A stretch of DNA of 64,000 nt, taken from Pecten maximus. Its lineage: Eukaryota. The DNA is taken from assembly GCF_902652985.1 (NCBI RefSeq), contig NC_047023.1, positions 1,674,001-1,738,000 on the forward strand. Direction: 5' to 3'. The notes beneath the pieces are model-generated. The model ran no database searches. It was not told where the DNA came from and saw only the letters and a program-made list of their open reading frames with translations. Of the stretch, positions 1 to 64,000 are shown one piece after another. Both the position numbers and the translations under genes were made by a program. Each line of letters opens with the position of its first letter. The stretch's first letter is position 1.

Positions 1-1947
1 CTATAAACCTTAATGATGTCTGGGGGATGGTCCCTATACACCTTAATGATGTCTGGGGGATGGTCCCTATACACCTTAATGATGTCTGGGGGATGGTCCC
101 TATAAACCTTAATGATGTCTGGGGGACGGTCCCTATAAACCTTAATGATGTCTGTGGGATGGTCCCTATCAACCTTAATGATGTCTGGGGGACGGTCCCT
201 ATAAACCTTAATGATGTCTGGGGGATGGTCCCTATAAACCTTAATGATGTCTGGGGGACAGTCCCTATAAACCTTAATGATGTCTGGGGGATGGTCCCTA
301 TAAACCTTAATGATGTCTGGGGGACGGTCCCTATAAACCTTAATGATGTCTGGGGGATGGTCCCTATAAACCTTAATGATGTCTGGGGGACGGTCCCTAT
401 ACACCTTAATGATGTCTGGGGGATGGTCCCTATAAACCTTAATGATGTCTGGGGGATGTTCCCTATAAACCTTAATGATGTCTGGGGGACGGTCCCTAAA
501 AACCTTAATGATGTCTGGGGGATGGTCCCTATAAACCTTAATGATGTCTTGGGGGACAGTCCCTATAAACCTTAATGATGTCTGGGGGACGGTCCCTATA
601 AACCTTAATGATGTCTGGGCGACGGTCCCTATAAACCTTAATGATGTCTTGGGGGACAGTCCCTATAAACCTTAATGATGTCTGGGGGATGGTCCCTATA
701 AACCTTGATGATGTCTGGGGGATGGTCCCTATAAACCTTAATGATGTCTGGGGGATGGTCCCTATAAACCTTAATGATGTCTGGGGGATGGTCCCTATAC
801 ACCTTAATGATGTCTGGGGACAGTCCCTATAAACCTTAATGATGTCTGGGGGATGGTCCCTATAAACCTTAATGATGTCTGGGGGATGGTCCCTATAAAC
901 CTTAATGATGTCTGGGGGACAGTCCCTATAAACCTTAATGATGTCTGGGGGATGGTCCCTATAAACCTTAATGATGTCTGGGGGATGGTCCCTATACACC
1001 TTAATGATGTCTGGGGACAGTCCCTATAAACCTTAATGATGTCTGGGGGACGGTCCCTATAAACCTTAATGATGTCTGGGGGATGGTCCCTGTAAACCTT
1101 AATGATGTCTGGGGGACAGTCCCTATAAACCTTAATGATGTCTGGGGATGGTCCCTATAAACCTTAATGATGTCTGGGGGATGGTCCCTATCAACCTTAA
1201 TGATGTCTGGGGATGGTCCCTGTAAACCTTAATGATGTCTGGGGGACGGTCCCTATAAACCTTAATGATGTCTGGGGGATGGTCCCTATAAACCCTAATG
1301 ATGTCTGGGGGACGGTCCCTATAAACCTTAATGATGTCTGGGGGACGGTCCCTATAAACCTTAATGATGTCTGGGGACGGTCCCTATACACCTTAATGAT
1401 GTCTGGGGGATGGTCCCTATAAACCTTAATGATGTCTGGGGGACGGTCCCTATAAACCTTAATGATGTCTGGGGACGGTCCCTATACACCTTAATGATGT
1501 CTAGGGGATGGTCCCTATAAACCTTAATGATGTCTGGGGGATGGTCCCTGTAAACCTTAATGATGTCTGGGGGATGGTCCCTATCAACCTTAATGATGTC
1601 TGGGGGACGGTCCCTATAAACCTTAATGATGTCTGGGGGACGGTCCCTATACACCTTAATGATGTCTGGGGGATGGTCCCTATAAACCTTAATGATGTCT
1701 GGGGGATGGTCCCTATATACCTTAATGATGTCTTGGGGGATGGTCCCTATATACCTTACTGATGTCTGGGGGATGGTCCCTATATACCTTACTGATGTCT
1801 GGGGGATGGTCCCTATATACCTTAATGATTTCTGGGGGATGGTCCCTATAAACCTTAATGATGTCTGGGGGATGGTCCCTATAAACCTTAATGATGTCTG
1901 GGGGATGGTCCCTATCAACCTTAATGATGTCTGGGGGATGGTCCCTA
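1..1947. repeat. 33-bp minisatellite (ctataaaccttaatgatgtctgggggatggtcc)n in an ACSBG intron; runs off the window start
   Basis: The unit is directly visible, and the spurious ORFs (MVPINLNDVWG)n show an 11-codon period. The array ends ~20 bp from the splice donor at 1967. Confidence 0.97.
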
Positions 1948-1967
1948 CATGTTCCCATGGTACCTAC

Positions 1968-2169
1968 AGTGTAAACATTCTCCTTGGCTTCCTTCAGCTC
2001 CCCTGTATACTGAACAATGGCCTTGAGGTGTGGAAGGTCATCCCAGATCTTAATGATTTTCTGTAGCTGTACATCGTTCTCCACTACGGCAACGTTGGTC
2101 CGAGAATCTGACAAGATAAACTTGCAGGCTTCTGGTGTGTTGGTTGTGTAGACTCCAGTAGCCAGACCT
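1968..2169 (-). CDS. ACSBG2: ACSBG-like long-chain acyl-CoA synthetase, coding exon 6 (GLATGVYTTNTPEACKFILSDSRTNVAVVENDVQLQKI...AIVQY...NVYT)
   Basis: ttttcag acceptor and gtaggt donor. The G-x-Y-T-T-N, VVEN and LKAIVQY motifs are typical of bubblegum-family enzymes, and the phase matches the previous exon. Paralog assignment (ACSBG1 vs 2) is nominal. Confidence 0.92.
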
Positions 2170-2329
2170 CTGAAAAAAACAAGCAGATTTTACAATGAAT
2201 TCTATTGTTTAATACACGTAGTAGAATGTTAAACTTAATAACAATAATTGAAAAAATAATTAAAAAATTACAAATATTTGTACACTCATACTACCCATCA
2301 AGCACCAGCATATAATATTTTTGTCTTAC

Positions 2330-2418
2330 CCTGCAAATATGGCGCCCAAGTCTGCTATGGCCCACTCCGGTGAATTGAATCCTAAAATACTAACAGCATT
2401 GTAGGGTTCTAAACCAAG
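2330..2418 (-). CDS. ACSBG2: ACSBG-like coding exon 5 (LGLEPYNAVSILGFNSPEWAIADLGAIFAG)
   Basis: tttttcag acceptor and gtaaga donor. GFNSPEW is a bubblegum hallmark, and phases 0/2 fit the neighbouring exons. Confidence 0.93.
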
Positions 2419-2737
2419 CTGAAAAATACACAAATTAACAATTTTTATGCCAAATATTAAATTTCATCCTATTGTCGTTTTTTATTGTTTCTCTAACATG
2501 TCATGCTCGATTTCAGAGTCAGACTGTGATAAATCAATCTGAACCACATACATGCAGGTAACAGATGCTGTGTATCAACAATCAGAATTAGCCTAATTTT
2601 TTTTTTACATATTGCGAGGTTGAATGTAAGCTATGTGTGTGGAGTTTTAATGTACTAAAATGAGACCTCTACTGAAATCTACCTAGAATCTAACTCATGG
2701 TATTCCTGGATAATGTCACTAACTTCTGACTATACAT

Positions 2738-2958
2738 TGTTTGTTTGTTTTTGTTTAACGTCCTATTTACAGCCAGGGTCATTTATAAGGACGTACCAGG
2801 TTTTGGAGATGGAGGAAAGCCGGAGTACCCAGAGAAAAAACCACCGGCCTACAGTCAGTACCTGGCAACTGCCCCACGTAGGTTTTCGAACTCGCAACCC
2901 AGAGGTGGAGGACTAGTGATAAAGTGTCGGTACACCTTAACCACTCGGCAACCGCGGC
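2738..2958 (-). mobile_element. tRNA-derived SINE (Meta-like), copy 1
   Basis: Minus strand starts GGCCGCGGTTGCCGAGTGGTTAAGG (A box), has a GAGTTCGAAA B-box-like motif and a GGGTACTCCGGCTTTCCTCC body, and ends in an (AAAC)n tail. A second copy lies at 7375-7592. Confidence 0.85.
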
Positions 2959-3037
2959 CAAACAATAAACCATACAATAAAATACTGAAGCAACATGTGA
3001 ACAACATGAGGACGTTACGACCTTGAGACTGACCAAC

Positions 3038-3123
3038 CTTTATGAAAGCCTTGGCTGCCTTCCGAACGTCATCATAGTATTGTTGATAGGTCCACTTCTT
3101 CCAGTCTCCGTCCCGCTTGACCG
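3038..3123 (-). CDS. ACSBG2: ACSBG-like coding exon 4 (AVKRDGDWKKWTYQQYYDDVRKAAKAFIK)
   Basis: catcag acceptor and gttggt donor. W..Y..YY...RKAAK..IK is typical of ACSBG. Confidence 0.92.
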
Positions 3124-3826
3124 CTGATGACACACAATAATGACACACATAATCAATTCATCCTTAACAAGAATGATACCATTTTTTTATCTTTTTGGAT
3201 TTAGAGACTTTTCAGGTTTGGAGAAGCTCATATCTATAATTTGCCTCTTTTATTATTTTACTATTTATAAAAGAAATTCTGAAGAAGGCTTCCAGACTCG
3301 CTTTTCCCAATCATTTTCATTTTCATAGATATCAACTGATAGCCAACATACTTGGGGAAGTTGCGACAGAAAAGAAAGATAAATGGAATATAAAAAGAAT
3401 TACGCATAATTATATGTGTCGCCTGTCCCAGTTTGTCATGGGTACTCCAGGATATATTTGAAGAGACTACCATGAAATTCTTTGATTTTTTTCTTAGTCA
3501 AGAAATTTAAAATTTTTACCCAAAAAATACAAAATTTGAAAAAGAAATGCTAGTAAAAACTGTAATGCATTCAGCTATACATCCCATAATACACCTAAGA
3601 CCTAAGTTTGATTGCTCTAGCTTTTATAGTTTGTCAAAAACAGCCTAATATGCAAGAGCTAAATGCAAAACCTTAGGATATAACATTGTGGATGCAGCTA
3701 TTGCCAAACAAATATCTATTTAACTGTATTCATATCTGATTAAACATGTACTACCAGCTATAAGGCTTAATACGGAAACAATTTCCCAAAGAAAACTCAG
3801 AGGAAAACGTGAATGTTTAAACCTAC

Positions 3827-3989
3827 CAACAGCCAAACCGTTCGGGAGTTTCTTTCGCTGTCTTGTCGAACACAGAGACGATTGTAACTGGTTCATCTGA
3901 CTGTGGAGGTTTACTCCCCATTCTCAGTTTCACAGGGGAAGACGGGTCACTTGTCCAAAGGGTATCCGCCGAGAGACAATCATCAATTA
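3827..3989 (-). CDS. ACSBG2: ACSBG-like coding exon 3 (IDDCLSADTLWTSDPSSPVKLRM...PVTIVSVFDKTA...); contains an apparent +1 nt error or uses an alternative donor at 3830
   Basis: WT....VKLRM and P.T...VF motifs of the ACSBG N-terminus. With the strong donor the exon is 163 nt, which is one base out of phase (see findings). Confidence 0.8.
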
Positions 3990-4200
3990 CTGTATGTAAA
4001 TAATTAATACAATCATCAATTACTGTATGTAAATAATTAATACAATCATCAATTACTGTATGTTAATAACTAATACAATCATCAATTACTGTATGTAAAT
4101 AATTAATACAATCATCAATTACTGTATGTAAATAATTAATACAATTAATACAATCATCAATTACTGTATGTAAATAATTAATACAATCATCAATTACTGT
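3977..4200. repeat. 33-bp tandem repeat that duplicates the ACSBG exon-3 splice acceptor, about 7 copies
   Basis: Unit caatcatcaattactgtatgtaaataattaata. On the minus strand it reads ...tacatacag|taattgatgattg. Confidence 0.93.
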
Positions 4201-4244
4201 TTCATTAATAATGTTGATGAACATGTTTGCTTATCACACATGTG

Positions 4245-5220
4245 TAGCATGTCATCAATATCTGTGTATGGAGTAATGACATATCTCTAACTGTGGGTAG
4301 TATGTCATCAATACCTGTGTATGGAGTAATGATATATCCTGGACTGAGGGTAGTATGTCATCAATACATGTGTATGGAGTAATGACATATGATGAACAGT
4401 AGGTGGTATGTCATCAATATCTGTGTATGGAGTAATGACATTTCCTGAACAGTGGATAGTATGTCATCAATATCTGTGTATGGAGTAATGACATATCCTG
4501 AACATTGGGTAATATGTCATCAATATCTGTGTATGGAGTAATGACATATCCTGGACTGTGTGTAGTATGTCATCAATATCTGTGTATGGAGTAATGACAT
4601 ATCCTGAACATTGGGTAATATGTCATCAATACCTGTGTATGGAGTAATGACATATCCTGAACTGTGGGTAATATGTCATCAATACCTGTGTGTGGAGTAA
4701 TGATATATCCTGAACTGTGGGTAATATGTCATCAATACCTGTGTATGGAGTAATGACATATCTCTAACTGTGTGTAGTATGTCATCAATATCTGTGTATG
4801 GAGTAATGACATATCCTGAACATTGGGTACTTTGTCATCAATACCTGTGTATGGAGTAATGACATATCCTGAACTGTGGGTAGTATGTCATCAATATCTG
4901 TGTATGGAGTAATGACATATCTCTAACTGTGGGTAATATGTCATCAATATCTGTGTATGGAGTAATGACATATCCTGAACTGTGGGTAGTATGTCATCAA
5001 TATCTGTGTATGGAGTAATGGCATATCCTGAACATTGGGTAATATGTCATCAATACCTGTGTATTGAGTAATGACATATCCTTTACTGTGGGTAGTATGT
5101 CATCAAAATCTGTGTATGGAGTAATGAAATCTCCTGAACTGTGGGTAGTATTATGTCATCAATATCTGTGTATGGACATATCCTGAATTGTGGGTGGAAT
5201 GTCATCAATATCTGTGTATG
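4245..5220. repeat. 53-bp minisatellite with an internal inverted repeat (tatgtcat...atgacata)
   Basis: Unit tatgtcatcaatatctgtgtatggagtaatgacatatcctgaactgtgggtag, with period 53 (starts at 4301 and 4354). Confidence 0.95.
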
Positions 5221-5263
5221 TTTTAACCATATTTCATGGCAAACAAATTCTACTAAAACATAC

Positions 5264-5397
5264 ATCTTTGTTTCCCTTCATCATCCTTATTCTCAGCTTT
5301 GTTATTATTAGCTGAACTGTTTCCACCATCTTGTTTCTGCTCCGAGTTATTATTGACTGGGCTGTCACTTCCGTTTGGAGTGGTATCTTGGCCATCT
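5264..5397 (-). CDS. ACSBG2: ACSBG-like coding exon 2, low-complexity N-terminal extension (DGQDTTPNGSDSPVNNNSEQKQ...DDEGKQR)
   Basis: tttacag acceptor, gtatgt donor and an open frame. Phase 2 in and phase 1 out join exon 1 (11971) and exon 3 exactly. Confidence 0.75.
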
Positions 5398-6374
5398 CTG
5401 TAAATATGTATGTAGAATGAGAGTTAAGTTAGACAAAACTGTAAATATACCACAGTTAATAATATTGGTAAAGTTTACATTGACATTTAAAACTAATAAC
5501 TGTTTGTAAAATGTTTTCTATGATGGAAATGGCACTAAGAGCAGAGTAAAATCTAACTAGGTCAAATGAGCAGAAAATGTAGGTCACAGTAACCTAACTT
5601 TAACACAGTGGTTTATACAACTGAACTTGAAATCACAAAAGGACTATAGCATCACAGAAATGGAGAGTAAAAAACACAAACGTTTACCATGATATAGGTA
5701 TAGACAGACAGAAATGATGTATGATGGACAAATGTAGGTCACAGTAACCTATGTATGATAGACAAATGGACGATAACCAAAATTTTCAGTCTAAAGGTTT
5801 TGCCCTAAATGAAGTTTAATTTTCCCTTCAAAGTATAATGAAAATTCTGCATTCTTCACAATTCAACTTCACATCACCTATGTCATAATATACTCAATAT
5901 AAATCTCATTACATATACATTTTTGATACCTACAACTACTGGGTATACAGCCTCTCAGTTACCTTGATGTAGGTCACGTACAAAGACACACTAAATTTTT
6001 GTTGATTGTCCGGTAACAGGATATAGGGTATAAATCACCTTAACGACAGTCAGAAAACTGTTAGTATACCTCAGAAGAGTTCCTTAAGAGATGTGACTAG
6101 AATATACTACATCTGCTCCCTATATATTTATGTGATCCTATGTAATTTACCTGTATCTTGAAAAAGGGGCAGATTGCCTCGAAAATTCGACAATTAACTT
6201 GTCTGTACTGTCGTTATAACTGCTTGACATATATATGTATATTTATTTTTCTCGGTACAATTACGACAGGAAATTCAAATCGATATCTTCGGATCACCAA
6301 CACAGAGTGTATATGATACATTGTGCTAATAAATAGATATATAGCTTAGAAACACAAATGACGAAGGAAGACAA

Positions 6375-6480
6375 CTTTTTGACTCGTGCCCTGACCGGGC
6401 CTCAAACTCATGATCTACGGCACCCAATCGCCTAGCCAGAAATATCCGCAGCCTATACCGCTGTGCCACATCGGCTTTCT
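6375..6480 (-). mobile_element. degenerate tRNA-derived SINE head or tRNA-like relic
   Basis: Minus strand reads GCCGATGTGGCACAGCGGTATAGG...GAGTTTGAGGCCCGGTCAGGGCA, resembling A and B boxes. No intact cloverleaf is evident. Confidence 0.45.
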
Positions 6481-6651
6481 TAAAAAAGAACGTTTCAATG
6501 GCACAGAGATGGTCGGCCCGATACCCTGACATGATCATTGTGGAAGTCGTCTATAAGATGATATATGTACAATTCGTATCCATGTATGTAAAAACATTGC
6601 GATCCAGGTATTCTATATCATCTTATAGACAAGCTATATTTATATATAATG

Positions 6652-6773
6652 ATAATAATAAAAAACATAAACCAGAAAATCACAAGCGCTTTCACATGCT
6701 TTGAGAGCAAGCTCTTCAGGTGTAAAGCATGTGAAAGTGCATGTGATTTTCTAGTTTGTGTTTTTTATTATTA
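6652..6773. repeat. inverted repeat with ~50-bp arms, overlapping a hammerhead-like motif
   Basis: ataataataaaaaacataaaccagaaaatcacaagcgctttcacatgcttt pairs with aaagcatgtgaaagtgcatgtgattttctagtttgtgttttttattattat. Confidence 0.85.
6681..6722 (-). ncRNA. putative minimal type-I hammerhead ribozyme (Penelope-like), slightly degenerate
   Basis: Minus strand reads CAC-CUGAAGA-GCUUGCU(CUCAA)AGCAUGU-GAAA-GCGC-UU-GUG. Both core boxes are present, with a pairable stem II, a palindromic mini stem III and a 3-bp stem I. Confidence 0.5.
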
Positions 6774-7374
6774 TTACTATGTATATCCATCACAAGGACA
6801 TTATTAACTTTTAATTATATATATATGTATTTGGTAGTATAATCACAGCTATATAGCTGCGACTGCACTCTTGCAGGTTCCAGTCAGGAGTGCCGGATGG
6901 CGGGATTACAGAGAGAGTTACAGGTCGGTTGAAGGGGTTGCTGGGTAAAGTCCGTGGTAAGTTGTACTGTCCGTTTGTCTCTGGTCAAGTCTGAGAAACA
7001 CTCACATGACCACATACTTTCACTCACACACACACGACATATACCACTCATGTGACCACACTCTTTCACACATACACACGACATAACACTCATGTGACCA
7101 CACTCTTTCACACACACCCACACAATGATACCCATGATCACACTACACGTACATATATAATATGTACATACCTGGTCTACATACATTTCCTGACTTTGGT
7201 GTCGGAACCATGCAGACATTCATTAAGTAAATCGAACAAAACATTTCAACAATTTTGCAGACTGCTGCATATCACATTATTTTCTTTAAATGACATGTTT
7301 AGAAAAGAAAACTTTTTATTGAATTTGATACAATGAACCGGCAGTGGTTTAACAAGTTAACTTATACAGGGACA

Positions 7375-7592
7375 GTTTGTTTGTTTTTGTTTAATGTCCT
7401 ATTTCAAAACAGCAAGGGTCATTAAGGGACATGCCAGATTTTGGAGGTTGAACCTGTAGAAAAACCCCGGCCTACTGTCAGTACACTATGTACCTGGCAA
7501 CTGCCCCACGTAGGTTTCGAACTCGTGACCCAAAGGTGGAGGGCTAGTGGTAAAGTGTCGGGACACCTTAACCACTCGGCCACCGCGGCCCC
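7375..7592 (-). mobile_element. tRNA-derived SINE, copy 2 of the 2738-2958 family
   Basis: Shares ccttaaccactcggccaccgcggcc, tacctggcaactgccccacgtaggtttcgaactcg and the gtttgtttg tail with copy 1. Confidence 0.85.
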
Positions 7593-7844
7593 TTATACTG
7601 GGATAGGCACAGGACAATAAACTCTACAAAGCAGTTATACTTACCTGAGCCAGGTAAGCGTGAAATTAAAGTGTCAGTTTCCCTGTACCTGTATATTTTA
7701 AAAAGTATACAATGCCTTCCTATATTTACCCTGTTACCTGTATATGGAACACACACCCTTACCTGTAGATTCTATATTTACACTGTTACCTGTATAAAAC
7801 ACACACCCATACCAGTAGATTCTATATTTACACTGTTACCTTTA

Positions 7845-8418
7845 AGAGGGGGAGAGAAGGGAGGAGGGAGAGAGGTGTTGAGGGAAGGAGGGGGAGAAAA
7901 GAGGGGAGGGAGTAGGGAGGGAGGAGGGGAGGGAGGAGGGGAGGGAGGAGGGGAGGGAGAGAGGGACGGAGGGGGAATGGGGAGGGAGAGAGGAGGAGAG
8001 AGGAGGGAGAGAGGACGGAGAGAGGAAGGAGAGAGGAGGGAGAGTGGAAGGAGAAAGGAGGGAGGGGAGGGAGAAGAGGGAGAGAGCAGGGAGAGAGCAG
8101 GGAGAGCAGGGAGAGCAGGGAGAGGGGAGAAAGAAGGGGAGGGAGGGAGGGAAGAGGGGAGGGAGAGAGGAGGAGAAAGGAGGGGAGGGAAGAGGGAGAG
8201 AGCTTGGGAGGGAGGAGGGGAGAGAGGTGGGGAGGGAGGGGGAGAAAGCAGGGGAGGGAGGGGAGAAAGGAGGATAGGGAGAGAGGGGAGAGAAGGGAAG
8301 GGAGGAGGGAGAAAGGAGGGGAGGGAGAAGGGAGAAAGGAGGGGAGAGAGAAGGGAGGGAGAGAGGAAAAGAGGAAGGAGGAAATAAGGGAGGGGACTGG
8401 GAGAGAAAGAAGGAGATA
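7845..8418. repeat. polypurine (G/A) low-complexity tract, with G-quadruplex/triplex potential
   Basis: About 570 bp composed almost entirely of G and A on the plus strand, with many GGG runs. Confidence 0.9.
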
Positions 8419-10116
8419 AATAAAGGATTAATATTTCTCAGGGTATAATATCAATACAATGTTATGATTAAAGTTTGATTGTCAAAAAACAAATCCTGGC
8501 ATTGTAACATCACAATCATGTCATCTTTAATTCAATATTAACTTAGTGTTTCTATATTACATAGGTTACATTTCTAGGTTATATATCTCCAAATATTGAC
8601 ATTCAAGACACCATGAAGACAAAGCCTATGAAAATTGCACCCTATCTACCAGTAGTAGTTCTTACTGATAATAATAGATACTTATGTATGTTATTATCTA
8701 AACTTTGTTCTGTACTGCCGAGATCAACATTATCATTAATATTTTCCAATCCTGCTGAAGATTTTTTTTGTTAATTTTCAGTTAAGCTGCCTAAGTTTGA
8801 CATGATTATAAATTAAACCTTAAATATAACACCATGACCAAGGTGAAATTGATGTTTAGCGATCTATATATAGAATCAGGCGTGTCAGTATTTATAAATA
8901 AACCTTCAAAGATCACAAAGTCAGCATAGGAAACAACACTAACGGTGGGACCTGGCATGCTGCCCATCGACTGACAATGATACAGACATTCATTTTCAAA
9001 TACATGCACATTGACAATCAAAACAGGAGAATAATATAAAATATCAGTTGTGTAGGTACATACATTAAACATCTTTAAGTATATCTGCATATTGAAATAC
9101 CAGATTTTCATATGATAAGAAAATTCTAATCTTTACATGACGATAGTGTTATCTTAGATTTTTTGCAAAATCTTTCCAGATCACTTGCACACCAACTGGC
9201 TTGGACTATTTTAGTATGCAAGAAAGGTGTATATCTGCACACAAGCTTGCTAAATGCTTTCATGAGAGTCAGGCCAGATCTGGATTATATTTCAACTAAT
9301 GTATATATACATGTAAACATAATATCACAACCTCTAACTACAAGCATAAAAAGCAATAGTCTTAAATGTATTGATGTCCAGTTAAGGCTCTCGAATTCCT
9401 TTTCCAGACTCTCAACTTCACGGTCCATTTCCTAGGTGACAAACATTTTTGTGCTTTCCGTAAGTTTTCCTTGTCATGCCTATTATATGGTACCATTCAG
9501 ACAGCAGTTTTTTCCTTTCTCAATTTTATAATAGAAGCATTTCTACCAAAGCTTATACTTTAGGCTATATATCAGCTTTCATCATTATTTCAGCATTACA
9601 CAATTACGATACTGATCTCAAGGTCACAAGGACACTGAGAGGAGAAAATATAATAGCATGCTACTTCTCTCCATGCACAAGGGACACAAATGTCTAACAA
9701 GCATATAGGGCATTGCTAAAACAATACCACATGTCCCCAAACGGTCCCCAAATAAAGACAGAAGCAGTGACCTTGACCTTGACCCAAAAATCCTCAAACT
9801 CAAACCTGTTGGAGATATAATGGTCCTTTTTTTTTGGTCCGTGTGAAGTTACATCAAAATCGTCGAAGAATGAAGCTGCTCGAGCGCAGAGAAACTTCGG
9901 CAGTACATACATATACATACAAGACAGACATATAAGTACAAGATGTATGGAAAGGAAACCTTATTTTTAAATGGATAGTAAAAAATGACAGGGGGTTCAA
10001 CTATTACCTTTGTACATTGATCCAATGTGGTGTCAGAGTGTATGTGTGACTCGGAACTGAAGGGAGTAACGGCTGTGCCTGATGTGGATAATACGGCAGT
10101 GTCCATGATTAATGGA

Positions 10117-10301
10117 AAAATGGAAAATGACTGAGAGAAAAGGACTCTGCCATGGTCCGTATTGTGAGGGGACCATATTGGTCCACTGAATATAATAGCA
10201 ATAGTAACAAAACCGTTTACGTTTTATTCAGTGGACCAATACAGTACTCTCACAATACGGACCACGGCAGAGTCCTTTCTCTCAGTCATTTTTCCATTTT
10301 T
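10117..10301. mobile_element. palindromic MITE-like element with ~75-bp arms
   Basis: aaaaatggaaaatgactgagagaaaaggactctgccatggtccgtattgtgag...ggtccactgaata pairs with tattcagtggacc...ctcacaatacggaccacggcagagtcctttctctcagtcatttttccattttt. Confidence 0.8.
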
Positions 10302-10309
10302 GAATTTTA

Positions 10310-10573
10310 CATTGACCCCAGTTTCACCAGTAGGGGACTAATAAAGATCGCAGAGGGTCATAACACATCTGAGGGAACATGCGTGCGACTTGCATGCGTG
10401 TGGTGAGTACGTATGTGTGTTTTGGGAGGCTGCGGTATGTTCGTGTTAAGTCTCCTTGTGATAGGCCGGAACCTTTGCCGATTTATAGTGCTACCTCACT
10501 GAAGCATACTGCCGGAGATAACCAGCAGGACACCTCACCCGGTCACATTATACTGACAACGGGCAAACCAGTC
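10310..10573 (+). mobile_element. SINE body fragment (molluscan SINE-like)
   Basis: Contains ...tagtgctacctcactgaagcata...ccggtcacattatactgacaacggg..., which I recognise as a recurrent molluscan SINE 3' segment. No tRNA head is seen. Confidence 0.5.
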
Positions 10574-10575
10574 AG

Positions 10576-10677
10576 CATTGTACCTGCTGCCCCCATTGTA
10601 TCTGCTGCCCCCATTGTACCTGCTGCCCCCATTGTACCTGTACCTGCTGCCCCCATTGTACCTGCTGCCCCCATTGC
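10576..10677. repeat. 18-bp tandem repeat (cattgtacctgctgcccc)n
   Basis: About five copies are directly visible. Confidence 0.9.
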
Positions 10678-11970
10678 ATGATTTTAACAGGAATCTAGAT
10701 TTCAGATCTTATCTTTTTTTTTTTTTTTTTTTGAGCAACTTTCTTCTTAATGTCTACTGTGTTCACTGCAGCCTTCCTTTTGGCCATGAGTTGAGCGTTC
10801 ACCCTAGTGAAGAAGGTTTTGAGTTCTGCCGTCTGACCAAACAATACCAGGGTATATCCCAAGTAATCTTTGCTTTCACAATTGAGTATCTTTATTAGTC
10901 CTATGCAAGACTGATTTGTTCTGTACTTTCTCCCTCTTTCCTCTTTTCCTCGTAAATTACTCATTTGATGACAAAGAAAATCTTTCATGAAATCTTAGAA
11001 AGACCTCAGAAGAACTTAATGAGAAATAGCCATAAAAAAATTTAATTTTCAAAATCCAAAATGGCTGCCTGTCTGCCATTTTTAACCTATCAGACTCAAA
11101 GTTGAATAGGTCCAAGTTCTTCTCAAGAAATTGTTATAACAACTTAAACTGTCAAAATTCAAGATGGTTGCATATTAATCCCTCTAGTACACTGTACTAC
11201 ATGTACCTGTCAGCCATTTTGTTGAACTCAAAATTGAATGGGCACAACTAGAAACCAAGGGGAACGGACATTTTGAGTTTGAGAAAAAACTTTCTAGTAC
11301 CGTAAAAACCTGTGTAATTTGCACAGGTACTTTTTGGGGCGGAAAATGCTGGAAAAAACTTCTATATTTTGCCCATGAAAAATTTTGACCGAAAACAATG
11401 TCCAGGAGGTCTTGATATTGATGTATGAAAATGACACTATATAATATATAAACACAGATTAGCACAAAATTTTGCTTCTACTTAATACTTCACGATTAAA
11501 ATTATTTGATCATTTTGTGTTTGCAATGAGGAAATTGCAAAATTACGTCTTATTTTCTTTAAATCAACCATAAGAGGGAAAGCTACAGTAACCGCCATGC
11601 ACACGGCATCATAAATATAAACATTTATCAGCTCAAGCTCGCATAAACTTTCAAAGAAAAGTAAAATTAAGTAATTATTTTTATATATATCATGATAAAT
11701 ATGTATAATTGATTAGCCAAATAAAGCTAATACAGTAACTGACTACAGAAATGTCAGCTTGGATAATGTGGGTGTTATGCTTCCCTCAGAACTGCTGCTG
11801 TACAGTGTTATAAGGTAGGCCTACTGCCAGATTTATTGTGAAATACTTATAATGAAACAGTGATTGTTGATGGACGGACAATGGACGACAGATGTAGAGT
11901 GATTTGAAGCCATATCTGATGACAGTGGACAAGAAATCCATAAAACATGACGGGTAAAAAAGCAACTCAC

Positions 11971-12023
11971 GTTATGATTTTTACGTCAGCAACTGATGCC
12001 ACTTGTGTTTCTGAATCAGCCAT
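11971..12023 (-). CDS. ACSBG2: ACSBG-like first coding exon (MADSETQVASVADVKIIT); exon acceptor at 12028
   Basis: gttttag|GAATT ATG GCT ... ATA AC|gtgagt. The phase-2 donor fits the phase of the exon at 5397. Confidence 0.7.
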
Positions 12024-12382
12024 AATTCCTAAAACAAATAAAACAAAGATTAATTATTTCTGAAAATAAGACAAAAATAAAAAAATCGCATGCTGCAACT
12101 TACTTCAGCTAGCTAAAGGTCTCTGGCTATTTTTTGGTTCTGACATATTCCTCCACACCTGCCATATTGAGTTTCTCATCATGTAATCCTCTAACATTGT
12201 TGGAGTAGCTACAACTAGCTGTCACAGAGAGTTTAACTTCTATTAAAATTTGGATGGCATTTGAGACAAAATATCTCAAACTTGATTATCTTTTCCAGGA
12301 ATAAAATATGTCCATTGTAAGTATGTAGATAGGTGATCTGTCACACATTATCTGACACATTAATTTACAGTAATCTCAAATA

Positions 12383-12913
12383 AAACAACAGCAATACAAA
12401 GTCCCCTGCCTGACCCAGGCGTGCACCTATTTATTTCCCATTTTTTAAACTACGTGTTATACTGATCACGTATACCAAGTTTCGTTAAAATCAGAGTAGT
12501 ACTTTAGGAGTTGTCCGGACACACCTCAACCAATGAGAAGTCGGCGGCCATTTTGAAAAATGTTTTTTCGGGAAAAAAAATGTGGGATGCACAACTACAT
12601 GTTATACTGATCATGAATACCAAGTTTCGTTAAAATCGGAGTAGTACTTTAGGAGGAGTTGTCCGGACAAGTCTCAACCAATGAGAAGTCGGCGGCCATT
12701 TTGAAAATTGGTTTTTCCGGGAAAAAAAATGTGGGATGCACAACTACATGTTATACTGATCATGTATACCAAGTTTCGTTAAAATCGGAGTAGTACTTTA
12801 GAAGGAGTTGTCCGGACAACTATTGCGTGACAGACAGACAGTCGGACGGACAGACGGACGGACAGAGGGTAAACCTATAGTCCCCCCGTTTTTCAAAGGG
12901 CAGGAGACTAAAA
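12383..12913 (+). mobile_element. HINE/pearl-type non-autonomous element with internal ~145-150-bp tandem repeats, (GACA/GACG) microsatellite and 3' stem-loop
   Basis: Three copies of ...taccaagtttcgttaaaatc(a/g)gagtagtacttta...gttgtccggaca, then gacagacagacagtcggacggacagacggacgg, then tagtccccccg...gggcaggagactaaaa. This layout is typical of bivalve Helentron-associated elements. Confidence 0.75.
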
Positions 12914-12996
12914 ATCTAAAGTTAATTTATTTTACAATTGCGAACTAGTTACTACAGCTTTAATAATTATCAAAATTAATTACTCTTGTTGGTCCG

Positions 12997-13800
12997 GATG
13001 GAAGCGTGCAAGAAGGCTTACTATGGAAGGAAACCAGAGTTCCCGAGAGAAACCCATAGAAGTGTGCGAGAGGTCTTACTGTGGAAGGAAACCGGAGTTC
13101 CCGGAAAAACCCATGAAAGCGTGCGAGAGGTCTTACTGTGGAAGGAAACCGGAGTTCCCGGAGAAACCCATGGAAGCGTGCGAGAGGTCTTACTGTGGAA
13201 GGAAATCGGAATTCCCAGAGAAACTCATGGAAGTGTGCGAGAGGTCTTTCTGTGGAAGGAAACAGGAGTTCCTGGAGAAACCCATGGAAGCATGCAAGAG
13301 GTCTTACTGCAGAAGGGAACCAGAGTTCCCAGAGAAACCCATGGAAGCATGCAAGAGGTCTTACTGCAGAAGGGAACCAGAGTTCCCAGAGAAACTCATG
13401 GAAGTGTGCGAGAGGTCTTTCTGTGGAAGGAACCCAGAGTTCCTGGAGAAACCCATGGAAGCATAAGAGAGGTCTTAATGTTTAAGGAAACCGGAGTTCC
13501 CAGAGAAACACATGGAAGTGTGTGAGAGGTCTTTCTGTGGAAGGAACCCAGAGTTCCTGGAGAAACCCATGGAAGCATAAGAGAGGTCTTAATGTTTAAG
13601 GAAACCGGAGTTCCCAGAGAAACTCATAGAAGTGTGTGAGAGGTCTTTCTGTGGAAGGAAACTGGAGTTCCTGGAGAAACCCATGGAAGCATGCGAGAGG
13701 TCTTACTGTGGGAGGAAACCAGAGTTCCCAGAGAAACCCATGGAAGTGTGTGAGAGGTCTTACTGTAGGAGGAAACCGGAGTTCCCAGAGAAACCCACAT
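12997..13800. repeat. ~59-bp minisatellite built from a SINE body segment
   Basis: Unit ~ggaaggaaaccggagttcccggagaaacccatggaagcgtgcgagaggtcttactgt. It shares ggaggaaa(g/c)cggagt(a/t)ccc(a/g)gagaaa with the SINE at 2811-2840. Confidence 0.9.
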
Positions 13801-16800
13801 GGCCAGGCAGGTGACGTAACCCCAAAACAGATTGTTGTTGTGACTTTTAAGGCAATACTTCCATCATTTTCCTAGAAGTAGGAAAATTGAACTGAACTTG
13901 CCTGGGCATTTACCAGGAGTAGAAGTAAAACTATGGAATCTTTTACACAAGGGTCCAATAAGTGTCAATCAACTGGAGCTGAAACAAGTCTTATAAACTC
14001 AAGGATATTGCTGTTTGGTCCGTATTTGTTCGCCACTAATTATCTTGAAAGACTCCAAAAACAGTCATCTCTATTCAAAACATCTTCATTTTGATTTATC
14101 TTTTCAAATTGAAAATTCACTTTCAGAAAACATCAGATGTCGAGCAACAGATCACCAACAAATAAGCAATGCTACACTTTTTTGGCTCGTTATTAAGGGC
14201 ACACAATCCAACAACTTACGTTGCTTTAACCCACCTAATTGTGTAAATATTTTGCTGGTCTGATATCTATATCATGATTATTTAGTACACAATTCATTAA
14301 CAGTATGACCTAGTTAATTGGGGATGTGTTCCCTAACACAGATTACAATGGCCTGAGTAATACACACATCTATATTAGTGGCGATGTGACCCAGTTTAGA
14401 AGAAAATGTTTCACATCATTAAGTGTTTTAGTTTTTGCATGTGAAAAGGATTTTGTCATAAAAAAATTAGCTCTCGTGCACATGAAACTGTCCCATTAAC
14501 CTATTTCATATATATAGTAGAGCAGTTTTCTTGGCGGACTTTAAATCTTAATTTACACTTACACTTAATTTACACTAAATTTACACTTACATTTGATTTA
14601 CACTTAATTTACACTTAATTTACACTTTATAGTTGACTGTAACACCGGTAAGTGGTGATCATTGATAATAGTAAATATAGCAAGAAAATACAAAATGTCT
14701 TCAAGACATAAATGCCCCTGCTGCCACTTGACATCCTGAAACACAGTTTGGTGAGGATCGTATCAGCAGTTACGAACGGAACATGGGTAACACAAAATGC
14801 CCCCACATTTCATGGTGGAAGCATAAAATCAACAAAATGCTAGAAAGAAAAATACATACATTTGTATGTGAAAGAACAAGGAAAAATACATTCCTGCTAA
14901 GTGTCCCAACAAGAATCAAACCCAGGTCTCCGGCGTGATAATCCGAGGTTCTATACATCCTGAGCTATAGAACTAAACTCCTTCAGCTGAGTGACAAAGA
15001 CTGTATTTAACATCATGTACAAGACCAAATCGACTTACTCCTCATACACATATACATGTAACACACAATATAAATTCAATCAACTTGAAGCAAATTCACC
15101 AGACATAATAGCTCAAATACAATTTATGTAAACTCCTTCACCATCCCGTAATCATAAAAAATATGAGACACTTTGTCGCAAATATATATATATTTTTCAA
15201 TTTTATCAAAATTTATAGCCTCAAAAAATTAATGTTTATTTGTTCAAAACTTTGATGACAGTTAATAATCATGTTGCTAAATTAAAGTTTGAATGAAATA
15301 ATCTTTTTGCATGAGTACATGTATTTTAAGAATTAAAAATATTCTGGCATTTGGAGAATATTTTTAAGGTCAACTTAGAAAAATGTCTGATAATATATGT
15401 TTTCTACATGTGATGGGATACCAGTGTCCTAGTGTAATTCATGTGTCTACCTTCCCGGATGTCTTAAGTTCTTCAGATGGCTTTACTACAGTCAGAGGCA
15501 AGGACAGCGTCTGGAATGTGTTCAAGTGTGACTTAAATATGTAGTAAAATTTGCAATTCAAATAAAACAGCCATACCTCCCTTGATACTTGAGAGATTTT
15601 ACGAAACGATCCAAGAAAGGCGAGTTTTCTACCTATAACCACTGAAGCGGCCGACCAAACGTGATTGCTACACCAAAATGACAATGTTTTGATAAAGATT
15701 TATGTTCAAATATACATGTATACAGTTTTCAATTAAAAGCAAAAAAGGTATATATTCAGAAACTATCAACAGTATACATGAAAGCTTTAGCCATTCAATG
15801 TTTTTTTAATAGTATAAAATATGTAAATAATCCAAATATATTCACTGCAGAAATTTTACATGAATGAGTAAACAGCATGCAAGGTGAAAGAAAAATATAT
15901 TATTTTATCACAAATTAAGATTTTCAAGAGTGAAAAATCTGTCAAATGTGCGCTAGTGGCCATGTATTGATATGATGTCTGTATAGTCAAGGTTTGGTTA
16001 GGACAGTACATGTCCTGAGAGAAATTCAGATCATTATCCAGATATTAGATAAATAAGCCTATACAAACAGTAAAGTATTGCTCAAGGCTTAATGTGAATA
16101 CAGATGTATCTGTAAAAGTTTTATCATGGCGAGTTACACATGCACAATAAAATATTGCCCCAAGGAAAATCTGAAGACATCTTTATACACTCGACACTTT
16201 GTCAACTTTTGTGATAAATTACCTAGATCATTCTGAACATTATAATTAATTGCTGTACAATTGAAGTCTGCGGTTGGTAAAGTCATGCTTCAAGTATGTA
16301 CATCAAAAGTTTAAGAAATCATGTCATTAATACAAATTATATATTTCTACAGAAAGCTCCTCACATCTAACTGAAGATAATTTAAGATACAAATGTATAT
16401 ATACCTCAATCATACACAGACATCAGCCCTGTAGCTCTCAGTACACATAACATTATTTCAAATGAAGTTTAAAACACTTTAAAAATATATCCTTTTTTTT
16501 TTGAGGAAACTAATTGAAAAGGAAATCACTTAAGCTGAAAACATCTTAATGTCCTTAGAATTAATCATGTGACATAAGCTGACTGTTGATCACGCCTCAT
16601 TTGTCATAGAAGAAAATGAGTCGTTAGTATTTCTGTAAAACAGGAAAACAAACTAGTTCAGATATAACAAGCCATTTATATACATCTATCTGTGTATAAA
16701 CAATGTCACTATCATTCTCACTATTCCATGATAAACTATTTTATTTAGCTGTATATTTTTGTATAGAAAGTCACTAGTATTATATAAGTTTTCATTATAT

Positions 16801-16804
16801 AATT

Positions 16805-17280
16805 GACACTGACCTTGACCTTAACACCATATAATGGACAATGACCTTGACCTTAACACCATATAATGGACACTGACCTTGACCTTAACACCATATAATG
16901 GACACTGACCTTGACCTTAACAACATGTAATGGACACTGACCTTGACCTCAACAACGTGTAAAGGACACTGACCTTGACCGTAACACCATATAACGGACA
17001 ATGACCTTGATCTTAACACCATATAATGGACACTGACCTTGACCTTAACACCATATAATGGACACTGACCTTGACCTTAACACCATGTAATGGACACTGA
17101 CCTTGACCTCAACAACATGTTAAGGACACTGACCTTGACCTTAACACCATATAACAGACAATGACCATGACCTTAACACCATATAATGGACACTGACCTT
17201 GACCTTAACACCATATAATGGACACTGACCTTGACCTTAACACCATATAATGGACACTGACCTTGACTTAAACACCATGT
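16805..17280. repeat. 32-bp minisatellite (gacactgaccttgaccttaacaccatataatg)n
   Basis: About 15 copies are directly visible, each carrying TGACCTTGACCT. Confidence 0.95.
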
Positions 17281-17629
17281 TATTTATTGTATGGAGTCTC
17301 ATCACAATCAATATGGAAATACTTATTGACGTGTTTTTTTCTACAATTTTTTCATTCTTATTTCCACATTCATGAGAAGTTTCTCAATATATATCTTACT
17401 TAAAGATTATGTAAATGGTCCTATAAAATTTTACAGAATTATAAATATATATACATTGTAAAGTTTTCCGATTATATACTTGTGTTTCAGAAAAACTTAA
17501 TTTCTATCTGTATTTTTCATATTGAAGTCAATAATTATTATCAAGATACTAAAGTCAGACCCATGACAGAGTCAGTAAACAACAGAACAATAGCGATCCC
17601 CGACAAACAACAACACCATCGACAACTAC

Positions 17630-18245
17630 TGACCACAGAACCATACAAGTGTTATTACTGACCCATGAGGTCTGAGACCTGACCACAGGACCATACTAGT
17701 GCTATAACTGACCCATGAGGTCTGAGACCTGACAACAGGACCATACTAGTGTTATCACTGACCCATGAGGTCTGAGACCTGACCACAGGACCATACTAGT
17801 GCTATCACTGACCCATGAGGTCTGGGACCTGACCACAGGATCATACTAGTGTTATCACTGACCCATGAGGTCTGAGACCTGACCACAGGACCATACTAGT
17901 GTTATCACTGACACATGAGGTCTGAGACCTGACAATAAGACCATACTAGTGCTATCACTGACACATGAGGTCTGAGACCTGACCACAGGACCATACTAGT
18001 GACATCACTGACCCATGAGGTCTGAGACCTGACCACAGGACCATACTAGTGTTATCACTGACCCATGAGGTCTGAGACCTGACAACAGGACCATACTAGT
18101 GTTATCACTGATCCATGAGGTCTGAGACCTGACCACAGGACCATACTAGTGCTATCACTGACCCATGAGGTCTGAGACCTGACAATAAGACCATACTAGT
18201 GCTATCACTGACACATGAGGTCTGAGACCTGACCACAGGACCATG
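17630..18245. repeat. 50-bp minisatellite
   Basis: Unit gaccacaggaccatactagtgttatcactgacccatgaggtctgagacct, recurring at 17681, 17731, 17781 and onward. Confidence 0.95.
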
Positions 18246-18252
18246 CAGCATT

Positions 18253-18420
18253 CATTGACCCATGACATCATACACTGACAAAAGAACCACCTCAAAATCA
18301 TTGATCCATGACATCATACGCTGACAAAAGAACCACCTCAAAATCATTGATCCATGACATCATACGCTGACAAAAGAACCACACAAAATCACAGACCCAT
18401 GACACGCTGAAAAGAATCAC
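18253..18420. repeat. ~46-bp tandem repeat, 3-4 copies
   Basis: Unit cattgatccatgacatcatacgctgacaaaagaaccacctcaaaat. Confidence 0.85.
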
Positions 18421-18466
18421 TTGACTAAGACGCACAGTAAGTCTACATTTTCATCATCAGAATAAA

Positions 18467-20771
18467 TGTTATAGTAAAAATATATACCTGGTGTTATAGT
18501 AATGATATATGCCTGGTGTTATAGTAATGATATATACCTGGTGTTATAGTAATGATATATACCTGGTGTTATAGGTATGATATATACCTGGTGTTATAGG
18601 TATGATATATACCTGGTGATATAGGTATGATATATATACCTGGTGTTATAGTAATGATATATACCTGGTGTTATAGTAATGATATATACCTGGTGTTATA
18701 GTAATGATATATATACCTGGTGTTATAGTAATGATATATACCTGGTGTTATAGTAATGATATATACCTGGTGTTATAGTAATGATATATACCTGGTGTTA
18801 TAGGTATGATATATACCTGGTGTTATAGTAATGATATATACCTGGTGTTATAGGTATGATATATACCTGGTGTTATAGGTATGATATATACCTGGTGTTA
18901 TAGGTATGATATATACCTGGTGTTATAGGTATGATATATATCTGGTGTTATAGTAATGATATATATACCTGGTGTTATAGGTATGATATATACCTGGTGT
19001 TATAGGTATGATATATACCTGGTGTTATAGTAATGATATATATACCTAGTGTTATAGGTATGATATATACCTGGTGTTATAGTAATGATATATATACCTG
19101 GTGTTATAGTAATGATATATATACCTGGTGTTATAGTAATGATATATACCTGGTGTTATAGGTATGATATAAACCTGGTGTTATAGTAATGATATATACC
19201 TGGTGTTATAGGTATGATATATACCTGGTGTTATAGGTATGATATATACCTGGTGTTATAGGTATGGTATATACCTGGTGTTATAGGTATGATATATACC
19301 TGGTGTTATAGTAATGATATATACCTGGTGTTATAGGTATGATATATACCTGGTGTTATAGGTATGATATATACCTGGTGTTATAGGTATGATATATACC
19401 TGGTGATATAGGTATGATATATACCTGGTGTTATAGGTATGATATATACCTGGTGTTATAGGTATGATATATACCTTGTGTTATAGGTATGATATATATA
19501 CCTTGTGTTATAGTAATTATATATACCTGGTGTTATAGGTATGATATATACCTGGTGTTATAGTAATGATATATACCTGGTGTTATAGTTATGATATATA
19601 CCTGGTGTTACAGGTATGATATACACCTGGTGTTATAGGTATGATATATACCTGGTGTTATAGTAATGATATATATCTGATGTTATAGTTATGATATATA
19701 CCTGGTGTTATAGGTATGATATATACCTGGTGTTATAGTAATGATATATATCTGGTGTTATAGTAATGATATATACCTGGTGTTATAGGTATGATATATA
19801 CCTGGTGTTATAGGTATGATATATACCTGGTGTTATAGGTATGATATATACCTGGTGTTATAGGTTACATATATACCTTGTGTTATAGGTATGATATATA
19901 TACCTGGTGTTATAGGTATGATATATATACCTGGTGTTATAGTAATGTTATATACCTGGTGTTATAGTAAAGATATATACCTAGTATTATAGTAATGATA
20001 TATACCTGGTGTTATAGGTATGATATATACCTGGTGATATAGGTATGATATATACCTGGTGTTATAGGTATGATATATATCTGGTGTTATAGTAATGATA
20101 TATACCTGGTGTTATAGGTATGATATATACCTGGTGTTATAGGTATGATATATACCTGGTGTTATAGGTATGATATATACCTGGTGTTATAGGTTACATA
20201 TATACCTTGTGTTATAGGTATGATATATATACCTGGTGTTATAGGTATGATATATATACCTGGTGTTATAGTAATGTTATATACCTGGTGTTATAGTAAT
20301 GATATATATGCCTGGTGTTATAGTAATGATATATACCTGGTGTTATAGGTATGATATATACCTGGTGTTATAGGTATGATATATACCTGGTGTTATAGGT
20401 ATGATATATACCTGGTGTTATAGTAATGATATATATACCTGGTGTTATAGTAATGATATATACCTGGTGTTATAGGTATGATATATACCTAGTGTTATAG
20501 TAATGATATATACCTGGTGTTATAGGTATGATATATACCTGGTGTTATAGGTATGATATATACCTAGTGTTATAGTAATGATATATACCTGGTGTTATAG
20601 TTATGATATATACCTGGTGTTATAGGTATGATATATACCTAGTGTTATAGGTATGATATATACCTGGTGTTATAGTAATGTTATATACCTGGTGTTATAG
20701 GTATGATATATACCTGGTGTTATAGTAATGATATATACCTGGTGTTATAGGTATGATATATACCTGGTGTT
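18467..20771. repeat. 25-bp minisatellite (atatatacctggtgttatag(g/t)(t/a)atg)n, about 2.3 kb
   Basis: Directly visible, with two interspersed variants (tagtaatg and taggtatg). Confidence 0.97.
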
Positions 20772-21390
20772 TTAATGACACACCTTGTGCTCTAATATAC
20801 ACCTACAAAGTGTAGCTATAGGTTGGCCTGCTACATGTACTTTGTATAATAGTTTGACATCGCTGTAGATTAATATTATTATCCTCTTGGCGACACACAC
20901 ACACATATTTATATATATATCTATCATGTAACCATTATGTTATCAAAAATTATCGGAATGTTGATTATAAAATGATCGACACAAACAACTGTTTACAGAT
21001 TTACGTTCCACCAGAGATTTGTATTCCACGGTGGTATGGGCGTGTACGCCCTCGAGCTCATGGGCATAGAATTAAACCGCGCGCGGCTTGATATGGTACA
21101 CGTGTACATAAGTGTGTTACAAGCACATGTAGGACGCTACAAACAGCGTAAATGTTTCTATCATTGTCGACCTGACTATTAATATTTCCGTATCATACTT
21201 AATGTAGAACTAGCAATCTAGCGTCTTGTGTATGACATTGTTTACGCGTACTGGACCCTTTCTAAAGCCATGCCATGCTGTGTAACTGCAATCTATGATC
21301 TAAATAATTATGCCAACTTGAGTCTAGAGATCGATCTTTAAATTTAACAACTTGCTGTAACAATCACTGGACAAATTAAAGTCATCTTAC

Positions 21391-21470
21391 CTGAGTCTAA
21401 GTTGATCCACTTCTTAGTTCATTAAGTATTCGGGCAATACACACCACACGGGACAAACTTCATGTAAACA
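21391..21470 (-). other. candidate non-coding first exon of the ACSBG-like gene (5' boundary uncertain)
   Basis: A strong minus-strand donor CAG|gtaagat at 21391/21390 in non-repetitive, CpG-richer sequence. The ATG exon at 12028 has an acceptor and so requires an upstream exon. Confidence 0.4.
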
Positions 21471-21482
21471 ACTTCAATAGTT

Positions 21483-21495
21483 TGACCTTTGACCT
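21483..21495. promoter_or_regulatory. perfect DR1 nuclear-receptor element TGACCT-T-TGACCT
   Basis: Exact match, lying just upstream of the candidate ACSBG first exon. Function is inferred only. Confidence 0.35.
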
Positions 21496-22107
21496 CTAGG
21501 ATTTTTTTCATTCGGTCATGTGCTTATTACGGAAAGGCATCCAAGTGTGTAGTTATTCGTAGTAAAGCGATCATGTGTACATGATATGCCACAGTGTCCA
21601 TTTCATTGATGTCACAAAGCTGCTTACGTTTAATGACGGCGGATTTTATTGTACGTGTAATTACTAGCAACTCAAACTTATACACGTGTGCATGTGCTAC
21701 ACGTGCATATACGATCGAGTATATCTTTGGAATCAGGTTTTTTTCTGTCTTTCTCAGTCCCGTCCCGCCACCAGTTGACCACAGGCCAGTGAGACCCGAC
21801 TATGTGTATCAGTTTATGTGTATTCGGATCTATATAGTTTTAATTGTGGGTTAACATACTTCACCCACTCGAGGGTAGGTCCTGATGTTCCTGGGCACCC
21901 GACTGGATCCACCACACAGATCAACTTGCCAGTTACATTACATATATTATATGTATAATATCCTGTAGTTTTCAAACGACAAAGATCACAGCAAGAAATT
22001 ACATTATCTATATATGCATTTCTCGGAGATGTACTGAACGGAACAGGCATAAAGTACAACTGATCGTGTATAAAATGATTAATTTGCATATGATAATTGT
22101 TCTCATA

Positions 22108-22695
22108 TTACATTTATCTACGACTCACTTTATATTTATCTACGACTCATGTTATATTTATCCACGACTCTCACGTTATATTTATCTACGACCCTCATGT
22201 TATATTTATCTACGACCCTCATGTTATATTTATCTACGACTCTCATGCTATATTTATCCACGACTCTCACGTTATATTTATCTACAAACCTCACGTTATA
22301 TTTATCTACGACTCTCACTTTATATTTATCTACGACTCTCACGTTATATTTATCTACGACTCATGTTATATTTATCCACGACTCTCACGTTATATTTATC
22401 TACAACTCTCACGTTACATTTATCCACGACTCGCGTTATATTTATCTACGACTCTCACGTTATATTTATCTACGACTCTCACGTTACATTTATCCACGAC
22501 TTACGTTATATTTATCTACGACTCTCACGTTATATTTATCTACGACCCTCATGTTATATTTATCTACGACTCTCACTTTATATTTATCTACGACTCTCAC
22601 GTTATATTTATCTACGACCTTCACGTTATATTTATCCACACCTCTCACGTTATATTTATCTGCAGCTCACATATATATATCTACGACTCACATTA
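22108..22695. repeat. 24-bp minisatellite (tatatttatctacgactctcacgt)n
   Basis: Directly visible. It accounts for the YIYLRLSR / VIFIYDSH / LYLSTTLT ORFs. Confidence 0.95.
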
Positions 22696-22941
22696 CCATT
22701 GGTGTTTCACCGCTCAGATTTCTCGATTATTTCGATACGATACGAACAGGAAATAACGAACCTATTGTTATATAAATTGACATGATGGAATTATGCGCTA
22801 CTACTCCTATTTGCTTTGTTGAAAAAATGGCTAAGGCTTTCCAGTCTTATTTTTTTGTCTCTAGACTATTTGGAGGTAAAAAAAAATATATCTATTTAAA
22901 ATATATATAATTTTTTTTTTACACAATTCTATGTAGAATCT

Positions 22942-23735
22942 AAATATTTCGTGTTTACAGAGAGAATCCCTCTTTCATATGACAATTTAAAAGTAAGAAT
23001 TTTGTATATTTATTTCACCAAAATATTGAAATTTGAAAAAAAATAGTTTTGTCATGAATGAAATCATATAATCTTTCTTGCAGTGATAGATTATGATAAT
23101 AATTGGATTATGGAAGATTAAAAAAACATTTGGCATTCCTTACCACGAAAATAAAAATAATGGAACACATTATTGTCGTGTTTTTTTTTTATCGCATAAA
23201 TAGTAGTTATCTGTCCACCATTACAAATGCAGTTATTTATCTTTTATATAAAAAAGTGAAAGAATTATTATTTAATTCATAATATCAACTTTTTTAGAAA
23301 AAGAAATCGGCCTAGCAATATGACGAAAGAAATTACACAAGTCTATAAAATATTTCGTGTTTACAGAGAGAATCTTATTTCATTTGACAATCCGAGTACA
23401 AGTAAGAAATTTACATTTTCATTTCAAAGAAATATTTAGATTTGAACAAATAATTTGGTCACATATGTATCTAAATATTGGGTTATGGAAGAATAAAAAC
23501 ATATAAGATCTTCCTTACCATGAAAATAAAAATAATGGAACGCATTATTGTCGGTTTTTTTTACCATAAAGAGTAGTTATCTGTCCATTACGTTGTGTTT
23601 CACATTCCATTAAGAAACATGCCAAATACAATAATCGATTTATTTTATTTTATTTTTTTTTACATATAAAAAATGAAAGAATTATCATTCAATATTCATG
23701 ATACCAACTTTTGTAAGAAAAAAAATCGGCCCATA
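22942..23735. repeat. diverged ~400-bp tandem duplication immediately upstream of MRPS30
   Basis: aaatatttcgtgtttacagagagaatc occurs at 22942 and 23348, ttacca(c/t)gaaaataaaaataatggaac at ~23140 and ~23515, and gaaaagaattat...aaatcggcc at ~23258 and ~23675. Confidence 0.8.
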
Positions 23736-23821
23736 GCCACAAAAAAATGGCGGGACACACCAAGAGCGATAACTCGTATTCACGTACAAGCCAAGCATTT
23801 CAAAGATCCCGATCAACAGAA

Positions 23822-23978
23822 ATGGCGACAACCATGTGGAGGTCACCCTTTCGTTTCTCAAATATTTTGAGAGTTGTTATGCGTCAGAAAAAATCTGACC
23901 GATATTACTCATTGGGCGCAGTACAAGAACAAGATGATGCAGTACAATATCCACCAGTCAAGCCGAAATTCCCTCCAG
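23822..23978 (+). CDS. MRPS30: mitochondrial ribosomal protein MRPS30/mL65, exon 1
   Basis: MATTMWRSPFRFSNILRVVMRQKK is presequence-like and is followed by the YPPVKPKFPPG motif. The donor G|gtgaac is phase 1. The upstream in-frame ATG at 23747 is a less likely start. Confidence 0.8.
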
Positions 23979-24198
23979 GTGAACAGCATGCACATAATAT
24001 TTTAGGGACCGGTTTGTTGTGACACAACTTCAGAACTTGAACTTCTGAACTAAAGTAGTGTGATTAAATGAGTGTACATGTCATGATCATGTAAACTTCA
24101 AGTTGAAGTGGATGGTGTTCATCTTGGCTTGGAATAAATACTTGAATTCCAGTTTTTAAATTGTGGTACACTTATCACCGAACAATAACAAGAACAAT

Positions 24199-24620
24199 CA
24201 GGTTTGGGAAATCTGCCATTTTCAGCTATATAGCTGATTTCAGGGGGGATTTCAGCTACTCTAGCTAAACATAGCTGCTATCGATAGCTGAATTCAACTA
24301 CTTTAAATCAATTTACTTGTTGACGTGTCAAATACACAAAGTCGCACGTGCCCCGCAAAATAATCGGGTACGCCACCCTACCAGGCACGTTATTTAAACA
24401 ACTTTCACGAATATAAACGTTGCATTTTTTTACATTTTATTTATATTCGTGGAAAATGTGTAAATACTGTGTCTGGTAGGGTGGCATATCCGATCATTTT
24501 GTGGTGCACATGTGCGACTTTGTGTATTTGACACATAAACAGGTAAATTGTTTAGAAGTAGCTGAATCCAGCTATTGATAGTAGCTAAAGTAGCTGAAAA
24601 TGACATATTTCCCCCACCTG
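24199..24620. mobile_element. MITE with CAGG terminal inverted repeats, internal (tagctg/cagcta) subterminal repeats and an apparent 5-bp TSD (acaat)
   Basis: caggtttgggaaatctgccattttcagcta ... tagctgaaaatgacatatttcccccacctg, with acaat at 24194-24198 and 24621-24625. Confidence 0.75.
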
Positions 24621-25665
24621 ACAATTGTCCGAAAGGTTTCAAGTTCCTATATTGTTTTTACGCTAAATTGTCTAATGACAAATGTCTTCAGCATTATGCT
24701 GTTATCTTGGGGAGGCTCGTTCAACCAAACCTTTGTTTGCACTGAAACAAATTATTGAATTTCTAGTCAGAGACAACAGTATCAAATGCTTCCTAGGTTA
24801 CTCCACCAGTCCACCTACATGTATTGAATTGGTGAAGCAGTTTGTCAATAATTCTCAAGCTTGTATTCAGTGTGTTCAACAAAATGCCACATAATCCATG
24901 GAACCATAATTAGGAAATCATCCTGATCAGTATATCTGTTAATAAGAGAATGAAACATCTTCCTGACCACTATCAATCCAAATGCGAGTTTTCAAGACTG
25001 TTAAACAGTCACTTGCATGCAGAGTGTTAGCTGGTCAGCACTGGTAACCCCAAAACATTGAATTTCCCCGCGCCAGTTTGAATTTTTAAATGTAAGTGAG
25101 AGTTTTAAATGTCGTGTTAATATATTCAGTGTAATTGAGGAATTCAGTGATATTCAATGTTAAGTGAGGTAGTTCAATGTAACCTGAGGAGCCGGTAGCC
25201 TGAGTCAAGGAGCCATGAACCGTTACGCATTGTATCCGTGCGCTCGACAAATGGTAGAGTTTACTTGTACTACTGGAATGCAGGAATATTTGTTGAATGT
25301 TCATAATGTTGTCACACTAAATATCACTTTTTTTTGTTTATTGACAGTCATCATTACCAGACTGGTAATGATGACTGTCAATAAAGAAAAAAGTGACATT
25401 AAGTATTATTTAAAATAGCTTAAAAATACAGTTTTAACAAAACAGTTCATTATAGCTTAGCATATAAATTCAGTTGTGTGCCACATTCTCTATCATACTG
25501 AAATTTTACTCTGAAGAGTTCTGACTATTATCTATAGAAATATAAGCAAAAGTTTGGGTTTAGTTTAGGTATAGACATTGTGGGGCCCATATGATCACTG
25601 ATCACGTGACTTGTCAGTCAATTCGTTATCTATTTTTTTCGTCACTGTTGTACGTTGTCGGGTCA

Positions 25666-26032
25666 TAAGATTTCCCAACAGTAGACAGTGGAGAATCAGA
25701 CAATGTACTCACTACTGCTACTTACATAGGATTTCCCAACAGTAGACAGTGGAGAATCAGACAATGTACTCAATACTGCTACTTACATAAGATTTCCCAA
25801 CAGTAGACAGTGGATAATCAGACAATGTACTCACTACTGCTACTTACATAAGATGTCCCAACAGTAGACAGTGGAGAATCAGACAGTGTACTCACTACTG
25901 CTACTTACATAAGATGTCCCAACAGTAGACAGTGGAGAATCAGACAGTGTACTCACTACTGCTACTTACATAAGATGTCCCAACAGTAGACAGTGGAGAA
26001 TCAGACAGTGTACTCACTACTGCTACTTACAT
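25666..26032. repeat. 61-bp minisatellite, 6 copies, just upstream of MRPS30 exon 2
   Basis: Unit taagat(t/g)tcccaacagtagacagtggagaatcagacagtgtactcactactgctacttaca. Confidence 0.95.
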
Positions 26033-26065
26033 AGTTCATAATACAATGTACTTTAATCATTTAAG

Positions 26066-26679
26066 GTGACTGGTCAGGATTGGAGCGAGAGTATGCATGG
26101 CAGATGTATCACTGGGAACAAGAAGTCCTGGAAATTCCCTCGGTAGAAGGGCGTATTGACTACATAAAAAAACTCCAGAAAAGCCACAACAAGTACAGGA
26201 TTGATGGCCAGTTTGCTTGGTTCTTTGATGGCAAAAGTCTCGAGCCGCGACTGCTCAATTATCAGTTTGACAAAACGAAGACATTTCCCATTGAAGGTCT
26301 TCCGAGTATATATGATAATGTGGACATTAAAAGTGATTTAGAAGCTCTTACTCCTGTAGTAAAAGACATCATATTAAGTGAGTGTGATAAAGTCTCTCGC
26401 AGATCGTCACTAGCCAACCCTGTTGGACTGAACAAGGAAAAGATTTCTAAATTGTTGATAAAAAGTCTGATTCTAAAGATCCTTTCAAGCCTGTCCTGTA
26501 GTCATTCCCATTTACTTACGGCGGAATTATCCGAGGATGTTTTCCAACAAGCATACTGGGATCGGTATTCTGATAGAGGGCTTCTCCCTGAAAAAGAAAA
26601 ACCTCAGAAAAAAGTGATGAAATATCAGGGAGAATATAAGACAAGTTTTCAACTGAGGACGGAGCTTCCATTACCAGAG
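26066..26679 (+). CDS. MRPS30: MRPS30 exon 2
   Basis: tttaag|GT GAC TGG ... CCA GAG|gtaggt. The translation includes QFDKTKT...GLP, HSHLLTAEL and QLRTELPLPE, and phases are consistent. Confidence 0.88.
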
Positions 26680-27289
26680 GTAGGTCACACTAGACTGGTC
26701 ATATGACCTGGTCCAATTACGCTATTGTCTTCCTACAATGGATGATCATGTATTCTGATACGCTACACCAGTTTTATACTTGATATTTTTCATTTTACCT
26801 TCAGAGTCAAGGTCAGAACATGGTGTCAGAGTTGTCTTGTGAATGGGTTTTGAGGTTATCTGGATGGCACAATATTTTTTTTTTTTTTATGAAATTCTAT
26901 TTACCATTTTATAGTACTATGTAATAACTTAATAACTGTGTAACAGAGTGAATGATTAACTAATTTTAAATCACTGCCTCTGCTAGGGATCAAACTCAGG
27001 ACTTCTGATTTACACTCAACCAATCTAGTTAAAGAGAATTCAAAGATCTTGCCGAAGGTGTGAAAAAAATTGCCCCCCCCCCCCCCCGCAGAGAAGTGTC
27101 ATTTCCGTGTCCATACAATGTAGGAAAATGCATGATTATCTTAATTTATATCACTGTCTCATCAATGGATCATACCAAACTGATTGGGTTAGAGGTCTCT
27201 CTAGCCGAGATGTATATTATGGCTATATATAGTATTTTACCAGAGTTAATTATCATAGTAAGAGTTGATAAGGTTATATTGTGTTACAG

Positions 27290-27401
27290 TTTGTGGGCAG
27301 AGACTCGGACACCTGTGTTGGTCAAGATTACCCAAAGTGTCCATATCACCCTATAGTATTAGGACAAAGGAAAGAGAAATGTACACCGCATTTTCTACCT
27401 G
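27290..27401 (+). CDS. MRPS30: MRPS30 exon 3 (FVGRDSDTCVGQDYPKCPYHPIVLGQRKEKCTPHFLP)
   Basis: gttacag acceptor, CCT G|gtaag donor and an open frame. It joins PLPE-FV and PG, as expected for mL65. Confidence 0.85.
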
Positions 27402-27824
27402 GTAAGACCTACATTTATTTATATATTTATTTATTTATCTATAAGTAGTCATTTGTCAGCTCGTAGATAGAAAGTATATATGTTGTAGTGTCATTCTTGG
27501 GCTCTCTTTTGTACAAAACTCCAACAGCAACATAAGGTTTCCATGTAGTCTGTAAATGGACATTAAATGGTCTCTATATATAATTAAAACAATATTTGAC
27601 AGAAAACAGTCAAGATCATAGTCCAACATATATATAATAAACACACTATTTGATTTGGAAATATCTCCCCCTATGTTCAGTAATAATGCTAACATGCTAT
27701 CAGATCATTGGTCTACAATAAGACTTTTACTATTCATTTTTAGTGTATATTTGTAGCTATATAGATTAACAGTCATACAATTAGTTTTTGTAATTAAGAG
27801 CATATATATTGGTCTTTGATTTAG

Positions 27825-28004
27825 GTGTAAACCGTGGTTCTCCGTGTGAGTTTGGATATTTGTCGGTGGAGACGGTCAACTCCTTCAAATTAGACAAGGC
27901 AGCTGTAGATTATCAGTCCAGTCCTGAAATCATACCAGAACTCTGGAAAGGATTCGCTCTAAGTTCCTCCTTCCTATCTACTGTAGCACAGGCTCACTAT
28001 CAAG
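27825..28004 (+). CDS. MRPS30: MRPS30 exon 4 (GVNRGSPCEFGYLS...VAQAHYQG)
   Basis: PCEFG.LS and AQA.YQG are mL65 motifs. The exon has a tttag acceptor and a G|gtaag donor. Confidence 0.9.
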
Positions 28005-28388
28005 GTAAGATATCACAACAGAGGACACAGGCTTACTATCAAGGTAAGGTATCACAACAGTCGACACAGGCTCACTATCAAGGTAAGATGTCACAACAAT
28101 GGACACAGGCTCACTGTCAAGGTAAGAAATCACAACAGAGGACACAGGCTCACTATCAAGGTAAGATATCACAATAGAGGACACAGGCTCACTGTCAAGG
28201 TAAGATATCACAACAGTTGACACAGGCCCACTATCAAGGTAAGAAATCACAACAGAGGACACAGGCTCACTATCAAGGTAAGATATCACACCAATAGACA
28301 CAGGCTCACTATCAAGGTAAGATATCACAACAGAGGACACAGGCTCACTATCAAGGTATGCTATCACAACAGACGACACAGGCTCACC
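27987..28388 (+). repeat. 39-bp tandem repeat copying the MRPS30 exon-4 end plus splice donor, 10 donors
   Basis: Unit cacaggctcactatcaag|gtaagatatcacaacagagga, with donors after 28004, 28043, 28082, 28121, 28160, 28199, 28238, 28277, 28316 and 28355. Confidence 0.95.
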
Positions 28389-29120
28389 AGTGAAAGATCC
28401 AGGGCGCGGGATGGTTAAAATCCCCCAAAATATACGTTTTGCCCCCATGGCCACTTGCAGAAAATATGTGGGGGCCAATTCACGCACAAATACTAGTGTG
28501 ACCCGCATATGTATCAACATAAAGCGGGTATAAGATGTGTTTAATAATATTTTTAAACATGTTTTTATCAATCAAACGGAATTATAGCAAGTACAATACC
28601 GTATTGGTGTTGTCTTTACAACAAACATGGTTTAGGCAGAAGTCGTAATTAGAGTTACTCCCCTTGAGTCGCAAGAACGCTTAAAAATTTGACGAAAATC
28701 CAAGCGCTTATGTGACCTTTAACAACTCAAACAAACATGGCGGAAGCCACCTCCACACAGAAAAAAATATCACGTTTCTTTAGGACTCACCATCATGATG
28801 TAGAGAGAAGGCCAAATAAAAACACTGAACATAATAAAGACACAGCAGTGGACACAACAAGAAATGATACGAATAAGAAACATTCTGCAAAAAAATGAAA
28901 ACACGATTTCCATGTAGATCTAGTTTGATGTTCATTATACATTAACATTGACTTTGTTTGATCATTTTCAGAATGAAAAATTCTGCATAAAGCATGATAT
29001 TCAGTCTATTAATATTTCCTATTATACAATATAGTAGACAATACAGCAAAAATTTAATTGCAAAACCTTAACTAAGTGCAGTGTTTAAGATTTGTCTAAT
29101 TTTTTTTTTAATTGTTACAG

Positions 29121-29530
29121 GATTCAATACCTACCACGACATGATGTATCCACTGACATCCCAGACCATAGTCACCGACGGCAGAAAGTTTCTATTTTCA
29201 GCGTATCAACTGAACACATTACACTTATGGAAGTCTGACGAAAGTAACCCAGTGTGTAATCTGTTCTGGCATAAAGAAATGACCTTGTTTGATGGTGTAC
29301 AAAATGGCACTCTAGTAGGTTTCAATGACGATGTACTTAAAACTTTACTCCAGTTTTTAGTGTTAGGCACACAAGATGGAGGCTACAACATGACACCAAC
29401 GATCTCTGACACCCAACCAACACAGACAATCGAGGACTTTGTACCTGTGGAGGAGGTTGTAGAACGAATACAACATGATGTTGATGAATTTACATTAGAA
29501 CATAACGCACTGAAGGAGGACAGTGATTAA
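29121..29530 (+). CDS. MRPS30: MRPS30 last exon (GFNTYHDMMYPLTSQTIVTDGRKFLFSAYQLNTL...)
   Basis: ttacag acceptor. P..SQ...TDG..F.F..YQLNTL is the conserved PDCD9/mL65 C-terminal motif, and TAA falls at 29528-29530. Confidence 0.92.
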
Positions 29531-29555
29531 AGGAAAAATCATCTCCCGTCTCCTA

Positions 29556-30285
29556 GGACTAAATCAGGCAGGGCTAAATCAGTCAGAGCGGGACTTTATA
29601 GGTCATCTCAAAGGACTAAATCAGGCAGGGCTGGACTTTATAGGTCATCTCCTAGGACTAAATTAGTCAGGGCTAAATCAGGCGGGACTGGACTTTATAG
29701 GTCATCTCCTAGAACTAAATCAGTCAGGGCTGGACTTTATAGGTCATCTCAAAGGACTAAATCAGTCAGGGCTAAATCAGGCAGGACTGGACTTTATAGG
29801 TCATCTCAAAGGACTAAATCAGTCAGGGCAGGACTTTATAGGTCATCTCAAAGACTAAATCAGTCAGGGCAGGACTTTATAGGTCATCTCAAAGACTAAA
29901 TCAGTCAGGGCAGGACTTTATAGGTCATCTCAAAGGACTAAATCAGTCAGGGCAGGACTTTATAGGTCATCTCAAAGGACTAAATCAGTCAGGGCTGGAC
30001 TTAATAGGTCATCTCAAAGGACTAAATCAGTCAGGGCTGGACTTTATAGGTCATCTCAAAGGACTAAATCAGTCAGGGCTGGACTTAATAGGTCATCTCA
30101 AAGGACTAAATCAGTCAGGGCTGGACTTTATATAGGTCATCTCAAAGGACTAAATCAGTCAGGGCTGGACTTTATAGGTCATCTCAAAGGACTAAATCAG
30201 TCGGGGCTGGACTTTATATAGGTCATCTCAAAGGACTAAATCAGTCAGGGCTGGACTTTATAGGTCATCTCAAAGGACTAAATCA
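29556..30285. repeat. ~41-42-bp minisatellite starting ~25 bp after the MRPS30 stop
   Basis: Unit ggactaaatcagtcagggctggactttataggtcatctcaaa. Confidence 0.93.
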
Positions 30286-30304
30286 TGCCGGCATCAACAC
30301 CTAA

Positions 30305-30613
30305 ATACATTTGGCGATTGCGAGCTCTGTTAACACTTCAATACACTTGGCAATGATGGGCTCTTCGTTAAAACCTCATGACACTTGGAGGTTGTGAGCT
30401 CTGTGTTAACACCTGGTTACAATTGGCGATTGTGAGCTCTGCGTTAAAACCTCATGACACTTGGCGATTGTGAGCTCTGTGTTAACACTTCAATACACTT
30501 GGCGATTGTAAGCTCTGTGTTAACACATCAATACACTTGGCGATTGCGAGCTCTGTGTTAACACATCAATACACTTGGCGATTGCGAGCTCTGTGTTAAC
30601 ACATCAATACACT
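30305..30613. repeat. ~38-bp minisatellite
   Basis: Unit acacttggcgattg(c/t)gagctctgtgttaacac(a/t)tcaat. Confidence 0.9.
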
Positions 30614-32446
30614 GTGCATGGATGATGGAGGGTGCTTTGTTAGCATTTTATTACCCTGGCTGATGGAGAGTTCTCTAAATATTGCAGGTGTATCTAGAAA
30701 TTTATTTCCATCTTTGTGATGTAACTTCCAGTATTGACTAGTAATTTGGTGTAAGAGGTGATTTAAATAAACAAATTCTACCCACCTGTAAGGATGTCTT
30801 TATGTCCATACTTTGGTTGGTCGTATGATATCTACCATCGGATGAAGTAAGCATGCTTTATTTACAAAGATTTAATCACCCTGATGTATGTAAAATACTT
30901 TTTAATAATCAAATGTACTCAGAGTTTGATGAAAATTTGTCAAAGTTTTCAACATTCTTTCTTTTTAAAGACAATTTGACTTTGTCATTCAGGATTTTGG
31001 TTAGTTTTAATTTCCGATGCATTATTTTGTTCAGTGGTTGAGATTATGATCTAAGGGAGGTAACCACCCTTATACAATGAAAAGTTCCAAGTATTATACC
31101 TTAGATGATAGACTGTATGTACATGTAATTTCAGATGACCTGTATATAAATGTCTTCTCTGTCTGTAATGTAATTGCTCATTTGATGGTTGATGAAATTA
31201 AATTATTTACTGTATGTACATAAAACAGTTTTTATCTTGGATTTGTTTATTGGCCAGTCATAAATAGTTAGAAATAGCTAATTAAACACAGACCCAAATA
31301 TTAATTGAAATTAATTCTGTGAGAATGTTTTAAGCATCATATTCTTCTGAAAGTGCCTCATATTATGGAATTTTAATTATAAATCTCTATCGTCATACTG
31401 TTAAGTCTGATGAAATGAATTCTTAGCTCACCTGGTCCAAAGGCAGATCCCACACTGGAATAATTTGTACATGTGTAATTCAATTTTCACATGAGTTTTC
31501 GTCATATTTGTCGATATCCAGGTGATAAATACAAGTCCTCTGGGCCTCTTATTAGTAATTAAAATAAATAAAAATTTACCTTTTATATCATTTATTAAAG
31601 AAAAATACATATGATACAATTCATAATGCTAAAGACAATTGATGACCTACACAGGAAAATCAGTCATTTGAGGGATTTTAACAATATTTATTTAATAATC
31701 CAGCATAATTAATGTAACATAATTTCCTTAATTAGAATAGTTTATGTACGTGTATTCCTTTCACAGTTAGTACAGTAGATGGCAGAAACCTTAGACTTGA
31801 GCAAGACTACCAAGGCGACTTGATGTAGACCTATATATTACAGTGTACGTGTTATTCAGTTCTATAACATAGCCATCAGTCACCTTGAACAAATCGTGAA
31901 CTTTGATATTGTGAATGATGTCTTGTTCAAAAATGGTTGGCTCATTTTAGTCCAATTTGAATGCAAAATTAATAATATGGTTAAAAACTGACATTCAGAA
32001 AGGGATGTACCCATCAAAAAAGCTTCAAAGGTGAAAATGAAACAAAATTTAATGACTTGTTCTACAATACTATGACTGCTACAACAAAACATTCCTATGT
32101 CTTTAAGGTTTTATGAGGCTTTTCTATAACATGTCAAACCAGTATATTAAATTAATCAATTTGTGTTTTAATCACCTCTAGGGCGTTGTACACATTTGGT
32201 GTATGGCCGTATTCAACCTAAGCACATTGTACTTACAGATACACAAAAAGGAGTGCGCTGAATCAAAACATGAAAGGGAAAGTTTCCATACAAGATCTGG
32301 TTGAAAAATTAAATAACATTATTTTGCATTTACAAATAGGATGTAGTGAAAAGTCTTGTGTTAAAGGACTGAAGATTATTTTATCAGATCAGTGAGATAA
32401 GGAAGTTTTTATATGTTTTAGTTAGTGCATCCATCCTCTTTTCACA

Positions 32447-34133
32447 TCTACATGACACGTGTAGTACATACAGGACACGTGTATAGTACCTACAGGACAC
32501 ACGTGTATTACCTACAGGGCACTTGTAGTACCTACAGGACACATGTATAGTACATACAGGACACATGTGTAGTACCTACAGGACACACGTGTAGTACCTA
32601 CATGACACGTTTAGTACATACAGGACACGTGTATAGTACCTACAGGACACACGTGTAGTACCTACAGGACACATGTAGTACATTAAGGACACGTGTAGTA
32701 CATACAGGACACGTGTGTAGTACCTACAGTACACGTGTAGTACCTACAGTACACGTGTAGTACCTACAGGACACGTGTAGTACCTATATGACACGAAGTA
32801 CCTACAGGGCACGTGTAGTACATTAAGGACACGTGTAGTACATACAGGACACGTGTGTAGTACCTACAGTACACGTGTAGTACCTACAGTACACGTGTAG
32901 TACCTACAGGACACGTGTAGTACCTATATGACACGAAGTACCTACAGGGCACGTGTAGTACATAAAGGACACGTGTAGTACCTACAGGACACGTGTAGTA
33001 CCTACAGGAAACGTGTAGTACCTACAGGACACGTGTAGTACCTATATGACACGTGCAGTACCTACAGGACACGTGTATAGTACCCACAGTACACGTGTAG
33101 TACCTACAGTACACGTGTAGTACCTACAGGACACGTGTAGTACCTATATGACACGAAGTACCTACAGGGCACGTGTAGTACATAAAGGACACGTGTAGTA
33201 CCTACAGGACACGTGTAGTACCTACAGGAAACGTGTAGTACCTACAGGACACGTGTAGTACCTATATGACACGTGTAGTACCTACAGGACACGTGTAGTA
33301 CCTACAGGAAACGTGTAGTACCTACAGGACACGTGTAGTACCTATATGACACGTGTAGTACCTACAGGACACGTGTAATACCTATATGACACGTGTATAG
33401 TACCTACAGGACACGTGTAGTACCTATATGACACGTGTAGTACATATATGACACGTGTAATACCTATATGACACGTGTAGTACATACAGGACACGTATAG
33501 TACATACAGGACACGTGTAGTACGTACATGACACGTGTAGTACCTACAGGACACGTGTAGTACCTATATGACACGAAGTACCTACAGGGCACGTGTAGTA
33601 CATCCAGGACACACGTAGTACCTACAGGACACGTGTAGTACCTACAGGACACGTGTAGCCTATATGACACTAGTAGTACCTATATGACACGTGTAATACC
33701 TATATGACACGTGTAATACATATATGACACGTGTAGTACATACAGTACACGTGTAGTACCTACAGGACACGTGTGGTACCTATATGACACGTGTAGTACA
33801 TATATGACACGTGTAGTACCTATATGACACGTGTAGTACATACAGGGCACGTGCAGTACCTACAGGACACGTGTAGTACGTACATGACACGTGTAGTACC
33901 TACATGACACGTGTAGTACCTACATGACACGTGCAGTACATACAGGACACGTAGTACCTACAGGGCACGTGTAGTACCTACAGGACACGTGTAGTACCTA
34001 TATGACACGTGTAGTACCTACATGACACGTGTATAGTACCTACAGGACACGTGTTGTACCTATAGTACACGTGTAGTACGTACAAAACACGTGTTGTACT
34101 TATAAGACACGTGAAAACTACAGGACACATGTA
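32447..34133. repeat. 20-bp minisatellite (acacgtgtagtacctacagg)n, rich in CACGTG
   Basis: Directly visible over about 1.7 kb, and most units contain the palindrome ACACGTGT. Confidence 0.96.
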
Positions 34134-34369
34134 CAAATATTTTCTCTCTTTAACCACATAATCAAGTTATCGGACCCTAAACATTGTATTGACTAATGAT
34201 ATATAGATGCTCAATAATAATAAAAAACAGTAATAATCTTAATGCATTGTCTAATATCCTACGTCTGATTCAATCAATCGATTAAGTAACATTTCCACGT
34301 GGTTCCCTTTACAAACCCATATCATCAGAAATCCTATACGAAGGAAATCCTAAATGTCCATAGACCACA

Positions 34370-36299
34370 TCACTTGCCATTGTCCGGGAGGGTGAGGCTG
34401 TAGATTTTTACCTCGCCGTGTTTGTTTCCAACCCAGACTAGACCGTCGTTACCATAGCCTACTGACCAGGGGTGATGGATACCGTCCTCCTTGGTCAGTA
34501 CTGCCAGGAACGTTTGACCAGTTTCGTCGAGAAGCATGATTCTGTGGTTGCTGAAATCCGCAACAAGAATCACGCCCTCGCTATCACAGCATATGCCTCG
34601 TGGACAGAAGCCGTCCGATTTTCTGTTCTTGCTTAGACTGAAATACTCTGTTTCCACATGTCCCTTGGAGTTTAATATCGTCACACAATTCCTCTTCCAA
34701 TCAGATATTGCAATATGTCCAGACTTTGTAGTCGCTAGCCGTGCTGGATACTCGACCAAGGGCGATCCAGCGAAAGACAGAATATTTGGCGTTTCCATTC
34801 GTTTTTCACCGTTCACTATTTTTTTCACGACTCTGTTTTTATGATGATTTTCGTAATCATAAAATGCATTTTTCTCTGTTAAACAAATGACAAGCGCGCC
34901 TTCGTTTTGGTCATACGCGATTCCCCTAGAACACAAATCCGTGTAAGTCAAAAGAGAAGTTTTTAGAGGTGTCGTCCACCATCACAATTTGTCTCGCAGA
35001 GTTACAAGATACATATTTCTTGTTGTCCGGCCCACAGATGATATCGTCCGCGGGAAGGTTCAAGTTTAACTTCTGATGGACCCTCCCCTTGCTGTCATAC
35101 AGCTGAATGATGCCGTCTATCCCTTCTATGACCCAGGCACGACCGTCCGCGACGTACGAGATAGCGGAGACTGGGGCACCAGCCGTCTTCGTGCAGAATT
35201 GGGATATTAGACGTGCTTTTGGCTTTTGAGGGACTGCCGGTCCTAAAAGTCCAAACGAAGGCAGGAATTCTTCCAAAGTCATCACTTTTGGATTAAATTG
35301 AATTCCTTGATTCTTCGGTAAAGATTGGACCGGTCCATCTAGCTTTAAACTTGTCAGTTTCCTTTGTAACTTCAGCCCGCCTTCTACGATTTCCACGTCA
35401 TCTGACTGTTTGACAGCCGCCTGAGATACAAGGTATATATTGGCGAAGGACTGTATGTTGTTTTCCAATTTTCTACCGATGTTTTTGACGGGAGCTATGT
35501 CTTTCCGGGAGTCTTCCCGGACTTGCTTCAACATAAACGTCTTCGTATCCTCGACCAGCGCGTGCCATACTTTGGCATGGTTGTTTATTTCCCTCATCGC
35601 CACTTCCTCTAGAGTCTCCAGTCTCTTGATTTGTTGTATTGCTTCTGTTTTTCTATCGTTCATCCAAAACAAATGATTGGCGAAGTCTTCAGATTCTAAC
35701 AGCCTCGCAAGTTGTTCACGGAATTTGTCGGACATTTCCGTTGCAACTCGGGACGTATGTAGCTTATGTTTCGTCATATTGCAGTGCTGACATACAAGCT
35801 TTTCACAGTCGATACAATAATATGTCTTCTTCTCATCCACGTGAATATCACAGTAAACATCTCGTGTCAACTTTCCTTGGAGGTGGTCCTTGCTGATCGT
35901 CGCAATGTGGTGTTCACGAGTCGTCTTAATGTTGTTATGATATTCAAAACATGTGTCGCAAAAATCTTGCGCGCACTCGACACATCTTCCTGTCGCGTTT
36001 TTGTCGTCATTACATACGTCACAGATAATACCTACAGTGGATGTCGACAGATTCAGGTACAGGTTTCTCTTGATGCCCTCAGCGCCCCGTTGTGGCGTGC
36101 GAGTGGCCGTATCACACAACGGACAGTCAATCGTCCCGTCAGGACAGACAGAGTTGATGTACCCGTCCAGACAGGACTTACAGTAGACATGACAACAGTC
36201 CAGCTCACGTGGGTCAGTGAAATCGTTACGACATAAATAACAGCGAGTGTTCTTTAAAAGGCCATATAGCGCGCGATTCCCTTCCTGTCGTCCAGCCAT
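34370..36299 (-). CDS. TRIM-NHL E3 ligase-like protein (RING, B-box1, B-box2, coiled coil, NHL repeats; TRIM2/3/56/71-like), intronless CDS with one apparent +1 frameshift near 34960
   Basis: RING CYLC...CCHVYCKSC...CPLC, B-box1 CDVC...CVECAQDFCDTC..H, B-box2 CDIH...CIDCEKLVCQHC...H, and NHL motifs PRGICCDSEGVILVADFSNHRI and YPARLA...IAISDW. The span is 1930 nt (3n+1). Confidence 0.88.
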
Positions 36300-37229
36300 G
36301 CTAGTTAGCGATCAGTGTAGGGTTATGACAGTAAGTTCTGAGTTCTCTCCCGATAGCTCTCATGTACATCTCCAATACACCGTTATCTAACGAATCCGTA
36401 TTGGATTCAGATTTGCGTAGAGTTAGCTCACACAACCTGAAAGTTAACAAGAAAAAGATCAACGGCTGAATCAGAACCATCGACACCGTCTGTAAATAAA
36501 ATGTCCACTTGCCGGATCTCTGATTGTGTAATTCTGTTCTACCAGGAATACTCCCCACTAGTTGTTATACCAGACGGATTAACGAAATCCAATAGTTCTA
36601 TTCATGTGTTTATTGACAACACAGCACGGGTTACCTGTTATCGAACAGGTAAACACTGATTAGGAAATTGATTGGACAAACAGGATGCACTTGTGTATAA
36701 ACACTTAGCATCAATATTCATAAACAAACATCACATTTTAAGCTACTTTAGAAATCACTGGACTATGTTATACTATTGCAGTACTCTCGTCACCATGGCG
36801 ACCAGGGTGACGAGATCCATTTCTAAGTTCAATTATTTTTTATTGAATGCATTAATTGGTGCGTGATTTCGACCTATGTCGTTTTACAGGTAATGGTGTG
36901 ATGTATTTTGAGTCTGAATAAGCACCAGCCAGTTTGTGTTAGATCAATAAATCTGTAGCTACAAGTCTCTAGTACACGCCCCAGCTCCCGCGTAAAAACC
37001 GATTCCTGATAAGCCATGGTCTGTATAGGAGAAAAGTAATTTCGTCATTTATGTAATAAGTTGTTAGTATCATTGCCGATGTCATCATCGTTGTCATCGT
37101 CGGCCCAGTTAATCGTTTATGAATTGATCTTTCAATTGAATTGACCCCAACCCCAACCCTTACCCTAATCAATGGGCTTCTATTTACTACCCTGTCGTCA
37201 CGTGAAAAACTTGGTTGAAATTATTTAAC

Positions 37230-37605
37230 CGATAGCTCCAACGAATTGCCCGATAGCACCAATGTCTTACTCATTAGCTCAAAAGACTTACACGATGACA
37301 CAAAATATTACACAATAGCTCAAAATTCTTACATGGAACAAAAGTTTGCACGGTAGCTCAAAGTGCTTACATGAAACTCAAAAGTTTACACCGTGGCTCA
37401 AATTGCTAACAAGAAACTCAAAAGTTTGCACGGTAGCTCAAAATGCCTACATGAAAGTCAAAAGTTTGCACGGAAGCTCAACATACTTAAATGATAGCTC
37501 AAAAGTTTACACGGTAGCTCAAAATACTTACATGATAATTCAAATGACTTACCTATTGGTCCAAAAATAAGCGGCTGATAGCTGAAACAAATTATCTGAT
37601 CGCTC
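37230..37605. repeat. degenerate ~21-bp array (tagctcaaaa...tac(a/t)c), probably internal to a non-autonomous element
   Basis: Recurrent (gg)tagctcaaaa and aactcaaaagtttgcac motifs. Confidence 0.6.
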
Positions 37606-37883
37606 AACAGACAACCCATTTATATCCTTGTCAGTTGTTGTAAGGTATTTCAGTGCAATTTCAATATATACAATGTTTTTTCTCTCACCATTCAAAATTT
37701 ATATTCTCCATATCGATTTGTTAATAAAAGTTCATTGCGTTTGACAGATATCCATAAAAGTATCCATTATTTACATATTGGACCGATTTGTTGACATAAT
37801 GGACATTCATAGCTAATTATAGTACTAATGCATATAGAACAATGGGTGAGCTATTATAACACTGAAACCCGCTGGTCGATTTT

Positions 37884-38242
37884 TATTGGATACTATTAGA
37901 CCACAGGGCCGCATTACAGCTGCAGAGCCATGTGCGTGATACAGGCCCATTGGGCCTCTTGTTATTGGATAATATGAGATCACAGGACCACATCACAGCT
38001 GTAGAGCCAGGTGAGCGATCAAGCCCTTTGGGCCTCTTGTTATTGGATACTATGAGACCACAGGACCACATCACAGCTGTAGAGCCAGGTGAGCTATACA
38101 GGCCCATTGGGCCTCTTCTTATTGGATACTATGAGACCATAGGACCACATCACAGCTGTAGAGCCAGGTGAGCGATCAAGCCCTTTGGGCCTCTTGTTAC
38201 AGGATACTATGAGATCACTGGACCACATCACAGTTGTAGAGC
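37884..38242. repeat. ~78-80-bp tandem repeat with two alternating variants
   Basis: ggcctcttgttattggatactatgagaccacaggaccacatcacagctgtagagccaggtgagc is followed alternately by gatcaagccctttg and tatacaggcccattg. Confidence 0.85.
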
Positions 38243-38389
38243 TTTTATGGGTTTGCGTTTTTAAGTTAAGTGAAGTTAAGTTAAGTTTATTTTCTGATAC
38301 AGGATCAAACAAGATCCTCTTCATCGGTCTCAAAAACATGAAATTTAAATATTTGAAATATAGATAATTATGACATTACATGTATTATT

Positions 38390-39518
38390 AATGTATCTCA
38401 GATCTATTATTGTATAGGAGTTCCTGGTTCTCCCGGTGCTCATCCAGTCTATTTTTAAATGTATTTACATTTGGCGCTAAAACTACATTTTCAGGAAGAT
38501 TGTTCCATATGTTTACAATGCGCATGGCGAAGAAGTTCTTGCGAACATCTATTCTAGTATGTTGTGGAAACAATTTCAACGTGTCACCTCTTATTCCCTG
38601 TCTTTGTGAGTGGTCTTTCCACATCTTGACAAAATCCGTTGCACAATCATCGTAAATACTGTGTGTTATCTTGTATACTCAATCATGTCGCCTCTTTGTC
38701 TTCTGTAGCTAAGAGGTGGCAATTTGAGCTTCTTTAGTCGATCCGGATATGATAACTCGCGAAATCCAGGCATCTGTTTCGTAGCCCTCCTTTGCACTGC
38801 CTCAATCATATCGATATGTTTAAGTTTGAAGGGATGCCATACAGTGTATAACCGTGAAAAATTATGTTCGTTTAGAAATTGAAAAGATCGCCTTATGACT
38901 GCAAACATAGAGTTTGCTTTCTTTACTTGGCTACTAATTTGATCTTCAAATGCCAGACATCTGTCTACTATTACTCCTATGTCCTTTTCCTTTTCCACTT
39001 CTTGTAAAGGTTGGCCCTCTATGTGGTATGATCTTTCTCCACATGGTCGGCCTATGTGCATAGATTTGCACTTTAAGGGTTGAAATTTTAAGAGCCATTC
39101 ATTGCTCAAATTTGAAAGTTTGTTTATATCTTCCTGTAGGATATCAACATCAGCTTTACCACGTATACTTTTGAAAACTTTGGTATCATCTACGAAAAGG
39201 TTTGCATCCGACTGTACTATATCAGGGAAATCGTTTATATATATCACAAACAATGTTGGTCCTAGTACTGATCCTTGGGGCACTCCAGATGTTACGTTTG
39301 TCCATTTTGAGGTTTTCTCCGTTCAGCGATACCCGTTGCTTCCTGTCGGAAATGAAACTGGCCGTCCAATTTGTGATTTCGCCACTTATTCCATACGATG
39401 ACATTTTACTAAGAAGCCTTTTATGGGGAACGGTATCAAATGCTTTTTGGAAGTCCATATAAATACAGTCAATAGCAACTCCATTATCTAGCAGCTGGGT
39501 CCATTCATCTAATACTTT
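38390..39518 (-). mobile_element. CR1-clade LINE, 5'-truncated RT fragment with frameshifts
   Basis: DFQKAFDTVPH, PQGSVLGP.LF.IYIND, F(V)DDTK, EKDIGV, VQRRATK, RRQRGDMIE and RKNFFAMRIVNIWNNLP are CR1 ORF2 C-terminal motifs, spread over three frames. Confidence 0.92.
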
Positions 39519-39613
39519 GTTTTTGTTCAGTCCTACCTCAAATTCATTTAAGACCTTACAATTGTGACCTGGCCACGTAAGTTACTAACCATATACACTG
39601 TAACTTGAATCAC

Positions 39614-39687
39614 AGGCACTCGTCTCGTCTGTCAATACGCCCAGTAGGGTTATATTTTGGGCGTATTGACAGACGAGGCGAGCGCCT
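39614..39687. repeat. short GC-rich hairpin (30-bp arms, 14-nt loop)
   Basis: aggcactcgtctcgtctgtcaatacgccca pairs with tgggcgtattgacagacgaggcgagcgcct. Confidence 0.85.
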
Positions 39688-40141
39688 GAGGATGTGCTTG
39701 AACAGCTGAAGCATAATGACAAAATGCATCAGGCGAAAACCTTCAACTTTGAATATTTTCAGAATACACCGTATCTCGTCGTAAAATCATCTAACATTGT
39801 TGGAATACATTATGAGAAGAACTATATAGTTTGATATATTTTGTCCATCAAAACTCAACAACCACACGTAATATATATACATATTAATCAGCCCTCATAC
39901 AACTGTACATACAAAATAACAATGGAAATCCCTGTTGAAAATGAACTTTTTTATTTTGTCTTTATCGTTTATACAACCTTGACGTAATTAACAACTTTGG
40001 GACACATGCGCTCACGATATGCTTCCCAGTTTTGAAGGAAGGAACTGTTAGCAACGAAACATGTACTCCCATCCAATTAAAAAAAAAAATTATAACAACT
40101 TTGTCTACAACAACATATTTTCAATGTAATAAGGATAGTGT

Positions 40142-40832
40142 CTACAATGGTTCATCCTTCACCACGATTTGTATTTCGCCCTCTAACGATTCCATAGGGT
40201 CGTTAGCCGTATCACCATTACTTGTAGTGTCTGTCGTTTCCGAGAAGTCGACAGACACGTCTCCTGGGGTGTGGAAGAGCATGGTGGGGGAGACAGGAGG
40301 AATTGTTGGAGGCCGAGGACCGATTTTACAATACTGAGTCATATCTACACGGAGAAATGTTAACAGCTGTTGAAGTTTTTCGCCAATATCCGATACAGGT
40401 TTTCTTTTGAAGCGCCAGTAAAATTTCCTGTTCGTGGGATGTTTAACCTGCTCAGCACTTCCAAGTCCAAGTTCCTGACATTTCTGGAAGAAGAGCGCGG
40501 ACGCCCATACTGGATGTCTATTGTTAGTACCTTGGAGTTTGACGGGGGGAGTAATGGACTTTTGTGAAGCGGTTGTGGCCGAAACACCATGCCCGTCATC
40601 GAAACATTCTAGAAGTCGTTTAATTCGTTTTGCATGCACTGATACAAACATCTGTTTGTCCATGACGACGAAATCCGCTGTTTGCGTCTCCTCCTGTCCT
40701 AAGTCCTCTGTGAGCGGCTGGTCGGCCCAATCTTCGGACGTTGACGCCGACACGTTGGAATTTTCAGATAAGTATATGATCTGGTTCGAATGGTGCATTC
40801 TCTGTTGTTGTTGTTGTTGTTGCTGCTGCTGC

Positions 40833-40866
<34 letters not shown>

Positions 40867-41961
40867 GCTGCTGCTGCTGCTGGTGAAGAATGTGCTGTTG
40901 CTGGTTGTGGTTCAGCTGTTGGTGAAGTTTTGGTTGCTGAAGCTGACGCAGAGCATCTTTTACATTAACCCACTTCTTCCCGCTACTTCCGGAATAGTTA
41001 CACATCCCAAAACTAGCACCGGAGCCGAGCATCAACGTGAGTTTCTGGTCCACAAAATACTTACATAGATCTATGGCACGACAGAGAGTATCTCTGTCTA
41101 CTGTCAAATCCCACTGGAACACCTTGTTTTCGGCCTGTTGTTTGGAGAACCTAAAGGCGTTCACAAGTGCCTTTAGAATACCCGCCACGCGTACGATTTG
41201 TCCCAAGGACTTTTCAATGACAATCCGTTTGTTCTTGTCATGGTCTAACTGGGACATCATACTTATCCACTCGTTGTCATGACAACTGGACAGCTCTTTC
41301 CACGCCTCTGTTGAGAACGAATACTTCCTTTGTTGTAAATGGTAAGTGTGCAAGGTTTGAAAGATTGATTTAAACGATGGTGTATCTAACGGCAAAGGGT
41401 GCGAGCTCGCCATCGGTGGATAATCCCGGTCTGGTGAACATGACACTAAACACCTACTTGCTATTTCCACCAACCTACTGCTATGCATGTCCATAATGTA
41501 ATCAGGTGTTGCAAACCCGGTATGATTATAACAGGTTGATTCTAGGATGTGCACGTCCCCAGAGGAAACACTGAACTTTGGCGCACCGTCATAAAGTTCA
41601 AACACTTTCTGTTGTGCCTCCTCAGAATCGATATCTAGACATTTGTGTAAATGTTTTATATTTTCTAGAATGCTTAAAATTTGACCCTCATTTTTGTCAA
41701 GAACATCGTCCAATGATTGCATCCCCATCGCTCCCGCCAGAATCTGGGGAGCAGACGACTGGCTGTTATAACTTGATGAAGTTGGGCGAGAGAGATGCCA
41801 CTGACGGGTCTGTTCACGTTGAATTTCTATCAATGGCGCCATGACCAGCTTTAGAGCCGCCGTCTTCTTGGTACCTGAGCCGGCCCCAACCATGGTCCAT
41901 ACAATCGGCGGCTCTGTCCATGTTTCATTTACTTTGATGCACGTCTTGTTCCCCATCAACG
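40142..41961 (-). CDS. exon 2 of a DUF3987/YfjI-like P-loop protein with a Q27 tract and a basic C-terminal domain
   Basis: Long open frame with acceptor gttgcag|CG. Motifs include W.EPPIVW.MVGA.SGTKKTAAL (Walker-A-like), ELYDG, GFATP, KSLGQIVRVAGIL and AIDLCKYFVDQK. PolyQ spans 40802-40882, and there is a minus-strand AATAAA at 39950-39955. Confidence 0.75.
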
Positions 41962-42618
41962 CTGCAACATAATCAATAACGCATTCATTATAAGTTTTGG
42001 TTTGACATTTATAGTCAATATACTTGCCATCTACTTCAATTATTGACGTTCCCTATTACTTATGAGGCCGAATATACATTTACCAGACTGTATGACGTCA
42101 TCAACAAAACCTCAGCAGGATGATGCTGTTGATAACAACTGACAAATAACTCTTATAATCAAACTACCAGTGTTACGGTAATATAAATATGAAAAGTTGG
42201 AATCTCTTGGCATATATAGTCAATATGAATTACACGACTTTAGAAGTAAATATACAACACTGTGTTTACAGCAATATGGTGCAAATGGTTGTCTGAAAAT
42301 TGTGTTCATCGCCTTTGGAAAAGTCTTATCAAGTCAAAGAATGATTTACTACCAGACAGTAAATATAAGTCAGTGACCAAGACGTAACACAACACTAATA
42401 CTCGGTTAAATTATCATTAATGTCCGCATGCGCAGACTAACACAGTCACTATCGAAGACATAACTTTTATCAAAGATAAAAAAAAACTTTCCTTTCGTAC
42501 AATATACGGAGTATATACCACTATCGGACACTACAAATTATACTCATCTCACAATACACGAAGAATCACTATTTGGTCATACAGAGTATATTCATGATAA
42601 TCTCACAATCTCATTAAG

Positions 42619-42722
42619 ATTAGACTTGTAACTTCCGCTCCTCTGCGATACTCTACAATACACTACAATACAAGTATTGTATATCTAGTATATCGTAGAA
42701 GAGCGGTAATTACAAGTCTAAT
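42619..42722. repeat. imperfect inverted repeat (MITE relic)
   Basis: attagacttgtaacttccgctcctctgcgata pairs with tatcgtagaagagcggtaattacaagtctaat. Confidence 0.6.
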
Positions 42723-42928
42723 TTTGATTACATTGGATCGTCTCACAATACACGAAGCATTACTATCTGAGTGACAATAAACAGGGTATTAATCTTACAC
42801 TATACCTGTTTGAAGTATAACTATCTGATAAGTAAACTCATCTGACATTATGCACAAGTATAGCACTATGCTTTACATACAAGCATAATACCCTACTGAC
42901 AAACAAAGTATCAGCCTTCGATGATTAA

Positions 42929-45330
42929 ACAAGGTGTAATATGACTATATACAAGGTGTAATATGACTATATATAAGGTGTAATATGACTATATACAAGG
43001 TGTAATATGACTATATACAATGTATAATATGACTATATACAAGGTGTAATATGACTATATATAAGGTGTAATATGACTATATACAAGGTGTAATATGACT
43101 ATATATAAGGTGTAATATGACTATATACAAGGTGTAATATGACTATATATAAGGTGTAATATGACTATATACAAGGTGTAATATGACTATATACAAGGTG
43201 TAATATGACTATATACAATGTATAATATGACTATATACAAGGTGTAATATGACTATATACAAGGTGTAATATGACTATATACAAGGTGTAATATGACTAT
43301 ATACAATGTACAATATGACTATATACAAGGTGTTATATGTCTATATACAAGGTGTAATATGACTATATACAAGGTGTAATATGACTATATACACCGTGTA
43401 ATATGACTATATACAAGGTGTAATATGACTATATACAAGGTGTAATATGACTATATATAAGGTGTAATATGACTATATACAAGGTGTAATATGACTATAT
43501 ACAAGGTGTAATATGACTATATACAAGGTGTAATATGACTATATATAAGGTGTAATATGACTATATATAAGGTGTAATATGACTATATACAAGGTGTAAT
43601 ATGACTATATACAATGTATAATATGACTATATACAAGGTGTAATATGACTATATATAAGGTGTAATATGACTATATACAAGGTGTAATATGACTATATAT
43701 AAGGTGTAATATGACTATATACAAGGTGTAATATGACTATATATAAGGTGTAATATGACTATATACAAGGTGTAATATGACTATATACAAGGTGTAATAT
43801 GACTATATACAATGTATAATATGACTATATACAAGGTGTAATATGACTATATACAAGGTGTAATATGACTATATACAAGGTGTAATATGACTATATACAA
43901 TGTACAATATGACTATATACAAGGTGTTATATGTCTATATACAAGGTGTAATATGACTATATACAAGGTGTAATATGACTATATACACCGTGTAATATGA
44001 CTATATACACCGTGTAATATGACTATATACAAGGTGTAATATGACTATATACAAGGTGTAATATGACTATATACAAGGTGTAATATGACTATATACAAGG
44101 TGTAATATGACTATAAACAAGGTGTAATATGTCTATATACAAGGTGTAATATGACTATATACAAGGTGTAATATGACTATATATAAGGTGTAATATGACT
44201 ATATATAAGGTGTAATATGACTATATACAAGGTGTAATATGACTATATACAAGGTGTAATATGACTATATACAAGGTGTAATATGACTATATATAAGGTG
44301 TAATATGACTATATACAAGGTGTAATATGACTATACACATGGTGTAATATGACTATATACAAGGTGTAATATGACTATATACAAGGTGTAATATGACTAT
44401 ATTCACCGTGTAATATGACTATATACACCGTGTAATATGACTATATACAAGGTGTAATATGACTATATACAAGGTGTAATATGACTATATACAAGGTGTA
44501 ATATGACTATATACAAGGTGTAATATGACTATATACAAGGTGTAATATGACTATATACAATGTATAATATGACTATATACATGTATACAAGGTGTAATAT
44601 GACTATATACAATGTATAATATGACTATATATACAAGGTGTAATATGACTATATACAAGGTGTAATATGACTATATACAAGGTGTAATATGACTATATAC
44701 AAGGTGTAATATGACTATATATACAAGGTGTAATATGACTATTTCTACCACAATACGCCGTGTTATTCAACTCTCAGACCATCAGTTAATCATCACAGCT
44801 GTTGATTAACAAAACAATCTGTTTATACCACACGTGGTATAAACTCTGCACGTATTTCGATTGGCTAACACGGTGAACTTTGACCCAAGCTGCAATTGTT
44901 ATTGACGTCATCAATAATCTAATGACGTCACATCACCGGGTCCCGGACGTCACCGGAACACTTTATTTGCATACGCGAAATTATACTTTGCCACGTTTCC
45001 CTTTGATTCAAGCCGATATTATTGTGGTAGAAACAGGTCACACGACTCGAAATTGTTGGATATGGAATTTATTTCACACTCGTAAGTTATTTTTTAAAAG
45101 TTGCAAAAAACACTCGCTAAAGCTCGTGTCTTTTGTAACTTTAAAAAAATAACTTACTCGTGTGAAATAAATTCCATATCCAACAATCACTCGTTGTGTA
45201 ACCTCTATATATACAGGGTGTAATATGACTATATATAAGGTGTAATATGACTATATACAATGTGTAATATGACTATAAGGTGTAATATGAAATATTATAG
45301 GTATATTATGATGTAATATGACTATATGCA
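42929..45330. repeat. 22-bp minisatellite (caaggtgtaatatgactatata)n in the intron of the DUF3987-like gene, interrupted at ~44743-45208
   Basis: Directly visible at 42929-44742, and resumes at ~45209-45330. Confidence 0.96.
44743..45208. mobile_element. non-autonomous element with a long internal hairpin, inserted into the 22-bp array
   Basis: attgttggatatggaatttatttcacactcgtaagttatttttt... pairs with ...aaaaaataacttactcgtgtgaaataaattccatatccaacaat (45053-45187). It also carries gattggcta and two TGACGTCA motifs. Confidence 0.75.
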
Positions 45331-45385
45331 AATTCACATTGTAGTGTTATATGATGGACTAAGATAATATTTTAAACATATTTAC

Positions 45386-45596
45386 CTGCACAACAAGAGA
45401 GGAATGGGAGAAATATGTGGTCATCAGGACAGCCGAGGGCTACAGCGTTGTTGTGGACAAGTCTCTGTATAGGCAGGCCACATATCAGTCCGATATCAGG
45501 TAAAGCCTGCCGCTGTGCTGCCTGGTACAGACTATAGCCTTCGTCGTTGGTGACTTGTGTCGAATGGTTGTCCGATTCTTGCGTGTAGTTGTTCAT
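45386..45596 (-). CDS. exon 1 of the DUF3987-like gene (MNNYTQ...ALGCPDDHIFLPFLSCCA)
   Basis: ATG at 45596. The phase-1 donor GCA G|gtaaat joins exon 2 to give ...SCCAALMGNKT..., for a spliced CDS of 2031 nt (676 aa). Confidence 0.75.
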
Positions 45597-45761
45597 GGTT
45601 CACACCGACTTAATAGTGTCCGTTCAGATTTAACTCGGTCGACTGACATCTAACATAACTTAACAAGTGGACAACATGGCTACCGTTAAACACGGCCGAG
45701 TTACACACACATACGTATTACAACTAGCTCCACTTGCACACACTAGGAAACAAGAGTGTTC

Positions 45762-45769
45762 TATTTATA
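45762..45769 (-). promoter_or_regulatory. candidate TATA box (TATAAATA) of the DUF3987-like gene
   Basis: GGGTTATAAATAG on the minus strand, about 170 bp upstream of the ATG. Confidence 0.4.
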
Positions 45770-46129
45770 ACCCTCATTGTTCAGCAAGCTGTCTATCGAC
45801 AAGCCATCTATAGTCTGTTTCATAAATGTTGTGTGTATAGGATTTTGTTACACTGTACAAACGTTCGGAGGCGATAATATACAAACCAAATGTTCCGGAT
45901 TAAGAAGTACACCCCCGATTTACCGGAAGATGTATTTTAGTTATCAGTAAGCTGCAACCACACTTAAGTTAGTTTGTAATGCGTTAAGAATAATCTTTTT
46001 AATAAGCTGACATTATCTCTCCGAACACGTACTTAAGTAAGTTGACATAAACAATTAACTGCTGAATGCTATATGGCAAGCCAAGTAAGCATTTATTCAG
46101 AGCAATATGTTGATCCAGTATTTAACCAA

Positions 46130-46685
46130 ATTAGTTAAGATATCTCATTTACTTTATCAGATATCTTTTATACTTTTCTATAAAATGTATCTTATGTAAG
46201 ATATCTTTTATATAAGAAATAAATTAAGATATCTCTTAAAGTATATAGGCTATCTTATTTATCATACATATGTATATCTTATAAACAATATTAAATGAAA
46301 TATCTTTTATATTACACAAGATCTTATACAGTAAACAATATTAAATAAAATATCCTTTATATTATATGAGGTATATCTTAAAAACAAAATTAAATAAAAT
46401 ATCTTTTATATTATAATAAGATATCTTATAAACAATATTAAATGAAATATCTATTATATTATATGAGATATCTTAAAAACAAAATTAAATTCAATATCTT
46501 TTATATTATTATAAGATATCTTATAAACATATCAAATGAACTATCTTTTATATTATATGATATATATTATTAACTGTATGTAATGACATATCTTTTATAT
46601 TATATAAGATATCTTATTAACAAAATCAAAGGGACATCTTTAATATTATACAACATATATTTCAAACAAAATTAAGGGGGATATC
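46130..46685. repeat. very AT-rich degenerate ~47-bp repeat (tatcttttatattatataagatatcttataaacaa...)
   Basis: Recurrent aaatatcttttatattat...gatatctta motifs. Confidence 0.7.
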
Positions 46686-47712
46686 ATATGAAGCACGAGA
46701 TTTGAATTTGAGATAATAAACCCTCCCCTGCAACGCCCGGAAGTCAGCGATACATATGCATACACCAGGTAATCCTGTTAGAAATAACAAATAATGAGAA
46801 CGGAATACATGTACACTTTTAAGATGAATTTATAATTAACAGTTTCTGGGTATCAGCTCCCCACCGATTGTGAAACTCAATGGATTAACGATTTGAGGGT
46901 GACTAACTCCCAGTTAATTTATAATTAACATTTTCTGGAAATTAGCTCCATGTTAATTATCAAGCAAATTCAAAATCAGCAATCAAATATCAAGCTACAC
47001 ATGCATTGGAATTTAACAAATCAAAGTTCATATATAAATCACAATAAATGATATGTCCACATTAGTTGAGGCTTATGAAAATAAGCCAGGTTTAAATGAA
47101 CAAACATAGATATATACTACCTGATTAAAAATAGTTATATATATAGAAGTTGATGAAATCAGAAGTTATAGGATTTTTTAAAGATATAATGTAATGAATA
47201 ACTTCTTTTGGATCTAGTATGTACACAATCAAGATACAATCCTAAATATATAGTAACCATCAGTAGAGCTCTCTGATTGGTTAAGAAAATTAGAGGGGAC
47301 GCCATTGTGTTTACAGCCTCAGTAACAGAAAGACGTCTCAAATGTGTCTCAAACAAATCTTCATAATCTGGATCAAATCATAGCAATATAACATCTTAAC
47401 GGTATTATTATGCAGATGGACGATATTCTGAACATGTCATATGTGCTGTGAACGAGGATACTTCTCTAGTGTGTGAATCAAAAAGACTTGCAGTCATAGA
47501 CAACTTTCTAAACAATCCTTTGTTTACGTATGGAATATTGAACGTGAATTGTCAATAAGTCTGTCGGAACTCTAAAAATAGTTAAGGACCCTGGACTGAA
47601 CAGACGGAATTTATTGCCAAAGATATGTGTGTTGTTTCCCTACCATCGCACTTAAATTGAGTTTGCGTTCGGTAGCCCAGGAGGGATTTGAACTGTAGAT
47701 TTAGCTCCTACC

Positions 47713-49182
47713 ATTGCTAGCCGTAGATCCAGATCTACAACCAGAAACAATCCATGGGACTCCTCAAACCCTGCAAATTGGACAGTGCCGCAATTAAGGA
47801 CAGAATTGGAGAAAATAGGGATTATTGCGCTTAATACGGGCATCACCAAGACTGGTTTAAAAAATATGTATTTAGAAAATGCGGGACGCAGCGCGAGAAG
47901 ATCAAACTCCGTCATCACGAGTCAAACAAATTCCCAGCCCGAGGACGTGCACGAAATCGATGGTCCGATCGCTTACCCTATGCAGACCGAACCCACGAAC
48001 AATTACGGGCCCGACCCTGCAAGGACAGACGGCGGACTACATTGCGACGCGGAGGTGCGACCAGCTAACAGCACGCCAACAAGTCCGCCACTATCGCGCA
48101 GTAATACCAGCCCACCGGAAACAGCGGCTCAAACAGAAAACAACATGGCGGCGCCCAGTGCTCAAAATACGGACGTCATTCAAAGTATGCTGGCATCTAT
48201 GCAGAGCATGCAACAGACCGTCATGGGTCTTCAACAAACCGTAATGACACTGATCGGGGCGCGAGACGACCAACGAGGAATACTAGCGAGACATGACGCA
48301 ACAGAATCCGGCTACAACTTATCAACAGCGTACGCCGCGATGAGACGTGACACAGAGGGAACCTCACAAACGGACAGAGTACAAGGTGGGTACACAGCTT
48401 GTGGCATATCATCTGAAAGTATTCCCCATCTTGATATTGTGTCCGACGCTAATAAAAAGAAAATTCTTGAGGGTCGTTACGTTAATTTGGCCTCGCTCCC
48501 CATACCAAAGTACGACACTGAACGGTCAGAAGAACACCAACGTAGGGGCATATACATTAACACGAACGACAGTGAAGACCAGAGACTAAACAAATCACTG
48601 ACCATTTCGGAATTTATTACTGCTTTTGGCAAGTTTAAACGGATAATGTGTGGGAAATTCCCAGAAAGAAGAGGAGAGCTCGAGATCTACGAGGCCCACA
48701 TCATAGAAATATCCAACATATATGGCCAGAAATTCTATGATTATCATTGCCAGTTTGCCCTAAAAGCAGCCACAGCACTGAGGGATAATAACCAGAAAGT
48801 TAATTGGGGCCTGAAAGATAATGGACTCCTGAGCATGGTGGTTGGCAACGCTAAAGTGAACGCATGTCAATTATGTTCGTCCACAACTCACTCCACATCA
48901 TTCTGTCCCCAACAAAAGAATAGGCGGTCAGGGAAAAACTCACAGCAACAATATAACGGCTCACCACAAGGATCGAACTCGAAAGACACGGACAAATATG
49001 GACGTCCAAAAATCAAAATAGATGGAGTTGAAGTTTGCAATAACTTCAATGATGGGAAATGCCACTATGATACAGGATGTCATTTCAAACACATCTGCCA
49101 CACATGTAAAGCTACCAGCCATGGAGCCAAGTCGTGCCGTAAGAACTTAAATGCAAGATCCCGCAGTGACGAGGCCCAATGA
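47713..49182 (+). CDS. gag-like ORF1 with an N-terminal helix-extension-helix (SAP/LEM-like) motif and C-terminal CCHC/CCCH zinc fingers; the probable start codon reads ATT
   Basis: NWTVPQLRTELEKIGI...LKNMYLEN, CQLCSSTTHSTSFC and CNNFNDGKC....CHFKHICHTC....HGAKSC. The in-frame acc-ATT-gct at 47713 sits in a Kozak-like context. Confidence 0.8.
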   Translation: MASRRSRSTTRNNPWDSSNPANWTVPQLRTELEKIGIIALNTGITKTGLKNMYLENAGRSARRSNSVITSQTNSQPEDVHEIDGPIAYPMQTEPTNNYGPDPARTDGGLHCDAEVRPANSTPTSPPLSRSNTSPPETAAQTENNMAAPSAQNTDVIQSMLASMQSMQQTVMGLQQTVMTLIGARDDQRGILARHDATESGYNLSTAYAAMRRDTEGTSQTDRVQGGYTACGISSESIPHLDIVSDANKKKILEGRYVNLASLPIPKYDTERSEEHQRRGIYINTNDSEDQRLNKSLTISEFITAFGKFKRIMCGKFPERRGELEIYEAHIIEISNIYGQKFYDYHCQFALKAATALRDNNQKVNWGLKDNGLLSMVVGNAKVNACQLCSSTTHSTSFCPQQKNRRSGKNSQQQYNGSPQGSNSKDTDKYGRPKIKIDGVEVCNNFNDGKCHYDTGCHFKHICHTCKATSHGAKSCRKNLNARSRSDEAQ

Positions 49183-49197
49183 CTACCCCATCAACCA

Positions 49198-61836: not shown

Positions 61837-62461
61837 TCAACAGTGGTAACTACTGTAAACATGCCTTGACATCTATTTGCAAAACAGGGACGTCATTTTA
61901 GAATTGGCCGACTTGAATTTAACAAAATGGTGAGTTTGCATTATATTGTGGCAGAATACGACACTGCCGCCATGTTCGACATCCTGTGGCTGTAATGTTA
62001 CTTCGTTGACAGTTATGACATTCCATAATAGCAATACTGAAAAACTCTAAGGACTAAGGATAAATAAAAATATTAACAATTTCAAAATTAACAAATAAAT
62101 GGAATGACGAGCTTGTATTTTACTAAAACCGAAATGGGCAACGATTATTAACACCATTTTAATTTACTGTACAGACATTCATACAACTTATTTATCATCA
62201 ATATATGAACACCATCTTGTCATCTAAGGACCTAAAAAGTGAGTTAATGTTTGCCTATGACAAGAAAGCTGACAACAGTCATACAATAATAGTGCAATCC
62301 TGATCCTGTTTGATTTTAAACCCCTACCAAGGAAAGGGAAAAAACACCCCAGTTTGAATTACAATCTAGGTGAAAAAGACTCCAATCACAAACATGGCAG
62401 ATATGTAAAGTTTGTCAATTAACTTACTATTCATACAGGTCTCTGCAAAGATTAATCAATA

Positions 62462-62670
62462 ATTACCAAAATAATGAAAAGCGAATAGATATATTACCGA
62501 AATAATGAACAGCGAATAGATATATTACCGAAATAATGAACAGCGAATAGATATATTACCGAAATAATGAACAGCGAATAGATATATTACCGAAATAATG
62601 AACAGCGAATAGATATATTACCGAAATAACGAAAAGCGAATGGATATATTACCAAAAGAATGAAAAAGTC
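62462..62670. repeat. 31-bp tandem repeat abutting the monooxygenase splice donor
   Basis: Unit atattaccgaaataatgaacagcgaatagat, about six copies. Confidence 0.9.
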
Positions 62671-62674
62671 TTAC

Positions 62675-62957
62675 CAGTTGTATGATGGCGTTAGCTTCGG
62701 GACTTGACGGAAATGTCACCACAGGACACCTGTCAATGACGGCCCTCTGGTCCGTCAGTAGACACTGGGGTAAGTCTCCCTCCGACAGACAATGTCGGGG
62801 AGAGAGACGCTCGGCCGGGTAGTAACTAAACATGCCCAGACACATCTCATCAAAGGGTGTTCTCCCATAGAACGTCGTAGTGTTCCGTGTCATCGTGTTG
62901 TAGGAACAGGAAGTGAAGATCTCGTCTCCAGGTTTTATTTCTACTGGTGACGGTAGC
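62675..62957 (-). CDS. penultimate exon of a copper type II ascorbate-dependent monooxygenase (DBH/MOXD1/TBH-like); upstream exons lie right of the window
   Basis: V.IKPGD.I.T.C.YNT..R...T.YG....DEMC....SYYP is the Cu2_monooxygenase C-terminal signature, including the CuM-ligand Met. The exon has a tttaag acceptor and a CTG|gtaag donor. Confidence 0.88.
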
Positions 62958-63640
62958 CTTAAATACAACACCAGATTATATAGAACAGGATACCATATAG
63001 ATGTCATATACTGCCATAAGCTTGTTCTGTAATCTATGGTGACAATACAACCAGAATTGAAACTCCTTATATGGAGATATCATTACAATATTATTATTAA
63101 TAGGTATATGTGACGTAGAATATGGATATATAGACACCTATAAATGTTCATAGCAATACATGTTTAAGAACCAATTTCATTTAATATATTTTCCGTTTTT
63201 GTAATAATATTGTCATAAATAATACCTACTGATGAATTATGGGATTGTGGTAATCGTACACAATGTCACGTGTCAACGTCTGTTCCTGGGTCTCTCTGAA
63301 CTTTTTCATAGCTATTCTCATTTCGGTTCCTGTTAAAAATAATTTACATCAGTACTGCCGATGTTCTTCCAACATATACTTATTTTGCTGTTAATTAAAA
63401 TACGGACAATATATCATCATATAATACATGTATCTTGTAGGATATAAAACATGCAGCCAATAGATCTACATACGACTATACATCACAACAAATAAAACAA
63501 TTTGTGAGTCTTATAGAGGCATCATTACGAAGAATATTGTATCGAATAATAAAGTCAAGCAACAGAAAAACTATGATAACGATATAGTTCGGCAACAGAA
63601 AAAACTTAGATAACAATAGAGTTTGACATCAGAAACCTTA

Positions 63641-64000
63641 GGGCGAATTTGTTCTCCTAAAACCAGTTTTAGTTTCGAACCGGTTCTGTAAACTTTCCAT
63701 TTGTTGAGTAAACCAGTTTCAAACCACATTCAAACTGAAACCGGTTCATTCATTTGTTTCTGATAAACCTAAACTAGTTTATAAAACCATTCAAACCACC
63801 ACCGGTTGTGGTTTGGAAGGTTTCCTATCTGAAAACAAGATGGCGAATGTTGTCAACATGCAGAATGTGCTCTTGAAGTGCGCTACGTGCTCCAAACTTG
63901 CCAGCTATGGCTTGTAGTGTCATTTGACTGGACAAATAAAATATAAATTTTAAATATTAATAATTGTTTTTCCCCTGTGTTTGAAAGAAAGTCTGCTACA
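63641..64000. mobile_element. possible left end of a DNA transposon (tta|GGGC..., multiple aaaccggtt/aaaccagtt subterminal motifs)
   Basis: Clustered aaaccagttt and accggtt motifs follow a TTA-GGGC junction (PIF/Harbinger-like). The other end is outside the window. Confidence 0.35.

What the first reader, a model, noticed from the sequence alone, without database searches (positions are those of the whole stretch)
40142..45596. Spliced, polyQ-bearing animal gene built on a phage/plasmid-type DUF3987 (YfjI-like) helicase fold with a degenerate ATPase site
Seen: a clean 2-exon, 676-aa CDS with a candidate TATA box and polyA signal, no lesions and no flanking element termini. The N-terminal ~390 aa carry an ordered motif series (GCP...IFLP.L...AALMG; W.EPPIVW.MVGA.SGTKKTAAL; GQILSILEN; ELYDG; GFATP; SRCLV; KSLGQIVRVAGIL; YFVDQK). 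This is followed by Q27, an acidic/Ser linker and a basic C-terminal domain (KRIKRLL...FFQKCQELGLG...RKFYWRFKRKP). Knowledge: DUF3987/YfjI domains are P-loop modules typical of primase-helicases of prophages and plasmids, and I recognise this motif order from that family. Inference: the Walker B position reads ILEN rather than ..DE, so the protein may be a pseudo-ATPase. With the polyQ tract and a possible winged-helix tail, it looks like a mobile-element helicase domesticated as a nuclear DNA-binding or regulatory protein. I know of no characterised animal member.
Basis: partly seen in the sequence, partly recalled or inferred. Interest (0 to 1): 0.75.

Follow-up and report, generated by a model that had tools for sequence, protein, structure and literature searches.

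The report
Phage-type helicase gene kept by animals
A mollusc gene that is transcribed and spliced encodes a protein descended from the DNA-unwinding motor of bacterial viruses and plasmids; related invertebrates have kept it although the residue that burns ATP is replaced, and I found no study of what it does.

Summary
Window 40142-45596 (-) is a two-coding-exon, 676-codon gene. The GT-AG junction 45386/41961 appears in assembled transcripts of two runs.

- **Copy number:** it is single-copy in the 918-Mb genome, with one distant intact paralogue.
- **Helicase core:** exon 2 passes Pfam DUF3987 (60.7 bits, cut-off 27). The family profile aligns with prokaryotic primase-helicases at 99.9% probability. 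A model of the closest full-length relative matches phage DUF3987 proteins (E 6.7e-16) and the MCM AAA+ domain (Z 18).
- **C-terminal domain:** the basic tail folds as a winged helix at moderate Z of 6.2.
- **ATPase site:** Walker A, the arginine finger and a sensor-2-like arginine are normal for the family. Walker B reads EN where prokaryotes have DE.

New here: this is not a private domestication. It belongs to an old family with members named from molluscs, nemerteans, a hemichordate, sea urchins and scorpions. Most members carry a C-terminal psi-K-x-E motif.

The function is untested. My best guess is a nucleotide-gated, DNA-binding nuclear factor. No paper or earlier scan note covers animal members.

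The parts
45764..45769 (-). Candidate TATA box (TATAAA), 173 nt upstream of the ATG
   Evidence: Motif position. The transcript start was not mapped. The X1 contig reaches at least about 45640 if it is colinear with the genome.
45386..45596 (-). Coding exon 1 (211 nt, 70 codons plus 1 base). Its N-terminus is variable. It then encodes the conserved helix motif GCP..hIFLPFLSCCA, which starts the helicase-type domain.
   Evidence: Residues 37-70 of relative P0001 align with prokaryotic DUF3987 proteins. The exon is joined to exon 2 in the X1 and X5 contigs.
41962..45385 (-). Intron (GT...AG, 3424 nt) holding a 22-bp-period minisatellite at about 42794-44721
   Evidence: No contig of 4 runs lies in the laid part 41967-43020, apart from a 32-letter piece.
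40142..41961 (-). Coding exon 2 (605 codons plus stop)
   Evidence: Covered by contigs of X1, X5, X8 and X10 at 95-100% identity.
41015..41961 (-). DUF3987 / MCM-like AAA+ core and lid (exon-2 residues about 1-315)
   Evidence: Pfam PF13148 E 1.8e-16. hhalign gives 99.9% probability against prokaryotic DUF3987. A proxy model of P0001 gives Z 18.0 to Mcm5/SsoMCM and E 6.7e-16 to phage DUF3987 proteins.
41861..41884 (-). Walker A, AGSGTKKT (exon-2 residues 26-33). This form is normal for the family.
   Evidence: Prokaryotic members read G-x-S-G-T-x-K-[ST].
41660..41680 (-). Walker B, ILSILEN (residues 94-100). E99 sits at the Mg-binding Asp position and N100 at the catalytic Glu position.
   Evidence: The hhalign register is E to D and N to E. 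In clade A the first position is E in 22 of 22 rows. The second is N in 12, D in 5 and R in 5.
41453..41455 (-). R169 in the S-R-C-L-V motif, the likely arginine finger just before strand beta-5
   Evidence: R in 21 of 22 clade-A rows and 18 of 29 other animal rows. It aligns with the prokaryotic G..R.L...PP motif. The resemblance to the MCM SRFD motif is recalled.
41189..41191 (-). R257 in GQIVRVAG, a sensor-2-like arginine in the lid helix
   Evidence: This is the only invariant column of the 51-row alignment.
40652..41014 (-). Disordered Q-rich then acidic/Ser linker. It includes Q27 (40802-40882), coded by alternating CAG and CAA blocks.
   Evidence: pLDDT is below 50 for the equivalent stretch of the P0001 model.
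40280..40651 (-). Basic winged-helix-like domain (pI 10.1). A long, highly conserved H2-H3 loop reads PPV..GTNNRHPVW, and the wing reads RKFYWRFKRK. This is the most conserved part of the protein.
   Evidence: Model of the window's own residues has pLDDT 84.6. The VIA top rows are mostly winged helices, best Z 6.2. It is 120 of 122 identical to P0001, against 231 of 308 for the N domain. pI.
40145..40279 (-). Acidic disordered tail ending in V-K-D-E-P-L. The psi-K-x-E motif lies at 40151-40162.
   Evidence: The motif occurs in the last 25 residues of 27 of 51 family rows (20 of 22 in clade A). It occurs in 18 of 1366 other 25-residue windows. Reading it as a SUMO acceptor site is recalled knowledge.
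39950..39955 (-). Candidate poly(A) signal AATAAA
   Evidence: The X5 contig reaches 39983. The transcript end was not mapped.

Best explanation
SHOWN. This is a real, transcribed, spliced, single-copy host gene. From N to C it encodes four parts:
1. A helicase-type module homologous to DUF3987, the superfamily-6, MCM-like AAA+ replicative helicases of phages, plasmids and integrated elements. No primase is attached.
2. A disordered Q-rich and acidic linker.
3. A basic winged-helix-like domain, which is the most conserved part.
4. An acidic tail ending in a psi-K-x-E motif.

The gene belongs to a family in which every named member carrying the C-terminal domain is an animal. The family has several old clades, and this genome holds two of them. 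Within molluscs the gene tree follows the classes.

The P-loop, the arginine finger and a lid arginine are kept. The Walker B pair D-E of the prokaryotic enzymes is E-N here. Only 2 of 51 animal rows still have D-E.

INFERRED.
- A mobile-element helicase gene was captured once in an early animal. It lost its primase partner and gained introns, a low-complexity linker and a likely SUMO site.
- With Asn in place of the catalytic Glu, the protein most likely still binds ATP but hydrolyses it slowly or not at all.
- It would then work as a nucleotide-gated, probably ring-forming, DNA-binding nuclear factor and not as a processive helicase.
- The winged helix would supply the conserved DNA or partner contact.
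For: Gene and expression.

Copy number:
- A protein search of the own genome gave only itself plus one 27%-identical locus.
- A DNA search gave 1 match, itself.
- The PF13148 profile hit 3 stretches in 2 loci.
- Paralogue B has 2 coding exons with no frame break.

Family membership:
- Pfam scored 60.7 bits against a cut-off of 27.
- hhalign of 51 animal rows against 5 prokaryotic rows gave 99.9% probability, E 3.9e-34, over 338 columns.
- BFVD gave 58 hits at E<=1e-3, and the named rows shown are almost all phage DUF3987, primase or helicase proteins.
- PDB Foldseek gave 108 hits at E<=1e-3, and the rows shown are all MCM.
- VIA gave Z 18.0, rmsd 3.7, 270 aligned residues to Mcm5 and SsoMCM.

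Winged helix.

Orthologues and breadth:
- 31 proteins matched the C-terminal domain, and 30 of them carry PF13148.
- The representative search gave 145 hits.
- The local HMM found the C-terminal domain in 77 of 177 sequences.
- In the tree, animals separate from prokaryotes at 98, and mollusc clade A is supported at 100.

Motif states.

The psi-K-x-E tail motif.

Helicase activity of a DUF3987 protein needs Walker A and Walker B (DExx): passages of PMC11724360. DUF3987 is described as SF6, MCM-related, with a C-terminal wHTH: passages of PMC4889955.
Against: - Nothing here shows ATP binding, lack of hydrolysis, oligomerisation, DNA binding or nuclear location.
- Conservation of the Walker A K/T, the arginine finger and the lid arginine could equally mean a working ATPase. 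Five of 22 clade-A rows have Asp at the catalytic position.
- Nine of 22 clade-A rows, all named ones heterobranch gastropods, have Arg for the Walker A Lys. That argues against even conserved ATP binding there.
- The winged-helix match is only Z 6.2, with none at Z 8 or above. Foldseek's best E for it is 0.075.
- Sequence homology of this tail to prokaryotic DUF3987 tails was not detected (probability 1.8%).
- The full-length model is of relative P0001 (75-98% identical by domain), not of the window's protein.
- The junction was seen only in Logan contigs of two runs whose RNA nature is a guess. The two runs recorded as RNA cover exon 2 but not the junction.
- The tree is the quick one, with 5 prokaryotic outgroups. 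A single capture is therefore suggested, not proven.
- Names are known for a minority of the 145 hits.
- Within-species variants are 6 synonymous and 6 non-synonymous. That is only a mild sign of constraint.
Confidence: 0.7

Rival explanations
1. The protein is still an ATP-driven helicase or translocase. E99, or the Asp found in some orthologues, would support catalysis. It would serve a replication or repair task, possibly with a separately encoded primase-polymerase.
For: The Walker A Lys-Thr, the arginine finger and the lid arginine are conserved: 13, 21 and 22 of 22 clade-A rows. Prokaryotic DUF3987 proteins partner with primases.
Against: The catalytic Glu position is N, D or R within one orthologue clade, so it is not held constant. 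D-E survives in 2 of 51 animal rows. The sensor-1-region Gln of the prokaryotic tGgIQP motif is lost in all 22 clade-A rows. Mutating Walker B abolished helicase activity in AgaPH. A scorpion-containing clade (Centruroides, P0092, P0121) has no recognisable P-loop yet keeps the architecture.
Confidence: 0.22
2. It is cargo of a transposon or endogenous virus and not a host gene.
For: The ancestry is from mobile elements. The gene sits between a reverse-transcriptase fragment (38666-39283) and a retroelement (47785-51806).
Against: There is one DNA copy in 918 Mb and only 2 DUF3987 loci. No bracketing repeats were found. The flanking retroelements are on their own and encode RT, not this family. 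Orthologue clades follow gastropod subclasses and mollusc classes. The winged helix is 120 of 122 identical to that of the nearest relative.
Confidence: 0.04
3. It is bacterial or phage contamination, or a recent horizontal transfer that was mis-modelled as a spliced gene.
For: The best structural matches are phage proteins.
Against: A GT-AG intron is removed in transcripts. The gene has a polyQ linker and animal neighbours: RING-B-box-NHL and MRPS30. Identity to prokaryotic proteins is only about 20%. tblastn found no phage match at E<=1e-3.
Confidence: 0.01

Closest known systems
Prokaryotic and phage DUF3987 (PF13148) helicases. Examples are the PriCT-DUF3987 helicase AgaPH (PMC11724360, passages read) and the phage SF6 helicases of Kazlauskas et al. 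2016 (PMC4889955, passages read).
   Same: Profile and profile-profile homology run over the whole N-terminal module, including the part coded by exon 1. The same ordered motifs are present. Phage DUF3987 proteins are the best structural matches. A winged helix sits at the C-terminus in both.
   Different: There is no fused or adjacent primase. Walker B reads EN where the prokaryotic proteins have DE, and the Gln of the tGgIQP motif is lost. A roughly 120-residue disordered Q-rich/acidic linker is inserted before the winged helix. The gene has an intron, a psi-K-x-E tail and animal host-gene behaviour. The tail domain shows no detectable sequence similarity to prokaryotic tails.
MCM2-7 and archaeal MCM (AAA+ domain plus C-terminal winged helix)
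   Same: The AAA+ fold matches at Z 18.0, rmsd 3.7, 270 residues. Model residues 37-378 correspond to SsoMCM 290-602 and yeast Mcm5 364-694. The order is AAA+ then winged helix, and one alignment reaches the Mcm5 C-terminus (row 8kg6_5).
   Different: There is no MCM N-terminal OB/zinc domain and no Pfam MCM hit. Sequence identity is 12-14%. A profile of the family finds no PDB sequence at E<=1.
Degenerate MCM-type paralogues of animals such as MCMDC2 (recalled, not tested here)
   Same: An MCM-like AAA+ core with altered catalytic motifs is kept as a conserved host gene.
   Different: The ancestry differs: eukaryotic MCM duplication there, against mobile-element DUF3987 here.

Membership tests
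DUF3987 (PF13148), SF6-type helicase family | Profile match above Pfam's gathering score | tested here: met
   60.7 bits against a cut-off of 27, E 1.8e-16, in 2 stretches. hhalign gives 99.9% probability over 338 columns against 5 prokaryotic members.
DUF3987 (PF13148), SF6-type helicase family | Walker A of the form G-x-S-G-T-x-K-[ST] | tested here: met
   The window reads A-G-S-G-T-K-K-T. Four prokaryotic members have A, M, S or R before the Lys. The consensus rests on these few sequences. The alignments in the supplements of PMC11724360 and PMC4889955 were not seen.
DUF3987 (PF13148), SF6-type helicase family | Walker B D-E (DExx), required for helicase activity in AgaPH | tested here: not met
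   The window reads E-N, with the register taken. D-E is present in 2 of 51 animal rows. The activity requirement comes from passages of PMC11724360.
DUF3987 (PF13148), SF6-type helicase family | Arginine finger and lid (sensor-2-like) arginine | tested here: met
   R169 and R257 of exon 2. The lid arginine is invariant in 51 of 51 rows. The functional labels are inferred from position.
DUF3987 (PF13148), SF6-type helicase family | MCM-like AAA+ fold | tested here: met
   Tested on a proxy model of relative P0001 (pLDDT 79.1). Z 18.0 to MCM. E 6.7e-16 to phage DUF3987 models.
DUF3987 (PF13148), SF6-type helicase family | [quoted passage not shown] | tested here: met
   Met at fold level only. 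The window's own tail was modelled at pLDDT 84.6 with H-S-H-loop-H-S-S order. The VIA top rows are mostly winged helices, best Z 6.2 and none at 8 or above. Sequence homology to prokaryotic tails was not detected.
DUF3987 (PF13148), SF6-type helicase family | Fusion to, or adjacency with, an AEP or DnaG primase | tested here: not met
   Neither exon has a primase domain. The neighbouring ORFs are RING-B-box-NHL, RT fragments and MRPS30.
DUF3987 (PF13148), SF6-type helicase family | ATP-dependent 5'-3' DNA unwinding | not testable with these tools
   This needs purified protein.
Host gene of mobile-element ancestry (domesticated gene) | Low copy number without element termini | tested here: met
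Host gene of mobile-element ancestry (domesticated gene) | Orthologues inherited vertically, with conserved sequence | tested here: met
   Clade A has 18 rows at support 100. Caenogastropods and heterobranchs are each supported at 100 (quick tree). The winged helix is 120 of 122 identical to that of the nearest relative. Codon-level dN/dS and synteny could not be tested because no orthologue DNA was available.
Host gene of mobile-element ancestry (domesticated gene) | Transcribed and spliced | tested here: met
   The evidence is contigs only, so no expression level, tissue or transcript ends are known.
MCM family (PF00493) | MCM profile match and N-terminal OB/zinc domain | tested here: not met
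   No MCM family appears in the Pfam scan at E<=1. The structural match covers the AAA+ domain only.

The most novel reading that the evidence does not exclude
An early animal captured a phage or plasmid replicative helicase once. Its descendants form an unstudied family found in several invertebrate phyla. In this family the motor has become an ATP-gated, ring-forming DNA-binding switch. A near-invariant winged helix and a terminal SUMO site tie it to a conserved nuclear task, such as control of replication origins, genome defence or transcription.
Probability: 0.3. Interest if true: 0.8.

Novelty: new variant of a known kind. Interest (0 to 1): 0.62.

Why it matters
DUF3987 helicases are described only from phages, plasmids and integrated elements of prokaryotes. 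All 13 papers that mention the family in the searched library deal with those. One of them notes that such SF6 helicases were not found in eukaryotic viruses.

A conserved, expressed animal family built on this module would be an old case of a mobile-element replication protein turned into a host protein. Its catalytic glutamate is replaced, its winged helix is almost frozen and it carries a likely SUMO site. It also offers a natural series of Walker A and Walker B states (DE, DD, ED, EN, ER, and no P-loop at all). That series could be used to ask what an MCM-like ring does once it stops being a motor.

The claim is directly testable with recombinant protein and with gene knock-down in tractable molluscs.

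Tried and rejected
- **Profile search with the 51-row alignment.** Only 4 proteins were scored at E<=1e-5 among 8000 capped candidates, so it added nothing on breadth.
- **The search for related loci with A1.** It answered that no stretch was conserved enough. A 9-row alignment (A4) then found 4 phage-type contigs out of 7 pattern matches. They match only the P-loop region, residues 2-64.
- **tblastn against 50,697 phage records.** No match at E<=1e-3.
- **PDB sequence search with the family profile.** 0 hits at E<=1.
- **PHROGs and NCBIfam.** Only weak rows appeared. The best relevant one is phrog_2373, a DNA helicase, at E 0.023.
- **hhalign of animal against prokaryotic tails.** Probability 1.8%, so homology of the tails is not claimed.
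- **Atlas search.** It confirmed DUF3987 for the N domain at 0.96. For the tail it gave only leads under 0.85, with the nearest named cluster MCM5_C at 0.75.
- **Careful tree.** It did not finish, so I report the quick tree.
- **Rejected readings.** Transposon cargo, contamination and membership of the MCM family are rejected for the reasons given under the rivals and the membership test.
- **Joined protein.** The two exons were never joined. Exon 1 and exon 2 were searched apart. The full-length fold used the natural relative P0001.
- **Supplements not seen.** The alignments in Supplementary Figure S2D of PMC11724360 and Figure S4 of PMC4889955 could refine the family consensus, which I took from five sequences.

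Full report
**1. The observation**

The minus strand of 40142-45596 carries an ATG ORF that starts at 45596 and a 605-codon ORF at 40142-41959. Exon 1 ends in cag followed by gtaaat (donor after 45386). Exon 2 follows ttgcag (acceptor before 41961). The junction is in phase 1 and reads C-C-A-A-L-M-G. The exon lengths are 211 + 1817 = 2028 nt, or 676 codons, and 39001-47000 holds no N.

The Q run is exactly 27 residues (40802-40882). It is coded by alternating CAG and CAA blocks. TATAAA lies at 45764-45769 and AATAAA at 39950-39955. These are candidates only.

**2. Transcription and splicing**

Twenty listed runs from 7 studies hold the exon-2 stretch, and 4 of them are recorded as RNA.

- Contigs of X1 (1037 nt) and X5 (1290 nt) match up to 41966. 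They then run on for 250 and 208 letters.
- The printed 30-letter consensus of those letters is identical to window 45391-45420, which is unique in the window.
- 41962-41966 equals 45386-45390, so exon 1 is joined to exon 2. Only the 45386/41961 placement obeys GT-AG.
- No run has a contig in 41967-43020, apart from a 32-letter piece.
- X8 and X10, which are RNA on record, cover exon 2 and the 3' UTR but not the junction.

These are assembled contigs. They therefore show presence, but not expression level, strand or transcript ends.

Relative P0001 (658 aa, on a 2056-nt Logan contig) is colinear across the same junction.

**3. Copy number and surroundings**

- A protein search of the 918-Mb genome found the gene itself and one locus at 27% identity.
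- A DNA search found only the gene itself.
- The Pfam DUF3987 profile hit 3 stretches in these 2 loci.
- The second locus (G000:C8:31038656-31042547, minus strand) is 76-83% identical to an Argopecten irradians protein. It has two coding exons without a frame break, and its intron sits at a different place, near residue 290.
- No repeat pair brackets the gene in 37000-48000. The intron holds a 22-bp minisatellite.
- The neighbours are a RING-B-box-NHL gene, a reverse-transcriptase fragment, a retroelement with RT, and an MRPS30 exon. None is a primase.

**4. What the protein is**

*Sequence evidence.* Exon 2 passes Pfam DUF3987 (E 1.8e-16, 60.7 bits, cut-off 27). Exon 1 alone hits nothing. PHROGs and NCBIfam add nothing solid.

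A 51-row alignment of the animal family aligns with five prokaryotic DUF3987 primase-helicases at 99.9% probability (E 3.9e-34, 338 columns). The aligned range starts inside the part that exon 1 encodes.

Instead I folded the natural relative P0001 with this alignment.
- The model has pLDDT 79.1. It is ordered over 18-380 and 480-600 and disordered over 382-477 and 605-658.
- Against viral models, the best matches are phage DUF3987 and primase-helicase proteins (best E 6.7e-16, 58 hits at E<=1e-3).
- Against the PDB, 108 chains match at E<=1e-3, and the rows shown are all MCM subunits.
- VIA-align gives Z 18.0, rmsd 3.7 A, 270 residues. Model residues 37-378 correspond to the AAA+ domain of Mcm5 and SsoMCM.
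- A profile of the family finds no PDB sequence at E<=1.

This agrees with the literature passages I read. DUF3987 proteins are described as SF6 helicases distantly related to MCM. They are often joined to primases and carry a C-terminal wHTH (PMC4889955). One such protein, AgaPH, is a 5'-3' helicase that loses activity when Walker A or Walker B (DExx) is mutated (PMC11724360).

**5. The ATPase site**

Four prokaryotic members read as follows:
- Walker A: G-x-S-G-T-x-K-[ST]
- Walker B: h-h-h-h-x-D-E-L
- Sensor-1 region: tGgIQP
- Arginine finger region: G..R.L...PP
- Lid: SKL.gY..R.AL

The window reads AGSGTKKT, ILSILEN, TGFATP, SRCLVSCSP and KSLGQIVRVAG.

Counts on the alignment:

| Position | Clade A (22 rows, window included) | Other animal rows (29) |
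|---|---|---|
| Walker B, first | E in 22 | D 11, E 12, other 6 |
| Walker B, second | N 12, D 5, R 5 | D 15, N 6, K 3, E 2, S 2, Y 1 |
| Walker B pair D-E | 0 | 2 |
| Walker A Lys | K 13, R 9 | K 17, R 8, other or gap 4 |
| Arginine finger | R 21 | R 18 |
| Lid arginine | R 22 | R 29 |

All the named rows with Arg at the Walker A Lys position in clade A are heterobranch gastropods. The lid arginine is the only invariant column of the whole alignment. A scorpion-containing clade has no recognisable P-loop at all.

The position that does the chemistry drifts, while the scaffold and the tail stay fixed. This is why I favour a function that does not depend on ATP turnover. It is an inference. In AAA+ proteins, replacing the Walker B Glu with an uncharged residue classically keeps binding and blocks hydrolysis (established knowledge, recalled).

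**6. The tail**

The window's own last 170 residues, folded with 41 rows, give pLDDT 84.6. The order is helix, short strand, helix, a 17-residue loop, helix and a beta-hairpin.

Against 48,161 chains, 60 score Z>=5 and none Z>=8. Most of the top 50 rows are winged-helix proteins or winged-helix domains: MarR/PadR/ArsR-type regulators, TFE, Z-alpha, ESCRT-II, SelB and O-methyltransferase N-domains. The best is Z 6.2, rmsd 3.1, 67 residues. Foldseek's best is a MarR protein at E 0.075. I therefore accept the fold but not more.

Sequence homology to the prokaryotic tails is not detectable (probability 1.8%).

This domain is basic (pI 10.1). It is also the best conserved part: 120 of 122 residues are identical to P0001, against 231 of 308 in the N domain.

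The linker is Q-rich and then acidic. The pure Q27 run is not shared with P0001.

*New observation.* A [VILMF]-K-x-E motif lies within the last 25 residues in 27 of 51 rows. In clade A it is 20 of 22, and the two rows without it look truncated. Elsewhere in the same proteins it occurs in 18 of 1366 windows of 25 residues. The motif fits the SUMO-acceptor consensus (recalled) and so suggests a nuclear protein.

**7. Family and history**

- The C-terminal domain alone finds 31 proteins at E<=1e-3 among 289 candidates, and 30 of them carry PF13148.
- The N domain finds 5 among 5460 candidates in the word-indexed search.
- The exhaustive representative search finds 145 at E<=1e-3, of which 26 are at E<=1e-10 and 5 at E<=1e-30.
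- A local HMM finds the tail domain in 77 of 177 stored sequences. Many of the rest are fragments.

Named members:
- Bivalves, many gastropods, Octopus and a chiton, which form clade A.
- Argopecten, Tegillarca, Solemya and Haliotis, which form clade B.
- Two nemerteans (Lineus and Tubulanus; Tubulanus has two genes).
- The hemichordate Ptychodera.
- Two Diadema sea urchins.
- Two Centruroides scorpions.

Names were looked up for 30 clusters only. Ten of them carried animal names. One was a Sedimentisphaerales bacterium whose protein matches only the P-loop region.

The quick maximum-likelihood tree has 46 rows (the careful search did not finish). It separates animals from 5 prokaryotic rows at support 98. 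Clade A is recovered at 100, with caenogastropods and heterobranchs each at 100, and clade B at 99. This fits vertical descent and one old capture, but the outgroup sample is small.

Twelve coding variants in the contigs split into 6 synonymous and 6 non-synonymous.

**8. Verdict**

The gene is a host gene of mobile-element helicase ancestry. It has an altered Walker B, a winged-helix tail and a low-complexity linker. It is better described as one member of an old animal family than as a local domestication.

I found no paper on animal members:
- 'DUF3987': 13 papers, all on prokaryotes or phages by title and abstract.
- 'PF13148': 2 papers.
- 'YfjI': 62 papers, of which 15 were listed.
- Two combined-term searches gave 2 and 0 papers, none relevant.

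The scan's earlier notes hold nothing on DUF3987. Databases already label some members 'DUF3987 domain-containing protein'. The presence of the domain in animals is therefore on record, but its meaning has not been worked out.

Noticed in passing
window 42794-44721 (intron): A minisatellite with a 22-bp period. There are about 75 or more register-shifted copies, 94-97% alike in the core. It fills over half of the intron and blocked read laying.
   Followed up: partly
G000:C8:31038656-31042547 (-); loci L003, L004: This is the only other DUF3987 locus of the genome. It is an intact paralogue of clade B, 76-83% identical to an Argopecten irradians protein. It has two coding exons, and its intron is at a different position (near residue 290).
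   Followed up: partly
proteins P0010, P0011, P0013, P0016, P0021-P0023, P0025, P0029: In these nine clade-A rows the Walker A lysine is arginine (G-[ST]-R-R-S). All the named ones are heterobranch gastropods. A scorpion-containing clade (P0050, P0092, P0121) has no recognisable P-loop yet keeps the tail domain.
   Followed up: partly
window 47785-51806 (+): Three consecutive long ORFs of a retroelement. The middle one hits Pfam RVT_1. The third has no Pfam hit but looks like a tyrosine recombinase to me (recalled motifs), which would make the element DIRS-like.
   Followed up: partly
window 34370-36299 (-): A RING-B-box ORF and an NHL-repeat ORF lie on the same strand and overlap by 26 nt in different frames. 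This could be one TRIM-NHL-type gene with a frameshift or a short intron.
   Followed up: no
window 38666-39462 (-): A fragment of a non-LTR-type reverse transcriptase (RVT_1, profile positions 119-194 only) lies about 700 nt downstream of the gene's 3' end.
   Followed up: partly
window 26080-26706 (+) and 27978-28571: An ORF matches mitochondrial ribosomal protein S30 (PDCD9, E 4.3e-12). An earlier scan note (s1-787470) describes tandem repeats with splice donors nearby, at 27987-28388.
   Followed up: no
window 27-1918, 12986-13525, 22066-22785: Long ORFs made of tandem peptide repeats in several frames and on both strands. These are satellite-like DNA, not genes, by appearance.
   Followed up: no
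protein P0022 (Biomphalaria glabrata) and P0016 (Elysia marginata): Source names for these orthologues are 'tigger transposable element-derived protein 2' and 'K Homology domain-containing protein'. Neither name fits the DUF3987 plus winged-helix architecture. They are probably automatic names or fused gene models.
   Followed up: no
ESM Atlas result: One look-alike DUF3987 cluster (81 members) is 65% eukaryotic, with Rotifera the commonest phylum. This is a lead to further animal or horizontally acquired members.
   Followed up: no
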